A stretch of 64,000 nt of DNA, taken from NCBI GenBank assembly GCA_016719225.1, contig JADKAN010000004.1:578707-642706 (forward strand). Direction: 5' to 3'. Source of the DNA: Flavobacteriales bacterium (GTDB lineage Bacteria > Bacteroidota > Bacteroidia > Flavobacteriales_F > PHOS-HE28). The notes beneath the pieces are model-generated. The model was not told the origin of the DNA. It ran no database searches and was given only the letters and a program-made list of their open reading frames with translations. A program made the position numbers and the translations under genes. This document shows, piece by piece, positions 1 to 64,000 of the stretch (positions are counted from its first letter, which is position 1; each line of letters starts with the position of its first letter).

Positions 1-812
1 TTGGCCTCCAGGGAATCGCGTTCGGTCTTCATCAGGTCGGAAACCACGTGCACGTAAGCCGTCCGCCCAAGGTCTTCTCCCAACTTAACGGTGATCTTGT
101 GGAAGTTGCTGCCCGGGTCTTCTTCCACGCGGAGCACCGTTCCTACGGGCACACCCCGCGGGAATACGCCGTCATCTCCTCGGGTAACCACGGTGTCGCC
201 GGGTGAAACGGGGACGTGGTTGGCCACATCGGTCAAGGAAGCACTGGAAGGGTCACTGGTGTCCCACTTCAACAATCCGAAGTGCCCGGTCCGCTTTAAT
301 TCCACGCTTGGGGCAAGCTCGTTACCAAGGATACTGGTGACCAAGGAGAAATGTGGACTTGTTTCGCGCACAACGCCCACAAGTCCGTTTACCCCGATAA
401 CGCCCATGTCGCGCCGGATGCCGTCCAAGCTGCCACTTCCGAGGGTGATGTAATTGCGTTCTTTTTGAACGTTCCCGTTCACCACCTGGGCGGTGATATA
501 GGCGAAGTTTTCCTTGCCTGCACTGTCGATCCGCGCAACTGTGCTATCGTCGTGCTGCGTTCCGCTGAATTTCCTTTCACGTTCCGCGGCCAGTGCCACT
601 GCCAATTCCCGGTTCACACGGCGCAGGTCCGTGAACCCCGTAACCTCGCTCCGCCATGTGTAAAGTTGCCCGACGACAGCATTACTGGAGCTGATCGCTT
701 GTGCACGGTGGTGCATGCTGCCGTTCACCAACAAGCTGAGCGAGATCCCCATAAGCAGCAGGAACAACAAGGAGTTGCTTTGGCGCACAAGGAATCGGAA
801 CAGGTCGCGCAT
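1..812 (-). CDS. mreC: rod shape-determining protein MreC (C-terminal end runs off the window)
   Basis: This gene is not in the ORF track because it has no stop codon in the window. A reverse-strand ATG at 812 opens an uninterrupted frame down to position 1. The translation is MRDLFRFLVRQSNSLLFLLLMGISLSLLVNG (N-terminal TM) ... GSLDGIRRDMGVIGVNGLVGVVRETSPHFSLVTSILG ... VSPGDTVVTRGDDGVFPRGVPVGTV, which is typical of MreC. It lies immediately downstream of mreB. Confidence 0.8.
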   Translation of the reverse strand, partial: MRDLFRFLVRQSNSLLFLLLMGISLSLLVNGSMHHRAQAISSSNAVVGQLYTWRSEVTGFTDLRRVNRELAVALAAERERKFSGTQHDDSTVARIDSAGKENFAYITAQVVNGNVQKERNYITLGSGSLDGIRRDMGVIGVNGLVGVVRETSPHFSLVTSILGNELAPSVELKRTGHFGLLKWDTSDPSSASLTDVANHVPVSPGDTVVTRGDDGVFPRGVPVGTVLRVEEDPGSNFHKITVKLGEDLGRTAYVHVVSDLMKTERDSLEA

Positions 813-918
813 CGTGCTCTCAGGTGGTCCTCCTCAGCGATCCGGGGCCTTTCGAGGGGTGGGTAACTTGCGGATCGTCGTCGGTCCGTGCCATGCAGGT
901 TGAAGCGTACATCGCCCC

Positions 919-1947
919 TTACTCCCGCATCAGGAATTGGAACCGGTCGATGTTGCGCAAGGCGATACCAGTACCCCGCGCAACGGCCCGCAATGGGTCT
1001 TCGCTGACATGGACCGGTAATTTCGTCTTGATGCTGATCCGCTTGTCCAATCCGCGCAGCAGCGCTCCGCCACCGGCGAGATAGATACCGGTCCGGTAGA
1101 TGTCGGCGCTAAGCTCCGGTGGTGTGCTCTCCAATGCGCTGAGGATGGCTTCTTCGATCTTGCTGATCGATTTGTCCAAGGCCTGGGCGATCTCCGAGTA
1201 GGTCACGGTGATCTCCTTCGGGATGCCCGTCATCAGGTCACGGCCGCGTACGGCGTAATCGGGTGGGGGATCGTCCAACTCCACCAATGCGCTTCCCACT
1301 TCGATCTTGATCTGCTCGGCCGTGCGCTCGCCCACCAGGATGTTGTGCTGACGCCGCATGTATTCTTCAATATCGCTGGTGAACTCATCACCGGCCACCC
1401 GGATGTTCTTGTCGCAGACTATGCCACCCAACGCGATCACGGCGATCTCCGAGGTTCCACCTCCGATGTCGATGATCATGTTGCCCATCGGCTCCTCCAC
1501 GTCAATACCGATGCCGATGGCCGCTGCCATCGGCTCGTGGATGAGGTAGACCTCTTTGGCCCCGGCATGCTCGCTGCTGTCCTTCACTGCGCGCTTTTCC
1601 ACTTCCGTGATGCCGCTGGGGATGCAGATCACCATGCGCAGGTTGGGCGTGAAGAGCCGGCGGCCGGGGTTGATCATTTTGATCATGCCCTTGATCATGT
1701 CCTCCGCCGCTTGGAAGTCCGCGATCACGCCGTCCTTCAAGGGCCTTACGGTCTTGATGTTCTCGTGCGTCTTGCCATGCATCTGCTGGGCTTGGCGGCC
1801 GATGGCGATCACCTTTCCAGTGGTGCGGTCTTTGGCCACGATGCTCGGCTCGTCCACCACGACCTTGTCGTTGTAGATGATAAGCGTGTTGGCGGTGCCA
1901 AGATCGATCGCGATCTCTTGTGTGAAAAATCCGGAGAACCAGCCCAT
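919..1947 (-). CDS. mreB: rod shape-determining protein MreB (actin-like ATPase)
   Basis: From ORF 919..1989. Motifs IAIDLGTANTL, DIGGGTSEIAV and LAGGGALLRGL are present. The start is trimmed to Met15 (MGWFSGFF) because the purH stop lies at 1956. Confidence 0.93.
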   Translation of the reverse strand: MGWFSGFFTQEIAIDLGTANTLIIYNDKVVVDEPSIVAKDRTTGKVIAIGRQAQQMHGKTHENIKTVRPLKDGVIADFQAAEDMIKGMIKMINPGRRLFTPNLRMVICIPSGITEVEKRAVKDSSEHAGAKEVYLIHEPMAAAIGIGIDVEEPMGNMIIDIGGGTSEIAVIALGGIVCDKNIRVAGDEFTSDIEEYMRRQHNILVGERTAEQIKIEVGSALVELDDPPPDYAVRGRDLMTGIPKEITVTYSEIAQALDKSISKIEEAILSALESTPPELSADIYRTGIYLAGGGALLRGLDKRISIKTKLPVHVSEDPLRAVARGTGIALRNIDRFQFLMRE

Positions 1948-1955
1948 GTTGGGTG

Positions 1956-3497
1956 TCAATGTTTGAAGTGTCTGTTGCCAGTGATGCACATGGCGATTCC
2001 GAGATCATTACAGGCGTCGATGCTATCCCGGTCCCGGATGCTGCCTCCCGGTTGTACGATGGAACGGATGCCCGCGTTCGCGGCTATGGTCACGCAATCA
2101 GGGAACGGGAAGAAAGCGTCGCTCGCCATCACTGCGCCCTGTAGGTCGAAATTGAACTTCTTGGCCTTGGCAATGGCCTGCTCCAAGGCATCCACGCGAC
2201 TGGTCTGGCCGGTACCGCTGCCCAATAGTTGCAAGGCTTTTGCCAAGATGATCGCGTTGCTTTTCGTGTGCTTCACCAGGATATTGGCGAATTCGAGGTC
2301 TTGCAGATCAGTGGCGGTGGGCTTTTTATCGGTCACCCCCTCCATGTTCACCGCGCGGTCCACAACATGGTCCGGAGTTTGCGCCAGCGTACCGTTGAGG
2401 GCGGTGCGGAACTTGCGCGTGGGCCGGTCCACAGGGCTCTTCTTCAGGATGATCCGGTTCTTCTTCTTCCGCAGGATGTCCAAGGCGGCGGGTTCGTAGC
2501 CCGGTGCGCAGATGATCTCGAAGAAAAGCGCATCGATCGCAGTAGCCGTGGACGCATCGATCACCGCCGTGGTGATGAGCACACCGCCGAACGCGCTGAC
2601 GGGATCGCCTGCCAAAGCGGCTTCCCAAGCTTCCTTCAGCGTGGGTCGCAGTGCAGCTCCACAGGCATTGTTATGTTTCAGGATGCAGAAGGGAACGCCG
2701 GGTAACAGGGCTAGATCGTCCACCAATTCCACCGCGGCATCCAGATCCAGCAGGTTGTTATAGCTGAGTTCTTTTCCATTGAGCCGCTCGAACATGCCGT
2801 CGAGGTCGCCGATGAAGCTGGCCGGTTGGTGCGGGTTTTCGCCGTAGCGTAGTGGGTGCACGGGCTGGCCGGCCAAGGGAGGACCTTCGTTCCCGTTCCC
2901 GTTCCCGATGAACCACGCGTTGATAGCCTGATCGTAGCGCGCGCTTTCACCGAAGGCATGTGTGGCGAAGGCTTTGCGCTGCGCCAAAGTGGTGCTGCCA
3001 TTTTGCTCGCGCAACATCCGCAGCGCTTCTGCATAGTGCTGTTGCGCGGGCACGATCAGTACGTCGTTGAAATTCTTCGCAGCCGCCCTGATCAAGGAGA
3101 TCCCACCGATATCGATCTTTTCGATGATCTCCTCGTCGCTTCCGCCTGCGGCCACCGTCGCTTCGAATGGGTAGAGGTCCACGATCACCAGGTCGATAGG
3201 AGGTATGGCATGCTCTTCCAGTTGCGCCACATCGCTTTCCAAACCCCGACGGCCCAAAATGCCACCGAAGACCTTGGGGTGCAACGTCTTTACACGGCCG
3301 CCCAAAATGCTCGGGAAGGTGGTGAGTTCCTCTACCGGCGTCACTGGGATGTTGAGCCCCTCGATGAACGCCCTTGTGCCACCCGTGCTGTACAAATGCA
3401 CACCGAGCCGGTGCAATTCCTGCACGACCGGCTTCAAGCCGTCCTTGTGGAATACCGAGATCAGTGCGCTTTCGATGCGCTTTGTAGGTGCAGGCAT
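1956..3497 (-). CDS. purH: bifunctional IMP cyclohydrolase / AICAR formyltransferase PurH
   Basis: 513 aa. The N-terminus reads RIESALISVFHKDGL...YSTGGT (MGS-like domain). The C-terminal AICARFT region contains ILKHNNACG and QPGGSIRD. Confidence 0.95.
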   Translation of the reverse strand: MPAPTKRIESALISVFHKDGLKPVVQELHRLGVHLYSTGGTRAFIEGLNIPVTPVEELTTFPSILGGRVKTLHPKVFGGILGRRGLESDVAQLEEHAIPPIDLVIVDLYPFEATVAAGGSDEEIIEKIDIGGISLIRAAAKNFNDVLIVPAQQHYAEALRMLREQNGSTTLAQRKAFATHAFGESARYDQAINAWFIGNGNGNEGPPLAGQPVHPLRYGENPHQPASFIGDLDGMFERLNGKELSYNNLLDLDAAVELVDDLALLPGVPFCILKHNNACGAALRPTLKEAWEAALAGDPVSAFGGVLITTAVIDASTATAIDALFFEIICAPGYEPAALDILRKKKNRIILKKSPVDRPTRKFRTALNGTLAQTPDHVVDRAVNMEGVTDKKPTATDLQDLEFANILVKHTKSNAIILAKALQLLGSGTGQTSRVDALEQAIAKAKKFNFDLQGAVMASDAFFPFPDCVTIAANAGIRSIVQPGGSIRDRDSIDACNDLGIAMCITGNRHFKH

Positions 3498-3676
3498 ACC
3501 CGGCTAAGGTTGCGCAAGTTTACCTGTGAACCAAGGTTGCAAAGGGTTGCGATCCAACGGCTTTTCAGCAGTGTTACCAACATCTTTGGAATTTTTTTCG
3601 ATAGCGGAACGCTGCGTTCCTGTCCCCGGGCAAGGTGGTAATTGTGGATCGCGCGCCCTTAAAAGCGCCTGTCTTT

Positions 3677-4357
3677 TCAAAAGCGCAGGCCTATGCCTAC
3701 CAGGAGGTTCACCGCGTCAGTGTTGCTGTTCAGCGTGTTGAAGCCCACATTACCAGTGCCGTCCACCACGATGGATGCCGGGTCCACAGAGCTGGCATTC
3801 CCGCTGTTGAAACGCTCTACACGGGCTTCGATGTAGCCGATGCCGCCCAAACCCACCATGAGCCCCGCGGCCCATCCGGTGCTGAACGCGAAGTCGTTCG
3901 CGTTCCGCTCGCGGCTCAATGGGTTTTCAAGACCATCCACGGACACCGTGCTTAAGGTCGTGAATTGCCGGACCCCCACCATTCCGTCCACGTACGGCCG
4001 GACTTTTCCTTTAAAGGGGCTGAAACGCAAAAGCGGATGGTAACTGAGCACTTTGGCTTTCACCGCCAAGGTGCCTTCCGTGGCTGTGAGGGCGGGATCG
4101 GGAACGGGCACCGTGGCAACGCTACGGCCCATGATGCCATAGTCGAAGGCGAAGCCACCCTGGAATGGAAGACGGCCCATGCGCGCGGCGAATTGCCCAC
4201 CGAACGTGAACATGTCCTTGCCCCATGTGTTGGCGAATTCACCCGTGGGTACGCTGATGCCGGCCGTGCCGCCAAGAACGCCTTGGAAGCCGGGTACCTG
4301 CGCCGCTGCGAACGGGGCCGTGAAGGGAATGAAGAGAAGGAGTTGAAGGGTCCGCAT
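3677..4357 (-). CDS. outer-membrane beta-barrel protein (porin-family, uncharacterised)
   Basis: Signal peptide MRTLQLLLFIPFTAPFAAAQ. The sequence has alternating aromatic/glycine beta-strand patterns and a C-terminal ...VGIGLRF ending in Phe, as in OMPs. Confidence 0.6.
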   Translation of the reverse strand: MRTLQLLLFIPFTAPFAAAQVPGFQGVLGGTAGISVPTGEFANTWGKDMFTFGGQFAARMGRLPFQGGFAFDYGIMGRSVATVPVPDPALTATEGTLAVKAKVLSYHPLLRFSPFKGKVRPYVDGMVGVRQFTTLSTVSVDGLENPLSRERNANDFAFSTGWAAGLMVGLGGIGYIEARVERFNSGNASSVDPASIVVDGTGNVGFNTLNSNTDAVNLLVGIGLRF

Positions 4358-4417
4358 GGCAATGGCGTTCCAGCCGTATTAACGGATCCCGTGCCGAACT
4401 TCGCATCTTCGCGCCGA

Positions 4418-4864
4418 ATGGAGCTTTTCGCAGGTTGGGCCAATGCCGGGTTGCCCGCACTTTTCCTGGCCTGCTTCCTGGCCGCGACGATCCTTCCGTT
4501 CAGCTCCGAAGCACTCCTGCTGGCCATGGCGTTGGGCCCTTGGGCTACTTGGTCACTGTTGGCCACAGCGAGCATCGGTAACACGCTGGGCGGGGTGATG
4601 AATTACGCGATCGGACGATGGGTGCCGGAAGAAAAGCTGATGCGGCGTTTCAAGGTGGATCCTGCGAAAGCTGCACGTTGGAATGCCTTGGTACAGCGCT
4701 ATGGCGCTTGGTGCGCGTTGTTATGCTGGCTGCCCGTGATCGGTGATCCGATCGCCATTGCCCTAGGGATCTTCCGGGCCAGGTTCTGGCCTGTTGTTCT
4801 GCTGATGCTGGTGGGTAAAGCCGCGCGGTATGCTGTGCTGATCGGTGCTGTGCGCATGTGGTGA
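4418..4864 (+). CDS. YqaA/DedA-like (SNARE-associated) inner-membrane protein
   Basis: This is the 3' part of ORF 3965..4864. The start is set at MELFAGWANAGLPALFLACFLAATILPFSSEALLL (ATG at 4418). The upstream part of the ORF is antisense to the OMP gene. There are four hydrophobic segments, and ...LCWLPVIGDPIAIALG is typical of the family. Confidence 0.65.
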   Translation: MELFAGWANAGLPALFLACFLAATILPFSSEALLLAMALGPWATWSLLATASIGNTLGGVMNYAIGRWVPEEKLMRRFKVDPAKAARWNALVQRYGAWCALLCWLPVIGDPIAIALGIFRARFWPVVLLMLVGKAARYAVLIGAVRMW

Positions 4865-4974
4865 TCGGCACGGGAAAGCTATCCGGGCTGATCGCATAAC
4901 CCAAGGTTCACGTTAAGGTAATGTCCCGTTCGGCTCCGAAATCGTCAATTTGCACCACCAAGGATAAGAGGACC

Positions 4975-5661
4975 ATGACAAGTGCAATGGCGAAGAAGGT
5001 GTTACTGGTGGACGATGAGGAGGACATTATCGATCTGCTTCGGTATAACCTTGAGCGTGAAGGCATACAGGTGGTATCCGCCACGAACGGGAACGAAGCC
5101 TTGAAATTGGCGATGACGGAACGTCCCGACCTGGTTGTATTGGACATCATGATGCCGGGCATGGATGGCGTGGAAGTATGCAACGAACTCCGCAGGACAC
5201 CGGGTCTTGAGGATACGTTGATCGTATTCCTTACTGCTCGCACCGAGGATTATTCACACATCGCAGGTTATGAGGCGGGTGGTGATGATTACATCAACAA
5301 ACCGGTGCGTCCCAAGGTTTTCGTGAACAAGGTGCAGGCACTGTTAAAGCGCACGCGCGGCGGCCAAGTTGCCCATTCCATTATTGAGGCGAACGGTATC
5401 CGTATGGATCTGGAACGGATCACGGTGACCACGGGCGAGGAGGTGCTGCAGCTCCCTAAAAAGGAATTTGAACTGCTGGCGCTCCTGATGAGCAAGCCCG
5501 GCAAGGTGTTCAAGCGCGACGAGATCTACGCACACGTCTGGGGGAACGACATCTTCGTCGGGGATCGGACCATCGACGTCCACATCCGCAAATTGCGCGA
5601 GAAGATCGGTGATGACCGCATCGGCACGGTGAAGGGAATGGGCTACAAGTTCGAGGCTTAG
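4975..5661 (+). CDS. OmpR/PhoB-family response regulator (receiver + winged-helix)
   Basis: The receiver domain reads KKVLLVDDEEDI...LVVLDIMMPGMDG. The C-terminal winged helix reads LPKKEFELLALLMSKPGKVFKRDEIYAHVWG...TIDVHIRKLREKI...GMGYKF. The start could be 4975 or 4987. Confidence 0.9.
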   Translation: MTSAMAKKVLLVDDEEDIIDLLRYNLEREGIQVVSATNGNEALKLAMTERPDLVVLDIMMPGMDGVEVCNELRRTPGLEDTLIVFLTARTEDYSHIAGYEAGGDDYINKPVRPKVFVNKVQALLKRTRGGQVAHSIIEANGIRMDLERITVTTGEEVLQLPKKEFELLALLMSKPGKVFKRDEIYAHVWGNDIFVGDRTIDVHIRKLREKIGDDRIGTVKGMGYKFEA

Positions 5662-5663
5662 CC

Positions 5664-7352
5664 TTACAGCCGTCCGGCCAATGCTTCGCTGACGTTCATG
5701 ATGTGATCACCGAGCTTTTCACAGCTAGTGATCAGGTCGCTGTAGATCATTCCGGTACGCAGGTTCTGGTCCCCACTGTCCATGTCCTTCAACTGTCCTC
5801 GCCTCAATTGATCGCGTCGGATGTTGATATACCGCTCCGCAAGCATTGCTTGATCCAATGATATGTCCTGCTCCTCAGCATCCAGGTTGCGGACCATCAC
5901 AAGGAAAGCGCGGTCCACAAGCGCCATCAAGTCCAATAATTCCTGCCGTTGTTCCGGGGTGAACCAAAGGCGTTCATCGTGCTTGCGCTCCAGCCCCTTG
6001 CCCATGTGGAGCAGGACGTCACCCATGCGTTCCAGATCACCGATGATCGACAGCATGCCACGTATACGCACGCTCACGGACTCTTCACGGACCTCAGCCC
6101 CTGTGCGGGTGAGGAAACGGCCAATTTCATTCTTAACACGACCGGTTATCGAAGCGTATTTGGCGATCCGCTGCATCAACAAGGCCCGCTCACGCGGGTC
6201 GGCTTCCACCAGAAGTTCGCGCAACATGCCCAGCATACGATGGCCAAGCCGTCCGAATTTGGCGATCTCCTTCTTCGCCTCCATCAAGGAAAGTTCCGGG
6301 GTCACCGCCATCATCGGATCTTCCAAGTATTCCAACCGGAACTCCTCATCGGGAACCCGGTGCACGGGCACCATCCGGATAACGGCCTTTTCGATCCAAG
6401 GGACGAACTGAAGCAGGATGATGCCGTTCACCAGGTTGAAGGTGAAGTGCAAATACGTCAACGACCACTTCAGGACGGTCGGATCGGTGCGTGGGTCCGC
6501 CCCGTTCAAGACCTCCGTGAGGGATACGATGCCTGCGAGGAACGGTTTGAACACCACAAGGGCCATAGCCACGCCCACCAATTTGATCAGCAAGTGGGCC
6601 CGTGCCGCCCGCTTGGCCCATGCGTTCCCCGCCAGCGCCGCAATGTTGGCGGTGAACGTTGTGCCGATATTCTCGCCGAGCACAAGGGCCGCACCTGTCG
6701 CGTAGCCGATGGTGCCGGCCTCGCATAGAGCGACCGTGAGGACCAACGCCACGCTTGAGGATTGAATGGTGATCGCCAACAACGCACCGATGCCCACAAA
6801 AAGAAGGTCGGACAGGATACCATGGCCCTCCCAAGCTTTCAGGAAGGCCAACGCATCCGCAGTGGGAGGCGGCACGTTGTCTTTCAACAGCCCAAGGGCG
6901 AGGAAGAGCAAGGCTGTTCCGATCAGCAGGTTGCTCGTCGCTTTGATCCTCGGGTCCCGCATGAAAAGCAGTGGAAGGGCCAAGCCCATCAGCGGAAGCG
7001 CGATGTCGGGGAGTTGGAGCGTGGAGAACCCCACGGCCACGAAGAGGAGCAACTTCAACGTGGTGCCGATGTTGGCCCCGATCAGTACTGGAATGGCTTT
7101 GCGCAAGGTGAGCAGGCCGGAATTGACGAAGCTTACCACCATCACCGACACCACGGAAGAGTATTGGACGATCGCCGTGGTGGAGATACCGGTGAACACA
7201 CCGCGTAAGCGGTCCCGGGTCATCGTGTCCAGTATGCGCCGCATGCGCGCACCGGCCATCTGCTGAAGGCCTTCGCTCATCAACTTCATCCCGAAGACCA
7301 GGAGCCCGAGGGAACCCGCGAGCATCAGGAATTGGAGGAGGCCGAAGTGCAT
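5664..7352 (-). CDS. Na+/phosphate symporter family protein (NptA-type membrane domain fused to PhoU-like C-terminal domain)
   Basis: 562 aa. The N-terminal half is polytopic (GANIGTT repeated twice, typical of Na/Pi cotransporters). The soluble C-terminal half is helical and carries E..GD..L / LGDHI PhoU-like motifs. Confidence 0.85.
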   Translation of the reverse strand: MHFGLLQFLMLAGSLGLLVFGMKLMSEGLQQMAGARMRRILDTMTRDRLRGVFTGISTTAIVQYSSVVSVMVVSFVNSGLLTLRKAIPVLIGANIGTTLKLLLFVAVGFSTLQLPDIALPLMGLALPLLFMRDPRIKATSNLLIGTALLFLALGLLKDNVPPPTADALAFLKAWEGHGILSDLLFVGIGALLAITIQSSSVALVLTVALCEAGTIGYATGAALVLGENIGTTFTANIAALAGNAWAKRAARAHLLIKLVGVAMALVVFKPFLAGIVSLTEVLNGADPRTDPTVLKWSLTYLHFTFNLVNGIILLQFVPWIEKAVIRMVPVHRVPDEEFRLEYLEDPMMAVTPELSLMEAKKEIAKFGRLGHRMLGMLRELLVEADPRERALLMQRIAKYASITGRVKNEIGRFLTRTGAEVREESVSVRIRGMLSIIGDLERMGDVLLHMGKGLERKHDERLWFTPEQRQELLDLMALVDRAFLVMVRNLDAEEQDISLDQAMLAERYINIRRDQLRRGQLKDMDSGDQNLRTGMIYSDLITSCEKLGDHIMNVSEALAGRL

Positions 7353-7455
7353 GGAACTTGAAAAAGGAACGCGAAATTACCTTGCCTATGTTGCCTTTGC
7401 GTTAAGTGCGATCTTTCGCTGTAGCTCCAATGTCCACAAGGCTTTCCCGTGCACC

Positions 7456-8511
7456 ATGCCGCTACCTTTGGCCGGAATGACGCCGCGCTCACCCTTCGCA
7501 ATATCACTGATGATGGCCGTGCTGGCCTCATTGGCAGTAGTAGCTGCCTTGCACCTTTTTCCAGCATTAGGCGGTACCGAAGTACCAATGCCCTTGATCG
7601 CCTTCACTGTGCTTGCCGTGTTCGTTGTCGCAGGTATAGGCGGCTATGTGTTCGTAAAGCGTTTCGTGCAAGCGCGTGTCGACCTGATCCACCGCACCGT
7701 GCATGGGGCACGTAGTGTTGGTGCGGGTTCTGTCAAGGCACCGAACGGCGACCTACTCGCGTTGGATGCCGAGGTGTCGGCTTGGGCCGGGAGCAAGCGT
7801 TCGGAAGTCCTTGAACTGCGGGAGCGCGAACGGTTCCGTCGGGAGTTCATCGGCAATCTTGCCCATGAGCTGCGCACTCCCACATTCAGTATACAAGGCT
7901 ATATCCTTACACTCTTGGAAGGGGGGCTGGAAGACCCGAAGGTGAACAGGAAATTCCTTGAACGCGCGAGCAGTGGCACCGAACGGATGGTCCGCATCAT
8001 CGAGGACCTGGACCTCATTACCCAATTGGAAAGTGGTGTTATCGGGATAGCTGCGGAACCCATGGACCTTCGTAAGCTGGTGCAGGAGATGATGGATGAC
8101 CTGCGCATTCCGGCACAGCAACGCAGAGTGACGTTGCACAACGCCATGCAGGATGAAGTCCTTGTACACGCCGACAGGGACCGCTTGGCGCAGGTCCTGC
8201 TCAATTTGCTGAACAACGCCATCCATTATGGAAAGGAGGGAGGCAGCTGCACGGTGCGCGCCTTCGATATCGGGGAACAGGTGCTGGTGGAAGTGGAGGA
8301 CAACGGACCGGGCATCGCTGCGGAACACCTGCCGCGTTTGTTCGAGCGCTTTTACCGGGTGGGTAAAAGCCGCGCACGGAACGAAGGCGGAACGGGCCTG
8401 GGGCTTTCTATCGTGAAGCACATTATTGAGTCGCACGGCGGCACCATCGCGGTGAAGAGTACTGAAGGGCAGGGTACAACATTCAGTTTTACATTGCCTG
8501 CAGCGCGTTGA
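7456..8511 (+). CDS. sensor histidine kinase (PhoR-like)
   Basis: There are two N-terminal TM helices. The H-box is FIGNLAHELRTP, the N-box LLNLLNNAIHY, and the G-boxes EDNGPGI and GGTGLGLSIVKHI. The start is uncertain (7456 or 7476; the ORF track maximum is 7351). Confidence 0.9.
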   Translation: MPLPLAGMTPRSPFAISLMMAVLASLAVVAALHLFPALGGTEVPMPLIAFTVLAVFVVAGIGGYVFVKRFVQARVDLIHRTVHGARSVGAGSVKAPNGDLLALDAEVSAWAGSKRSEVLELRERERFRREFIGNLAHELRTPTFSIQGYILTLLEGGLEDPKVNRKFLERASSGTERMVRIIEDLDLITQLESGVIGIAAEPMDLRKLVQEMMDDLRIPAQQRRVTLHNAMQDEVLVHADRDRLAQVLLNLLNNAIHYGKEGGSCTVRAFDIGEQVLVEVEDNGPGIAAEHLPRLFERFYRVGKSRARNEGGTGLGLSIVKHIIESHGGTIAVKSTEGQGTTFSFTLPAAR

Positions 8512-8530
8512 ACATCTTGTCTTGACCGGT

Positions 8531-8575
8531 AAAAAAAGAAAGCCCGCCGTGCGTTACGCACAGCGGGCTTTTTTG
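8531..8575. terminator. bidirectional rho-independent terminator between convergent genes
   Basis: Sequence AAAAAAAGAAA-GCCCGCCGTGCG-TTAC-GCACAGCGGGC-TTTTTT. It forms a GC-rich stem of about 11 bp, flanked by an A-run and a T-run, between the kinase stop (8511) and the lipoprotein stop (8598). Confidence 0.75.
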
Positions 8576-8597
8576 GAAGGCTCCTTCGGCAAGGCGC

Positions 8598-9995
8598 TTA
8601 GTAGGCCGTGTTCTGTGGATCCCAGTTGCACCAACCGGCGGTCCAATCCTGTGTGCCGAAAGCACCACGGAACGTGACCTGTTGGAAGAAAGGGTCGCTC
8701 GCATGTCCAGTGAAATCGGCGCCACTTAGCAACGGTGAGCCACCGTTCGGTAGCAATACAGGTGCATTCAGGGCTATGGGAGTGGACAAGCCCAGATCGC
8801 TCACATTGGGTAGCACGCTATTGCCCCAACCGTTGGTATTGAACCAGGACGTGATGTCGAACGTGCTTCCGCTAGCGGTTTCCAATGCACTTGGGCAGCC
8901 CGCAACAACACAGCCGTGGATCTGTAGGTCGTTGTTCGCAGCATCGGCCTCGGTCAGCGTTCCGTCCAAGAGGATCCCCGTGGGGTAGCCTGCGAACACC
9001 GTGTTGTAAGCGTTGCAACGGCTGTTGCGTCGGATGTGCGCCGCGCGCTTGAACTGGGTGTTCGGTGTACCGCCGGAAACCGCGTACGGACCGAAGAAGG
9101 TGACGTTGCTGAAGATCGGCATGGTGTAAGGTGCTGCGGTGGAACCACTGGCATCGTTGTCGCTCTCGAAACCATTGCTTCCGCTTTGATCCGCGATGGA
9201 TGGATCACGAAGTCCGAGGCAGAACTGCCCTTTCCCGCGGAAACCGTTGTCCGTGTCGAAATCATCGTCCCAACCTCGGAACGCCACGATGTTCCTCACG
9301 TTCACCGTTCCACCGAACCACTCATAGCTGTCGTCGCCGCTGTAGCTCACTTGGATGTGATCGATGGTGGTGCCGCTGCCCACTGCCCCCAAGGTCAGGC
9401 CATTGATCTCCTGGTTGGGTTGCAGCGCGATGCCCGGGAATTCGATGCGCACGTATTGCATCGTACCGCTGTTGTCCGCGTCGTTCGGGCTGCTGCCACC
9501 ACCGTAGTACGCATCCGGACCTCCTTCAACGGTCGCTTCACCTCCCGGCTGGTTGTTGTTCGCCCGCCCGCAAAGGATGATACCTCCCCAATCCCCGTAA
9601 TCACGGCTGCCCGCCGCCTGATTGCTGGTGAATACGATCGGTTGAGTGCTCGTACCCGTCGCGTTGATCTTCGCGCCCCGCTTGATGATCAAGGTGCCTT
9701 TGCTGTTCTTGTCCCCTTTGATCACCGTTCCCGGCTCAATGGTCAGGGTGGCGCCATCCTCCACATAGACGAATCCTTGGAGCAGCCACTGCTTGTTGCT
9801 GGTGAAGGTAAAGCTGGCCGACGAAGAGCCTTCCACCTTATTGGTGTTGTTGCCGAGGTCGGTGATGGTGAAGGCCGAAGCGGAGGTCGGCGGGGTGATC
9901 GGCGCTGTGGGGTCGTCCTTCTTACAGGCTGCCAACGTGATCAGGGCAACGCCGAGGAGCGAGCCGAGGATCTGCTTTTTGTTGAGGGAATTCAT
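8598..9995 (-). CDS. surface lipoprotein, uncharacterised (parallel-beta-helix-like), partner of the upstream TonB-dependent receptor
   Basis: Lipobox MNSLNKKQILGSLLGVALITLAAC (start trimmed to Met14). The body is rich in Gly/Asn/Asp/Thr, including ...YSGDDSYEWFGGTVNVRNIVAF...DDDFDTDNGF.... The C-terminus is ...WTAGWCNWDPQNTAY. It lies directly downstream of the TBDR on the same strand. Confidence 0.6.
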   Translation of the reverse strand: MNSLNKKQILGSLLGVALITLAACKKDDPTAPITPPTSASAFTITDLGNNTNKVEGSSSASFTFTSNKQWLLQGFVYVEDGATLTIEPGTVIKGDKNSKGTLIIKRGAKINATGTSTQPIVFTSNQAAGSRDYGDWGGIILCGRANNNQPGGEATVEGGPDAYYGGGSSPNDADNSGTMQYVRIEFPGIALQPNQEINGLTLGAVGSGTTIDHIQVSYSGDDSYEWFGGTVNVRNIVAFRGWDDDFDTDNGFRGKGQFCLGLRDPSIADQSGSNGFESDNDASGSTAAPYTMPIFSNVTFFGPYAVSGGTPNTQFKRAAHIRRNSRCNAYNTVFAGYPTGILLDGTLTEADAANNDLQIHGCVVAGCPSALETASGSTFDITSWFNTNGWGNSVLPNVSDLGLSTPIALNAPVLLPNGGSPLLSGADFTGHASDPFFQQVTFRGAFGTQDWTAGWCNWDPQNTAY

Positions 9996-10128
9996 CTTTC
10001 CTTTTGATGTTTTGTTTTTACACCACAAAGGCACCGCTCACATGTTGCTTGAATGTGCGCTGGACTTTACGAGATCGTTCCGTTGCATCACCATGGTGTT
10101 AAGCCTGTGCTGGTAAGGGGGAAAGCAC

Positions 10129-10156
10129 GAAAGGCCGACCCGCTGGTCGACCTTTC
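10129..10156 (-). promoter_or_regulatory. intercistronic hairpin between the TBDR and lipoprotein genes
   Basis: GAAAGGCCGACC-CGCT-GGTCGACCTTTC. The stem is 12 bp with one mismatch and sits 26 nt past the TBDR stop. There is no clear U-run, so it may act as an attenuator or processing/stability element rather than a full terminator. Confidence 0.4.
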
Positions 10157-10181
10157 ATCGCATGGGCGAGATGTGCCTTGG

Positions 10182-12995
10182 TCAAAGGGTGTAGGTCAAT
10201 CCTCCCGTGATATAGGCACCTCGACGGAAACTGGTGATCACCGCGTCCGATCCGCCGATCCGACCATCCGCATTGCTGTCCTGCTGTAATAAGGTGCGTG
10301 TGTCCAAGATGTTCTGCAAGCCGAACTTCAAGGCAAAATGTTCTCCAAGGTCCTTGCCAATAGTGATGTCCAGCCCGTTGGCAGGCATCTCATAAATGTC
10401 CGGTGTTCCGAAACTGCCTACGGCGTAAAGACGCTTCCCGAAGGTGTTGTACATCACATTGAACTGGAATTTCGTAGCGCTATCCGTGTAGAACAAGCCG
10501 GCATTCACGACGTATGGACTTTGCCCCATCATCGGCCTGTTCTGGTCCTGGCCAACTGCATTTGCGCCCAAGGTGACCTTGCTGTTGATCAAGGTGCCGT
10601 TGAACAAAATGCCCATACGTTCCAGGATCCTGCTCTTCGTGAAGGGTGAGAAGGAGCGCCGTAGCTCCACTTCGGCACCGATACTTTGAGCGCTTTGCGC
10701 GTTTTTGTAAGTGAAGTTGCGCGTTCCACCCGACCCTGCACCCGGAACGAAGAACATTTCAATGGGGTCCGTGAACGATTTACGGAACACCCCAACGCTG
10801 AACACCTCGCCCATGTCCGGGTAAATTTCCAAGCGTGCATCCAGGTTGGCAATGGTCGCCGTGGTGAGTGCCGGATTTCCGTAGAGTACGTTGTTGCTGC
10901 TGAAGTCGTAGAAAGAGAAAGGAGCGAGCTCGCGGAATTCAGGCCGGTTGAGGGTGTTGCTCCAAGCCACGCGTACCAAGGAGCGCTCAGTGATGTTCCA
11001 GGATGCATTGACAGAGGGGAGCACATGGGTAAGGGGATTGTCCACGCGCACTTTTTCGCCGCCGTACGTGGCTCCGTCCAGCTCCTGCCTGTTGTGTTCC
11101 ACCCGCACCCCGCCGCTTAGCACGAACAACTTCGCCCACCTCACCGTGGTGCCTGCATAACCCGCGAACAAGGTGTTCGCAGCGGTGTAGCTGTCGCTCG
11201 GGTTGGTGCCTTCTTCCAGTTTGAAACCGTCGGTGCCGTTGATGTTCGCATCGCTAAAAATGGCATCGAGCGGAAGTGTGGCCAGCGCATTATTGAACTG
11301 TCCGGTATTGGCTTTGCGGAAGCTCATCCACCGGGCGCTGAAATCACGGTCTTTCCGCTCCGCAAGCCCACCCGCACGGACCACGGCGCGGAGGTCGCTG
11401 CCCGCTTTGCCCAAGTCCTGCGCTAGTCCCAGTTTGCCGGTAACGGTGCGTTCGTCCAGATCGCTGTAGAACCGGCCGGCATCAAGCGTGGACGCGGTGG
11501 GAGCGATCACCACTTGGAAAGGCGCATCATTTTCGCCGATGTTCCTAACAGTGCGCACCCGTCGGTAGTCCGGCTCTTTGCCGAGCGCGCGGCCGTAACC
11601 CAGCGTCCAATCCACGTGGCTGCGATCCTGCATCAGGTCGTGTTTGCCTTGGAGCTGCCCTGCATAAAGCGTGCGCTGGGTATAGTGGTATGCGAAGTTG
11701 CGCACGTCGAAACCTTCTTCCATGTTCTGTCCGGTCCGAACAGTGGTCTGGTTCTGACCAACTTGGTCGAACAGGTTGCGGAACTCCAATTTCGTTCCGG
11801 TACCGATCAATGCGCTCCAATTATGCATCACGCCCAAGCGGGCCGACCGGATGTTCTCTTGGTCGTTGTAGCGGTAAATGGTGTCGTTCTGTTGCGTGGC
11901 CGCATCGAATGCATTGTAGTTGTAGTTCTGCGCGACGTAACTGCTGCTGGTGTTGGACAGATCGATGGAGGTGACTGTGCCATACTGGTTCTTGGCATCT
12001 TCTTTTCCGTACCGGTGTGCTATTAATAGGCCGAAGCGTTGGTCCGGTCCGGCCATGCGGGATGTTGTGTTCCACGTGTTCGGAAGTTCACGGCCCAAGG
12101 TTGACAACCGGCTGGGGTCGTTCACGGTGTTCAAGTGTTCAGGAAAATCCGAAGGAAGGCTGCGCGACCCATTGTCGAAGCCCAGAAAGTCCGTCTTGCC
12201 GGTCTGGTCCATCTGCATGTCGTGGAACGTGGTTCCGCTCCGGATCCCCGTGCCATAGCTCACTTTTATCTCGTTCCGGCTTGGAACGCCCATCGTGGAA
12301 AGTTCGATGATGCCTCCTGCGAATTCACCCGGCAGTTCGGGTGCTCCGGTCTTGTAGACCATCATCCGGTCAAGGGCCCCGCTTGGCAAAAGATCGAAGC
12401 TGAACGCCTTGCGATCAGGCTCCATGCTCGGTGCCGTTACGCCGTTCAACAGGACGGTGTTGTACCGGTCAGCAAGGCCGCGCACCATCACGAAGCGGTC
12501 GCCTTGCAGCGTTACGCCCGGCACCCGCTTCACCACATCAGCAGCGGTGCGGTCCTGTCCCTTCGCGATCTGTTCGCGACCAACTCCGTTGGCCAATTGG
12601 TCGCTGTTGCGTACGGCCAACATCACTGCGCTCTCTGAAGATATGCGGCGTTCGCGTATTACCTGTACGGTTTCCATCTCCTGGCCGCCGTCCTGCAAGG
12701 GAATGTTCACCTGCACCGTACTACCGGCCGCTACGGAAACCAGTTTCTCCATATTGGGTCGGCCGACCAAGCTGACCACCAAAGTAATGTCGCCCGGTGG
12801 TGTAGTAATGCTGAAATGACCGTCAAGGTCGGTGCTTACCCCGGCTGAGGTGCCCTTCACAAGCACGTTGGCGAAAGGTTGTGGCTCTGCAGCCCCGTTC
12901 TCCATGGCCGTCACCAAACCTTCAATGCGGCCTGGTTGCGCGGTGAGTGTAGTGACCAGTAGAACGGAGAAGGCCAGCAGTATGGTACGGATCAT
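10182..12995 (-). CDS. TonB-dependent receptor with N-terminal CarboxypepD_reg-like domain
   Basis: 937 aa. Signal peptide MIRTILLAFSVLLVTTLTAQ. The reg-like domain reads IEGLVTA...VLVKGTSAGVSTDLDGHFSI. The plug reads VVKRVPGVTLQGDRFVMVRGLADRYN. A long barrel ends ...YITGGLTYTL. Confidence 0.9.
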   Translation of the reverse strand: MIRTILLAFSVLLVTTLTAQPGRIEGLVTAMENGAAEPQPFANVLVKGTSAGVSTDLDGHFSITTPPGDITLVVSLVGRPNMEKLVSVAAGSTVQVNIPLQDGGQEMETVQVIRERRISSESAVMLAVRNSDQLANGVGREQIAKGQDRTAADVVKRVPGVTLQGDRFVMVRGLADRYNTVLLNGVTAPSMEPDRKAFSFDLLPSGALDRMMVYKTGAPELPGEFAGGIIELSTMGVPSRNEIKVSYGTGIRSGTTFHDMQMDQTGKTDFLGFDNGSRSLPSDFPEHLNTVNDPSRLSTLGRELPNTWNTTSRMAGPDQRFGLLIAHRYGKEDAKNQYGTVTSIDLSNTSSSYVAQNYNYNAFDAATQQNDTIYRYNDQENIRSARLGVMHNWSALIGTGTKLEFRNLFDQVGQNQTTVRTGQNMEEGFDVRNFAYHYTQRTLYAGQLQGKHDLMQDRSHVDWTLGYGRALGKEPDYRRVRTVRNIGENDAPFQVVIAPTASTLDAGRFYSDLDERTVTGKLGLAQDLGKAGSDLRAVVRAGGLAERKDRDFSARWMSFRKANTGQFNNALATLPLDAIFSDANINGTDGFKLEEGTNPSDSYTAANTLFAGYAGTTVRWAKLFVLSGGVRVEHNRQELDGATYGGEKVRVDNPLTHVLPSVNASWNITERSLVRVAWSNTLNRPEFRELAPFSFYDFSSNNVLYGNPALTTATIANLDARLEIYPDMGEVFSVGVFRKSFTDPIEMFFVPGAGSGGTRNFTYKNAQSAQSIGAEVELRRSFSPFTKSRILERMGILFNGTLINSKVTLGANAVGQDQNRPMMGQSPYVVNAGLFYTDSATKFQFNVMYNTFGKRLYAVGSFGTPDIYEMPANGLDITIGKDLGEHFALKFGLQNILDTRTLLQQDSNADGRIGGSDAVITSFRRGAYITGGLTYTL

Positions 12996-13087
12996 TCGCT
13001 TCGTGGCCCAGGACGAAATGCCTGGAACACGGGCGCAAAGGACCGGTCCGCTTCTTACCCCCGCCTTGACCCGCGGTTAAGCTTGTG

Positions 13088-13876
13088 TTATGCCTTCATG
13101 GTTCCCGCCTTGCGGTCCCGGAAGGTGTGGCCTTTGATCGGTTCCTCCAAGAACCACCAGTTCGGGACCTCGCCCTTGCCGCCACGTTCCTTCCACATGT
13201 CCACCAGATTTTCCTGCAGCACCGCTGTGGCTTCCTCCTTGTTGTCGCAGACGTGTACGAAGCTTAATTCTTTTTCTCCAATGGTGCCTGCCCCGATCAT
13301 CTGCTCCAATTGTTCCAACATCGGCGCCCAGTATTTCCTACTGTAAAGAATGATGGGGAAACCCTTCACCTTGCCCGTTTGGATCAAGGTGACCGTCTCG
13401 AATAGTTCGTCCACAGTGCCTGCACCGCCGGGCATCACCACGAAACAGACGCTGTATTTCAGCAACAACACCTTGCGCACGAAGAAATGATCGAAAGTGA
13501 GGTCCACGTCCAGGTACGGGTTTGCGTACTGTTCATGCGGCAGTACGATGTTGCAGCCAACGCTTGTTGCACCCACATCGCGTGCGCCGCGGTTCGCGGC
13601 CTCCATTACGCCCGGTCCGCCGCCTGTCATGATGGTGAAGCCCACCCGGCCGACGCGCCGGGCAAGGGATCGCGTTTCTTCGTAGAACGGATGGTCTTCC
13701 TTGAATCGTGCACTGCCGAAGAACGTTACGCAGGGTCCTACGAAATGGAGCTTTCGAAAGCCATAAAAGAACTGCTGCGCAATGTGGAGAAGCGTTTTGA
13801 ATTCTCTCCACCGTGAGCGCGGGCCGCTGAGGAAGCTGAGGTCGATCTTCGAACGATCGATGTTTTTTGGGGCCAT
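13088..13876 (-). CDS. LOG-family (TIGR00730) Rossmann-fold nucleotide-binding protein
   Basis: Contains the motifs TGGGPGVMEAANRGA and PGGAGTVDELFE. Confidence 0.85.
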   Translation of the reverse strand: MAPKNIDRSKIDLSFLSGPRSRWREFKTLLHIAQQFFYGFRKLHFVGPCVTFFGSARFKEDHPFYEETRSLARRVGRVGFTIMTGGGPGVMEAANRGARDVGATSVGCNIVLPHEQYANPYLDVDLTFDHFFVRKVLLLKYSVCFVVMPGGAGTVDELFETVTLIQTGKVKGFPIILYSRKYWAPMLEQLEQMIGAGTIGEKELSFVHVCDNKEEATAVLQENLVDMWKERGGKGEVPNWWFLEEPIKGHTFRDRKAGTMKA

Positions 13877-14054
13877 GGGGCGAAGGTACCTTGGTACGTT
13901 GCGTGGTCACTTTGGTTCCTGCGAAGTTGTCAGGCTTCACCGGGGAATAAACGAGCTGCATCTTGAACGCATTGCTGGAACAACGAACATTCTGGCAGAC
14001 CTGACCTGTATATTTTCATGACTATTTGGTTTGAACTCAGGATCGGACCACGCG

Positions 14055-14062
14055 TAATTTTG
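14055..14062 (+). promoter_or_regulatory. Bacteroidetes sigma-A -7 box (TAATTTTG) 4 nt upstream of the ATG
   Basis: Exact match to the TAnnTTTG consensus. The ATG of the downstream gene is at 14067. Confidence 0.4.
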
Positions 14063-14066
14063 TGTT

Positions 14067-15599
14067 ATGAAACTCGGAAATACGATAGTGTTGGCGTGCA
14101 TAGTGGGTTTCGCCTCCCCTGCGGTTTTCAGCCAATCCGCTTTTGATGCGACTTACGATTTTGGTGACTATGGGTCGCAGATATATTATCCATCTTGCCC
14201 GGATGGAGAGGGTGGGTACCGGCTCTTCAGATTTAAAGCGACAGAAGGTGGTACACTTGGCGTGGTCGCACTTCATTTGAATGGTGTGGGAACCGAGTTG
14301 GATGCAATCGGATATACGGGGCAAGGAATGGGTGGTCCGCAGCAAGCGTTCCTAATGCCTGATTCCAGCACCGTACTTCGAGCAGATGCTTCCATCCTTA
14401 GGATTGATCGATCAGGGGAAATCGTTTCGTTGACGGGCCTGTTACCTGAACCAGGTCCCGGTTCCACAATGTGCATGGCCCCGGTCAACAATAATATCTG
14501 GGTGGCTATTAATGATGTTCAGGACTCTCCCGTCTATCATGAAGTGTTGAGGGTTCTTGAGATCGGCATGGACGGCTCGGTCCTGCAGCAACGCTCTTTC
14601 CACACTCCTTTTCCCCACCTTCAGTCAATATCCATACTGACTTTACCGGATTCTGGATTTGTTCTTGCAGGCAAGCTTGTCAATTCTGCAAGTGATAGCA
14701 TTTTGATCACCTCCTTCAGTAGTGATTTGGATAATAATTGGAGCAAGTCCGGACAAGTGAGCTTCGGCTCCGTTGCTCCTATCCAACTAACGAATTTGTC
14801 CGATAGCTCGTTTGCGGTGATCTGGGATGGGGACTTCGGTGGTCATGGAGGCTTACTGAAATTGGGAACGGACGGAGAAATGTTGTCATACCAAATGCAC
14901 AGCATGCCAGAACTTGGTGATGCAGAACCTCTTGCGGATGGTGGTTGGCTATTCCTGAACGGTTCCGATTTCGACCATTCAGTCATCCGGCACTTTAGCG
15001 TTGATGGCGCGCTGTTGGGAAGTGGCACTGTCTCTGGTCAGTGGCTTGGCCAGATCCACCCTGCTGCTCAACCCGGCTGGTGGGATGTGTTGTCCGGTAC
15101 CGCGAACGTACAATTGTCCATGGATCATTTCAATTTGCTGGATGGCACTTGTCTTGTACCGCCGATCTGGTCGGTTACCATGGAAATAAGCAGTATGGAA
15201 CTTGTGGATCTTCAGTTGGAAATGGATACCACTTCCATCACGTCGGTTCCAATGGGCTGCACTTCCTACCCGGTTAGCCTCACGCGCACTGTTGGGTGCG
15301 GCACCGCCGGGATTGAAGAACATGCTGCACGCCCTGCAGCGCGATGCGAACAGATGATGCACGCTGATGGCGGAAAAATTGCCGTGTTGATCGATATCGC
15401 AGCCACTGAGATCCCGAAGGTGCGACTATTGGACGCAATAGGAAGAGAGCTGCCGCACTCGAGGATGGAATGGAGTACACTTCACGGCAACACGCGCACC
15501 TTACGTTTTCAACAACCGCAGGCCAGCGGAATGGCGATCCTTCAGCTGGAAGGAAAGGAAGGTTCCGTAGGATGCAAGTTGATCCTTGGGTTGGAATAG
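14067..15599 (+). CDS. secreted hypothetical protein with probable T9SS C-terminal sorting domain (paralog of 16645..18210)
   Basis: Signal peptide MKLGNTIVLACIVGFASPAVFSQ. The C-terminal ~80 aa (KVRLLDAIGRELPHS...GMAILQLEGKEGSVGCKLILGLE) fits the T9SS CTD pattern. The N-terminal YDFGDYG..DGEGG aligns with the other paralog. Confidence 0.6.
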   Translation: MKLGNTIVLACIVGFASPAVFSQSAFDATYDFGDYGSQIYYPSCPDGEGGYRLFRFKATEGGTLGVVALHLNGVGTELDAIGYTGQGMGGPQQAFLMPDSSTVLRADASILRIDRSGEIVSLTGLLPEPGPGSTMCMAPVNNNIWVAINDVQDSPVYHEVLRVLEIGMDGSVLQQRSFHTPFPHLQSISILTLPDSGFVLAGKLVNSASDSILITSFSSDLDNNWSKSGQVSFGSVAPIQLTNLSDSSFAVIWDGDFGGHGGLLKLGTDGEMLSYQMHSMPELGDAEPLADGGWLFLNGSDFDHSVIRHFSVDGALLGSGTVSGQWLGQIHPAAQPGWWDVLSGTANVQLSMDHFNLLDGTCLVPPIWSVTMEISSMELVDLQLEMDTTSITSVPMGCTSYPVSLTRTVGCGTAGIEEHAARPAARCEQMMHADGGKIAVLIDIAATEIPKVRLLDAIGRELPHSRMEWSTLHGNTRTLRFQQPQASGMAILQLEGKEGSVGCKLILGLE

Positions 15600-15612
15600 A
15601 GTTGTGTCTGTA

Positions 15613-16527
15613 CTAAAGCACCACCAAACGCCTTGTCATTATTCCCGTGCCGTTAATTTCCAATTGGATAAAGTACACCCCGGCATGACCCAATGTGAAT
15701 GTTCCTGATGCTGGGATCGAATGTTCCAGCACCAACCGTCCACTGCTATCCAACAATCGTACATGTGCATCCACCATCCCCGGCGTTAACGTGATCGAAA
15801 TGTGCTGACCTGCGAACACTATGGAAGGCGAAACGGTGAAGCCTTCATTCCCGCCAAGTTCCTGAACTGCCGTTACGAGTCCACACTGCGGATATTGTGG
15901 GTTCAACCAAGAAATTGGCGGCGGAGGTGGTGGTTCCGGCATTGGGAAAATATTCTCCTCGTAACAACGAAGGCCATTGTAAGTCTCACCATCGCACGCA
16001 GCATAGATCCATGTGAAAGGCGCTGAACCGCCGAGCTGCTCCGTGATCACACCACCCAATGGGCAGAACAACTCCCATTGTCGTGAGCTTTGGTCAACGG
16101 TGAGCGTGCGCAAGGAAACGCCTCCAATGATCACATGGCCGGTATCCGAAACGGCCCAATCCAATGTGTCCCTGAACGCATCCTGGCTGATCGGTGTGGA
16201 CCATGTATCGCCCGGAACGGCATTCCAACGGAACAACAGTTGGTATTGCTGGAGGTCCTCATTGAAGTAGTACATGGAGTCGTTCGATACGCTGAAGTAA
16301 TGAACGACTTCGTAGCAGCCGAACCAGCCTGAAGCAGTGGTGACCTTGCTGCACAGCCTGCCGTTGACCACGGTGTCGGAGAGCACCTGCAATACGGCTA
16401 TAGTGCTATCGGGCCCGCAGCAGCTGCCTTGCGTGTAGGTCCATTGTGATCCGATCGGAGCGAACGGCGTTTGCCCATGCGAAGTGAAGTAAAAGAGGAG
16501 CGGAAGTATGAGCAGTGCGGTTCTCAT
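15613..16527 (-). CDS. secreted hypothetical protein with T9SS C-terminal sorting domain (paralog of 57855..58727)
   Basis: Signal peptide MRTALLILPLLFYFTSHGQ. CTD reads VRLLDSSGRLVLEHSIPASGTFTLGHAGVYFIQLEINGTGIMTRRLVVL. There is a poly-Pro linker PEPPPPPP. Confidence 0.65.
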   Translation of the reverse strand: MRTALLILPLLFYFTSHGQTPFAPIGSQWTYTQGSCCGPDSTIAVLQVLSDTVVNGRLCSKVTTASGWFGCYEVVHYFSVSNDSMYYFNEDLQQYQLLFRWNAVPGDTWSTPISQDAFRDTLDWAVSDTGHVIIGGVSLRTLTVDQSSRQWELFCPLGGVITEQLGGSAPFTWIYAACDGETYNGLRCYEENIFPMPEPPPPPPISWLNPQYPQCGLVTAVQELGGNEGFTVSPSIVFAGQHISITLTPGMVDAHVRLLDSSGRLVLEHSIPASGTFTLGHAGVYFIQLEINGTGIMTRRLVVL

Positions 16528-16644
16528 GGTCCATGGTGTGTGTGAATGTACACGCTCAGACAGCGGGAATGGGCTGAACGCTGTCTACTGTTCAACGACC
16601 GCTAGCTTTCCTTCTTTGTTCCTGGTCCTCTAATTTGCCCATCC

Positions 16645-18210
16645 ATGACACGCTTTACACCTTTGACCTGCATCGTCCTGCTCACGACCTTACACGGTGG
16701 CGGCGTGCAGGCGCAGGTCGTGTATGGAGCGCATTATGACGTGGGTTACAACAACGTTTCGTGGGTGCGCGGTGTTGCTGACGGCAATGGCGGGCTTGTG
16801 ATCAGTGCCCGGCCTATTGGCGACTCCGTGAATTTGTTCGCAAGTTCGATCCTTCACACGGACAACTTGGGGGAGGTTGCCAGCTTGATCTGCTACAACG
16901 ATGGCGGCTCCGATCTGATCACTTGCATGGAAAGGGCCAACAACGGGGACGTGGTCACGGGTTCGCTCACCTCCGGCCACTTCGACCAGCCCGAGGCGAC
17001 GGACATCATGCTTAGGAGGATCAAGCCGGATGGGACAGTGGCCTGGGCGAAAGCATATGCGGTAGTTGGTCAATACCACGCGGACCTATACGACATCGTT
17101 CAAACGCCATCCGGCTCTTTCATCGGTCTGGGCTCCTTTTCACAGGATGGAGGAGATGCCAAGCCACTTCTGTTCGGATTCACGGGTGCGGGGGAAGTGC
17201 TTTGGTCAAATGGTCTCCATACAGCCAATGGAAGCCTTCAATCCCTTTCGCTTACCCTCGATCCTGCGGGCGGAGTGATCGCCACAGGACGGTTCGCGGA
17301 TACGCCGAACAGCACGAAGATGTTGGTGATCCGTGCGGATACCACGGGCGTTATCAATTGGTCGCACTGGTATGGTTCAACAGGCTTTAACGAGGCCTCT
17401 ACGGTGCTGATCAGACCCGGCGGCGGATTGGCCATCTTGGGCAGTTTACAAGGTGCCAATGGAGCAGAAGGCGCGGTGGTCCGCACCGGACCGGATGGTA
17501 TGCCGATCTCTATGTTCGGTTGGGGGAGTCATATTCAGAACGGGCATGTTTTCAATGATGGTTCCGTGATGGTCCTGTGCGGGGGTTACGACGCGGGAAC
17601 CGCGATCGCGCGCATTGATACCAATAATACCATCCAATGGTCCACGTTGTTGAGCGCCACGCCATGGGGCGATCTGGTGCCTTTCGTAGGAGGTACACGC
17701 TTCGCGTATATCTCATCGGAAATGTTCAGTGACGTCACCGTGAACACGTTCACTGACCAATGCGAAACCTGTAACGCGGACCCGGTTCCTTTCACCGTGG
17801 TCACTACGACCTGGGCGGCTGATGGCTCCCCGGATGTGTATGCGCTCCCGGTGAACATGGCGAGCACCGATCTATTCATGGTGCCGACACCTGTGAACGC
17901 CAATATGTCGCCGGAATGCATGTTGGTGGTGGGCGTGCAACAACACGTCAAACCTGATATGGCTGCATTGAAGTGCGCTTTCACTCCGTCAAACAACGAG
18001 TTATCATTGGAGGGTGCGATGCTCTCCGGTCGATCGATCGTTGTCAGCGATATGCTAGGCCGTCTATTGTTTCCGAATGTCGCTGTCGTGGTTCAGCCAA
18101 ATGAACGGTCCATCCGAACGCCACTGCCGGTCTATTTGGTGCCCGGCTATTACTTGGCTAAAGTGCTCCCAGGAGATGCTGTATGTGTATTCGTGGTCCC
18201 TCCCCAATAG
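16645..18210 (+). CDS. secreted hypothetical protein with probable T9SS C-terminal sorting domain (paralog of 14067..15599)
   Basis: Signal peptide MTRFTPLTCIVLLTTLHGGGVQAQ. The body contains repeated DG..V..G propeller-like units. CTD-like tail reads IVVSDMLGRLLFPN...GYYLAKVLPGDAVCVFVV. Confidence 0.6.
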   Translation: MTRFTPLTCIVLLTTLHGGGVQAQVVYGAHYDVGYNNVSWVRGVADGNGGLVISARPIGDSVNLFASSILHTDNLGEVASLICYNDGGSDLITCMERANNGDVVTGSLTSGHFDQPEATDIMLRRIKPDGTVAWAKAYAVVGQYHADLYDIVQTPSGSFIGLGSFSQDGGDAKPLLFGFTGAGEVLWSNGLHTANGSLQSLSLTLDPAGGVIATGRFADTPNSTKMLVIRADTTGVINWSHWYGSTGFNEASTVLIRPGGGLAILGSLQGANGAEGAVVRTGPDGMPISMFGWGSHIQNGHVFNDGSVMVLCGGYDAGTAIARIDTNNTIQWSTLLSATPWGDLVPFVGGTRFAYISSEMFSDVTVNTFTDQCETCNADPVPFTVVTTTWAADGSPDVYALPVNMASTDLFMVPTPVNANMSPECMLVVGVQQHVKPDMAALKCAFTPSNNELSLEGAMLSGRSIVVSDMLGRLLFPNVAVVVQPNERSIRTPLPVYLVPGYYLAKVLPGDAVCVFVVPPQ

Positions 18211-18468
18211 GAATCAGCGGACCATTCATATTCGGCCTGTCGATCTTGGATTCCCTTCTAAAAAGTGGCAGGATGGAACGGTAGGCTGGAAGATTCTCCG
18301 TTGCTGTCCCTGATGTGTTCATGGGTTCGCAAAACGCGGAATTGTGCGGTTCAGCTTTTGTCCGGATGAAAGGCAACAGGTGGCTCATCTTGATAGCGAA
18401 GATCCAAGCGATGTGGTTCTTGTGCCAAAGGCATCGATCTTCTACACGCTGCTCCCCTGCCCTTTAAT

Positions 18469-21400
18469 TCACGCCGCCACGCTCAACACGCCCTCCAACG
18501 CCTCCTTCGCCTGCTTCATATTCTTCACGTCACCCACGGAAAGCCGCAACGTGCCGTTCTTTTCGTAAACCTTGAACTTGCGTGGCTGCTGCTGCACGGA
18601 ACGCAGGATCGCCGTGAAGATCTCGCTTCCAAAGAAGGGGTGTTTCTGATCGGTGATGAAGGTGCCGATGAGCTTGCCCTGCTTCAATTTCATTTTCTCC
18701 AAGCCCAGCCGTTCACCGCTCCAACGTAGGCGGATCGCTTCCATCAGTTCCTGCACTTGGTCGGGGACCGGGCCGAAGCGGTCAGCTATGGATGCGCTGA
18801 ACTTTTCCAGTTCCTCTGCATCTTTCAAGTTGTCCAACTCGCGATAGAGCGCGAGGCGCTCGGCCGTTTCACTGACATAATCATTGGGGATCATCATGCG
18901 CAGGTCGGTCTCCAGGATGCAGTCGTCGGCGCGGTAGCGGGTGGCACCGCGCGCAAGCTGGCGGTCCTCGAAGAGCTCCTTGAAATGTTCGTCCTTCAGT
19001 TCGCGCACGGCTTCCTCGAGGATCTTGTGGTAGGTCTCGAAGCCGATGTCGTTGACGAAGCCGCTTTGTTCCGCGCCGAGCAAGTCTCCCGCACCACGGA
19101 TGTCAAGATCCTTCATGGCGATGTGGATCCCGCTGCCGAGATCGCTGAACTGCTCGATCGCTTGCAGGCGCTTGCGTGATAGATCCGGCAAGAGGTGCGG
19201 ACTGGGTGCGAGAAGATATGCGAATGCTTTCTTGTTGCTGCGTCCCACGCGACCGCGTAGCTGGTGCAGGTCGCTGAGCCCGAAGTTCTGCGCCTCGTTC
19301 ACGATGATCGTGTTTGCGTTCGGGATGTCGAGGCCGTTCTCCACGATGGTGGTGCAAACGAGCACGTCGCTCTCTCCTTCGATGAAGTCCATCATTACGG
19401 ATTCGAGCTTGTGGCCTTCCAGCTGGCCGTGACCCACGCTTACGCGCGCACCCGGCACCAGTTTGCGGATCATGCCCGCGATGAACTCGATGTTCTTCAC
19501 CTTGTCGTTGATGAAGTAGACCTGTCCACCACGTGAAAGCTCATATTCGATCGCGTCCTTGATCACCACTTCGTCGTAAGGATGCACATTGGTCTGCACC
19601 GGATAGCGGTTGGGCGGCGGCGTGCTGATGATGCTGAGATCGCGCGCGCCCATCAGGCTGAACTGCAGCGTGCGCGGGATCGGTGTGGCGGTGAGCGTGA
19701 GCGTGTCCACCGTGGCGCGCAACGTCTTCAACTTGTCCTTCACGTTCACACCGAACTTCTGCTCCTCATCGATGATCAGCAGGCCGAGGTCCTTGTACTT
19801 CACATCCTTGCTCACCAAGCGATGCGTGCCGATGAGGATGTCGATCTTTCCTTCCCTGACGTCGGCGAGGATCTGCTTTTGGTCGGCCGGGCTGCGGAAG
19901 CGATTGATGTAGTCCACGCGCACGGGCAATCCCTTCATTCGCGCAGTGAAGGTCTTCCAGTGTTGTAGGGCGAGGATCGTTGTGGGAACCAGCACGGCGA
20001 CCTGTTTGCTATCGCAAACCGCCTTGAAGGCCGCGCGGATCGCCACCTCCGTCTTTCCGAAACCGACGTCGCCGCAGACGAGCCGGTCCATCGGAACCGG
20101 CTTTTCCATGTCGTGCTTCACATCCGCGGTGGCCTTTTCCTGATCGGGCGTGTCCTCGTAAATGAAGCTGGCCTCAAGTTCGGTCTGTAGGTAATTGTCG
20201 GGTAGGAAGGCGAACCCGGGCTTGCTCTTGCGCTGTGCATATAGCTTGATCAAGTCGAAGGCGAGGGCCTTCACCTTGGCCTTCGTCTTGTCCTTCAAGT
20301 TCCTCCACGCAGGACTTCCGAGCTTGCTGATGTTCGGCGCCGCACCACTTTCCTCACCGCTGAACTTGCTTACGCGGTGCAGGCTGTGGATGCCGACATA
20401 GAGAATGTCGTTGTCGCGGTATTTCAGGCGGATCGCCTCCTGCATCTGTCCGCCCGCATCGATCGTCTCCAAACCACTGAAGATGCCAATGCCATGGTCG
20501 ATGTGTACCACGAGGTCACCGGGCTTCAGCTGCGTCAGCTCCTTCAGCGTAAGCGCCTGGGAGTTCTTGCGGAACCCTTCCTTCAACCGGAAGCGATGGT
20601 AGCGCTCGAAGATCTGGTGATCGGTGTAGAGTGCGAGTTTCAGTTCGCCGTCGATAAAACCTTCGTGAAGATCCAGTACCAAGGGCGTGAAGGACACTTC
20701 ATGCTCCATGTCGCGGAAGATGGAGTAGAGGCGTTCGCTCTGCTTGGCGCCATTGCACGCGATCAGGTTGGCGAAGCCGGCGTTCTGCTTGTTGTGCAGG
20801 TCGCCGCTGAGGATCTTGAAGTCCTTCGCGAACGGTGGTTGCGGACGTTGGGTGAAATCGATGTTGACAGCCTCCAGCTTAAAGCCATCAGCCTCAAGCT
20901 TGCGGCTTGGAGCTTGCGGCTTGTGGCTGGAGCCCCAGAATACTTTACGGAATCCCAACAATCCCTTGATCAACTCGCTATCACTGGCCAACAGTTCATC
21001 CGGTTTGGCATGCTTGGATTTTTCCGGCGTCCGTGTGTAGGCATCGCTTAACAATTGCAACGACTTCACCGCCGCATCACTGATCGCCTTCGGGTCGCTG
21101 AGCCAGATCACTGCATCGGCCGGCAGTTGCGCGAAGAAGGTCTGTTGCTCTGCCGTGTCCTCATCCTGCAGGTCGGGGACGATCACCGCTTCGGCAAGTC
21201 GCTCCACACTGAGCTGGTCCTGCGGATCGAAGCGCCGAACACTCTCCACGGTATCACCATAGAGTTCGATGCGGAAGGGCTTATCGTTACCGTAGCTGAA
21301 AATGTCCACAATGCCACCGCGGATACTGAACTGCCCCGGCTCGTAAACGAACTCCACGCGCTGAAAGCCGGTTTCGTGCAGCCATTCCTCCAAGGTGTCG

Positions 21401-21897
21401 ATCGGAAGTTCCTCGTTGCGCTTGATCGCCAACGTATTCTTCTGCAACTTTTCCTTTCCCACTACCAGCGGTACCAAAGCCTCGGGATAGGTGACGATGG
21501 TGAGCTGTGAAGTATCCTGCGCTTTTTGAAGGGTCATCAGCGTCTCCAGCACTTCTGTGCGGGTTACGCGATCGCCGTCCTGGTGGCCTTCGGGGTCGTA
21601 AGGTGAACGCGAAGGAGCCGGGAAGAACAGCATGGCGTTCTTCCGGGATTCCTTTTCATCCTTCGGTTGTAACGCCTCCAGATCATTCATGAAGTATGCC
21701 GCCTCCTCCTTGTCGCCGAGGATGAACACATGCGTTCCACCGCGCTTCTCACGGATGGCATTGACTGCAAGCGAGCGGCCGCTGCCCACCAAGCCGCTCA
21801 GGCGGATACGCGCAGTTGGTGCTACCAAGGCTTCCGCTGCTTGCTTGCTGCGTGGGTCGTTGGCAAAGAGGGAAAGGAGGTCGTAGAGGGAGGTCAT
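18469..21897 (-). CDS. mfd: transcription-repair coupling factor Mfd
   Basis: About 1140 aa. Contains the RNAP-interaction/CarD-like region (LKPGDLVVHIDHGIG), an SF2 helicase core (VCGDVGFGKTEVAIRAAF, LIIDEEQKFG, LTATPIPRTL, LRGRVGRS) and a TRCF C-terminal domain. The start is trimmed to MTSLYDLL (ATG at 21897). Confidence 0.95.
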   Translation of the reverse strand: MTSLYDLLSLFANDPRSKQAAEALVAPTARIRLSGLVGSGRSLAVNAIREKRGGTHVFILGDKEEAAYFMNDLEALQPKDEKESRKNAMLFFPAPSRSPYDPEGHQDGDRVTRTEVLETLMTLQKAQDTSQLTIVTYPEALVPLVVGKEKLQKNTLAIKRNEELPIDTLEEWLHETGFQRVEFVYEPGQFSIRGGIVDIFSYGNDKPFRIELYGDTVESVRRFDPQDQLSVERLAEAVIVPDLQDEDTAEQQTFFAQLPADAVIWLSDPKAISDAAVKSLQLLSDAYTRTPEKSKHAKPDELLASDSELIKGLLGFRKVFWGSSHKPQAPSRKLEADGFKLEAVNIDFTQRPQPPFAKDFKILSGDLHNKQNAGFANLIACNGAKQSERLYSIFRDMEHEVSFTPLVLDLHEGFIDGELKLALYTDHQIFERYHRFRLKEGFRKNSQALTLKELTQLKPGDLVVHIDHGIGIFSGLETIDAGGQMQEAIRLKYRDNDILYVGIHSLHRVSKFSGEESGAAPNISKLGSPAWRNLKDKTKAKVKALAFDLIKLYAQRKSKPGFAFLPDNYLQTELEASFIYEDTPDQEKATADVKHDMEKPVPMDRLVCGDVGFGKTEVAIRAAFKAVCDSKQVAVLVPTTILALQHWKTFTARMKGLPVRVDYINRFRSPADQKQILADVREGKIDILIGTHRLVSKDVKYKDLGLLIIDEEQKFGVNVKDKLKTLRATVDTLTLTATPIPRTLQFSLMGARDLSIISTPPPNRYPVQTNVHPYDEVVIKDAIEYELSRGGQVYFINDKVKNIEFIAGMIRKLVPGARVSVGHGQLEGHKLESVMMDFIEGESDVLVCTTIVENGLDIPNANTIIVNEAQNFGLSDLHQLRGRVGRSNKKAFAYLLAPSPHLLPDLSRKRLQAIEQFSDLGSGIHIAMKDLDIRGAGDLLGAEQSGFVNDIGFETYHKILEEAVRELKDEHFKELFEDRQLARGATRYRADDCILETDLRMMIPNDYVSETAERLALYRELDNLKDAEELEKFSASIADRFGPVPDQVQELMEAIRLRWSGERLGLEKMKLKQGKLIGTFITDQKHPFFGSEIFTAILRSVQQQPRKFKVYEKNGTLRLSVGDVKNMKQAKEALEGVLSVAA

Positions 21898-21898
21898 T

Positions 21899-22333
21899 TC
21901 AGGTTTGTCGCGCAACGTGCGACCAGTCGGAATGTTGATCCAGGAAGTGTTCGAATGTGGCGATGACTTCAGAAGGCTGGCAACTCGTTGACCACTGGCT
22001 GTTCTTCCCGATCTTCTCGGGTAGGAGGTCAGTGTCAGGCCAGGTCTTCAATTGCATGGAGACAAGCCGACCTATTTCATCATAAGCAATATGAAGCGTT
22101 CGCGCATGATCAACCTTCCCATCCACAGGAAGTGAAACAAGGAGGTCAAACAGGGATGTCCTCGGGAAGAGTGCCTTCGAGTAACCGGAATCGATGATGT
22201 GTTCGAGCAGCCAACGGAGACAGCGGTACTCAAGCTTTGCGTCGGTTATTTGGCGGTACTCGTCATTCACCTCCGTCCAATACGGAGTGAGGTCTTTCGG
22301 AATTACTTCACCTTCACAGAAATGCAGACCCAT
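21899..22333 (-). CDS. hypothetical protein (no recognisable domain), 1 nt upstream of the mfd start
   Basis: 144-aa ORF MGLHFCEGEVIPKDLTPYWTEVNDEYRQ.... Its stop (21899-21901) is separated by 1 nt from the mfd ATG (21897). It looks less GC-rich than mfd by eye. Confidence 0.5.
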   Translation of the reverse strand: MGLHFCEGEVIPKDLTPYWTEVNDEYRQITDAKLEYRCLRWLLEHIIDSGYSKALFPRTSLFDLLVSLPVDGKVDHARTLHIAYDEIGRLVSMQLKTWPDTDLLPEKIGKNSQWSTSCQPSEVIATFEHFLDQHSDWSHVARQT

Positions 22334-22418
22334 GGAGACCTAAATGCCCGAAGCCCGATACCGGCAATTCCGGGCATCGGGTTCGAGAAGGTGCAAAGGT
22401 AACTTGTGGCTTCGTCCA

Positions 22419-22973
22419 TCACTTCCCCACCAGCCCCCGCGCCAAGTCCATCATCTTCAACACCGTGTTCCAGTTGCGCGCGGTGTTCACCACGCCGATA
22501 CCCTTGTCGAATTCCGCTGCGAACTTGGAGGTGCCGAAGCCATGCGGGGTGTGGAGGTACGCCACATTGTTCACGATGATCAAGCCTTCGCCATCCACGG
22601 CAACTGCACGTATGGCTTCTACGGCTTCAGGTTTCGGGGTAGAACTCAGAAGCGCCGCATGCAGATGCTTGCCTTCAATGACTTCCGGAAAGGGATTGTT
22701 GTCGATCACCGCTTTCCATTCCGGTGCTGTGGGGGCGAAGATGGCCTTATCGAAACCGAAGTGCTCCTTGCACAGCTTGGCCACTAGGGTGATGGCCTTG
22801 GCGCGCGAGAGCGTGCTGCGTACCAAAGCATTGCCGCTGTTGATGTAAGTGGTAGCGCAGGTGAAGCCGGCACTCGTCAATGCATCGCGAAGCTGCGCAA
22901 CGGGTAGTTGCGTTGCACCTCCAACGCCGCGGAAGAGGAGGAGGTAGGTAACGGGCTTCGCCATGTTGGCCAT
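22419..22973 (-). CDS. DUF1697 domain-containing protein
   Basis: The N-terminus ...YLLLFRGVGGATQLPVAQLRDALTSAGFTCATTYINSGNALV matches the DUF1697 opening, which I recognise from memory. Confidence 0.7.
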   Translation of the reverse strand: MANMAKPVTYLLLFRGVGGATQLPVAQLRDALTSAGFTCATTYINSGNALVRSTLSRAKAITLVAKLCKEHFGFDKAIFAPTAPEWKAVIDNNPFPEVIEGKHLHAALLSSTPKPEAVEAIRAVAVDGEGLIIVNNVAYLHTPHGFGTSKFAAEFDKGIGVVNTARNWNTVLKMMDLARGLVGK

Positions 22974-22996
22974 GCAGTATTTTTAGTGTGAATATC

Positions 22997-23395
22997 CTAG
23001 AGCCGGTGGATATGTGCCAGAAACTCCTGTTCCAATTGATAGCCTTCGTCCCGATACTTGGTCAGCCGGCCTGCGCCTTTTTTGAAGTCTATTTTCTTCG
23101 ACAGGATGCCGAAGAGGAGGAGCGGACAATAGCCGTGGTAGGAGATGGTATTTTCGGCAACCTTCACCTCGAACACGATCAAAGCACCACCGGTGGATCC
23201 CTTGTAAAAGGTATTGTGGCCGTGGCGTTCGGCTAGTTTGAAATTGATCGGCTCGCCCATACCAGGGGTGGTCACACGCAATTTGCCCTTTTCGAACGAT
23301 GCAGTAATAAAGCCGCGTGAATTGAACCAGTGCGCGATCTGCGAATGCCGTTCATCAGCTGGACGAGTAAATGCATGCAGTTGGATCTGTGGCAT
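22997..23395 (-). CDS. hypothetical protein
   Basis: This is the 3' part of ORF 22997..23572. The start is set at MPQIQLHAFTRPADERH (ATG at 23395), because the longer N-terminus is Arg/Ser-rich and runs into the divergent gene's upstream region. No domain was recognised. Confidence 0.45.
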   Translation of the reverse strand: MPQIQLHAFTRPADERHSQIAHWFNSRGFITASFEKGKLRVTTPGMGEPINFKLAERHGHNTFYKGSTGGALIVFEVKVAENTISYHGYCPLLLFGILSKKIDFKKGAGRLTKYRDEGYQLEQEFLAHIHRL

Positions 23396-23450
23396 GATCG
23401 GAGAGATGCCAAGATAGCCCGGCAACCGTGTTACTAGCTTCGCAGCACTT

Positions 23451-23885
23451 ATGCATCCGGCGCTTCGTTTTCTGCTGGTCGGCCTCCTACTCGGGTCGGG
23501 CGTGGGCCGTGCCTTCGCCCAACGCATCGACAGCATGCATGTGTTCAAGCAGCTTCCTACTGTGAAGTTCACTTCCGCCTCGGCGAACGCAACGGCCTGG
23601 AAGCTTTACCGGGATCATGCGCCTTATGTCGCATTGAAAGGGCAGCAGATGACCACCGCCGGAGAAGCGTTGCGGAGTTATGAGCCCACGCGCCACATTT
23701 TCCGCGAACTACCGGGTTTGGAGCATCTGGCAATAGGGTGGACGGGTGGAAGACCGTTCACGCTTGGCGTGGCGGAGGACATGGACCTGGTCATCAATTT
23801 CACGGCAGGAACGGAGTACCGTATTTCGAGGATATCGGACCGCATGCTCGAGCGGGCCATGATCGCTCGGATGTTGGTGGAGTAG
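23451..23885 (+). CDS. secreted hypothetical protein
   Basis: 144 aa with signal peptide MHPALRFLLVGLLLGSGVGRAFAQ. No domain was recognised. Confidence 0.5.
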   Translation: MHPALRFLLVGLLLGSGVGRAFAQRIDSMHVFKQLPTVKFTSASANATAWKLYRDHAPYVALKGQQMTTAGEALRSYEPTRHIFRELPGLEHLAIGWTGGRPFTLGVAEDMDLVINFTAGTEYRISRISDRMLERAMIARMLVE

Positions 23886-24159
23886 GAGCGCTGGGAGCGC
23901 AGTTGGATCGCTTGCTATTCTTGCTCGGTGGATGATGTCCAAGTATTGCGCAGAGTGCCGGGTGGTATAGGCTTGGGGCGCGAAGCCGTATGCGTGGTGA
24001 AGGCCATGCCCCGTTGGACACCGGCAATGAATAACGGTGTGACGGTGAACTCACGTCTTACCGTGCCGGTGATGTTCAAGCTGACGGATCAGTAGCAGTG
24101 TCACGGCAGTAGTACAGCACCATCCATTCCACGGATGATGAGCAAGTAGGTGGTCTGCT

Positions 24160-24522
24160 CTATTCCGACGAGCAAGCTCCCAGTTTCGGGTTTTCCCGGT
24201 GGCGCTCAGCGTCACGTTCCGTGCGGGTAGCTACCTTCTTGTCCCATGCCAATTGCAGGTCCGTGCCGGTCTGGTTCGCCAAGCAAAGCACCACGAACAT
24301 CACATCCGCCAGCTCTTCGCCGAGGTCCTTGCCTTGGTCGCTTTCCTTTTCACTTTGCTCACCGTACCGCCGCGCGATGATACGTGCCACCTCACCGGTC
24401 TCTTCGGCCAACAAGGCCATGTTCGTCAGCTCGCTGAAGTAGCGGACGCCCACGCGTTGGATCCATTCATCCACATCCGCCTGCAAAGCGGTTATTTCCT
24501 TTCCTGGCTTTTCAGCATCCAT
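24160..24522 (-). CDS. MazG-like nucleotide pyrophosphohydrolase
   Basis: Contains ...LLAEETGEVARIIARRYGEQ...LGEELADVMFVVLCLANQTG.DL, the EExxE...ExxD MazG signature. Confidence 0.85.
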   Translation of the reverse strand: MDAEKPGKEITALQADVDEWIQRVGVRYFSELTNMALLAEETGEVARIIARRYGEQSEKESDQGKDLGEELADVMFVVLCLANQTGTDLQLAWDKKVATRTERDAERHRENPKLGACSSE

Positions 24523-24525
24523 GGT

Positions 24526-24978
24526 TCAATCCTTCAAGCGACTGTCCAAGAGGATGGTGACCGGACCATCGTTGGTGAGCGATACCTGCATGTCGGCACC
24601 GAACTCGCCCACTTTTACCCGTTGGCGTACGAGTTCACATAGCAACTGCCTGGCGCGCAAGTAAAGCGGGTTCGCTGTTTCGGGGCGCGCAGCACGTACA
24701 TAGCTCGGGCGATTCCCTTTTGCAGTGCTCGCTTGCAACGTGAACTGGCTCACCAACAGGATCTCCCCTCCAGCTTGGTTCACATCCAGGTTCATCACCC
24801 CTTCTTCGTCAGGGAACACCCGCATCCGCGCCACCTTTCCACAGATCCATTCCGCGTCCTCTTGCGTGTCGCCAGTGGCTACGCCCAGCAACACCAGCAG
24901 CCCACGGTGTATGCGGGCCACCTCATTGCCACGGATGCCCACGGCGGCCGTGCTGACGCGTTGTATCACGGCGCGCAT
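24526..24978 (-). CDS. dtd: D-aminoacyl-tRNA deacylase
   Basis: MRAVIQRVSTAAV...LLVLLGV..GD...D..W...K....R.F.D.......NLDV...GGEILLVSQFTL...KGNRPS. The start is trimmed to Met28 and forms an ATGA overlap with the upstream gene's stop at 24978. Confidence 0.92.
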   Translation of the reverse strand: MRAVIQRVSTAAVGIRGNEVARIHRGLLVLLGVATGDTQEDAEWICGKVARMRVFPDEEGVMNLDVNQAGGEILLVSQFTLQASTAKGNRPSYVRAARPETANPLYLRARQLLCELVRQRVKVGEFGADMQVSLTNDGPVTILLDSRLKD

Positions 24979-25814
24979 CAGTAGCCGCTTTGCTGCAGGA
25001 AACGTTCCTTGTTCCCGACTTTCACGGAGTCCGGCCTGCTGGTGATCCCGTCCAGCCAAGTGCCATACATGCTGTTAGGCAGCATGATGAAATAGCGTTC
25101 CAATGAGTCCCGGAGGGCATCCACATGCGGCTTGCCCTGGCCTGCGGTGCGGTCCTTGAAACTTTGGTCGAGATCCGTGAGCTGGTCGCCCACGAGCAAC
25201 ACGATGCTGTGTTCCTTGGATACGGCTTTCCTGCGCGAGGTCTTGTCGCTGCTCCCGGCCATGGGCATCACATGTTCCACATCAGCCATGGGAAATCCTT
25301 CGACCACTAAATTCCGCACCGTAGCGTCTTCCTCATCTTCATCACGGTTGGAGATGTAATACACGGCGCAGCCTTTGCTAACGGCGTAATTGAGGAATTC
25401 CACCGCGCCTGGCAATGCTTTGGCCCTTGCCAAGCTGGTCCATTCTTTCCAGGTCCTGGGGCTATAGGTCAACCCTTTCAATGCGTTGGCCATTTGGTAG
25501 GGACTATTGTCCAGCACGGTCTCGTCGATGTCCACGATCACAGCAGGAGGAAGCGCATGGGGTCGGCCCAAATTGGCGTCCAAGCGGATCCGCGCCAATT
25601 CATAGCCCTGTTGGTAAAGCCGATGCACCTCCGCGCTGGCGTTCTGGTAGATCGCTGCATCCACGTTCTGTTGGGCCAATTGATACTGCACGCCGTTACC
25701 GGATGACGCAACTACAGGAGCATTCACCACTGGTGTGGACGTCGTGCATGCCGCCATGAACAACAGGCTTAGAAAAATGGCGGCCTGTTTCATTCTACCA
25801 AGTGAGTTGTTCAT
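24978..25814 (-). CDS. 5'-nucleotidase / class C acid phosphatase, lipoprotein e(P4) family (HAD IIIB)
   Basis: Lipobox ...AAIFLSLLFMAAC. HAD motif I reads VIVDIDETVLDNSPYQ, with a later ...LLVGDQLTDL. The start could be 25814 or 25793. Confidence 0.85.
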   Translation of the reverse strand: MNNSLGRMKQAAIFLSLLFMAACTTSTPVVNAPVVASSGNGVQYQLAQQNVDAAIYQNASAEVHRLYQQGYELARIRLDANLGRPHALPPAVIVDIDETVLDNSPYQMANALKGLTYSPRTWKEWTSLARAKALPGAVEFLNYAVSKGCAVYYISNRDEDEEDATVRNLVVEGFPMADVEHVMPMAGSSDKTSRRKAVSKEHSIVLLVGDQLTDLDQSFKDRTAGQGKPHVDALRDSLERYFIMLPNSMYGTWLDGITSRPDSVKVGNKERFLQQSGY

Positions 25815-25909
25815 CTTGTTTTCATTTTCAGAGTACATCAGGTCCGTGCACTCTTTGCTCTGATATGTATGCTCGCATCCTGAGGCTGGTTCTGCGCGGT
25901 CAAGAACGT

Positions 25910-26965
25910 TCACCGGTAGGAGCTCTTCTCATCAACGCCCTCCACCATGTCAATATAACTGTTGTACCGGCTGGCTGCAAGATCGCCCTTTTCCACCGCT
26001 TCCAGAACAGCGCAGCCCGGCTCCTTCATGTGCTTGCAATTCCCGAAGCGGCATGCACTCTTCAACGCAAGGAATTCAGGGAACTGGTCCACGATCTCCG
26101 CTTGCGTCATGTCGACCAGGCCGAAGCCTTTTACGCCCGGCGTATCGATGATGAATGTGGGGGGGGAGTTGCCAGTTGTTAGTTGTCGGCTGTCAGGCGC
26201 ACTCCGCCCGGCCTCCGCAGGTTTGTCGCCGCTCAATGCAGCCTGCCCTGGGAACTGAGAACCGGGAACTGACAACTGTAATTCAAACATCTCCGCTGCC
26301 GTGGTGGTATGCTGGCCCTTGTCCGTGGAAGCACTGATCTCCCATGTGTGCAGGTCCAAGGCTGGATCGATGGCATTCACCAACGTGCTCTTGCCAACAC
26401 CGCTGTGCCCCACCAAAAGCGAGACGTTGCCTTTGAGCAGCTCTTTCACCTCCTCCATTCCCACATTCTTCAACGCGGATGTGATCAGCGTGCGGTAGCC
26501 GGCGGCTTGGTATACGTCCTCGTATTCCGCCAAGAGACCGAGTTCATCATCCTCATAATCGTCCACCTTGTTGAAGATGATGATCGGCGGAATGCGATAT
26601 GCTTCCGCCGTCACCAGCACCCTGTCGATGAATCCATAGGAAGTGCGGGGCCGGGCCAAGGTCACCAGCACCAAGCACTGGTCCATGTTGCTCGCGATAA
26701 CGTGCTTGTGGTGCGAGAGATTCACGGACTTCCGCACTAAATAGTTGCGTCTGTCGTGCAGTTCGGTTATCGCACCGATGATCTCGTTGCCGACTTTTTC
26801 CGCTGCCGGCTTGAATTCCACGATATCCCCTACGGCCAACGGATTGGTGCTACTGAACCCCTTGATGCGCAGCTTTCCTTTTGCGACGCAGGTGTGCAGC
26901 ACGCCGTCCTCACCGCGCACGATGTAGCGGCTGCCATTGGAACGCATGAGAAGGCCGGTGGACAT
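25910..26965 (-). CDS. rsgA: ribosome small-subunit-dependent GTPase A, carrying a ~40-aa in-frame insertion
   Basis: Contains an OB-fold N-terminus, G4 (FNKVD), G1 (LVGHSGVGKSTL), G2 (GQHTTT), G3 (IDTPGVKGF) and a zinc knuckle (C.FGNCKHMKEPGC). The start is trimmed to MSTGLLMRSNG. See the finding on 26159..26284. Confidence 0.9.
   Translation of the reverse strand: MSTGLLMRSNGSRYIVRGEDGVLHTCVAKGKLRIKGFSSTNPLAVGDIVEFKPAAEKVGNEIIGAITELHDRRNYLVRKSVNLSHHKHVIASNMDQCLVLVTLARPRTSYGFIDRVLVTAEAYRIPPIIIFNKVDDYEDDELGLLAEYEDVYQAAGYRTLITSALKNVGMEEVKELLKGNVSLLVGHSGVGKSTLVNAIDPALDLHTWEISASTDKGQHTTTAAEMFELQLSVPGSQFPGQAALSGDKPAEAGRSAPDSRQLTTGNSPPTFIIDTPGVKGFGLVDMTQAEIVDQFPEFLALKSACRFGNCKHMKEPGCAVLEAVEKGDLAASRYNSYIDMVEGVDEKSSYR
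26159..26284 (-). mobile_element. MITE-like palindromic low-complexity element inserted in-frame in rsgA
   Basis: The coding strand reads CAGTTGTCAGTT...(centre)...AACTAACAACTG-GCAACT-CCCCCCCC. The terminal 12-mers pair at 11/12 positions as inverted repeats, and an inner CAGG/CCTG pair extends the stem. The insert is about 120 nt, has no stop codon, and encodes QLSVPGSQFPGQAALSGDKPAEAGRSAPDSRQLTTGNSPP. Confidence 0.5.
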
Positions 26966-27074
26966 TGTTCTATCGCCGATGTGATCTTGCGTGATGAGCG
27001 GCAAAGATCGCTTGAATTGAAGGAGTGATCATGAGGGTAATAGGCCGTAGCTGTAGCAGTCCTATGCCAGGCGC

Positions 27075-28574
27075 TTACCGACGGCTCTCTCCAGCAGTGA
27101 ATTTCGCAGGGGTGAACAGCAGGATCGCCAGTGTGATCAGGCCGATCACCACCATGCCCGTGTACACGTTCCGCGTCGCATCGAAGAAGGCCTCCCGCAG
27201 ATAAAGGCTCACGGCCGAAGCCGGACCATGATGTTGAAGTGTCTCCATCACTTTGTCCACAGACGGCAGGGCTGAACGCAGGCCGGCTGGTGCATGCTGC
27301 ATTTGCTCAGAGAGCCGCGAGTTGAAAACGGCAGCGAAGATGGCCGCGCCAAGGGTTTGACCGAAATAGCGGGAGAACATATTGGTGCCGGTCACCACGC
27401 CGCGCTGTCCCCATTCCACGGTGGATTGAACGCCGATCAATAGCGGAGTGGCGATCAGGCCGAAGCCAGCGCCCAGCGTCATTTGTATCGCGACCAAGCT
27501 CCACACCGGCCCAGGAAAAGGCAGGAACAAAAAGGCGGAAGCACCGATGAGTGCCAGAATGATCCCGCAGAGCGCCGTGTTCCGGAAGCCGACGCGCAAA
27601 TAGAGTTTCCCTGCAAGCCCGGAAGCCAAAGGCCAAGTGATGCTCATGCTCGCCAGAATGAATCCCGCCGCGATGGCGCCCACACCGGTGACTGACTGCG
27701 CAAAGATCGGCAGGAACATATTGGGACCCATCGTGAGCGTCCCCATGCTGATGGTCGCCAAGTTGGCGCCGACAAGCACCCTTCGGCTCCACACCCAACG
27801 CGGTAGAATGGGTTCCTCCGCACGTCGCTCGATCCGCATGGTCACGAACACCAACAGAATGGACATAAAAACGAAGCTCAAGGTGGTGAAGGAGAGCCAA
27901 GGCCAGCCCACGCCACCTTGGAGCAGGCCGAACATGATAACCGTGCCGGTAACCAGCATGGCCCCAGCACCGAGCCAATCCACTTTATGCCGTTTGGTAA
28001 ACTTGGTCTCCTGCAGGAAGTGGGCGATCAGCGCGATCGAACCCAGCCCGATGGGAATGTTGATCAGGAAGATCCAGCGCCACGAGGCATATTCCGCTAA
28101 AGCACCGCCGATCGCAGGCCCCAGGATCGCGGACATGCCCCAAACGCTCGACAACCAACCTTGGATCTTCGCGCGCTCCTTGATCGTGTAGATATCGCCA
28201 GCGATGGTGTTCACCGTTGCCATGATCGAACCCGCGCCCATCGCTTGAAGGCCCCGGAAGGCGATCAAGGATTGCATATTCCAAGCAGAAGCACACGCCG
28301 CCGAACCCATCAGGAAAATGGAGACACCGAAGATCAGGATAGGCTTACGCCCGAAGATGTCGGCCAGCTTGCCATAGATGGGAATGGTGATCGTCTGGAC
28401 CAAGAGATAGATGGAGAACAGCCAACTGAATAATGAGAAGCCACCTAAATCGGCCACGATCTGGGGGATGGCCGTGGCCACGATGGTATTGTCCATCGCC
28501 GCCAGCGCCATGGTGAGCATCAGCGCGGCCAGGATCCAATTCCTGTGTAACTCCTTAACCGGACGTTCTTCCAT
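27075..28574 (-). CDS. MFS transporter, DHA2 (EmrB/QacA, 14-TMS) family
   Basis: 499 aa with about 14 hydrophobic segments. Motif A-like region reads GKLADIFGRKP. Confidence 0.85.
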   Translation of the reverse strand: MEERPVKELHRNWILAALMLTMALAAMDNTIVATAIPQIVADLGGFSLFSWLFSIYLLVQTITIPIYGKLADIFGRKPILIFGVSIFLMGSAACASAWNMQSLIAFRGLQAMGAGSIMATVNTIAGDIYTIKERAKIQGWLSSVWGMSAILGPAIGGALAEYASWRWIFLINIPIGLGSIALIAHFLQETKFTKRHKVDWLGAGAMLVTGTVIMFGLLQGGVGWPWLSFTTLSFVFMSILLVFVTMRIERRAEEPILPRWVWSRRVLVGANLATISMGTLTMGPNMFLPIFAQSVTGVGAIAAGFILASMSITWPLASGLAGKLYLRVGFRNTALCGIILALIGASAFLFLPFPGPVWSLVAIQMTLGAGFGLIATPLLIGVQSTVEWGQRGVVTGTNMFSRYFGQTLGAAIFAAVFNSRLSEQMQHAPAGLRSALPSVDKVMETLQHHGPASAVSLYLREAFFDATRNVYTGMVVIGLITLAILLFTPAKFTAGESRR

Positions 28575-28908
28575 GGGATATACTTCGCCAGACTGCGCAT
28601 AACGTACCTACGCTCGGTTCTGCCGAGCGCTTGCCGCCAGACAACGGAGCACATTCAATTAGCGCGGACAAAGATCGGGAAGAAGAGCAACCTTAACCTC
28701 TGATGGACACTGCCGCGAAGATGCTCAAGGCCAAACAATCGCAACATGGCTGAGCAGCGCAGCGCCTTCCCCAGGAACGAATGTCATTCCGGGCTTGACA
28801 GGGTCCCGGGATGCATCCGTGGGCGCAAATGGCGCGCCCGTGATCATCCGGACACCAGTGATCGTCTGATCAACGATCGTCGACAGCACATCCCTACCTT
28901 TATCCAAC

Positions 28909-29445
28909 ATGCCTGACATCCTGATCAACTACTTCAAAACTCCCGTTGGAGAGATGATCCTTGGGTCATTCGAGGAACAACTCTGCCTCGCCGATTGGCG
29001 ATACCGCAGCATGCGGACCACGATCGACAAGCGCATTCGAAAAGGCTTGAATGCCGAGTACAAGGAGGGCGGTACCGATGTGATCGAACTAGCTAGGATG
29101 CAGCTCAGCGAATACTTCGCAGGGGAACGTACCTCGTTCGATGTGCCGCTACATATGGTGGGAACGGATTTCCAAAAGCGCGTGTGGAAGGCGCTCATCG
29201 ATGTTCCGCATGGTACAACTTCCACCTATGCCGCATTGACCGAAGTGGTAGCCGAGAAGACGGCGATACGCGCGGTAGCTGGTGCGAATGGCGCGAATGC
29301 CATCTCGATCATCATTCCCTGCCACCGCATAATTGGTAGCACTGGCGAACTGGTGGGTTACGCAGGTGGGCTGTCCGCGAAGAAGAAGTTGTTGCAGTTG
29401 GAAGGCGTGCTGGTTGGAGAGCCGGAGTTGTTCCCGACAGACTGA
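28909..29445 (+). CDS. ogt: methylated-DNA--protein-cysteine methyltransferase
   Basis: Active site IIIPCHRIIGSTGELVGYAGG, preceded by FQKRVWKAL..VPHGTTSTY. Confidence 0.92.
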   Translation: MPDILINYFKTPVGEMILGSFEEQLCLADWRYRSMRTTIDKRIRKGLNAEYKEGGTDVIELARMQLSEYFAGERTSFDVPLHMVGTDFQKRVWKALIDVPHGTTSTYAALTEVVAEKTAIRAVAGANGANAISIIIPCHRIIGSTGELVGYAGGLSAKKKLLQLEGVLVGEPELFPTD

Positions 29446-29644
29446 GTGTCGGTCTCAAAACTCGCGCGAGCATCCGTGCCCGTGAACAAAGCCGCCGTCG
29501 TCCATGGCACGGGAGGACGGCCGACTGCCAGAGGTGCTGAAGGACCTGACTCCAGCGCCATGGCCCAGAGGTCCACATAAGCGTTTATCTTTCTTTCACT
29601 GCCATCAATGTTCCATCACACAGTGTTCGTCCGACCTTTGTGCC

Positions 29645-30553
29645 ATGTCCATCTCCGTGCGCAACATCACCAAGCAGTTCGGCTCCCAAAAAGCGCTCGA
29701 TGGTATTTCCTTCGAGATCGGCGGGAGCGAGGTCGTAGGCTTCCTTGGCCCGAACGGTGCGGGTAAGAGCACGATGATGAAGATACTCACCTGCTTTTTG
29801 CCACCCACCAGCGGCGATGCCAGTGTGTGCGGCTTCGACATCCGCGAGGCCAGCATGGACGTGCGCCGTAACGTGGGTTACCTGCCCGAGCACAACCCGT
29901 TGTACACGGACCTCTATGTGCGGGAATACTTGGAGTTCGTTGCCGGGCTGCACAAAATGAAGAACGTTTCCGCCCGTGTGAAGGAGATGATCGGCATGGT
30001 GGGACTGGAACGCGAGCAGCACAAGCAGATCGGTGCACTGAGCAAAGGCTACCGCCAGCGTGTGGGCTTGGCACAGGCCATGATCCACGATCCCAAGGTG
30101 CTCATCCTCGATGAACCTACCAGCGGATTGGACCCCAACCAGCTGGAGGAGATCCGGGGCCTGATCAAACACATCGGGGAAGCACGCACGGTGATGCTGA
30201 GCACGCACATCATGCAAGAGGTGGAGGCCATCTGTAGCCGCGTCATCATCATAGACAAGGGCCGCATTGTTGCGGACGATAATGCTAAGCACCTCCGCGG
30301 GATGGGCGATAAGCGGCAAGCTATCCTCGTGGAGTTCGACGGAACGACCACCGGGGAGGAACTGCTCGCCTTACCTGGTGTGGAAGCTGTGGATCGTGGC
30401 AGCGGAAATACATGGACCATTACCTTCCCAGAGGATCAAGATATCAGGCCCGCCGTTTTCCAGTTCGCGGTGGACAAGGGACTGAAAGTACTTACCCTTC
30501 AACGCTCTGAACGGGACTTGGAGGATGTGTTCAAGGAGCTTACACGCAGGTAG
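29645..30553 (+). CDS. gldA: gliding-motility-associated ABC transporter ATP-binding subunit GldA
   Basis: The start is trimmed to MSISVRNITKQFGSQKALDGISF. Walker A is GPNGAGKST, the signature is LSKGYRQRVGLA, and Walker B is LILDEPTSGLD. Overall it closely resembles F. johnsoniae GldA as I remember it. Confidence 0.8.
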   Translation: MSISVRNITKQFGSQKALDGISFEIGGSEVVGFLGPNGAGKSTMMKILTCFLPPTSGDASVCGFDIREASMDVRRNVGYLPEHNPLYTDLYVREYLEFVAGLHKMKNVSARVKEMIGMVGLEREQHKQIGALSKGYRQRVGLAQAMIHDPKVLILDEPTSGLDPNQLEEIRGLIKHIGEARTVMLSTHIMQEVEAICSRVIIIDKGRIVADDNAKHLRGMGDKRQAILVEFDGTTTGEELLALPGVEAVDRGSGNTWTITFPEDQDIRPAVFQFAVDKGLKVLTLQRSERDLEDVFKELTRR

Positions 30554-30699
30554 CGTTCACGGGATCTCGGTGGTTGCTGCCTAGTGTTCCATGTTTGCTG
30601 CCGTGCAAAGGTGTTTGTTGGAAAATTCATCCGGGCAAAACCTTTCCTTTGCGCCCTTCCTCGCCTTTCGACCACAACCATCCTCTTTAACCGTAGCGC

Positions 30700-31962
30700 A
30701 TGCCATACCTCTTCACCTCCGAAAGCGTAAGCGAAGGACATCCTGACAAGGTCGCCGATCAGATCAGTGATGCCCTCATCGATCACTTCCTCGCTTTCGA
30801 CCCCGAAAGCAAAGTGGCCTGCGAAACATTGGTGACCACCGGGCAGGTGATACTTGCCGGCGAGGTGAAGAGCAACGCATACCTGGACGTGCAGCAGATC
30901 GCTAGGGAAGTGATCCGCCGCATCGGCTACACGCGCAGCGAGTACATGTTCGAAGCCGATTCCTGCGGGGTGCTCAGCGCCATTCACGAGCAAAGCCCCG
31001 ACATCAACCAAGGTGTGATGCGCAAGAAGCCCGAGGACCAGGGCGCGGGCGACCAGGGCATGATGTTCGGTTACGCCTGCCGCGACACGGATTCCTACAT
31101 GCCGCTTGCGTTGGACCTGAGCCATCGGTTGCTGCAGGAGCTCGCCGCGATCCGCCGCGAGAAGAATTCCAAAATGCCCTACCTGCGTCCTGACGCGAAA
31201 AGCCAAGTGACCATCGAGTACGGGGATGACCACACTCCTTTGCGCATCGACGCCATCGTGATCAGTACCCAGCACGATGATTTTGATACCGAGCCGAAGA
31301 TGTTGGCGAAGATCAAGAAGGATGTGCTGGAGATCCTTATCCCCCGCGTAAAGAAGCAGCTCTCCAAGCGGGTCCAAGCCCTCTTCAACGACAAGATCCA
31401 ATACCACATCAACCCCACCGGCAAGTTCGTTATCGGCGGACCGCACGGCGATACCGGCCTCACCGGCCGTAAGATCATCGTTGATACTTACGGAGGCAAG
31501 GGTGCGCACGGCGGTGGTGCCTTCAGCGGGAAGGATCCGAGCAAGGTGGACCGCAGCGCTGCCTATGCAGCACGGCACGTGGCCAAGAATTTGGTCGCAG
31601 CCGGTGTTTGCGACGAAGTACTGGTGCAGGTTGCCTATGCCATCGGCGTGGCCAAGCCCGTTGGCTTTTACGTGAACACCTATGGGACCGCTAAAGTGAA
31701 GATGAACGATGGCAAGATCGCAAACATCTTGACGGGCATGAAGGAGCTGGACATGCGTCCGTACTTCATCGAGCAGCGCTTCAACCTGCGCACGCCTATT
31801 TACAGCGAGACCGCCGCATACGGACACATGGGCCGCACGCCACGCACCGTGACCAAGAAGTTCGATAACGCAGGTAAGCAGGTCACGGTGAAGGTGAAGC
31901 TCTTCCCTTGGGAGGAATTGGATGCCGTGCCGTCCTTGAAGAAGGCTTTCGGGATCAACTAG
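30700..31962 (+). CDS. metK: S-adenosylmethionine synthase
   Basis: [25 protein letters not shown]..., [36 protein letters not shown]. Confidence 0.97.
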
Positions 31963-32099
31963 TTGTCATACTGCTAGCCCCTTCAGTATTCGTGGCAGGT
32001 ACGAAGGCGTTCCGAGCGATCACGCGATCACTTTCCACCTTTAACCTTCCATCAAACCCGCTGTGGCTCCGGAGGTGAGTGTCGGAACCGGGGTTCGAA

Positions 32100-32161
32100 A
32101 GTGCACGGAACTCCCTGACAACTAACAACTCACCACTAACAACTGACCAAGTTGTTTGTCG
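32100..32161 (+). repeat. low-complexity ACAACT-type repeat module sharing a 14-mer with the rsgA insert
   Basis: GACAACTAACAACT at 32117-32130 is the exact reverse complement of 26174-26187. It is followed by CACCACTAACAACTGACCAAGTTGTTTGTCGG, which contains a local ACAACT/AGTTGT hairpin. Confidence 0.4.
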
Positions 32162-32204
32162 GATCATAAAGAAGCACTACTTTCGCACCCCATTTTCAGG
32201 AACC

Positions 32205-32726
32205 ATGTACGCCATTGTAGAGATCGCCGGGCAGCAATTCAAGGTGCAAGCCCCCCAAAAACTGAAAGTCCACCGGCTTGAGCTGGAGGAAGGCAAACAC
32301 GTGGAGCTCGGCAACGTGCTGCTCGTAAGCCATGATGGCAAGACCAGCATTGGTACGCCCATGGTGGACGGTGCCCGCATCGCTGCGAAGGTGCTGGTGC
32401 ACAGCAAAGGTGATAAGGTCCTGATCGGCAAGAAGAAACGTCGCAAAGGCTACCAGAAGGTGAACGGCCATCGCCAATACCTCACCGAGCTTTGGATCGA
32501 AGCGATCCTGGCGAAAGGCGAGAAGTTCGATGCCAGCAAGAGCACGGCTCCTGCGGTCGTCCCTTACGCTCCTGCGGTTAAGAAGACCCGTGCAACGGTG
32601 GAAGCCGCTCCGGTTAAGAAAGCCCCGGCCAAAAAGGCACCGGCAAAGAAAGTGGCCGCCAAAAAGGCTCCTGCCAAGAAGGCGGCGGCAAAGAAGGCAG
32701 CTCCTAAAAAGGACGATAAGAAATAA
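32205..32726 (+). CDS. rplU: 50S ribosomal protein L21 with ~70-aa Lys/Ala/Pro-rich C-terminal extension
   Basis: The start is trimmed to MYAIVEIAGQQFKV (ATG at 32205). The L21 core runs through ...GHRQYLTELWIE. The tail then reads ...VKKAPAKKAPAKKVAAKKAPAKKAAAKKAAPKKDDKK. Confidence 0.9.
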   Translation: MYAIVEIAGQQFKVQAPQKLKVHRLELEEGKHVELGNVLLVSHDGKTSIGTPMVDGARIAAKVLVHSKGDKVLIGKKKRRKGYQKVNGHRQYLTELWIEAILAKGEKFDASKSTAPAVVPYAPAVKKTRATVEAAPVKKAPAKKAPAKKVAAKKAPAKKAAAKKAAPKKDDKK

Positions 32727-32762
32727 GTGTCACCAGGTTCATCCTGATAGACCCCCCAAGCC

Positions 32763-33362
32763 ATGGCACACAAGAAAGGAGCAGGTAGTACGCAGAACGG
32801 TCGCGAGTCCCACTCGAAGCGCCTCGGCGTTAAAATTTACGGGGGCAGTGTCGCCGTAGCAGGAAACATCATCGTACGCCAACGCGGCACCCACCACCAT
32901 GCGGGCCGTAACGTTGGTGTAGGTGTGGACCACACTCTATACGCACTTACGAGCGGTATCGTGGAATTCCGTCGCAAGCGCGACAACAAGAGCTACGTGA
33001 GCGTGTTGCCCGAAGGCATGGCCACCACGTTCCGCGGCCAAGGCGTGAAAGGACAGATGGCCGCAGCGGCTCCTGCGCCAAAGGCTGCAGCCAAAGCCGC
33101 TAAGGCAACAAAGGCCGACGACCTGAAGAAGGTGGAAGGCATCGGCCCGAAGATCGCCGAGCTCTTCAATGAAGCTGGTATCAACAGCTTCGCTGAACTT
33201 GCAGCTACTTCCGTGGATAAGCTGAAGGGCATCCTCGAAGCCGCAGGGTCGCATTTCGCATCGCACGATCCCGGCACGTGGCCCAAGCAGGCCGAACTCG
33301 CTGCCGCAGGCAAGTGGGACGAGCTGAAGACGTGGCAGGATGAGCTGAACGGCGGCAAGTAA
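32763..33362 (+). CDS. rpmA: 50S ribosomal protein L27 fused to a C-terminal Ala/Lys linker and helix-hairpin-helix module
   Basis: The L27 core [38 protein letters not shown]... covers about the first 85 aa. With no stop codon, the ORF continues ...[49 protein letters not shown]...[28 protein letters not shown]. Confidence 0.85.
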
Positions 33363-33385
33363 GCCGTCGCACCAAATAGAATTCA

Positions 33386-33416
33386 AAGCCCCCGGATCTT
33401 CCGGGGGCTTTTTTTT
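33386..33416 (+). terminator. rho-independent terminator after rplU-rpmA
   Basis: AAAGCCCCCGG-ATCTT-CCGGGGGCTTTTTTTT. The stem is a perfect 11 bp and is followed by a T-run. Confidence 0.9.
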
Positions 33417-33532
33417 GGCATTACTTCTCACCGCGTTAGCAGTCGGAACACAGCATCACTCCTTTACATAAGGTTCTGTGGAACAAAGCTCTTTCGTTTT
33501 TCACGGGTGCGTCCGGACCCTCCGCGCGATTT

Positions 33533-34618
33533 CTACTTCGTCCCCAACAATGTTTTCGCCTGTTCAGCGTAGAAACCGCCGCCGTTGGCGATGCGCTCCA
33601 AACCCGGTCGCGCAGCTTGCCTACCGTTCTCTTTGTCCGTGGCCAAGGCTTCGTACCATACCGCCTCTTCGGCAAAACTGTCCACAACATTCACTGCCGC
33701 GGCATGTAACAGCTTCGAAGCCCGTGGGTACAGACCCAGCCGGTAGCAGGCCAATCCGGCATAGAACTGCGCGTTCACATCGGCAGGGTATTGGCCAAGG
33801 AGGAAGTACAGGTCGTCCAACGCGATACGGTCGTTGCCTTTTGCGAGGGCGCCTAATGAGCTTTCCATGAAATCCAGATAGGGCTGGGCGGAAGGAGCTC
33901 CAGCGTCGCCTTTTCCGATGCCCTTGTTCGCAGGAACGCCAGGAGAAGGAAGCACGGGGGAATTCACACCGTAGAGCTCAAGCGGATGAACCACTTTCAG
34001 GTCGTGCAGGAAGACCAATTTCCTGGATGGTCTTGTGCTCCGGGGTTTTTTTGGCGCGGCAGGTGCCTGATCATGTTCCACTGTTACCGGTTGCGTAGCG
34101 ATACGCTCCACGATCTCCCGCTTCACTGTTTCGGTGTGTGCTCCAGGCGCATCAAACCGTTCAGGTGTTGTGCGTTGGAATTGTTTTGGCGTGTTTGCCG
34201 GCAGGGCGGCGATCTCCGCATGAACAACTTGCAAAGTGCTTTCCACAGCCGCAGGAACAACTTGCGGAAGAACTTCTTGTCTCACTTGGACAATGGGCCT
34301 CGGAGCATCTTGGACCGGCACATTCACCGGCCAGAAATACCACGTCCCAAGGCCCATCAGCACTATCAAAACTGGAACAAGGAAGGAATTCCACTTCACC
34401 GTCCCGCTTTGGAAATCCGGCTTGTGCAATTCCGCGAGCGCGGACAACGATCCCGGGTGCTCCAGTCCCTCTACTGCATCACGGAGCAGCGGGTCACCTT
34501 CAATGCGAAGTTCCACCGCGTGGCGTTCCTCCGGGGAAAGCAAGCCACCGGCATAGCGTTCCAGCAGCTCGTGGCTAAGCGGCGAGCGCGGCGTGAAGGG
34601 ATCAGTGCTGTGGTCCAT
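33533..34618 (-). CDS. anti-sigma factor-like membrane protein with C-terminal TPR-like domain
   Basis: The N-terminus SHELLERYAGGLLSPEERHAVELRIEGDPLLRDAVEGL has the typical anti-sigma opening. There is a single TM (FLVPVLIVLMGLGTWYFWPV). The start overlaps the ECF sigma gene's stop region by 17 nt. Confidence 0.65.
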   Translation of the reverse strand: MDHSTDPFTPRSPLSHELLERYAGGLLSPEERHAVELRIEGDPLLRDAVEGLEHPGSLSALAELHKPDFQSGTVKWNSFLVPVLIVLMGLGTWYFWPVNVPVQDAPRPIVQVRQEVLPQVVPAAVESTLQVVHAEIAALPANTPKQFQRTTPERFDAPGAHTETVKREIVERIATQPVTVEHDQAPAAPKKPRSTRPSRKLVFLHDLKVVHPLELYGVNSPVLPSPGVPANKGIGKGDAGAPSAQPYLDFMESSLGALAKGNDRIALDDLYFLLGQYPADVNAQFYAGLACYRLGLYPRASKLLHAAAVNVVDSFAEEAVWYEALATDKENGRQAARPGLERIANGGGFYAEQAKTLLGTK

Positions 34619-35162
34619 GGCGTTCCAATGCTATGCGCAGGTTCCTCCTGCCGTTCTGAAGATGACTGCGCACTTGTTCAAGCGGGTAACCCGTGCGCTC
34701 GGCCACTTCTTGGTAACTCTTCCGATCCAAATAGAAAAGGCGTATGCAGGCTTCTTGTCCTTCGGGCAACAGCGTGATGGCCATCTCCAATTCCTGCAAC
34801 GAGGCTTCGTGTAGAACCGCTTCATCCCCTTGGTCGTCCTGTGGCTGCAAGGCCATGTCCGATCGCACCGTTGAACCCGTTTTGCGCAACATCATCAGGC
34901 ACCGGTTCCGGATGACGACATGCACCCACGGACGGAACGCTTTCACCTCGTGCGCCACGATCAACGCCGGCAACTCAGCGAACAGCCCCATCACCGCGTC
35001 CTTGCTAACCTCAACGTCTTTCAAGTACTTCATGGCGACGCCGAACAACAAGTGTGCATATCGGTCCCACAACATCCCCAATGAAGAACGGTCGCCAGCG
35101 CGAAGCCTAGCGACCAATTCCTCATCGGAAAGGCCCGGAGCGATCTTGTTGCGGAGGAACAT
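34602..35162 (-). CDS. ECF-type RNA polymerase sigma-70 family factor
   Basis: 186 aa. Region 2 contains ...LFGVAMKYLKD...DAVMGLF...FRPWVHVVIRNRC. Region 4 contains ...LFYLDRKSYQEVAERTGYPLEQVRSHLQNGRRNLR. Confidence 0.88.
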   Translation of the reverse strand: MFLRNKIAPGLSDEELVARLRAGDRSSLGMLWDRYAHLLFGVAMKYLKDVEVSKDAVMGLFAELPALIVAHEVKAFRPWVHVVIRNRCLMMLRKTGSTVRSDMALQPQDDQGDEAVLHEASLQELEMAITLLPEGQEACIRLFYLDRKSYQEVAERTGYPLEQVRSHLQNGRRNLRIALERHGPQH

Positions 35163-35228
35163 GCCGAAGCGGCTGGGTGGTTGTTGGTGTAAGCGCAGGC
35201 CGATAACTCAAGACTCCGGACTCATGCA

Positions 35229-35948
35229 CTATCTGTTGGAATTCCGCTGCTGCCAGAGGTCAAAGAAATTCTTCGTTTCAATGGCCACCACGCCGCCGGT
35301 CACATCTCCATATTTCGCGGGAAGGCCGCCGGTGTAAACGCTAACGCTATTGATCGCATCCGATGGTACCCCGGGGTTGTTCCCTTGCACTTTCACCCCG
35401 TCCACGAAGTAAGCCATGGAACCGCTGCGCGACCCGCGGAAGTAGAGCTCATCGCTATTGGCTGCCTTGGTAACACCGGGCGTCATGCTGGCGATCATTT
35501 TTATCGGATCCTTGCGGACGGCGTTGGTCTTGATCTGCGCTGTGGTCATCACGATGCGCGAAGGGTCGTCAGGGCGGAACAACGGCTCTTCCCACCGCTT
35601 TCTCACCACTACGACAGGACCAAGTGTGGAGTTCAACGAGATGTCCGCCAATCGAGTGATGAGGCCCGGGTCCACCCGAACGCCCGAAAGTTCGAACGGG
35701 TTGAAGCCCAAGCCGGTGGCCGAAACCTTGTATTCGCCCGGTGATAGCGGCTTTATCGTGTAGCGCCCTTCGAGATCTGTTTGCGCACCAAGAATATTAC
35801 CTCCCTGTTCAGCCCTTACCACGCAAAAGGGGAGGCCGGCTCCTTCCGCATCCAGCACTTTGCCCTGGATCTCGCCGGTGTCCTGTGCCTGGGCCACCGC
35901 ACTACCGACCAATGCCAGCAGTGTGATAATTGTCCGTGTGTTCTTCAT
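35229..35948 (-). CDS. stand-alone CarboxypepD_reg-like + TonB-dependent-receptor Plug domain protein (no beta-barrel)
   Basis: The start is trimmed to MKNTRTIITLLALVGSAVAQAQ (signal peptide). The reg-like domain reads IQGKVLDAEG.GLPFCVV...TDLEGRYTIKPLSPGEYKV. The plug reads ...IASMTPGV......LYFRGSRSGSMAYFVDGVKV......INSVSVYTGGLPAKYGDVTGGVVAIETK. The ORF stops right after the plug. Confidence 0.7.
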   Translation of the reverse strand: MKNTRTIITLLALVGSAVAQAQDTGEIQGKVLDAEGAGLPFCVVRAEQGGNILGAQTDLEGRYTIKPLSPGEYKVSATGLGFNPFELSGVRVDPGLITRLADISLNSTLGPVVVVRKRWEEPLFRPDDPSRIVMTTAQIKTNAVRKDPIKMIASMTPGVTKAANSDELYFRGSRSGSMAYFVDGVKVQGNNPGVPSDAINSVSVYTGGLPAKYGDVTGGVVAIETKNFFDLWQQRNSNR

Positions 35949-36025
35949 CGCTGTTGCGGGTGTTGTTCCACAAGAGGATGCACGCAATAGGGTTAATGCA
36001 TAAATAGACAGAAGCCCCGACCCTT

Positions 36026-36061
36026 GGACCCAAGACTCAGGACTCGAGACTTCTCAGGTCC
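36026..36061 (-). terminator. hairpin downstream of the NifU-like gene (also a copy of an AAGACTCnGGACTC-type motif)
   Basis: GGACCCAAGACTCAGGACTCGAGACTTCTCAGGTCC. The outer 10 bp pair (GGACC/GGTCC plus wobbles). On the minus strand it is followed by a moderately T-rich stretch. Confidence 0.4.
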
Positions 36062-36070
36062 AGACGCTAA

Positions 36071-36685
36071 CTAAAGCTCTTCCGCTACTACTTCCCGGAC
36101 CCCCGGCACCATCTGCTTCATCAGGTTCTCGATCCCGCCCTTCAACGTGACCATGCTGCTGGGACAGCCGCTGCAACTACCGCGCAGCGAAACGGCGAGG
36201 ATCCCGTCCTTGAAGGATTTGAAAGCGATATGCCCACCGTCGCTCTCTACGTTGGGCCGCACGTATTCCTCCAGCACTGCGATGATCTGTTCCTCATCCT
36301 TCGTGTTCGGCTTGGAATGTGAAACAGCGCGCTCGTTCGCATCGGCTAAGCTTTGCGCAGGTGCGTCGGAAAGCACTACGCGGCCATCGGTGTTCAGGTA
36401 TTCCTGGATGTACTCCCGAAGCTCGATCTGCACCATGTCCCAATCGATGCTATTGTTCTTGGTGACGGTAATGAAATTGCCGCTGATGAAAACACCGGTG
36501 ACGAACGGTAGGTTGAACACTTTCGCCGCGAGCGGAGAAACCGCCTCCGCTTCTTCCGGAGAGGTGAATTCCATCAGTCGGCCTTCCGGCACCAAGGGAC
36601 GGCCGGTCACAAAACGCATGGTGGCCGGGTTGGGTGTGGACTCGGCATAGACCGATACAGGAAGGCGTTTTTCAGTGGTTTCCAT
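36071..36685 (-). CDS. NifU/Nfu-family Fe-S cluster assembly protein (Nfu_N + NifU C-terminal domain)
   Basis: The N-domain reads ...ESTPNPATMRFV.... The C-domain reads ...VRPNVESDGGHIAFKSF.DGILAVSLRGSCSGCPSSMVTLK.GIE. Confidence 0.88.
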   Translation of the reverse strand: METTEKRLPVSVYAESTPNPATMRFVTGRPLVPEGRLMEFTSPEEAEAVSPLAAKVFNLPFVTGVFISGNFITVTKNNSIDWDMVQIELREYIQEYLNTDGRVVLSDAPAQSLADANERAVSHSKPNTKDEEQIIAVLEEYVRPNVESDGGHIAFKSFKDGILAVSLRGSCSGCPSSMVTLKGGIENLMKQMVPGVREVVAEEL

Positions 36686-36692
36686 GGGGAGG

Positions 36693-36700
36693 CAAAGGTA
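36693..36700 (-). promoter_or_regulatory. Bacteroidetes -7 box (TACCTTTG) 7 nt upstream of the nfu-like ATG
   Basis: The plus strand reads CAAAGGTA, so the minus strand reads TACCTTTG-CCTCCCC-ATG. This is an exact match to the TAnnTTTG consensus. Confidence 0.4.
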
Positions 36701-36870
36701 CGGGTCGGGATGTAGGAGGTGAAAACACAGTCACAGGAACAAGGTGGCTTCGATCAGGGCATTATGGAAATTCGAGGCAGACCTTCCAATATATTCCGGA
36801 TGCGCCTTGCCAATGCGTGGCTTCCCAAGCATGAGCACTCTTATTATGCAACCTTCCTTGCATAGCCACG

Positions 36871-36878
36871 TATCTTTG
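36871..36878 (+). promoter_or_regulatory. Bacteroidetes -7 box (TATCTTTG) 6 nt upstream of the ATG at 36885
   Basis: Exact match to the TAnnTTTG consensus. Confidence 0.35.
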
Positions 36879-36884
36879 TTGTTC

Positions 36885-37292
36885 ATGCATCCCATGCGTT
36901 CCCTCCGTTCGAAAGGACTTTCGGTCTTGGCCATGCTCGTGCTTTTGTTAGGCACGGTCGCGCCGGCCATGGCGCGTATGACCTGTATCATGGGCGGTCC
37001 GAGTATCCTCAGCATCGGTCAAGCCGAGGAGTGTTCCCCGGTGGACCATGCACATCCCACTCCCACTGTGCAGGCCACCTGCTGCGAAGTGTTGCAGGCA
37101 AATCCCCAGCGTTCAAGTTTTGTACCGGCCAGTAGCGCAATGGTCCCAGTGCTCGTTGCCGTGGTGCTTCCTGCCGTGGTGATCCCTGCGGAAGTAGCAG
37201 CTCCGGTCGTTCTGTGCGATGTGCGGTTCTCTCGCCCACCGCCCTTGGCCCGCTCACAGCGTTTGGCCACTTTCGGTTCCTACCTCCTCTAG
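36885..37292 (+). CDS. small membrane/secreted Cys-rich protein, HYC_CC_PP-like (metal-cluster accessory protein)
   Basis: The start is trimmed to MHPMRSLRSKGLSVLAMLVLLLGTVAPAMA (signal/TM). It then carries ..MTCIMGG.., ..ATCCEVLQ.. and ..SRPPPL... The ~135-aa size, the CC and PP motifs, and the position upstream of a TBDR and an HMA protein all fit that family as I remember it. Confidence 0.5.
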   Translation: MHPMRSLRSKGLSVLAMLVLLLGTVAPAMARMTCIMGGPSILSIGQAEECSPVDHAHPTPTVQATCCEVLQANPQRSSFVPASSAMVPVLVAVVLPAVVIPAEVAAPVVLCDVRFSRPPPLARSQRLATFGSYLL

Positions 37293-37504
37293 AACGTCTT
37301 TCCCGGTGAAGGCTGCAGCTCCTGCTGTGGTCTGTTCATGTTGTTTTCACCCCGAAGACTTTTTCTGAATGAGACCAAAACAAGTGATCATGTTTCTCGC
37401 ACTGTCCGCATCGGCCAGTGCGCTCGTTGCGCAGAACAGCGTGACCGGCGTGGTCCGCACCCGCACGTCCGACAAGAGCGTGTGCGCCCCTGCCCGATGC
37501 CCGC

Positions 37505-39619
37505 GTGGGCTGGGCAGGTGGTGCCGCCGTGATGAGCGACTCCAGTGGACATTTCGCGCTTCCGTTGCCTGCTGCTTGGCCTGCAACGCTCGTTACCACT
37601 TCTTTCTCCACTTCACCCGATTCACTGCGTTTGGAAGCCGCGCCCAGCAAGCCGCTCACGATCATGGTGCAGGGCTCAGTGCAACTCGCCGCGGCCGAGA
37701 TCAGTGAACGCCAGGCCAGTACCCGGCTCAGCCTACAGTCGTTGCAAGCGATCGAGTCCATCGGCGCGCGCGAGCTGAAGCGGGCTGCGTGCTGCGACAT
37801 CAGCGAGAGTTTCGAGACCAATGCCACGGTGGATATCAACTACAGTGATGCCGTGAGCGGGACCAAGACCATCCGCATGCTGGGCCTTGACGGCAAATAC
37901 GCGCAGATCAGCATGGAGAACATCCCCTTCGTGCGTGGGCTCTCCTCCAACTCCGGACTTACGCTGATCCCCGGGCCATGGATCCAGGACATTAACGTTA
38001 GCAAGGGCATCGGTACAGCAGTGAACGGTCCAAATGCCATGACCGGCCAGATCGACCTCTGTCTGTTGGACCCGGCCACGGCACCCACGCTCTTTACTAA
38101 CCTTTACGTCAACAGCCAAAGCCGCACGGAACTGAACGTGAACGCCGCGCAGCACCTCGGAAAGGCCGGCGATAATATCCTGATGGTGCAGGGGAACCTG
38201 ATGCAGCGCGAGCTGGATGATAATGGGGATGGCTTCCGCGACCAACCCCTGACCAAGCGCTTCAACATCATGGACCGCTGGATCCAGCACACGGACAAAC
38301 GCACCACGCAGGTGATCCTACGTTATGTGACCGATCTACGGAACGGCGGCCAGATGGACGATGCGCGGATCGGGGAAAGCTCCGGCGGGAGGCGCTACGG
38401 TGTGGACATTGACAACGAAATGGCGGACATCATCGTGAAGAACGGCTGGATCTTGAATGATCCGGGCAAGAGCATCGGCATCCTTACCGGCTTCCGGAAC
38501 AACACCATTTCCTCCGTCTTCGGCGACCGCAACTACCAAGGTGCACAGCGCAGCGGCTATGCGAACGTGGTGTACCAGCAACTGCTGAACGGAAAAGACC
38601 AGATCAAGGCGGGTGCCAGCTTCCAGTTCGATGATTATGACGAACTCTTCCAGCAGCCTTTGGACCAACGGCTCGACCTCGGTCGCACGGAAAGGATGCC
38701 TGGCGTATTCGCTGAATACACCCGCATGCGGAACCGCTTCACCTTAGTGGCAGGCCTGCGTGCCGACTACAACAGCGAATATGGCGAAGCGATCAGCCCG
38801 CGGATACACTTGAAGTATGACATCGCGCCGCTTACCACCATCCGCTTCTCGGGTGGCAGCGGCTTCCGTAGCGCGAACCCGATCATGGAGAACGCAGCAG
38901 CATTAGCCAGTTCGCGTCGCGTGGAATTCGACGGCGCGCTCGGCTTTGAGCGCTCTTGGAACACCGGCATCTCGTTGCTGCACAAGTTCAAGTGGTTCGG
39001 CAAGAAATGGTCGTTGGCGCTGGATGCATACCGCACGGACTTCACGGCACAAGTGGTGGCGGACATGGATCGGGATCCCCAAGTATTGGCCTTTTACATG
39101 CTGGATGGCCCGAGCTATGCCAATAGCGTGCTCGCGGACGTACAGGTACAACTCAGCAAACAATGGGAGATGAAGGCAAGCTACCGCTACTATGATGCGG
39201 AGACCACCTACGATGGCGTATTGCGCGAACGCCCATTGGTACCTGGTCACCGGGGCTTGGTGGACCTCGGCTACACCGCGAAGGACGAAAAATGGCGCTT
39301 CGACATCACGCTCAATGGCTTCGGAACGGCGCGGCTGCCAAGCACCGCATCCAATCCAGAGGAATTCCAGCTCGGGGACCGCTCTCCGGCGTATGCCACG
39401 CTGAATGCACAGATCACACGGGTGATGGGGGCTTGGGAATTTTACCTCGGAGGGGAGAACCTCACCGGCACCTTACAGAACAGGCAGATCCTCGACCCCG
39501 GGGATCCGTTCGGCCCGTATTTTGACGCCTCCATGATCTGGGGCCCCACCAACACGCAAATGGCCTACTTCGGCCTGCGTTTCACCTTGAAAGAAAAACC
39601 CAAAACATCCACTCTTTGA
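37505..39619 (+). CDS. TonB-dependent receptor (body); the signal peptide lies upstream in another frame (apparent frameshift)
   Basis: The plug reads AACCDISESFETNATVDINYSDAVSGTKTIRMLGLDGKY. The barrel ends ...MAYFGLRFTL and is followed by a short EKPKTSTL tail. ORF 37369..37707 (frame +1) encodes MRPKQVIMFLALSASASALVAQNSVTGVV..., the missing signal peptide and the start of the CarboxypepD_reg domain. That domain continues in this frame (...PLPDARVGWAGGAAVMSDSSGHFALP). Confidence 0.8.
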   Translation: MGWAGGAAVMSDSSGHFALPLPAAWPATLVTTSFSTSPDSLRLEAAPSKPLTIMVQGSVQLAAAEISERQASTRLSLQSLQAIESIGARELKRAACCDISESFETNATVDINYSDAVSGTKTIRMLGLDGKYAQISMENIPFVRGLSSNSGLTLIPGPWIQDINVSKGIGTAVNGPNAMTGQIDLCLLDPATAPTLFTNLYVNSQSRTELNVNAAQHLGKAGDNILMVQGNLMQRELDDNGDGFRDQPLTKRFNIMDRWIQHTDKRTTQVILRYVTDLRNGGQMDDARIGESSGGRRYGVDIDNEMADIIVKNGWILNDPGKSIGILTGFRNNTISSVFGDRNYQGAQRSGYANVVYQQLLNGKDQIKAGASFQFDDYDELFQQPLDQRLDLGRTERMPGVFAEYTRMRNRFTLVAGLRADYNSEYGEAISPRIHLKYDIAPLTTIRFSGGSGFRSANPIMENAAALASSRRVEFDGALGFERSWNTGISLLHKFKWFGKKWSLALDAYRTDFTAQVVADMDRDPQVLAFYMLDGPSYANSVLADVQVQLSKQWEMKASYRYYDAETTYDGVLRERPLVPGHRGLVDLGYTAKDEKWRFDITLNGFGTARLPSTASNPEEFQLGDRSPAYATLNAQITRVMGAWEFYLGGENLTGTLQNRQILDPGDPFGPYFDASMIWGPTNTQMAYFGLRFTLKEKPKTSTL

Positions 39620-39621
39620 CC

Positions 39622-40101
39622 ATGAAAAACCTCCTGAAAACCGGTGCCTTCCTGCTGCTGCTCGTGGCCGGACGCAGCCAGGCACAAGATGCCGATAACT
39701 CCAAGCTCGCCTCGGTCGATATCCATACGAACGCAGTATGCGATATGTGCCAGACCACCATCCAGACCGAAATGCTCTACGTGAAGGGCGTGCAGGCCGT
39801 GAATGTGGACCTAGCGGCGAACGTCATCCACGTGGACTACAAAGCGAATAGGACCGACCCCGACAAGCTGCGGGAAGCGGTGGCTAAGCTTGGCTACATG
39901 GCGGACAACCTGATGCCCGACGCCGAAGCCCGCAAGGCATTGCCGGATTGCTGCCAGAAAGAAGGTTGTGGAATGCCGGGGATGCATAAGGAGGAAGCCG
40001 CACCGGCAACGGCGCCCGCTCCTACAACCGAAGCGCCTGAAGAACCCTTGGCACCTACTGCGCCGGCCGCACCTGCTGAACCTGTGGAGCCACAACCCTG
40101 A
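39622..40101 (+). CDS. secreted heavy-metal-associated (HMA) domain protein with Cys-rich and Pro/Ala-rich tail
   Basis: Signal peptide MKNLLKTGAFLLLLVAGRSQAQ. The HMA fold carries the metal motif AVCDMCQTTI. A further LPDCCQKEGCGMPGMH follows, then a PA-rich tail. The start lies 3 nt after the TBDR stop. Confidence 0.8.
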   Translation: MKNLLKTGAFLLLLVAGRSQAQDADNSKLASVDIHTNAVCDMCQTTIQTEMLYVKGVQAVNVDLAANVIHVDYKANRTDPDKLREAVAKLGYMADNLMPDAEARKALPDCCQKEGCGMPGMHKEEAAPATAPAPTTEAPEEPLAPTAPAAPAEPVEPQP

Positions 40102-40105
40102 GGCG

Positions 40106-40645
40106 ATGGCCTTGATACGCACATTAAAAGGGGTCACGCCTTCGTTCGGCAGTGACCCCTTCCTTGCGGAGACGGCTGTTGTGGTGGGCGATGTGGTGAT
40201 GGGTGATGGTTGCAGCGTGTGGTACAACGCCGTGGTGCGTGGCGATGTGAACAGCATCCGTATCGGCCACCGCGTGAATGTCCAGGACGGCGCAGTACTG
40301 CACTGCACCTACCAAAAGTGTGGTCTTCTGATCGGCAACGATGTCAGCATCGGGCACAACGCTATTGTGCACGGCTGCACTGTGGAGGACAAGGTGCTTA
40401 TCGGCATGGGCGCCATCGTAATGGACAAGGCGGTGATCGGGACCGGTAGCGTGATAGCGGCAGGAGCGGTGGTCACCCAAGGTACCGTGGTGCAGCCTCG
40501 AAGCCTGATGGCCGGGATACCGGCGAAGCGTATCGGAGCGGTTGGAAAGGAGCTGTCAGAAGGCGAGATCGAGCGGGTGGCTAAAAACTACGGGGTCTAT
40601 GCGAGTTGGTACAGGACGGACGATGAAGTTGCTGAAACCTTGTGA
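40106..40645 (+). CDS. gamma-carbonic-anhydrase-family / hexapeptide-repeat protein
   Basis: The start is trimmed to MALIRTLKGVTPSFGSD.FLAETAVVVGDV..G...SVWYNAVVRGDVN.I.IG...NVQDG.VLH. This matches the YrdA/PaaY-like left-handed beta-helix family. Confidence 0.85.
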   Translation: MALIRTLKGVTPSFGSDPFLAETAVVVGDVVMGDGCSVWYNAVVRGDVNSIRIGHRVNVQDGAVLHCTYQKCGLLIGNDVSIGHNAIVHGCTVEDKVLIGMGAIVMDKAVIGTGSVIAAGAVVTQGTVVQPRSLMAGIPAKRIGAVGKELSEGEIERVAKNYGVYASWYRTDDEVAETL

Positions 40646-40742
40646 AAGGGATGAAGCGATCACTTTCTCAACGTCTGCCCTTCATAGGAATGAGATCGAC
40701 GCAGAGCGGATCGCGCTGGGTCAGATGTCCTGAGCAATTTTG

Positions 40743-41609
40743 CTAAGGCAACCGCAACGATCCGTCCAATTCCCAAGTCCCTTGTTCCACTGCGGCATTT
40801 TTTGATCCTAACCGGTCCAGGATCTTCCGGAAGCTTGCCGGATCTCCACTGGTATAAAAATCCATCAGCCCCGAGTCCTCCATGTTGCCGCCTTGGTCTT
40901 GGAGTGGGTCTTTTAGATCTTCCGATCCTTGGATCAAGCCGTGCTCTTCCAGCAGATGCTTCAAACGCCGTGCGATCGCTTCCGAAGGCTCGATAACCCG
41001 CACTGTTGGCCCTGTAATGCGCTCGATCAATGGACGCACCAGCGGGTAGTGCGTGCAACCCAGCACCAACGCGTCGATCCCTTGTTCCAACATCGGCGAG
41101 ATCCATGCGCGTAGCATCGCCTCTGTCGTCGGGCCGTCGAAGTCGCCTGCATCGATGCGTTGCGCAAGACCGGGGCAGGCCTGTCGGATCACTTTAACGT
41201 CCTGAGCGAAGCGTTCCACAACGTCCGCCAGCACCCGGCCGTCCACCGTTGCGCGAGTGGCGAGCACGCCCACCACACCGGTGCGCGTGTGTTCCACCGC
41301 TGGCTTTACGGCGGGTTCCATGCCTACGATGGGCAGTGTAGGATATTGCTCCCGTAAAGCGCTGAGCGCCGCACTGGAGGCGGTGTTGCAGGCTATCACG
41401 ATGGCATCGCAGCCCTTCGCCAACAGCGCTGTCGTTATCGCCTTGCTGAAGGCCAGGATCTCGTTTTCCGTGCGTTCGCCGTAAGGCACGTGCGCGTTAT
41501 CCCCGAAATAGAGCAGGCGCCCCATGGGGAGCGCCTGCCGAATGGCAGTGGCCACGCTTAGGCCACCGATGCCGGAATCAAAAATGCCGATGCGCGGGGC
41601 GTTGCCCAT
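40743..41609 (-). CDS. murI: glutamate racemase
   Basis: IGIFDSGIGGLSV, IACNTAS, LGCTHYP. Confidence 0.93.
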   Translation of the reverse strand: MGNAPRIGIFDSGIGGLSVATAIRQALPMGRLLYFGDNAHVPYGERTENEILAFSKAITTALLAKGCDAIVIACNTASSAALSALREQYPTLPIVGMEPAVKPAVEHTRTGVVGVLATRATVDGRVLADVVERFAQDVKVIRQACPGLAQRIDAGDFDGPTTEAMLRAWISPMLEQGIDALVLGCTHYPLVRPLIERITGPTVRVIEPSEAIARRLKHLLEEHGLIQGSEDLKDPLQDQGGNMEDSGLMDFYTSGDPASFRKILDRLGSKNAAVEQGTWELDGSLRLP

Positions 41610-41618
41610 GCGCCGGGG

Positions 41619-42128
41619 TCAGGGAATTGCCAGCCTCTTCTTCACAGCTGGCAGGATGTCGTCACCGCCGTCGGTGTAAAGTACCATGCCGGTGCTACTA
41701 TCGAAGATGTACGTGTATTTCCCTTCGGAGGCCACCGCTTGGATCGCCTTGGTGGTGCGGTCCACCATGGGGGCGAGTAATTCGTTCTCCTGCTTGGATA
41801 GGTCGTCCTTCGCCTTGTCCTGGGCATCGCTGATGCGCTGCTCCAGTTCTTGGATCTCACGCATTGCAACCTGCTGCTCGGTCTTGGTCATGCTTTCAGC
41901 CTTTCCTTGAGCATCGGTCACCTTGTCCTGATATTCTTGACCCATGGCCTTCAAGCGATCGTCAAGTGTTTTGGCGAATGCTTGCATTTTGGCCTCGGCA
42001 TCCTTGCGCTCGGGGAGCATCAACATCAGGGCTTGCCGGTCGATATGGCCGAGTTTCACGGTGTTCTGTGCTTGCACCGCACCGGTGGTGGCTGCCATCA
42101 GGCACAGCGTGGCGATCAAATTCTTCAT
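41619..42128 (-). CDS. OmpH/Skp-family periplasmic chaperone
   Basis: Signal peptide MKNLIATLCLMAATTGAVQAQ. The body is coiled-coil-rich (K/E/Q) and includes ...KYTYIFD.S.G.VLY. It sits downstream of bamA. Confidence 0.85.
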   Translation of the reverse strand: MKNLIATLCLMAATTGAVQAQNTVKLGHIDRQALMLMLPERKDAEAKMQAFAKTLDDRLKAMGQEYQDKVTDAQGKAESMTKTEQQVAMREIQELEQRISDAQDKAKDDLSKQENELLAPMVDRTTKAIQAVASEGKYTYIFDSSTGMVLYTDGGDDILPAVKKRLAIP

Positions 42129-42142
42129 GTTCGTTCTTGGGT

Positions 42143-42805
42143 TCACTGCTTAGGTTTCATTTGGTTGTCACCCCCGGTACCGCGCGCAGGCGGTTTGGTC
42201 GGAGTTTGGTCTGGTGCGGCCTGTCCGCCATTGTCATCATCATCATCGCCGCCCCGCACATTTCCAGGGTTGGCGCCTTCCTTGCCCGGACGGATGCCGA
42301 GCTTGCGAAGAACGCTGTCACTCTTATCATATTTCTCGCTGGCGTACAACACATTGTTCCCTGCTCCGCCAATGTCGAAAATAGCAACGTAGCTGGTACC
42401 GGCCACTTCCTTCACAGCATCGAAAATGCGGTCCTGGATGGGCTGCACCAGTTCCTGCCGTTTCTTGAAGAGGTCGCCGCCAACGCCGAAACGCTTTTGC
42501 TGAAGGTCCCGCGCTTCCTGCTCTTTCTTGGCGATCTCATCCTGGCGGCTCTTCTTCATCTCTTCCGTCAGTAGGATGGCCTCCGCGTTGAAAGCGTCCT
42601 TCAATCGCTGGATCTGTGCCCAGCGGTCGTCGATCTCTTTCTGCCAATCCTTGCTGTTACGGTCCAGCTCTTGCTGCGCGGCCGCATACTCCGGCATTTG
42701 GGAGAGGATATACTTCGTGTCAACGAAGGCAATGCGCTGTGCCTGCACCGTGCCGGTGCATAACACCAGCGCGAAGATCGCGGTCCGGAGAAGGGTTTTG
42801 GCCAT
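42143..42805 (-). CDS. OmpH/Skp-family periplasmic chaperone with Gly/Asp/Pro-rich C-terminal tail
   Basis: Signal peptide MAKTLLRTAIFALVLCTGTVQAQ. The Skp-like body includes RIAFVDTKYILSQMPEY. The tail reads ...GGDDDDDNGGQAAPDQTPTKPP.... Confidence 0.85.
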   Translation of the reverse strand: MAKTLLRTAIFALVLCTGTVQAQRIAFVDTKYILSQMPEYAAAQQELDRNSKDWQKEIDDRWAQIQRLKDAFNAEAILLTEEMKKSRQDEIAKKEQEARDLQQKRFGVGGDLFKKRQELVQPIQDRIFDAVKEVAGTSYVAIFDIGGAGNNVLYASEKYDKSDSVLRKLGIRPGKEGANPGNVRGGDDDDDNGGQAAPDQTPTKPPARGTGGDNQMKPKQ

Positions 42806-42835
42806 GTTGCGTACGTCTAAAATAGGCGATAGCGG

Positions 42836-45349
42836 TTACAGCTCGCCAAGATCTATGCCAATTGTGAAATGGAACTGGCTTCTCGCCATGTTGGGCTTGC
42901 CGGGAACATCGTCGAAGCGCCAGCCGTAGTCCAACCCCATCGGCCCGAACATGGGCAGGAAGAGGCGCAGGCCGATCCCCGCACTGCGGTAAACTTTGAA
43001 CGGGTCGTAGCGGTCGATCGAATTCCAGGCATTGGCCGCTTCCGCAAAGCCCAAAGCGAAGATGGTGGCCTGCGGATTGAGCGATACCGGGAAGCGGATC
43101 TCCGCGGTGTATTTGTTCACGAAGAAGCTTCCGAAGTCCGGTGAAAGGGCCAGGTCGTCATAACCGCGCAACGCAATGATCTCGCGGCCATCCAACTGGA
43201 ACCCTGTAAGTCCGCTACCGCCGAGATAGAAGCGCTCGAAAGGTGAGGTATTGGTGCGGTCCGTGTAGCGGCCGAGGAAGCCGAGGCCCACCCGTGCCAT
43301 CAGCACGAAATCGTGCTTGGTCTTGCTGCGCGTCAGCTTGGTGAACCATTGGCTGGTGAATTTCCACTTGTGGAATTCGGCGAGCCGGTATTGTTCCGAA
43401 GGCTCTTGGAGCGTGTAGTTCACCCCGGGATTGAACACGGACCATGGCGGTGTGGCTTTCACCGATACGCTGGTCTCCGAACCTTGCGTGATCCAGAACG
43501 GTTCGGCGATGGACCGCCGCGCAAAGCGCAGTTGCATAGCATACACATTGCTGTTGCCGTTGCTGAAGGCGAAAAGTGAATTCCAGTTCTGCAGCCTGTA
43601 CTGCTGGTAGCTACCGGTGAGGTTCACGAAGAAGTAATCATCCGGCCAGTTGAGGCGCTTGCCCAAGCCCACTGCGCCGCCCAGGATACCGAGCTGTTGG
43701 AAGGTGGGATCCTCGGTGCTCACGCCGTTGGTCTGGCGTGTGTAATAGCCGGAAAGGCTGAGCGAATTGGGCTTGCGGCCACCGAGCCATGGCTCAATAA
43801 AGGAGAGGCTGTAGCTCTGGTAGTAGCTCCCGTTGGTCTGTGCGCGCAGGCTCAACGTTTGGCCATCACCGGCAGGTAGCGGGGTCCACGCTCTTTTGTC
43901 GAAGATCTTCCGCATGCTGAAGTTGGTGAAAGAAAGTCCCAACGACACCAGCACACGGCCGCCGCCGTAGCCGCCGCTCAGCTCCAAGCGGTCGCTCGGC
44001 TTCTCAGCCACGGTGTAATCCAGGTCCACGAGGCCGGTGCGCGGGTCCGGCCGCGGGTTGACCCCTACCTGTGCGGGATCGAAGAAGCCTAGACTGATGA
44101 GCTGCTGTTGCGAACGGATGACCTCGCTGCGGTCGAACAGGTCGCCCGGACGCGTGCGGATCTCCCGCCGGATCACATGGTCGAAGGTCTTCGTGTTCCC
44201 CGAAACGGTAATGTCACGGATACGGTACTGTTTCCCTTCACGGATGCGTACCTCCAGGTCGATGCTATCTCCTTCCACACGCTCAATGGGGTCCGGATTG
44301 AAGCTGAGGTAGCCGCGGTCCATGTAGAGCGAGCTGATGTCCACGCCGCTCGGGTTCATGTACAGGCGGCTGTCCAACTTTTTCTTGTTGTAGGGCTCAC
44401 CATGCTTGATGCCGAGGATCTTCACCAGCGTATCGTTGGGATACTTGGTGTTCCCGGTGAACATGATGTCGCGGAAGTAGAACCGGTGCCCTTCGTCAAC
44501 GGTGATGTCGATGGCGATCTTCTTGTCCGAAACGAAGCGCACCGTGTCCTTGGTCACCACAGCGTTGCGATATCCCTTTTCGTTGTAGAGATCGATGATC
44601 TTGGCCTTATCGTCGCGGAACGAGGTGCTGATGAACTTGCTGCTGCCGAAGATGTTGTACCACCGCTTGCGCTTGGTCTCCTTCATCGCGCGGCGCAGTT
44701 TGCCGTCGGTGATGTTCTCGTTGCCGTGGAAGAAGATGTCCTGGATGCGTACACGCGGCCCTTTGTCCACGAGCACCTTCATGCGCACGCTGTTCTCCAG
44801 CGTGGTGTCGTTGGTCTGCTCAATGCGAGCATCCGCCTTCAGGTAGCCCTTTTCACGGAAGTAATGGCTTACCGCTTGCCGCGTATTGGCCAGCACTGCA
44901 TCGTTCACCTGCTGCCCACGCTGCATGTCGATCACATCCCGGAGTTTGTCCCCTTCATTCCGTGTAACGGTGCCGGCGAAGCCGTAGCTGGCGAGCTGCG
45001 GGTTCTCCATCACGATAATGTTGAGGAAAGCCGTGGCGCCGCGCGTCTCAGCGAGCTCAATGCGAACGTCACTGAATAATTTCTGGTCCCAAATGGCACG
45101 TATGGCCTTGCCGATCTTGTCACCGGGAATGGTCACTTTGTCGCCCACTTTCAGCCCGCTGAAAAGCTTTACAGCATTCGGATCGCGCGTTACGCAACCG
45201 CTCACGGTGATGCCGGCGATCGTGTATTCCTTCGGATAACCGTAGTCCGATGCAGGTACACCCAGCCCTTGGGCCGTGACGGAAGTACCGGTGCCCGTAA
45301 GCACCAGAAGGAATGCCGCAAGGCGGAGCATTTGTCGCATAGCCGTCAT
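42836..45349 (-). CDS. bamA: outer membrane protein assembly factor BamA
   Basis: 837 aa with a signal peptide, five POTRA-like repeats and an Omp85 barrel. The C-terminus reads ...FHFTIGIDLGEL. It lies in the conserved uppS-bamA-ompH context. Confidence 0.93.
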   Translation of the reverse strand: MTAMRQMLRLAAFLLVLTGTGTSVTAQGLGVPASDYGYPKEYTIAGITVSGCVTRDPNAVKLFSGLKVGDKVTIPGDKIGKAIRAIWDQKLFSDVRIELAETRGATAFLNIIVMENPQLASYGFAGTVTRNEGDKLRDVIDMQRGQQVNDAVLANTRQAVSHYFREKGYLKADARIEQTNDTTLENSVRMKVLVDKGPRVRIQDIFFHGNENITDGKLRRAMKETKRKRWYNIFGSSKFISTSFRDDKAKIIDLYNEKGYRNAVVTKDTVRFVSDKKIAIDITVDEGHRFYFRDIMFTGNTKYPNDTLVKILGIKHGEPYNKKKLDSRLYMNPSGVDISSLYMDRGYLSFNPDPIERVEGDSIDLEVRIREGKQYRIRDITVSGNTKTFDHVIRREIRTRPGDLFDRSEVIRSQQQLISLGFFDPAQVGVNPRPDPRTGLVDLDYTVAEKPSDRLELSGGYGGGRVLVSLGLSFTNFSMRKIFDKRAWTPLPAGDGQTLSLRAQTNGSYYQSYSLSFIEPWLGGRKPNSLSLSGYYTRQTNGVSTEDPTFQQLGILGGAVGLGKRLNWPDDYFFVNLTGSYQQYRLQNWNSLFAFSNGNSNVYAMQLRFARRSIAEPFWITQGSETSVSVKATPPWSVFNPGVNYTLQEPSEQYRLAEFHKWKFTSQWFTKLTRSKTKHDFVLMARVGLGFLGRYTDRTNTSPFERFYLGGSGLTGFQLDGREIIALRGYDDLALSPDFGSFFVNKYTAEIRFPVSLNPQATIFALGFAEAANAWNSIDRYDPFKVYRSAGIGLRLFLPMFGPMGLDYGWRFDDVPGKPNMARSQFHFTIGIDLGEL

Positions 45350-46188
45350 TGCGGGTCTTGCAGCTGTTCACGCGTGCGGCCGAAGCGGCGCTCACGTTGT
45401 TGGAAATCGAGTACGGCCTGGTACAGATGTTCTTTCCGGAAATCGGGCCAAAGGACCGGCGTGAACCACAGTTCGGCATAAGCGATCTCCCACAGCAGGA
45501 AGTTGCTGATGCGGTGCTCGCCACTGGTGCGCACCAGCAGTTCCGGGTGCGGAATGCCACTGGTGCTCAGCCGCGCACTGATGGCCTTTTCGTCTATATC
45601 GTGCATGCCGATGCGGCCTTCCTTTATGTCGTTCGCCACGCCGCGCACCATGCGCAGGATGTCCCAACGCGCGCTGTAGCTCAACGCCAACGTCAAGGTG
45701 ATCCGCATGTTGCCCGCGGTGTGGTCCATCGCCTTTTTCAAAGCACCACGGCAACCCACCGGCAGGCTGTCCAGGTCGCCGATGGCGTTGAGCCGCACGC
45801 CGTTCTCGTGCAATTCGCTCACTTCACTGGCCAACGTGTTCACCAGCAGTTCCATCAACGCGTCCACCTCGGCCTTTGGGCGGCTCCAATTCTCCGTGCT
45901 GAAGGCGTACAAGGTCAGGTATTTTATGCCGATCTCCGTGGCGCCCGTAAGTGTTTCCCGGATAGGCTGCACCCCGTTGACATGGCCCTGAACGCGATGT
46001 TCACCCTTGTTTTCCGCCCAACGGCCATTGCCGTCCATGATCACGGCGATATGCACGGGAACGCGCGCGGGGTCGATCCGCTCGCGCAGTTCTTGTTCGG
46101 TGGATGTATGGGGCGTGTTCACGGAAAGGGGGGCGAAGGTCGCAATTGCCGGTGAATGATGGAAACAGGCGGGGTGGGGTTTTACCAC
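45346..46188 (-). CDS. uppS: isoprenyl transferase (undecaprenyl-diphosphate synthase)
   Basis: HIAVIMDGNGRWA, ...LTLYAFSTENW.RP..EV, ...RTSGE.R.SNFLLWE.AY.E. The start is uncertain. The ORF maximum is 46188, and an internal GTG at 46122 would give a more typical N-terminal length. Confidence 0.9.
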   Translation of the reverse strand: MVKPHPACFHHSPAIATFAPLSVNTPHTSTEQELRERIDPARVPVHIAVIMDGNGRWAENKGEHRVQGHVNGVQPIRETLTGATEIGIKYLTLYAFSTENWSRPKAEVDALMELLVNTLASEVSELHENGVRLNAIGDLDSLPVGCRGALKKAMDHTAGNMRITLTLALSYSARWDILRMVRGVANDIKEGRIGMHDIDEKAISARLSTSGIPHPELLVRTSGEHRISNFLLWEIAYAELWFTPVLWPDFRKEHLYQAVLDFQQRERRFGRTREQLQDPQ

Positions 46189-46419
46189 AAAAGGCGCAAA
46201 GAAAGTACGTGCCTACGTTGAATGAACCGCATAACACTCGCAGGTCCGGTACGTTTCTGAGAGTGGGAAATGCCGGTCTCCGCGCCCAAAGCATTTCTCA
46301 GGTCTGATCTCCGGCAGAAATGTCAGGCGGTATTACGGACGTGGATCAGGAATTCGGGGATCCGTAGTTGCTTCGTAAAGTGCCTGATAACCCGGAAGCT
46401 CTTGCGGTAAATAGCGGCC

Positions 46420-47250
46420 CTACCGCCGCTTTTTATCCCAAATAGCGTCGCATTCCGTGAAGCGCGTGAGCAGGTAGCTCAGGGTGACGCCGGTATAATT
46501 GTACCAGTCGCGGGTCTGACTGTCGCCGCGTGCGCGGCCGGTGTTGAAGCCACTGGTGCGCAACGCGCTGGGATCACTGAGCAAAGCGGTGAGCGGGCCT
46601 GCTTCGGTCTGCAGGACAGTGTTGTCCACGTACGTGCCGCTCACGTCATCGATGTAGTCCGTGTAGGTGCGGCGAAGGCCCCATTCCATCTGCAGGTCCA
46701 ACTTGGCGGTAAGTGCAAGCTTCAGACCCACGCCAAAAGGAATGCAGAACTGGTTCAGGCTATACCCTGCTCCGTTGCCCGTGCCTTGGCCTTCCGTGCC
46801 CAAGGGTTGCAGCTCATACCACGTGTCGTTCAGCAGGTTCTCGGGATTGGTATGGAAATAGGCGAGCCCGACGAACACGAACGGGGTCCACGTCTTATTG
46901 TCCTTTGCGAGGCCGCGGTACTTGAAGAAATTCACCTCCAGCAGCGCGGAACCTTCGAACAGTACGCTTCGGAAACCGAGGTTCCGCAATTGCTGCAGCG
47001 GGTCCGGGGAATCGCGGTCGTATGCCTCCAAATTCGAGTACAGACCTTGGAAACGGATGGCATACCGCTCGTTGAAGTTGTAGCGGTACATAAGCCCGAA
47101 ACCCGCATGGGTGTTCTTCGGGTAGTGCTTGTACGGATTGAGATCGCCGATGTAATAGGTGACCCCACCCGTGATGCCCAACTCGCCCACCTGCGCAGCA
47201 GCAGGCAGCGCCGCCAGCATGAGCAAGGATAAGCCGAAAGCTTTGGTCAT
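46420..47250 (-). CDS. DUF6089-like outer-membrane beta-barrel protein
   Basis: Signal peptide MTKAFGLSLLMLAALPAAAQ. The body reads ELGITGGVTYYIGDLNP...GLMYRYNFNERYA.R. It occupies the conserved position between nadK and uppS. Confidence 0.7.
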   Translation of the reverse strand: MTKAFGLSLLMLAALPAAAQVGELGITGGVTYYIGDLNPYKHYPKNTHAGFGLMYRYNFNERYAIRFQGLYSNLEAYDRDSPDPLQQLRNLGFRSVLFEGSALLEVNFFKYRGLAKDNKTWTPFVFVGLAYFHTNPENLLNDTWYELQPLGTEGQGTGNGAGYSLNQFCIPFGVGLKLALTAKLDLQMEWGLRRTYTDYIDDVSGTYVDNTVLQTEAGPLTALLSDPSALRTSGFNTGRARGDSQTRDWYNYTGVTLSYLLTRFTECDAIWDKKRR

Positions 47251-47320
47251 CGGGTGCAACAACGGACCCGCGGGGCGATCCGTGCGTGGGCGGCGAATTT
47301 AGTGCGGTGTGAACTATCGG

Positions 47321-47352
47321 CCGTAGAATTGGCAGTGCGCTACTGCCTACGG
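47321..47352 (-). promoter_or_regulatory. intercistronic stem-loop between nadK and the DUF6089-like gene
   Basis: CCGTAG-AATT-GGCAGT-GCGCT-ACTGCC-TACGG. The inner stem is a perfect 6 bp and the outer stem is 5 bp. There is no U-run. Confidence 0.4.
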
Positions 47353-47389
47353 TTCGTGGAACAGCAAACCCCAGCTTGTCCGATCGGGC

Positions 47390-48283
47390 TCATACGCCTT
47401 GGAACCCCGGTCTTGCGGAACGGATGTCCAGTCCCCACGCCAGTTTGGAGCGCAGGGTGTCCAAAAAGTCCTGCCCGGTCAGTTGAACGAGCTTGGCGCG
47501 GTGATCCGCGCTGCTGACGCGGAGGTCCACTTGGCGGTCAAGGATCTCGCTCCGCGAGTCCATGTTCACCAGGTATTTTTCGCCTCGTGCATCCACGGTG
47601 AGGGTGAGTTCGCTGCTCCAAGGCACTACAAAGGGTCGCACGTTGAGGTTGTGCGGACTGATGGGCGTTACCGTCATGGCCTCGCAATCGGGCGACATGA
47701 TGGGACCGCCGCAACTGAGCGAGTAGGCAGTGCTGCCGGTCGGCGTTGCGATGATGAGGCCGTCCGCCCAATAGGTGTTCAGGTATCGGCCGTCCAAATG
47801 TGCGTGTATGGCGATCATGGTCGCCCCGTCGCGTTTATGGATGCTCACTTCGTTCAGCGCGGTCCCTCCTTCGAACGCCGGTAGGCCTTTCATGGCGAGC
47901 AGCCCGCGCTCTGTGATGCTGTATTCACCCCTCAACACGGCCTGCAGTGTTTGGTCCGTTTCCTCTAGACGGGTGCTGCTGAGGAAGCCCAGCCTACCGA
48001 GGTTGATGCCGAGCACGGGTACCCCGCTCGCACCTAGAAAGGCCACACTGTCCAAAAAACTACCATCCCCCCCGAGGCTGATCAAGTAGTCCAGTTTTGC
48101 CTGTCCGGCCTGCAACATGGTCTCAGCACCCTCTGGCAGTGGTACGCCGGCCTCGGCCATGCGGTCCGCCAGGCCTTTTTCCACCACCGGCACGGCCCCT
48201 GCAGCGCTTACGCGGCTAATGATGTGCGCCACCGTGTGCGCCGCTTCAGCGGGATAAAGCCTTCCGTGGATACCGATACGCAT
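47390..48283 (-). CDS. nadK: NAD(+) kinase
   Basis: Contains the LISLGGDGSFL motif, and later ...TPTGSTAYSLSCGGPI. Confidence 0.92.
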   Translation of the reverse strand: MRIGIHGRLYPAEAAHTVAHIISRVSAAGAVPVVEKGLADRMAEAGVPLPEGAETMLQAGQAKLDYLISLGGDGSFLDSVAFLGASGVPVLGINLGRLGFLSSTRLEETDQTLQAVLRGEYSITERGLLAMKGLPAFEGGTALNEVSIHKRDGATMIAIHAHLDGRYLNTYWADGLIIATPTGSTAYSLSCGGPIMSPDCEAMTVTPISPHNLNVRPFVVPWSSELTLTVDARGEKYLVNMDSRSEILDRQVDLRVSSADHRAKLVQLTGQDFLDTLRSKLAWGLDIRSARPGFQGV

Positions 48284-48295
48284 GGCTGAGGACGG

Positions 48296-49741
48296 TTAGA
48301 ACGGTTGGCTGAAATGTAGGTACAATCCCGTTTCCCCCAAGTGGTTCACGGCGCATTCCACCCGGAGGACCTGGTCGTAGCTGGTCACCAGATCCAGGCC
48401 TAGGCCACTGCCTTGCAGCAAGCGATCGGAAAGGAAGTTCTCCGCGCCATGAAGGTCGTCGCGCACGTAGGCCACGTCTGTGAAGGCATTGAGGTACACA
48501 GCGACATAAAGGTTGCGGAACGCCTCAACGGGTATGGGCTCCACCCGATAGTTAGCAGGCCGCACCAGCGCGAACAGCAGGTTGAATTTCGCCAGTCCGT
48601 AGTGCTGTCCGTCGATCACGTAGTACTCGTAGCCGCGGACGTAATCATCGTACCCCAGTCCTTCCTGCACATAATAGGGAATGCCGCCCCCCAGCGACGC
48701 CTTGCCGCTGAGGTTGGCACCGTAGCTCCACCTCTGGCCCGCTTTCCAGCTTCGCTGCACACTGGCCCGAACGGTCGTGACATCCGGTCCGGCACCCCCC
48801 AAGCCATAACGGTCCACCAATAAGTCCGCGTAGAGCCCGCTAAGGGTGAATGTGCGGGAATCGCGCAGGTCCAAGGTGAGCGTGTAGCCCAAGGCGGGAT
48901 AGGAGATGGATCCCGCGCCAGCGCCAAAGAAGTCCGGTGCGGCCAAAGCGACCGTGTCCCGGACACTGGCCTTGTGCCACGACGCACGCCAGCTGTGCCG
49001 TAGGTCGTGCAACGGCCTTAGGCTGGCTTTTACCTGCACGGTCCACGAATCGATAATGTTCTCCCCCGGCGAGCGCAGGAAAACGCGCTTATTGTCCACG
49101 GTGCCCACGGTGATCTCGTCCTGTTCGCCGTAGAAACCGCCGATCTCCGCGCCCCAGTGCTGTGCCCGATCGAAGAATGGAACGCGGTAACTCAGTCCGA
49201 ATTCATGCGAGTAGCCAAGCTGGACTTTCGCGAAGAACGTTTCGTTGAGGCCGCGCATGTTGTAGCGGTACAGGTAACCTCCGATGTTGATGCGCCGAAG
49301 GTCCTTAGTGAGCCACCACGTGTTGAAGTTCGGGTCAGCCAGGCGGATGATCGGCGAAGGCCACCAGAACCAACGCTCGTCCACGGTAACGGTGATGAAG
49401 ACCTCGTGAGGTCCGAGGAAGGTGGGCATCATCCCCACGGTGTTGAACAGGCCAAGATTCAGCAGGTTCTCGCGGCTTCGCGCCAAGCGGGCGTAGAGGT
49501 CGTCCGCGCTCAAGCTGTCGCCCAAGGCGAAGGTGAGCTCCCGCAACAGCACGCGCTCCTTCGTCCTGTCATTGCCTTCATATGCGATGCCGGAGACCAG
49601 GAAAGGTCCATCGAAACGCATGGGCGCATCCTGCGCAAAGGCTTTGCCTGCCGGTAGCAAATGCAGCAACAGTAGGACAGGTAGGGCGCGGCGAAGGACG
49701 CGGTGCCGTGGGCCGGTTTCGGCAAGCTGCACGGCGATCAC
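48296..49741 (-). CDS. Omp85/BamA-family outer-membrane protein (single POTRA + surface-antigen barrel)
   Basis: The POTRA-like region reads VSGIAYEGNDRTKERVLLRELTFALGDSLSADDLYARLARSRENLLNLGLFN. The barrel ends ...GLYLHFSQPF. The GTG start overlaps the CBS gene's stop (GTGA). Confidence 0.75.
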   Translation of the reverse strand: MIAVQLAETGPRHRVLRRALPVLLLLHLLPAGKAFAQDAPMRFDGPFLVSGIAYEGNDRTKERVLLRELTFALGDSLSADDLYARLARSRENLLNLGLFNTVGMMPTFLGPHEVFITVTVDERWFWWPSPIIRLADPNFNTWWLTKDLRRINIGGYLYRYNMRGLNETFFAKVQLGYSHEFGLSYRVPFFDRAQHWGAEIGGFYGEQDEITVGTVDNKRVFLRSPGENIIDSWTVQVKASLRPLHDLRHSWRASWHKASVRDTVALAAPDFFGAGAGSISYPALGYTLTLDLRDSRTFTLSGLYADLLVDRYGLGGAGPDVTTVRASVQRSWKAGQRWSYGANLSGKASLGGGIPYYVQEGLGYDDYVRGYEYYVIDGQHYGLAKFNLLFALVRPANYRVEPIPVEAFRNLYVAVYLNAFTDVAYVRDDLHGAENFLSDRLLQGSGLGLDLVTSYDQVLRVECAVNHLGETGLYLHFSQPF

Positions 49742-50400
49742 ATGTTGATGATACGCATCACGTCCAGGTAGCGGGTGCGAAGGTCGTCCTCCGCTTTACC
49801 ACCCTGGAAAGCGGTACGCACAGTGTATTCGAAGCGCTCGAAACTCCGAAGGATGGCGCCGATCTCTTCCCGGTTGATCTTCAGCGTTACCTGCATACGC
49901 ATGGTATCGGGTAGATCGCTGCAGTACACACTGAGCAGCCGCGCGCCCTCGTCCTCCACGATCCGTGCGATCTGTTGCAGTGAATAGTCGTTCCGGTCCA
50001 TCTCCAGCATCACGACGGTACCCGCCTCACTCGCATTGACGAGTTCGGCCAAGCGGCCCAGCGCGCGATGCTCGTCCACCACGCCGAGATAGTTGCCGGA
50101 CATATCCAACACCGGCACCACGGAAAGGCCCAACCGCGCCATGATCCGGAGCACGTCGTATACGTGCTGCCGGTCGCGCACATAAGGCACCTCCACCTGT
50201 TGCATCAGCTTGGCCACCGTTGCGTTGGGATCGGTGTTGTCCGCCAGTGCGGCATCCTTTATCAAGCCGAGCAGGCGGTTCTGCTGCACCACGGGCAATT
50301 CGGCCACCTTGAATTCTTCCATCAGGTCCAACGCGCGCGCCACGCCGTCCTCCGGCCTCAAGGGCAGGATGGCGGGGGAGAGGAGGTCGATGGCTTCCAT
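49738..50400 (-). CDS. CBS-pair domain protein
   Basis: This is the 3' third of ORF 49738..51165. The start is set at [19 protein letters not shown] (ATG at 50400). There are two CBS motifs (...VAELPVV..NRLLGLI...; ...[16 protein letters not shown]) and an ACT-like C-terminus. The rest of the long ORF is antisense to pdxJ. Confidence 0.8.
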
Positions 50401-50475
50401 GCGTTCAGCGGGCCCGGCGTGCGTCCGTACTTTTGGGCCACGCTCCGGGGGAACAAAGTAAAGGAGTGTAAACCG

Positions 50476-51189
50476 ATGACCCGGCTCAGTGTGAACATCA
50501 ACAAACTTGCCACGTTGCGTAATGCCCGCGGTGGCAACAATCCCGATGTGCTCGCTTGGGCGCTGGAAATTGAACGGTACGGTGCACAGGGCATCACCGT
50601 GCACCCACGGCCGGACGAACGACACATCCGCTTTTCCGATGTGTATGCCCTTGCACCAAAGCTCACCACGGAGTTCAACATTGAAGGCTATCCCGGTGAA
50701 GATCTGATACAAATGGTGCTGGCGGTGAAGCCCGCGCAAGTGACGCTGGTTCCGGACCCTCCCGGTGTGCTCACCAGCAATGCCGGCTGGGATGCAAAGG
50801 CGCGCAAAGCGGAACTGAAACCCATCGTGAAACGCTTCAAGGAGGCGGGCATCCGCGTATCGCTTTTCATGGGTACCGACCCGGAGCAGATCGGGCACGC
50901 CGCCGATACTGGAACGGACCGCATTGAGCTGTATACCGAACCATACGCTGAGGAATATGCGGCTGACCGTGAGGCCGCCGTGGCGCCCTTCACCAGAGCT
51001 GCGGAAACGGCAAGTGCACTCGGCTTGGGACTGAATGCCGGCCACGATCTGGACCTTAACAACCTGGCTTGGTTCAACCGGAACGTTCCCGGCTTGAACG
51101 AGGTTTCCATCGGCCATGCGCTGATCTGCGATGCCTTGCGCTTCGGCATGGAGAACACCGTTCAACTTTACCTGCGTGAACTGCGATGA
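50476..51189 (+). CDS. pdxJ: pyridoxine 5'-phosphate synthase
   Basis: The start is trimmed to [20 protein letters not shown]. Later motifs are ...[12 protein letters not shown], ...NIEGYP and ...LNAGHDL. Confidence 0.93.
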
Positions 51190-51959
51190 GCGTGGAACTG
51201 TTCCACCGCCGAAGCGGCAGCGGACCGGCCATCGTGCTGCTTCATGGACTTTTTGGCAGCAGCGACAATTGGGGCACCGTTGCCCGTGACCTTACGAACG
51301 ACTTCGACGTGACACTGGTGGACCTGCGCGATCATGGCCGTTCACCACACACCGACGCCACGGATTACCTCCGCATGGCTGAAGATGTGCATGCGTTGTT
51401 CCTGCGATCAGGCCTGACGGACGCTTTATTGGTAGGCCATAGCATGGGCGGGAAGGCCGCGATGGTTTTCGCGCAGCGTTGGCCCGAACTTGTGAAACAC
51501 CTCGTGGTAGTGGACATCGGCCCACGCGAGTACCCCATTGGCGACCATGCTACGATCATGGAAGCCCTCCTTTCCAGTGAACTGTCCACGAAAACATCCC
51601 GACAGGAAGTGGAGGACCATTTGGAACGGTACATACCGGAAAAAGGTGTGGTTCAGTTCCTCCTAAAAAGCCTGTATTGGTCTGAGCCGGGGAAATTGGC
51701 TTGGCGGTTCAACGTGCCCACCTTGCAACGCTGTCTCCCGGAGATCCACGGCGGGATCGGTCCGGCCGTGGTGAAGACGCCCACGCTTTTCATCCGTGGC
51801 GGCAAAAGTCCATATATCGTCCGGGAGGACTTGCCGCAGATCAAGGAGCAATTCCCGAACAGCCGCGTGGAAACGGTGGCGTATGCCGGACACTGGGTGC
51901 CCGCCCAAGCTCCGGAGGAAGTAGCGGCCATGATCCGTGGAGTGGCGGTGAATGCTTAG
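51186..51959 (+). CDS. alpha/beta-fold hydrolase
   Basis: [13 protein letters not shown], nucleophile elbow GHSMGGK, and ...AGHWV at the C-terminus. The ATGA start overlaps the pdxJ stop. Confidence 0.85.
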
Positions 51960-52053
51960 CGTTGGTGCCTCCATATCTTGACTAAGTTGCTTACAACGCC
52001 CGCTGCAAACTGGTACTGTCTCAGTGCTACTTAGCGGATGAACGGGTCCGTAA

Positions 52054-53323
52054 TCACAAGGCCTTAAGAACAGCTTGAGCCACGGTATGCGCCGCCCCTT
52101 TGTGATCCTGCACGAACTTGTTAGCTGCCGCCGCCGCCATTTGCTGCGCTTCGGGATCGCCCAGCCAGCTCTCTAAAGCATTTTTTAATCCGGCAGCATC
52201 CTTCACGGCGACACCGGCACCGTTGTCGATCAGTCCTTGAGCCTCCGGGAATTTGCGGTATTTCGGTCCGAAGATCACGGGAACTCCCCATGCCGCGGCC
52301 TCCAATACACTGTGGATACCGTCCGTGAAGCCGCCACCCACATACGCCAGGTTTCCGTAGCGGTAGAGACGGGCCAAGAGGCCCATGCGGTCCACGAGTA
52401 GCGTGCCGTGTCTCTCGGCTCCCAAGGTGGCGGCGATGTTGGCGGGATCCCCGTTCTCCAATTCGCTCCAGCGCGCCAAGGGGTTTCGGGAAGCGTTTTT
52501 CCGTGGCCTCCAACTGCGCTTCCTGTAATTCGTGCGGCACTACAAAGCATTTGGGCGCGGCCTTGCCCATGCCTTTCAACGCTTCGCCCAGCAGGCGCTC
52601 ATCCTCGGGCCACGTACTTCCGCAGACCAAAGAAGGTGCTTCACCGGCAAAAGCTTCTGCCAATGGGAGCTGTCCGTCGTCCTGAATGATCCGGGCGACG
52701 CGGTCGAAGCGGGTGTCGCCGCCCACGGAAACGTTGCGTAACCCCAGCCCGGCCAGCAGATCCATCGAAGCTTGATCCTGTGTGTAGATCTGCTTGAAGC
52801 CTTGGAGCATGCGCCGCCACGTTCCGCCGTACCAGCGGAAGAACGGCTGGTTGTTGCGGAATAAGGCCGAGACGAGGAAGGTCGGCGTCCCGTTTTCGCG
52901 AAGAGCCTGCAAGTGGTGATACCAGAATTCATACTTCACGAAGATGGCCACCTTGGGCCGCAACAGCTCCTGTAAACGTTGCGCGTTCACCCTGGTGTCC
53001 GGCGGTAGGTATTCAACATGCGTTGCTAACGGAAAAGCTTTACGAGCCTCAAAACCGCTGGGGCTGAAAAAGGTAAGTAGTACGGGCAGGTCGGGGCGCT
53101 CCTTTTTGATCGCTTCCAGCACCGGCCTGCCTTGTTCAAACTCGCCTGCGCTGGCGCAATGCATCCAAAGGCAACCGTGCAGTTCCCCACGTTCGGCTTC
53201 CAAGCGGCTCCACATTCCCTCCCGCCCCTTGACCCATGCCGCAGCTTTCGGTTTCCAAGGCGCTGCTAACCTGATGGCCGCGTGGTACAACCCGGTGCCC
53301 AAGTCGTAGAGTACCGGCATCAA
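52054..53323 (-). pseudogene. waaA: 3-deoxy-D-manno-octulosonic-acid transferase (KdtA/WaaA), split by an apparent +1 frameshift
   Basis: ORF 52121..53323 carries a good N-terminal part (...WMHCASAGEFEQGRPVLEAIKK..P...LLTFFSPSG...) up to ...ATEKRFPKP, then turns Arg-rich and looks like nonsense. ORF 52054..52479, in another frame, encodes the authentic C-terminal part (LARWSELENG...LVDRMGLLARLYRYGNLAYVGGGF...GIHSVLEAAAWGVPVIFGP). The junction is at the G-run 52480-52483. Confidence 0.85.
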
Positions 53324-54078
53324 CGATAGAACTGGCGGTCGTCGCGGGCCTTGTAGATGGGCAGGGTCCAGCCTGCCCGTAAGCCGTTGAGGAAATCCAG
53401 GCGACCAGTGTCGCCGGGTCGGCCTGTATCGAAGTTGTATGGTCGCAGGGACTGCGTGAAGCCGAGCTGCATCTCGAAACCGACCAGGAAGTTCACACGG
53501 CGGTTGTTGCTGAGGTGCTGGTAGCCCACGAACAGCAGTGCCGCCGGTCCCGCTGTGAGCCGGTCGTAGCCCTTGGCGTATTCACCTTCCAAAGCGGGCA
53601 CCACGTTGTTCTGGCTTTCGATGAGCAGCTTATGGCGCATGTAACCACCGCCCACCTTCAACAACATGCCGCTGTTCGGGTTGGGTCCTGCCACGGGTAT
53701 CAGCTTGCCGGCCACTGCGAAAATGGTGTAGCCGCGCTCATACAACAGGATGGCCGCCGGGTTGCCGTCCTGGTCCACGATCACACCGTTGGTGCTCACC
53801 AGTTCCTTCAACACATTGCGGTCCACCACTTGGTTGCCGAACATAAAAGAGCCTTCCAGCCCCAACAGGTAGTTGCTTTTGAATTTCCGCGCCGCACTGA
53901 GGCCGATGTTGTGGTTGTTGCCAAAGCGGTCCGCCAGCGAGCCTCCCGGCGCTTGATAAGCGTAGCTCAGTGTGATGGGCACCATGGCAATGGACGTATC
54001 CCGCAGGCCGCTTTGCGCGTAGGACGGTGCCGCCAGGGCAAGGCATGCAGGAAGAAGGAGCAGGCAGAACAACTTCAT
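53320..54078 (-). CDS. hypothetical outer-membrane/periplasmic protein
   Basis: Signal peptide MKLFCLLLLPACLALAAPSYAQ. The body has a beta-strand-like alternating pattern. No domain was recognised. The stop overlaps the waaA start (ATGA-type). Confidence 0.5.
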   Translation of the reverse strand: MKLFCLLLLPACLALAAPSYAQSGLRDTSIAMVPITLSYAYQAPGGSLADRFGNNHNIGLSAARKFKSNYLLGLEGSFMFGNQVVDRNVLKELVSTNGVIVDQDGNPAAILLYERGYTIFAVAGKLIPVAGPNPNSGMLLKVGGGYMRHKLLIESQNNVVPALEGEYAKGYDRLTAGPAALLFVGYQHLSNNRRVNFLVGFEMQLGFTQSLRPYNFDTGRPGDTGRLDFLNGLRAGWTLPIYKARDDRQFYR

Positions 54079-54218
54079 GGAGCGGCGAAGGTAGCGCGGT
54101 CGCTTGTGCTGTTCGGCACCCGGAACAGGGAGCTGGAACGGCTTTTTCGCTTGGCACGTCCACTATATTCGCCGCCCCGCAGCGTGAGTCAACCCCTTTT
54201 GCGGCCCCAAGCCAGCCC

Positions 54219-55349
54219 ATGAAGCCCATCCAGATGGTCGACCTGCTCGGCCAATATGAAAAGATCAAGCCGGAAGTGGACGCTGCCATGGCCGAGGTGG
54301 TGCGCACCACGGCCTTCATCAACGGCCCTGAAGTGAAAGCGTTCGAGACCGAGCTGTCAGAAATGTTGGGCGTGAAGCACGTCATCGCCTGCGCCAACGG
54401 TACGGATGCCTTGCAGATCGCTATGATGGCATTGGGCCTTAAACCCGGTGATGAGGTGATCACGGCGTCCTTCACTTTCGTGGCTACGGTGGAGGTGTTG
54501 GCCTTGCTGGGCTTGGTCCCCGTGTTCGCCGATGTACTTCCCGGCACATTCAACTTGGATCCCGCAGATGTGGCGCGCAAAGTGAGCCCACGCACCAAGG
54601 CCATCGTGCCCGTGCATCTTTTTGGGCAACCGGCTGACATGGATGCGATCATGGAGATCGCCAAAAAGAACAGCCTTTATGTGGTGGAGGACGATGCTCA
54701 AGCGATCGGAGCCGATCACATGGGCGCTACCGGAACACACAAGGCAGGGACGATCGGGGACATCGGTACAACAAGCTTCTTCCCCAGCAAGAACCTCGGA
54801 TGTTTCGGCGACGGCGGTGCGCTTTTCACCAACGACGACGAGCTGGCCAAAAAGATCCGTAGGGTCTGCAACCACGGAAGTGAAGTGCGCTACTACCATG
54901 ATACCGTGGGCGTGAACAGCCGCTTGGATTCGCTGCAGGCCGCCGTGTTGCGCATCAAGTTGAAGCATCTTTCGGAATACGCAGCTGCCCGGAATGCCGC
55001 CGCTGCGAATTACGATCACGCGTTCGCGGACATCGCTGAACTTTCGACGCCTGAACGGAGCCCCTTCGCGACGCACGTTTTCCACCAGTACACTTTGCGG
55101 GTGGCCGGCGGCAGCGAAAGGCGCGATGAGCTGAAGAAGCACTTGGAGGCGAACGGCGTGCCTGCCATGGTGTACTACCCCGTGCCTTGCCACCTGCAGA
55201 ACGCCTACAAAAGCACACGCTTTGCTCAGGGCTCACTGCCAATAACGGAAAAGCTCACACACGAGGTGATCAGCTTGCCCATGAGCACGGAGCTGCATGT
55301 TGATCAGCTTGATCACATCACCGCAACGGTGAGGAAGTTCTTCAAGTAA
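54219..55349 (+). CDS. DegT/DnrJ/EryC1/StrS-family sugar aminotransferase (WbpE-like)
   Basis: The start is trimmed to MKPIQMVDLLGQYEKIKPEVDAA. Further motifs are ...FINGPEVKAFE, ...ACANGTDALQIA, ...SFFPSKNLG (PLP-binding Lys) and ...VYYP.P.H.Q. Confidence 0.88.
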   Translation: MKPIQMVDLLGQYEKIKPEVDAAMAEVVRTTAFINGPEVKAFETELSEMLGVKHVIACANGTDALQIAMMALGLKPGDEVITASFTFVATVEVLALLGLVPVFADVLPGTFNLDPADVARKVSPRTKAIVPVHLFGQPADMDAIMEIAKKNSLYVVEDDAQAIGADHMGATGTHKAGTIGDIGTTSFFPSKNLGCFGDGGALFTNDDELAKKIRRVCNHGSEVRYYHDTVGVNSRLDSLQAAVLRIKLKHLSEYAAARNAAAANYDHAFADIAELSTPERSPFATHVFHQYTLRVAGGSERRDELKKHLEANGVPAMVYYPVPCHLQNAYKSTRFAQGSLPITEKLTHEVISLPMSTELHVDQLDHITATVRKFFK

Positions 55350-55392
55350 AGGCGGGAACCTTTCTTAGCACACCAGTACCACCGAACGTAGA

Positions 55393-56718
55393 ATGAACAT
55401 AGCAGTAGTAGGAACAGGATATGTAGGCCTTGTAACGGGCACCTGCTTCGCCGAAACCGGTAACCACGTGATCTGTGTGGATATCGACAAGGAGAAAGTG
55501 CAGAAGATGAAGGACGGCAAGGTCCCCATTTATGAGCCGCATCTCGATGTGCTTTTCGAACGGAATATCCGACAGGGGCGCCTGCACTTCACCACGGACC
55601 TGAAAAGTGCCGTTGAACAGGCCCAGATCATTTTCCTGGCCCTGCCCACCCCCCCGGGTGAGGACGGCAGCGCGGATCTGAAATATGTGCTCGGCGTGGC
55701 CGAAGAACTCGGGAAGATCATCACCGATTACAAAGTGATCGTGGACAAGAGCACCGTGCCAGTCGGTACCGCAGAGAAGGTGCGCGAAGCCATTGCACGC
55801 AACGCCAAAACCCCTTTCGATGTGGCCAGCAACCCTGAATTTCTACGCGAAGGCTACGCTGTGGACGACTTCCTGAAGCCGGACCGCGTGGTGGTGGGCA
55901 CCAGCAGCGCCCGTGCACAAAAGGTGATGGAAGATCTCTACAAGCCCTTCGTGCGCCAAGGCAATCCGATCATCTTCATGGATGAGCGCAGCGCGGAGCT
56001 CACGAAGTATGCGGCCAATGCCTTCCTCGCCACCAAGATCACCTTCATGAACGAGATCGCCAACTTCTGCGAGGCTGTTGGTGCCGACGTGGACAAGGTG
56101 CGCATCGGCATGGGCACGGACACCCGTATCGGTAAACGCTTCCTCTTTCCCGGTATCGGCTACGGGGGTTCGTGCTTCCCGAAGGACGTACAGGCGCTCG
56201 CCAAGAGCGGGAAGGATGCCGGCTACGATTTCAAGGTGATCAACAGCGTGATGCAAGTGAACGAGCGGCAGAAGACCACGCTCACGGACAAGATCCTGAA
56301 GCACTACGGTGGGAACATCAAGGGCAAGCGATTCGCCATGTGGGGCCTGGCTTTCAAACCGGACACTGACGACATCCGCGAGGCACCCGCCCTATACATG
56401 ATCGATGCGCTTTTGGAAGCCGGTGCACACGTCGCTGTATTCGATCCGGAGGCCATGGAGAATGTTCGCAGATCGAAGGGGGACACCGTGACCTTCGCCA
56501 AGGACGAGTACGATGCGCTGCAAGATGCGGACGCACTCATCGTAGCCACCGAATGGGCGCTGTTCCGTACGCCGGATTTCCACCGCGTGGCCGCTGCACT
56601 GAAGGACCGCACGATCTTCGACGGCCGCAACCTGTACGACACGGACGAAATGCGCGAGCTGGGATTCCACTATGTCAGCATAGGCCGTCAAGCTGTTAAT
56701 GCACCCAACAAGAAGTGA
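55393..56718 (+). CDS. ugd: UDP-glucose 6-dehydrogenase
   Basis: [27 protein letters not shown], ...[10 protein letters not shown], ...GLAFKP.TDD.REAP. Confidence 0.92.
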
Positions 56719-56720
56719 AC

Positions 56721-57824
56721 ATGAGCGCCAAGAAGAAAGCGGTTCCCAAGGCGAAGCCTTCCGCATCAGCAAAAACGGGCGCTAAGAAAGCCGCAGCAAA
56801 GCCGGCGACCAAGCCGACGAAAAAGGCAGCGCCCGAAAAGGAACGTGTGCTCATCACCGGCGCCGCTGGCTTCCTCGGTTCGCACCTCTGCGACCGCTTC
56901 CTGAAGGAGGGTTACCAGGTGATCGGCATGGACAACCTCATCACCGGCAGGTTGAAGAACATAGAGCACCTCTTCAAGCGAAGCGATTTCGAATTCTATC
57001 ACCACGACGTTTCCAAATACGTGCATGTGCCCGGTAAGCTGAAGTACATCCTGCACTTCGCCTCGCCCGCCAGCCCGATCGACTATTTGAAGATCCCGAT
57101 CCAAACGCTGAAGGTGAGCTCGCTCGGCACCCACAACCTGCTCGGTCTGGCATTGGCTAAGAATGCGCGCATACTAGTGGCGAGCACCAGCGAGGTATAT
57201 GGCGATCCACAGGTGCATCCGCAAACGGAAGCCTACTGGGGCCACGTGAATACCGTTGGTCCGCGCGGCGTGTATGACGAAGCAAAGCGCTTCCAGGAAG
57301 CCATCACCATGGCCTACCACACCTATCACGGATTGGAAACGCGCATGGTGCGCATCTTCAATACCTACGGACCACGCATGCGCCTGAACGACGGACGGGT
57401 GCTGCCCGCGTTCATCGGCCAGGCATTGCGCGGTGAGGACCTCACCATCTTCGGGAAAGGAAACCAGACACGCAGTTTCTGCTACGTGGACGACCTCATC
57501 GAAGGCATCTACCGCCTGCTAAAAAGCGATTGCGCTGACCCGGTGAACATCGGCAACCCGGCGGAGATCACCATCAAGCAATTCGCTGAGGAGATCGTGA
57601 AGCTTACCGGTACCAAGCAGAAACTGGTATACAAGCCGTTGCCCCAGGATGATCCCATGCAGCGCCAGCCGGACATCACCAAGGCGAAAAAGCTGCTGAA
57701 GTGGGAACCGAAGGTTTCGCGTGCCGAGGGCCTGAAGATCACCTACGATTACTTCAAGGGTCTTTCTGCAAAGGAGCTTTACGAAAAGGACCACAACACG
57801 TTCGAGGGCTACGTGCGGAAGTGA
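56721..57824 (+). CDS. UDP-glucuronate decarboxylase (UDP-xylose synthase) with ~45-aa Lys/Ala/Pro-rich N-terminal extension
   Basis: The SDR core reads [20 protein letters not shown], ...[16 protein letters not shown] and ...YDEAKR. It is preceded by [41 protein letters not shown]. Confidence 0.88.
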
Positions 57825-57854
57825 AGGCTGAACGAACCTTCAGGGTTCACGGCT

Positions 57855-58727
57855 TTACTCCTTGATCCAGTGATGAACGGAAAGGCCACCATTGGAAGTC
57901 TGCACCTCGATGGAGTAGAAGCCGGGTACCAATGACCGTGTATCCAATTTCAGGCTGCTCGTGTGATGGCTGTTTTGCAGGCAGGTGCGCCCCAGTGCAT
58001 CTCGTACCCGGATTTCCTGTAGCCGTGTGCCATCCTCCAACTTGAGCGTCACATTGTTCGTGCCGGGGTTTGGGAAGAGCGAGATCGTGGACCCGGCATT
58101 GGATCCCTTCACGCCAACGGCGAACGTACAGGATGGTGAGATCCCGGTCTCATACAAAGGAATGTCCACATCCGCATAGCATCGAAGCGCCTTTGATGAT
58201 TCTACCACGATGCATCCACCGGGCAGTGGCACAAGCCCGATGGTCGAGCCGATGCGATCATACACATCAAATCCGGGACCGCCGTCCGGCTCCCCGTCTT
58301 CACCCAAGTACGCCATGGTCCACGTGCGCAGCGGTATATCTCCAATTACGGTGATGGAAGTATCCTGCACTTCCAACATGCCCCATGGCGCAGGGCAGAT
58401 GGTCTCCGCATTGATCGGCCACCATCGGTCACCCGGCACGGCATTGAACCTGTACAACGTGTCCCATGCCCATGTTCCGGCTTGATCGGCCCACGTGTAT
58501 ACGATGCTGTCCTGAAGGCTAGTGAAAAGAACGCCACTCGGGGTTCCGATCAGTTTCTGGGCGTTCCACCCATCAATGGCCGTATCCCCGACATATTCCC
58601 ACGTCTCATAGCCACCGCTTGGAAGCACGCCGTAGTGCCAAACGGCATCTTGGGCCAGCCAGGTTTGAGCGCGAAGGCCACCGGTGCAGATCAGCAGGCC
58701 GACCAAAAAAGAGAAAATCGTTTTCAT
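57855..58727 (-). CDS. secreted hypothetical protein with T9SS C-terminal sorting domain (paralog of 15613..16527)
   Basis: Signal peptide MKTIFSFLVGLLICTGGLRAQ. CTD reads ISLFPNPGTNNVTLKL...IRVRDALGR...LVPGFYSIEVQTSNG. It shares FNAVPGDRW, IGDIPLRTWT and LRCY with the 15613 gene. Confidence 0.7.
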   Translation of the reverse strand: MKTIFSFLVGLLICTGGLRAQTWLAQDAVWHYGVLPSGGYETWEYVGDTAIDGWNAQKLIGTPSGVLFTSLQDSIVYTWADQAGTWAWDTLYRFNAVPGDRWWPINAETICPAPWGMLEVQDTSITVIGDIPLRTWTMAYLGEDGEPDGGPGFDVYDRIGSTIGLVPLPGGCIVVESSKALRCYADVDIPLYETGISPSCTFAVGVKGSNAGSTISLFPNPGTNNVTLKLEDGTRLQEIRVRDALGRTCLQNSHHTSSLKLDTRSLVPGFYSIEVQTSNGGLSVHHWIKE

Positions 58728-60205
58728 TGTTTGGTCCATTTGGAGACTCGACTGCCTTTATTGGTACTTGACTTGATGATGTAAAGACCTTCGGCAAGAC
58801 GGCTCGTATCCATCTGGATCTTCCCGGTTGCGCTGGTGGCGGCCAATGCCATGCGACCCGTGCGATCGAACACCTGCACTTGGATCGAACCCGTAGCATC
58901 CGTTTCGATGTTCAGTAGTTCCGTGCCCGGATTGGGGAAGACCCGCACAGACCACACAGGTTGTTCCAATTCATGTATACCAACGCTGAGCCCATGCAAT
59001 TTACAGATCATGTTCATGCTCGTATCGCTCACTGTACCATCGTCAAAGCCATGAAAGGCGCCTACGACGAATATGCTGCCATCTGGTGCCATTTTTATCG
59101 AGCTCACCCCACTAAAGAAATCTATGTCATCATTGAAATCATGCGTGAGTCCACAACCTTGTCCGGTAAAGGCCATGTTCAGGAGATTCCCAGCGGTATC
59201 GACCAATGCGATACCCCTCCTAAGTTGTCCATCTATGTAATTAAAGTCACCTCCTACCAGCATTGTTCCATTACCCAAAGGCAGTGTAGCGTACAAACCG
59301 AATGCGAAATCCCCGAAAGACAAATTAGGCAGCAACTTGTAATCCGTGTGGTTGTTGAACGAGGGGTCCAGTGCCCCATCCGGCATCAGGCGGATCAGAT
59401 GCAGGGTATCCGGGTCGTTGGCCATAACGAAATGGCCACCAGCGATGATTCGTCCGTTCGCTTGCTCGAAAAAGGCAGTCGCAAAGCCCTTCACAATATC
59501 GGTGTGGAAGGTGGTATCCAAGGAACCATCCGGCCAAATGCGTAGAATGCGACCCGCCGGAATCCCTTCGTATGTGTTGTACTCTCCACTGACCAAGAAG
59601 CGGCTCTGTGTGGTCGGTTCCAAGCTCCAGATCACTCCATCTGTTTGCCGAAATTCGAAGGTGCTGTCCAAAGTTGCGTCCGTGTTGACCCGCAGCAATG
59701 AATAATAACCCGGAGCATTGATGCCATATTGTTGTGCAAGAGGCAATTCACCAGTGAAAAGTACCTTTCCATCCTCTTGCACATAAATCTCGCCACCATT
59801 ACCTATGCCAAGGCCAGGGTAGGGATAATTGGTCGAACCAACATTAAAACTATAGTCAAAGTCACCAGTGCTTTGGAAATACCGCTTTGGGAAAGCTTGC
59901 CCGGACAAATAAAAATAGGATCCATGTGGATGGATCGCAGCGTTTGGCCCACCTTCTAATGCCCACGATTCATCTATGGACCCGTTAGGCAAAAATTTCA
60001 GCAATCCGTAGGGGCCAAAACCGTTGGCCGGAAGTGGGAAGATGCCACTTGCCACCACGCTGCCATCTTCTAAAGGCAAAACATCATACAGGAATGGATA
60101 AAGTACAAATGTGGAGCGGAACGAGGTATCCAAAGTAAGGGGCACCTGCGCTTCGCCCGGGCTGGCCCAGAAGAGAGCCAACCCAGCGAGGAGTAGTTGC
60201 TTCAT
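58724..60205 (-). CDS. secreted repeat protein (delta-60-like propeller repeats) with T9SS C-terminal sorting domain
   Basis: Signal peptide MKQLLLAGLALFWASPGEAQ. There are repeated DG(S/K)I.V.G.F......L.RL..DG.LD.SF units. CTD reads VRVFPNPGTELLNIET...VQVFDRTGRM...LAEGLYIIKSST. Confidence 0.7.
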   Translation of the reverse strand: MKQLLLAGLALFWASPGEAQVPLTLDTSFRSTFVLYPFLYDVLPLEDGSVVASGIFPLPANGFGPYGLLKFLPNGSIDESWALEGGPNAAIHPHGSYFYLSGQAFPKRYFQSTGDFDYSFNVGSTNYPYPGLGIGNGGEIYVQEDGKVLFTGELPLAQQYGINAPGYYSLLRVNTDATLDSTFEFRQTDGVIWSLEPTTQSRFLVSGEYNTYEGIPAGRILRIWPDGSLDTTFHTDIVKGFATAFFEQANGRIIAGGHFVMANDPDTLHLIRLMPDGALDPSFNNHTDYKLLPNLSFGDFAFGLYATLPLGNGTMLVGGDFNYIDGQLRRGIALVDTAGNLLNMAFTGQGCGLTHDFNDDIDFFSGVSSIKMAPDGSIFVVGAFHGFDDGTVSDTSMNMICKLHGLSVGIHELEQPVWSVRVFPNPGTELLNIETDATGSIQVQVFDRTGRMALAATSATGKIQMDTSRLAEGLYIIKSSTNKGSRVSKWTKQ

Positions 60206-60410
60206 GGTTTTAGGATTAAAGGGGTCGTGGGGTTCAATTTATGGCACAAACCACATTCCATGTTTTTTCACTGAATCAAACGATCAAAAATTTTGTCTGC
60301 TTTCTCGTGCAAATAATTTCCAGGAAACTTCGAACCATAGCTGACCTTGAATTCCTGATTTACAGATCTTTCACGAAGTCTTTCCCTCCGGAAAACGGAC
60401 CTTTGCACCA

Positions 60411-61274
60411 ATGACCACTCTACGTGTTGCTGGCGTGCCCGAACATTTCAACTTGCCTTGGCATTTGGCCATGGAGAGCGGCGCATTCCGGAATGCGGGG
60501 ATCGATCTCCAATGGCGCACCGTGCCGGAAGGAACAGGGGCCATGTGCGACATGCTGCGCAACGGCGAAGTGGACATGGCTGTTCTGGTCACCGAAGGTG
60601 CCGTGCGCGATATCCTCAACGGGAACCCCAGCCGGATCGTAGCCACTTATGTGGGATCCCCATTGCATTGGGGCGTTTATGTTGGCGTGGCCACGGACAT
60701 CCAAGTTCCTGCGGAACTGGTGGGGAAGCCGTTCGCCATAAGCCGGGTGAATTCGGGCAGCCATTTAGTGGCCATGGCCTACGCTCGTAGCTTGGGCTGG
60801 TTGCCGGGACCGGAGGACTTCATTGTGGTGGAGAACATGCAGGGAGCGGAGGAACGAATGCGCACTACCACACCCGTGGCCTTTCTCTGGGAAGTGGCCA
60901 CTACTTCGCCATGGGAGGAGCAGGGAATCTTTCGCAAGGTGGACGAGTTCCGCCCTCCGTGGCCGTGCTTCATGGTGGTGGCCACGGAAAAAGCGATACA
61001 CGGACATGCCGATGTTCTGCAACGTGCCTTGGAAACGATCCGTGCCCAGGCAGCAGCCTTCGCCACGCGCCCGGATGCACCGGAACTGGTGGCGCAACGG
61101 CAGGTGATCTCGTTGCCGGCCGCGCAGCGCTGGTTCAAGGAAGTGAAATGGAGCACCGATGGTTCCATTGATGCGGATGCCTTGCTGAGCGTGGCCACGG
61201 CACTCCGCGAAATGGGTTTGATCGAAGGTTCGCCGACCAAGGAGGAGTTGATGCGACGGCTGACGATCCAGTAA
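60411..61274 (+). CDS. NMT1/THI5-like (periplasmic-binding-protein type II fold) protein, no signal peptide
   Basis: MTTLRVAGVPEHFNLPWHLAMESGAFRNAGIDLQW..VPEGTGAM..ML..GEVDMAVL.TEG. The family call is from memory, with moderate certainty. Confidence 0.6.
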   Translation: MTTLRVAGVPEHFNLPWHLAMESGAFRNAGIDLQWRTVPEGTGAMCDMLRNGEVDMAVLVTEGAVRDILNGNPSRIVATYVGSPLHWGVYVGVATDIQVPAELVGKPFAISRVNSGSHLVAMAYARSLGWLPGPEDFIVVENMQGAEERMRTTTPVAFLWEVATTSPWEEQGIFRKVDEFRPPWPCFMVVATEKAIHGHADVLQRALETIRAQAAAFATRPDAPELVAQRQVISLPAAQRWFKEVKWSTDGSIDADALLSVATALREMGLIEGSPTKEELMRRLTIQ

Positions 61275-61469
61275 GCGTTCCATCGCAGGATCCGCTCGGT
61301 ATCTCATACGTTGGTCGGCGTGACCCTGCTGTGACCTTGGCTTCCGGGCGGGATCAAGTGAAAGAGGAGCCTACAGGACGCTTGTGATCAATGTACGCAC
61401 CAAAGGTCATGGCATTCCCCTGCGATCCGGTACATTCGCATCCGTTTCCGCCCCCCGGCCAGAACGCGC

Positions 61470-62048
61470 ATGGACACCCATTACAACGCACATCCTTCCG
61501 CCTTCATCGATGCCGGGTGCATCATTGGAAAAGGCACCCGCATCTGGCACTTTAGCCACATCATGTCCGGTTGTGCCATTGGTGAGAACTGCAACATTGG
61601 GCAGAACGTGGTGGTAAGCCCCGAGGTGAAGCTCGGTAACAACGTGAAGGTGCAGAACAACGTGAGCATTTACACCGGTGTGGAATGTGAGGACGATGTC
61701 TTCCTGGGTCCATCCTGCGTGTTCACCAACGTGATCAATCCGCGCAGCGCGGTGGACCGCCGTGGGGAATACCTGCGCACACTGGTGAAGAAAGGGGCCA
61801 CGATCGGTGCGAACGCCACCATCGTCTGCGGGCACGACATCGGGCGTTTCGCCTTTATCGCCGCTGGGGCCGTGGTCACCAAGGAGGTGCCGGACCATGC
61901 GCTGGTTATGGGAAATCCCGCGCGCCGTACCGGCTGGATGAGCGAGCACGGGCACAAGTTGCAATTCGATGCCACAGGCCATGCCACCTGCCCGGAAAGT
62001 GGTCAATGCTATGTGTTGAAGAACGAAAACGTCTCTCGCGAAGCATGA
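61470..62048 (+). CDS. hexapeptide-repeat sugar N-acetyltransferase (WbpD/WlbB-like)
   Basis: [22 protein letters not shown]....IG..CN.GQNV.....V..G..VK.QNNVS.Y.GV..ED.VF.GPS.VFTN...PR. Left-handed beta-helix with a WlbB-like tail. Confidence 0.8.
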
Positions 62049-63076
62049 GCAATGGAACGGGGAAATTGAAATTCGCCGTGATCGGTTCCGGTCACATCGG
62101 TAAGCGCCACGCCGAGATGATCTCACGCAATGCTGAGTGCGAGCTGGTGGCCATCTGCGACATCAAGACCAAGGCGGAGTTGGGCGCCGGGACCTTCGAT
62201 ATACCATACTTCTACGATGCCGCCACCATGCTGCAGTCCGTGGATGTGGACGTGGTCTGTGTGTGTACGCCCAATGGGCTGCACGTACAGCACAGCTTAT
62301 TGGCGTTGGACCATGGCAAGCACGTGGTCTGCGAAAAGCCGATGGGCCTTACGAAAGCCGGTTGCGAAGCCGTTCTGGGCAAGGCCCTCCAAAAGCACCG
62401 CCACGTTTTCGGTGTGATGCAGAACCGCTACAGCCCGCCCAGCCGTTGGTTGAAGGACATGGTGGAGGAAAAGCGGCTCGGCGAGATCTTCATCGTGCAA
62501 CTGAACTGCTATTGGAACCGCGATGAACGCTACTACAAGGCCGGAGGCTGGAAAGGCACCGCGGACCTCGATGGCGGTACGCTCTTCACACAGTTCAGCC
62601 ATTTCGTGGACATCATGTACTGGCTCTTCGGCGACATCACCGAGATCACCGGCCGGTTCGCCGACTTCAACCACAAGGACCTCACCGAATTCGAGGACAG
62701 TGGCATGGTGAACTTCCGCTTTCTCAACGGGGGCATGGGCGGCCTCAACTATTCCACCAGCGTTTGGGACACCAACCTGGAAAGCAGCATCACCGTGATC
62801 GGTAGCAAGGGAAGCGTTAAAGTGGGAGGGCAGTACATGGACCAAGTGGAGCGCTGCCATGTGAAGGACTACATCATGCCGGTGCTGGACCCCACGAATC
62901 CCGCGAACGATTACGGAGCCTACAAGGGCAGTGCCAGCAACCACCATTTCATCATCGAGAACGTGGTGGACACCCTGAAAGGACGACAGTCCATGACCAC
63001 CAATGCCTTGGAGGGCATGAAGGTGATCGAGATCATTGAACGCATCTACGAGAAAAGGAATGAGCGACCTGTATGA
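62045..63076 (+). CDS. Gfo/Idh/MocA-family oxidoreductase (WbpB/WlbA-like)
   Basis: The start is trimmed to [26 protein letters not shown] (Rossmann fold). Further on: ...VCTPNGLH......[10 protein letters not shown]. The ATGA start overlaps the preceding gene's stop. Confidence 0.82.
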
Positions 63077-64000
63077 GCGCCTCAAGCGCAAGGAGGCGAA
63101 ACTGGCGGTGATCGGCCTCGGTTATGTGGGACTGCCCATCGCGCTGGCATTTGCACGCAAATTGAAAGTTGTGGGCTTCGATATCAATGCCAAGCGCGTG
63201 GACATGATGCTCCGTGGCGAGGATCCCAGTGATGAGCTACCACCAGAAGCTTTTAAAGGAGCCGATATTCATTTTACCGCCGATATCGAGGACCTGCGCG
63301 ATGTGGAGTTCTTCATCGTTGCCGTCCCCACGCCCATCGACCAGCAGAACATCCCGGACCTTACCCCACTGCTCGGAGCCACCCGGACCGTGGGCCAAGT
63401 GCTGAAGAAAGGCGACCATGTGGTTTTCGAGAGTACCGTTTATCCCGGTTGCACCGAAGAGGATTGCGTGCCCCTGCTGGAACAATTGAGCGGATTGCGC
63501 TATATCACCGACTTCAAAGTGGGTTACTCGCCGGAACGTATCAATCCGGGTGACAAGGAGCATACGTTGGAGAGCATCGTGAAGGTGAGCAGCGGCTGCG
63601 ATGCGGAGAGCGCCGAGACGGTGGCGAAGGTCTACGAGCTTGTGGTTAAGGCGGGCGTTCACCGTGCCTCCAGCATCAAGGTGGCCGAGGCAGCCAAGAT
63701 CATCGAGAATACCCAACGCGACGTGAACATCGCCCTCACCAACGAATTGTCCATCATCTTCAACCGGATGGGCATAAACACCTTCGACGTGCTGGAGGCC
63801 GCGGGCACCAAGTGGAATTTCCTCAAGTTCCAGCCCGGGCTGGTGGGCGGCCACTGTATCGGGGTGGATCCGTACTACCTCGTTTTCAAGGCCAAGGAAC
63901 TGGGCTACCACGCGCAGATCATTGACAGCGGCCGCTTTGTGAACGACAGCATGGGTGGCTACGTGGCCAAGCAAACGGTGAAGAAGATCATCGCTTCAGG
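63060..64000 (+). CDS. nucleotide-sugar (UDP-N-acetyl-hexosamine) 6-dehydrogenase, WbpA/VipA-like (3' end runs off the window)
   Basis: This gene is not in the ORF track because it has no stop in the window. ATG at 63060. The translation is [32 protein letters not shown]..., ...FIVAVPTP, ...[10 protein letters not shown], ...[19 protein letters not shown] and ...[16 protein letters not shown]. It overlaps the previous gene by 17 nt. Confidence 0.85.

Follow-up and report, generated by a model that had tools for sequence, protein, structure and literature searches.

The rsgA gene in the window (the whole 64,000-nt stretch of DNA that was analyzed) carries an in-frame, 117-nt palindromic cassette built of 7-nt repeats. 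On balance, we think it probable that this insert is a decayed copy from a clade-wide family of palindromic cassettes, which are mobile or convertible. Each cassette consists of two inverted arrays of 7-nt repeats flanking a short variable center, and the cassettes are selfish or neutral elements of the DNA level and did not evolve as part of the protein. A small number of permissive hot spots hold them (the tip of the β-hairpin between motifs G2 and G3 of RsgA, a linker of Mfd, the metK-rplU spacer, and others), and at such a spot their gain, loss, and replacement are fast enough to separate strains. Replication slippage changes them by whole heptads, and within genes only changes by three heptads (21 nt, 7 aa) or a multiple of this survive; the center can also invert between its two arms, and cassettes can decay or be deleted. 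Intragenic cassettes are translated into a predicted disordered loop, with reading frame and the absence of stop codons as the sole filters. The features of the rsgA locus are:

25910 to 26965, minus strand: rsgA (ribosome small-subunit-dependent GTPase A; TIGR00157, Pfam), host of the cassette
26162 to 26278, minus strand: in-frame palindromic heptad-repeat cassette, 117 nt, 39 codons, QLSVPG...TTGNSP, no stop
26255 to 26278, minus strand: 5′ arm (coding strand), CAGTTGT CAGTTCC CGGTTCT CAGTTCC, degraded (CAGTTGT)n heptads
26197 to 26254, minus strand: cassette center, homologous to the centers of orthologs L001 and L003 and inverted in L002
26173 to 26196, minus strand: 3′ arm (coding strand), CTGACAGCCG ACAACTA ACAACTG, (ACAACTR)n heptads
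26159 to 26166, minus strand: C8 homopolymer (G8 on the plus strand) at the 3′ junction, partly host Pro codons

The window's RsgA matched the equivalog model TIGR00157 with 211 bits (cut-off 100), in two stretches with the insert between them, and matched Pfam RsgA_GTPase (165 bits) and RsgA_N. The circularly permuted G motifs (NKVD at 132-135, GHSGVGKS at 186-193, HTTT at 219-222, and DTPG at 274-277) and the C-terminal Cys/His zinc knuckle (C305, C310, H312, and C318) are all present, and these residues were invariant across 49 orthologs. The open reading frame extends from 25910 to 27004 on the minus strand, opening at a TTG at 27004; the ATG at 26965 is the probable start, judging by the equivalent Met that starts the orthologs. 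In E. coli or B. subtilis the gene is important without being strictly essential, and the word "essential" in the sequence-only reading was therefore too strong. Around the insert the frame reads ...GQHTTTAAEMFEL QLSVPGSQFPGQAALSGDKPAEAGRSAPDSRQLTTGNSPP TFIIDTPG..., and the insert site holds 43 residues versus 6 in E. coli RsgA, where the tip of the β-hairpin is at about residues 258-263. From HTT to DTPG the window protein has 52 residues, while outgroup Flavobacteriales have 15 in 35 of 36 loci and 16 in the remaining one, in good agreement with the spacings of about 55 and about 15 that had been estimated.

Alignment of short and long alleles set the boundaries of the cassette, which lies between the host codons GAA TTA (E-L) and CCC ACA TTC (P-T-F). 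Every item that had been listed from the letters is present in the sequence: the cassette abuts the C8 run, its 39 codons contain no stop, and its inverted arms (26255-26278 against 26173-26196), proposed as a 12-nt match with 11 pairs, extend over 24 nt at 79% complementarity. The periodicity noted in the arms was recovered by TRF as a 14-nt unit (equal to two heptads) at 26250-26276. At the position of the 5′ arm, the ortholog L001 has CAGTTGT CAGTTGT CGGTTCT CAGTTGT, and its arms reach up to 31 nt with 29 paired. The heptads of the 3′ arm are edited such that no in-frame TGA or TAA is left. The C8 run varies in length among relatives (C5-C6). The junctions are constant (GAR YTN / cassette / CCN ACN TTC), and no consistent direct repeat was seen in the flanks.

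The rsgA inserts fold as long hairpins whose arms are tandem heptads, with a mean z of −2.7 over 32 loci, z below −2 in 18 of these, and a best value of −9.3. Many copies with decayed arms, the window's included, have z of about 0 to −1.7. For the window cassette itself, the RNA z against shuffles was −1.37, with 21 of 200 shuffles as good, and a second run gave z = −1.7; because this copy alone is not significant, we took the significance of the fold from orthologous copies (z = −5.1 in L001 and −8.3 in L002). The window's copy is a decayed version of the cassette found in these orthologs. Period-7 arrays numbered 38 in 754 kb of clade DNA, with 0 to 8 arrays for each period from 4 to 12 otherwise, and long hairpins with period-7 arms numbered 18 in the clade (11 in rsgA and seven intergenic) versus none in 595 kb of outgroup DNA.

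The constraints on the insert are those of a translated segment. The frame was kept at 43 of 44 clade rsgA loci, and the sole exception was a homopolymer frameshift at the run equivalent to C8, in a nanopore MAG (L028). TGA or TAA occupied none of 14 in-phase positions in the rsgA arrays, and 12 of 30 positions in the two remaining phases, whereas arrays outside rsgA had them at 279 of 289 positions. The CAGTTGT unit occurs often in rsgA though its complement yields an in-frame TGA. These frame and stop constraints indicate, at the level of sequence, that the cassette is translated, with SQFPGQAALSGDK as an example of a predicted peptide. In the AF2 model, residues 234-265 have pLDDT of 28-42 and no secondary structure and lie between two β-strands, so that the cassette is predicted to form the disordered tip of the G2-G3 β-hairpin, a surface loop of RsgA.

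The sequence-only reading had implied a single recent insertion, but the site is filled across the clade by differing cassettes with strain-level replacement. Occupied sites span a whole clade of uncultured Flavobacteriales (RsgA 56-99% identical), in which the HTT-DTPG spacing is 20-57 residues in the loci compared and 15-68 in 120 database orthologs. The cassettes differ in sequence and length and their amino acid sequence is not conserved, while the architecture of the DNA is. The pattern named in the sequence-only reading as its refutation, a loop of conserved sequence in many genera and no other copies, is not what these relatives show. Long inserts have lineage-specific heptads, including CAGTTGT, GGCGAGT, CGTAGTT, GAGCCAC, and GCTGGCN. 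Empty sites, which the reading had suggested looking for, exist both in the outgroup loci with 15 residues and as alleles without a cassette in otherwise identical clade genes. Two proteins that are 100% identical outside the insert (P0095 and P0115) have inserts of 56 and 8 aa, and another two (P0073 and P0077) differ by two residues outside inserts that are unrelated to one another. The DNA flanks of swapped cassettes diverged at 14 of 1250 and 13 of 1221 positions (~1.1%), with no clustering of SNPs beside the swapped block in these flanks. MAGs of this kind are present in activated-sludge and soil datasets. All of the genomes compared are metagenome assemblies, in which chimeric joins across conserved flanks are possible for any single contig; one cassette allele was identical in two independent sources (L082 and L083).

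Smaller changes can be read from closer comparisons. The window and the ortholog L206 differ by an exact 21-nt (three-heptad) deletion, the center of L002 has to be reverse-complemented to match those of L001, L003, and the window, and in L006, L009, and L010 outer CAGTTG remnants enclose other heptads. The types of insert do not follow the core tree, and a given type turns up in separate subclades.

Related repeats elsewhere in the genome, another prediction of the sequence-only reading, were found at two further loci of the window, where TRF also reported units of period 7 or 14 (20897-20928 and 32118-32149, besides 26250-26276):

18469 to 21915, minus strand: mfd (transcription-repair coupling factor), second host gene, with UvrB_inter, CarD_TRCF_RID, DEAD, Helicase_C, and TRCF domains
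20869 to 20934, minus strand: second in-frame palindromic cassette, made of CAAGCCN heptads and encoding GSSHKPQAPSRKLEADGFKLEA, in the Mfd linker from the UvrB-interaction to the RID domain
32115 to 32165, plus strand: intergenic array (ACAACTA ACAACTC ACCACTA ACAACTG) with a short inverted partner AGTTGTTTGT after it, lying ~40-90 nt upstream of the start codon of rplU (ATG at 32205)

The mfd cassette (DNA fold z = −2.36) is variable or missing in orthologs and missing in outgroups, and the site is filled in orthologs by varying cassettes from heptad families that are also seen in rsgA. Between these two genes, the mfd cassette L208 and the rsgA cassette L209 are identical at 56 of 70 nt with equal unit number and order, and the pair L210 (mfd) and L211 (rsgA) scores 52, compared with 13-29 for unrelated pairs of cassettes. 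The cross-gene copies have near-identical arms and different loops. The array upstream of rplU has orthologs in L001, L004, and L028, with a different heptad at that spot in L027, and has the 14-mer GACAACTAACAACT in common with the 3′ arm in rsgA. BLAST of the insert against the window returned this shared 14-mer at 32117-32130 and no second full copy, and neither the whole element nor its 52-nt center had a copy outside rsgA in the 64-kb window plus 1.35 Mb of related loci. The MITE-like description was therefore not upheld in the sense of a classical multi-copy MITE, as only the arm heptads recur. Heptad pairs with at most one mismatch between rsgA and other loci numbered 37 versus 5.8 expected (shuffle maximum 13), a statistic that is inflated by orthologous arrays.

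To account for these observations, we infer a trans-acting mechanism that would copy cassettes, or at least their arms, between loci, with a preference for existing hairpins; such a preference would explain the re-occupied sites and the newer arrays nested in remnants of older arms. The cassette analysis turned up neither a transposase nor a target-site duplication or conserved terminal motif, and the Pfam scan of 10 window ORFs found no transposase. Only the arms recur and the cross-gene loops differ, so these data do not establish that a fixed element is simply cut or copied from site to site. CAGTTGT arrays are found in organisms of 33-68% GC; some of the sequence preference may therefore be mutational, reflecting slippage-prone heptads and not mobility.

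It is also conceivable, though we think it quite unlikely, that the cassettes are written at recurrent break sites instead of being transposed as units. The tip of a palindrome would be cleaved, the same short templated repeat tract would be added to the 3′ end at either side of the break, and joining would follow. Repeat writing at breaks would yield the order (heptad)n, junction, (reverse-complement heptad)n, with conserved arms, unique loops, and new arrays inside remnants of old arms. Such a bacterial repeat-adding repair activity would resemble telomere healing with a subsequent fusion, and the scars that it left in essential genes would be translated. A milder version would posit a new class of hairpin-targeting mobile elements with tandem-heptad ends.

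Among the alternatives to a mobile or convertible family, we consider it unlikely that the cassettes arise locally and de novo at a fragile palindrome, with slippage in place, the opposite arm made or corrected by intramolecular template switching, and no movement between loci. The clean three-heptad event separating the window from L206 favors this reading, heptanucleotides are reported as the most slippage-prone class of long SSR in bacteria (Mrazek 2007, as cited in PMC4679880), and the nesting of new arrays in old ones fits repeated events at a hairpin tip. The differing loops of otherwise matching cassettes and the lack of a transposase or target-site duplication in our analysis point the same way. 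However, a local origin does not account for the limited heptad repertoire common to unrelated loci and genomes (the 37 pairs versus 5.8 expected) or for the agreement of mfd and rsgA arms in unit number and order. Wholly unrelated cassettes between flanks that differ by ~1% are not the product of point mutation plus slippage, and local selection leaves unexplained the choice of CAGTTGT in rsgA despite its TGA-making complement. The apparent turnover could instead be mostly homologous recombination of old, pre-existing rsgA alleles across conserved flanks; the incongruence of insert types with the core tree, their recurrence across subclades, and the high conservation of the flanks, which favors short conversion tracts, all agree with this. 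As the whole account it is very unlikely, as no imported SNPs cluster beside the swapped blocks and it explains neither the origin of the different alleles nor the presence of the same cassette families in mfd and intergenic spacers, but it could well play a part together with a mobile or convertible family.

Selection at the site was weighed at the level of the nucleic acid and of the protein. A functional hairpin in rsgA, such as an mRNA element that tunes translation or decay, or a site bound by a regulator of ribosome-related genes as proposed for TAACTGA repeats, would fit the retention of hairpin potential while the sequence changes, and the forward-orientation array upstream of rplU recalls the bias of TAACTGA repeats toward positions upstream of translation genes (PMC4679880). 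Cassette-free alleles in otherwise identical genes, decayed arms in many copies, including the window's, and the same architecture in mfd and unrelated spacers make this highly improbable. There was also no Rfam family match in a gathering scan that covered the window and six loci, which led us to reject a known structured RNA, including an r-protein leader in the spacer before rplU. An ordinary lineage-specific loop selected for its amino acid sequence would be consistent with a segment at this position throughout the clade, but it is extremely improbable given unconserved residues, predicted disorder, a length that goes from no extra residues to about 50 even where the proteins are otherwise identical, and palindromic DNA with a 7-nt periodicity that has no protein-level rationale.

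With a family of mobile or convertible cassettes as the preferred explanation, the closest known parallels are the Rickettsia palindromic elements (RPEs; Ogata et al. 2000 Science), to whose behavior the insert had been likened; this likeness was confirmed in both rsgA and mfd. As summarized in a review (PMC10969869), RPEs are also ~100-150 nt palindromes, in frame in unrelated conserved genes, translated, at fold-tolerant positions, and of several families per genome. In the same summary, each RPE family is conserved over its full-length sequence and in its encoded peptide, and different species share stable, orthologous insertions. In the cassettes, only heptad arms recur, centers are unique, peptides vary, and one site is refilled with different cassettes from strain to strain, so that the likeness is one of architecture and behavior. 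The hosts also differ, being Bacteroidota for the cassettes and Rickettsiales for RPEs.

REPINs (PMC3116915, PMC3337134) resemble the cassettes in their inverted conserved arms, less conserved spacer, and long hairpin, and both form genome-specific, non-autonomous families presumed to be mobilized in trans, with excision observed. REPINs are extragenic, with arms that are REP palindromes with GTAG/CGTC heads, whereas the cassettes have tandem heptads, the window copy is intragenic, and neither tetranucleotide was present in it on inspection. The REP-RAYT system is defined by a RAYT gene flanked by REPs (PMC3116915, PMC3337134), and no RAYT (Y1 transposase) gene was seen among the inspected genes adjoining arrays. 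Classical MITEs (Correia/NEMIS, ERIC, BOX, and RUP; PMC10969869) are likewise short, of non-coding origin, and bounded by terminal inverted repeats, and can form in-frame fusions. The cassettes differ in that their arms are internally tandem-repetitive and that no target-site duplication, cognate IS, or multi-copy full-length consensus was found.

Heptanucleotide tandem repeats also include the STRR heptamers of cyanobacteria. TAACTGA repeats, reported from Beggiatoaceae, cyanobacteria, and a few Bacteroidetes (PMC4679880), are tandem 7-nt units as the cassette arms are, and the window unit CAACTGA/TCAGTTG is one base from TAACTGA/TCAGTTA. Both have stops in all frames one way and LSV..-type peptides the other way, both lie upstream of ribosomal-protein genes, and both show presence or absence in spacers with the same flanking genes in close relatives. 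TAACTGA repeats are almost all direct (in BOGUAY, 169 direct sets versus 1 indirect) and lie mostly between genes or at their ends (PMC4679880), whereas the cassettes are inverted pairs that form hairpins, sit in the middle of conserved domains, and exchange heptad families at a fixed site. The direct, intergenic pattern upstream of a start codon holds for the rplU array; the rsgA and mfd copies are inverted pairs in coding sequence. Heptamer tandem repeats were thus already on record for some Bacteroidetes (PMC4679880) when the sequence-only reading took such elements to be undescribed in Bacteroidota, though the recorded ones are not in-frame palindromes.

These cassettes are translated, hairpin-forming repeat DNA, exchanged between strains at fixed positions in the housekeeping proteins of a free-living Bacteroidota clade, and in-frame selfish DNA of this kind was previously linked mainly to Rickettsia. 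In one architecture, heptanucleotide tandem repeats are linked here with palindromic REP/RPE-like elements, both of them poorly understood. Natural before-and-after allele pairs with ~1% flank divergence could reveal the mechanism of insertion or replacement, and if a dedicated enzyme does write or move the cassettes, it would be a new DNA-manipulating activity. Practical effects include length-variable disordered loops, broken gene calls in long-read assemblies, and possible strain markers.

Several other readings were considered and set aside. A diversity-generating retroelement did not fit the variable lengths and unrelated sequences, which rule out A-specific mutagenesis; an intein or intron did not fit frame and stop constraints indicative of translation; and an invertase shufflon was not needed, as the single flip is accounted for by recombination between the arms. 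Telomerase-like addition would make the 5′ arm always the G-rich strand, and only about five of eight heptad families fit. Most long ORFs over CAGTTGT arrays in metagenome matches look spurious (Arg/Gly-rich, high-GC translations), as does the antisense 693-aa ORF that had made a hairpin at L019:16603 seem in frame; that hairpin lies between a stop and the next ATG. The period-7 array at 40181-40209 in the window is explained by the protein repeat of a hexapeptide-repeat (LbH) protein.

The RsgA/YjeQ GTPase gene of the window matches TIGR00157 with 211 bits against a cut-off of 100 in a model search, and its start is probably the ATG at 26965, which would give 351 aa, as in the closest relatives. 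The TIGR00157 match is divided into two stretches by a 39-codon segment, QLSVPGSQFPGQAALSGDKPAEAGRSAPDSRQLTTGNSP. This insert and the other features of the window considered here are as follows.

Features of the window
18469-21915 (-): mfd, domains confirmed
20869-20934 (-): mfd cassette, a 66-nt palindrome of CAAGCCN heptads in the linker between the UvrB-interaction and RID domains
25910..27004 (-): RsgA/YjeQ GTPase ORF, matching TIGR00157 and Pfam RsgA_GTPase and RsgA_N
26162-26278 (-): 39-codon rsgA insert between the G2 threonines (HTTT) and G3 (DTPG)
32115-32165 (+): (ACAACTR)4 array in the metK-rplU spacer (31955-32191), ~60-90 nt upstream of the rplU ATG
32205-32726 (+): ribosomal protein L21, with repeats at 32616-32699
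32763-33362 (+): rpmA ORF, 199 aa, ribosomal protein L27 (residues 2-81) and C-terminal HHH_5 (residues 119-156)

A sequence-only reading had described the insert as a palindromic, in-frame element that widens the G2-G3 spacing, and this description was accurate. The HTT-to-DTPG distance is 52 residues in the window's RsgA, compared with 15 in 35 of 36 loci of outgroup Flavobacteriales and 16 in the other; E. coli RsgA has 6 residues where the window protein has 43. The inverted arms (26255-26278 and 26173-26196) are 24 nt long with 79% complementarity, the length is a multiple of three, no stop codon is present, and the C8 run that had been pointed out (26159-26166) adjoins the insert at its 3′ junction. 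This run is notable as a slippage-prone stretch in this gene. The palindromic anatomy is present, but the window copy alone folds no better than shuffles (z = −1.37 and −1.7 in two runs), and the statistical weight comes from relatives.

We compared the clade using an RsgA homolog search and 80 genomic loci. RsgA proteins 56-99% identical to the window's carry 20-68 residues at the insert position, and all of them come from uncultured “Flavobacteriales bacterium” MAGs. The segment is widespread in the clade, but its amino-acid sequence is not conserved, unlike the conserved loop that the earlier reading had named as the opposing outcome. What the rsgA inserts share is a DNA design, a long hairpin with tandem 7-nt repeats in both arms and a short centre, in which the heptad varies by lineage.

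Arm heptads of rsgA cassettes (L-numbers, fetched loci or contigs)
CAGTTGT/ACAACTG: window, L001-L003, L007, L008, L011, L017, L020
GGCGAGT: L024, L026, L027
GGGCGTAGTTCG: L006, L012, L014
GAGCCAC: L018, L023, L025
GCTGGCN: L082
GGCCAAT: L034
GTGAGTC, decayed: L004, L005, L013

Over 32 rsgA loci the mean fold z-score was −2.7, with 18 below −2 and the best values in L002 (−8.3) and L024 (−9.3). The window cassette has orthologs in L001 and L003, to which both its arms and its centre can be aligned. It folds poorly because two of its heptads changed from GT to CC with no compensating change, and it is a degraded member of the cassette family.

Translation constrains the rsgA cassettes. The gene is in frame in 43 of 44 clade loci; in the exception, L028 (a nanopore MAG), a frameshift at the poly-C run equivalent to the window's C8 splits rsgA (L028:10648-10800), probably through sequencing error. 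Forward ACAACTG repeats contain TGA in every frame. Within rsgA cassettes, the triplet after CAAC is TGA or TAA in none of 14 in-phase cases and in 12 of 30 in the other two phases, compared with 279 of 289 in arrays outside rsgA. This is the pattern of a translated cassette whose only filters are reading frame and absence of stops. We also obtained the structure prediction proposed in the earlier reading, an AlphaFold2 model (49-sequence alignment, mean pLDDT 71.5). Residues 234-265, between strands 225-229 and 270-274, have pLDDT 28-42 and no secondary structure, so the cassette is predicted to be the disordered tip of a β-hairpin following switch I.

Cassettes are gained, lost, and replaced at the strain level. 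Two RsgA homologs, P0095 and P0115, are 100% identical outside inserts of 56 and 8 residues. P0073 and P0077 differ by two residues outside the insert and carry unrelated cassettes, and P0074 and P0096 show the same pattern. The DNA flanks of swapped cassettes show 14 differences in 1250 positions and 13 in 1221, with no clustering near the swapped block, and the junctions lie at the hairpin base (...GAACTGAGCC / cassette / CGGCCCCCACCTTC...). One allele is identical in an NCBI MAG and a JGI metagenome (L082 and L083), which argues against an assembly artefact. A protein tree that leaves out the insert shows cassette types spread over its branches, with short (“empty”) alleles mixed in among long ones. 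The MITE-like insertion proposed earlier gives way to a site filled clade-wide by differing, replaceable cassettes.

Slippage and flipping occur as well. Between the window and its relative L206 (96% identical), exactly three heptads (21 nt) are deleted, with CAGTTGT|CAG as the boundary, a hallmark of replication slippage. In L002, the 52-nt centre aligns with those of L001, L003, and the window only as the reverse complement (77-79% versus 54-62%; minus-strand BLAST matches with E down to 4e-7). This is an inversion between the arms, and the ORF is open in both orientations. In L006, L009, and L010, outer CAGTTG... remnants enclose arrays of another heptad, indicating nested replacement.

The second in-frame host is mfd. 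The window's mfd cassette encodes GSSHKPQAPSRKLEADGFKLEA and has a DNA fold z of −2.36; clade orthologs carry different cassettes or none at this point, and outgroup Mfd orthologs have none. An mfd cassette (L208) and an rsgA cassette (L209) agree at 56 of 70 nt; each arm has four units, whose variants come in a similar order. A second such pair (L210 and L211) has near-identical arms, with a local score of 52 against 13-29 for unrelated cassette pairs. Only the loop differs in both pairs, and some Mfd cassettes are the same as those found in RsgA of other genomes. In L004, the orthologous mfd cassette (L004:14309-14374) brings in an in-frame TAA and a frame shift, so that mfd is split into two ORF calls. 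Among close Mfd homologs in the database, many are “partial” 600-780-aa calls on long contigs; either this kind of breakage or misassembly at the palindrome may account for them.

Arm families are common to several loci, two protein genes among them. Clade loci contain 38 period-7 tandem arrays, 20 of them outside rsgA, versus 0-8 arrays for each other period from 4 to 12. A census of long period-7 hairpins (arm ≥20 nt, ≥85% paired) gave 18 for 754 kb of clade DNA, 11 of them in rsgA and 7 intergenic, and none for 595 kb of outgroup DNA; the architecture is shared, and its hairpin form is specific to the clade. Heptads from rsgA and other loci matched within one mismatch in 37 pairs (5.8 expected; shuffle maximum 13), a statistic inflated to some degree because orthologous arrays are not independent. 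Both rsgA and other loci draw on a common, limited set of heptads.

The metK-rplU spacer is one heptad hot spot, with differing heptads in L001, L004, L022, L027, and L028. It carries (ACAACTR)n in the window, L001, L004, and L028, and in L027 a GGCGAGT-type array, the heptad of that locus's own rsgA cassette. The window's array runs in the forward orientation, has the 14-mer GACAACTAACAACT in common with the rsgA arm and is enclosed by a 13-nt inverted repeat (32090-32102 / 32179-32191); a further palindrome, CAACTAGTTG, overlaps the stop codon of metK. This array and the mfd copy belong to the same phenomenon as the rsgA cassette. The spacer upstream of an ECF sigma-factor gene likewise holds different heptads in L001, L002, and L028. 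Outside the clade, at least 120 metagenome contigs carry exact (YAGTTGT)3 arrays, and the 80 fetched among the listed matches span 33% to 68% GC. Five contigs from unrelated organisms (L099, L100, L120, L157, and L155; 42-68% GC) contain perfect intergenic (CAGTTGT)3-4 ... (ACAACTG)3-4 hairpins with loops of 5-40 nt.

Three known systems resemble the cassettes. Rickettsia palindromic elements, which sit in frame within unrelated conserved genes and are translated with them (PMC10969869), are closest in behaviour. REPINs, hairpins in which a less conserved spacer separates conserved inverted arms and which RAYTs mobilise in trans (PMC3116915), are closest in anatomy; the cassettes differ in having no GTAG/CGTC REP heads, in not being extragenic, and in that no RAYT was seen. 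The closest building block is the TAACTGA heptanucleotide tandem repeat of Beggiatoaceae, cyanobacteria, and a few Bacteroidetes, which is biased toward sites upstream of translation genes (PMC4679880). A single base separates the window unit TCAGTTG from that study's TCAGTTA, and the rplU-upstream array parallels the bias, but the rsgA and mfd cassettes are not direct arrays. Of the MITE-like, Rickettsia-like element first proposed, the in-frame translated behaviour holds; of the MITE features, neither a multi-copy full-length consensus nor a consistent target-site duplication was seen in the loci compared. By defining features, the cassettes are not members of the MITE, REPIN, or TAACTGA type. 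Our literature search, with most subscription journals outside it, turned up no earlier description of rsgA or mfd carrying palindromic heptad cassettes in frame, nor of strains exchanging cassettes at a fixed codon position.

The feature is real and is more than a single MITE insertion. We lean toward a family of DNA-level palindromic cassettes at permissive sites, tolerated in frame, turning over fast, and copied in trans between loci. Arms or whole cassettes would be copied by a trans-acting mechanism preferring existing hairpins, a preference that would account for persistent hot spots and nesting. The main rival is that slippage combined with template switching generates the cassettes locally. 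It fits the unique loops, and also that no target-site duplication or transposase was seen; we think it unlikely, as it leaves unexplained the shared heptad repertoire, the mfd/rsgA cross-gene matches, and unrelated cassettes within flanks diverged by ~1%.

Allelic recombination between strains probably contributes to the incongruent cassette distribution, but it explains neither the origin of the alleles nor the same families in other genes, and we doubt it strongly as the overall account. A selected RNA or DNA structure seems slighter still in its chances, given cassette-free alleles in identical genes, many decayed copies, and no Rfam family match. An ordinary protein loop is highly improbable, being contradicted by unconserved amino acids, palindromic foldable DNA, and 56 versus 8 residues in identical proteins. 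The cassettes are best described as RPE/REPIN-like palindromes made of heptamer repeats.

Several further arrays were observed. Directly upstream of the rsgA start codon in L024 (L024:9800-9959) lies a hairpin whose 29-nt arms consist of GGTTGGG / CCCAACC units, G-rich heptads that resemble telomere repeats, and whose loop spans 102 nt; the same locus carries the GGCGAGT cassette inside rsgA. Long direct arrays of up to ~10 units, (GGGAGTC)n, (AGTTCGC)n(GGTTCGG)n, (GGAAGTC)n, and (GAGAGAY)n, closely follow stop codons or precede start codons (L001:3450-3518, L001:4301-4331, L011:11039-11093, L014:15981-16026, L018:1534-1639); the L011 array begins ~16 nt after the rsgA stop. Flavobacterium croceum DSM 17960 (L067), a cultured outgroup species with an insert-free rsgA, has five period-7 arrays of four different heptads within 21 kb (8158-18757). 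None of the five forms a long hairpin, so heptad arrays without the palindromic form occur outside the clade. In L090 (47% GC), a 3005-aa ORF that ends at the contig edge contains an in-frame QLSVVSCQL from a (CAGTTGT)3 array at residue 2874, possibly a further case of a translated heptad insertion, here in an unrelated organism.

Downstream of the metK-rplU array, L21 has a Lys/Ala/Pro-rich C-terminal tail of ~70 residues (AKKAPAKK...) derived from 15/30-nt tandem repeats. The rpmA ORF is a fusion of L27 to a C-terminal helix-hairpin-helix domain (HHH_5); in the close relative L206, a gene call of its own, 101 aa long, encodes an HHH_5 protein.
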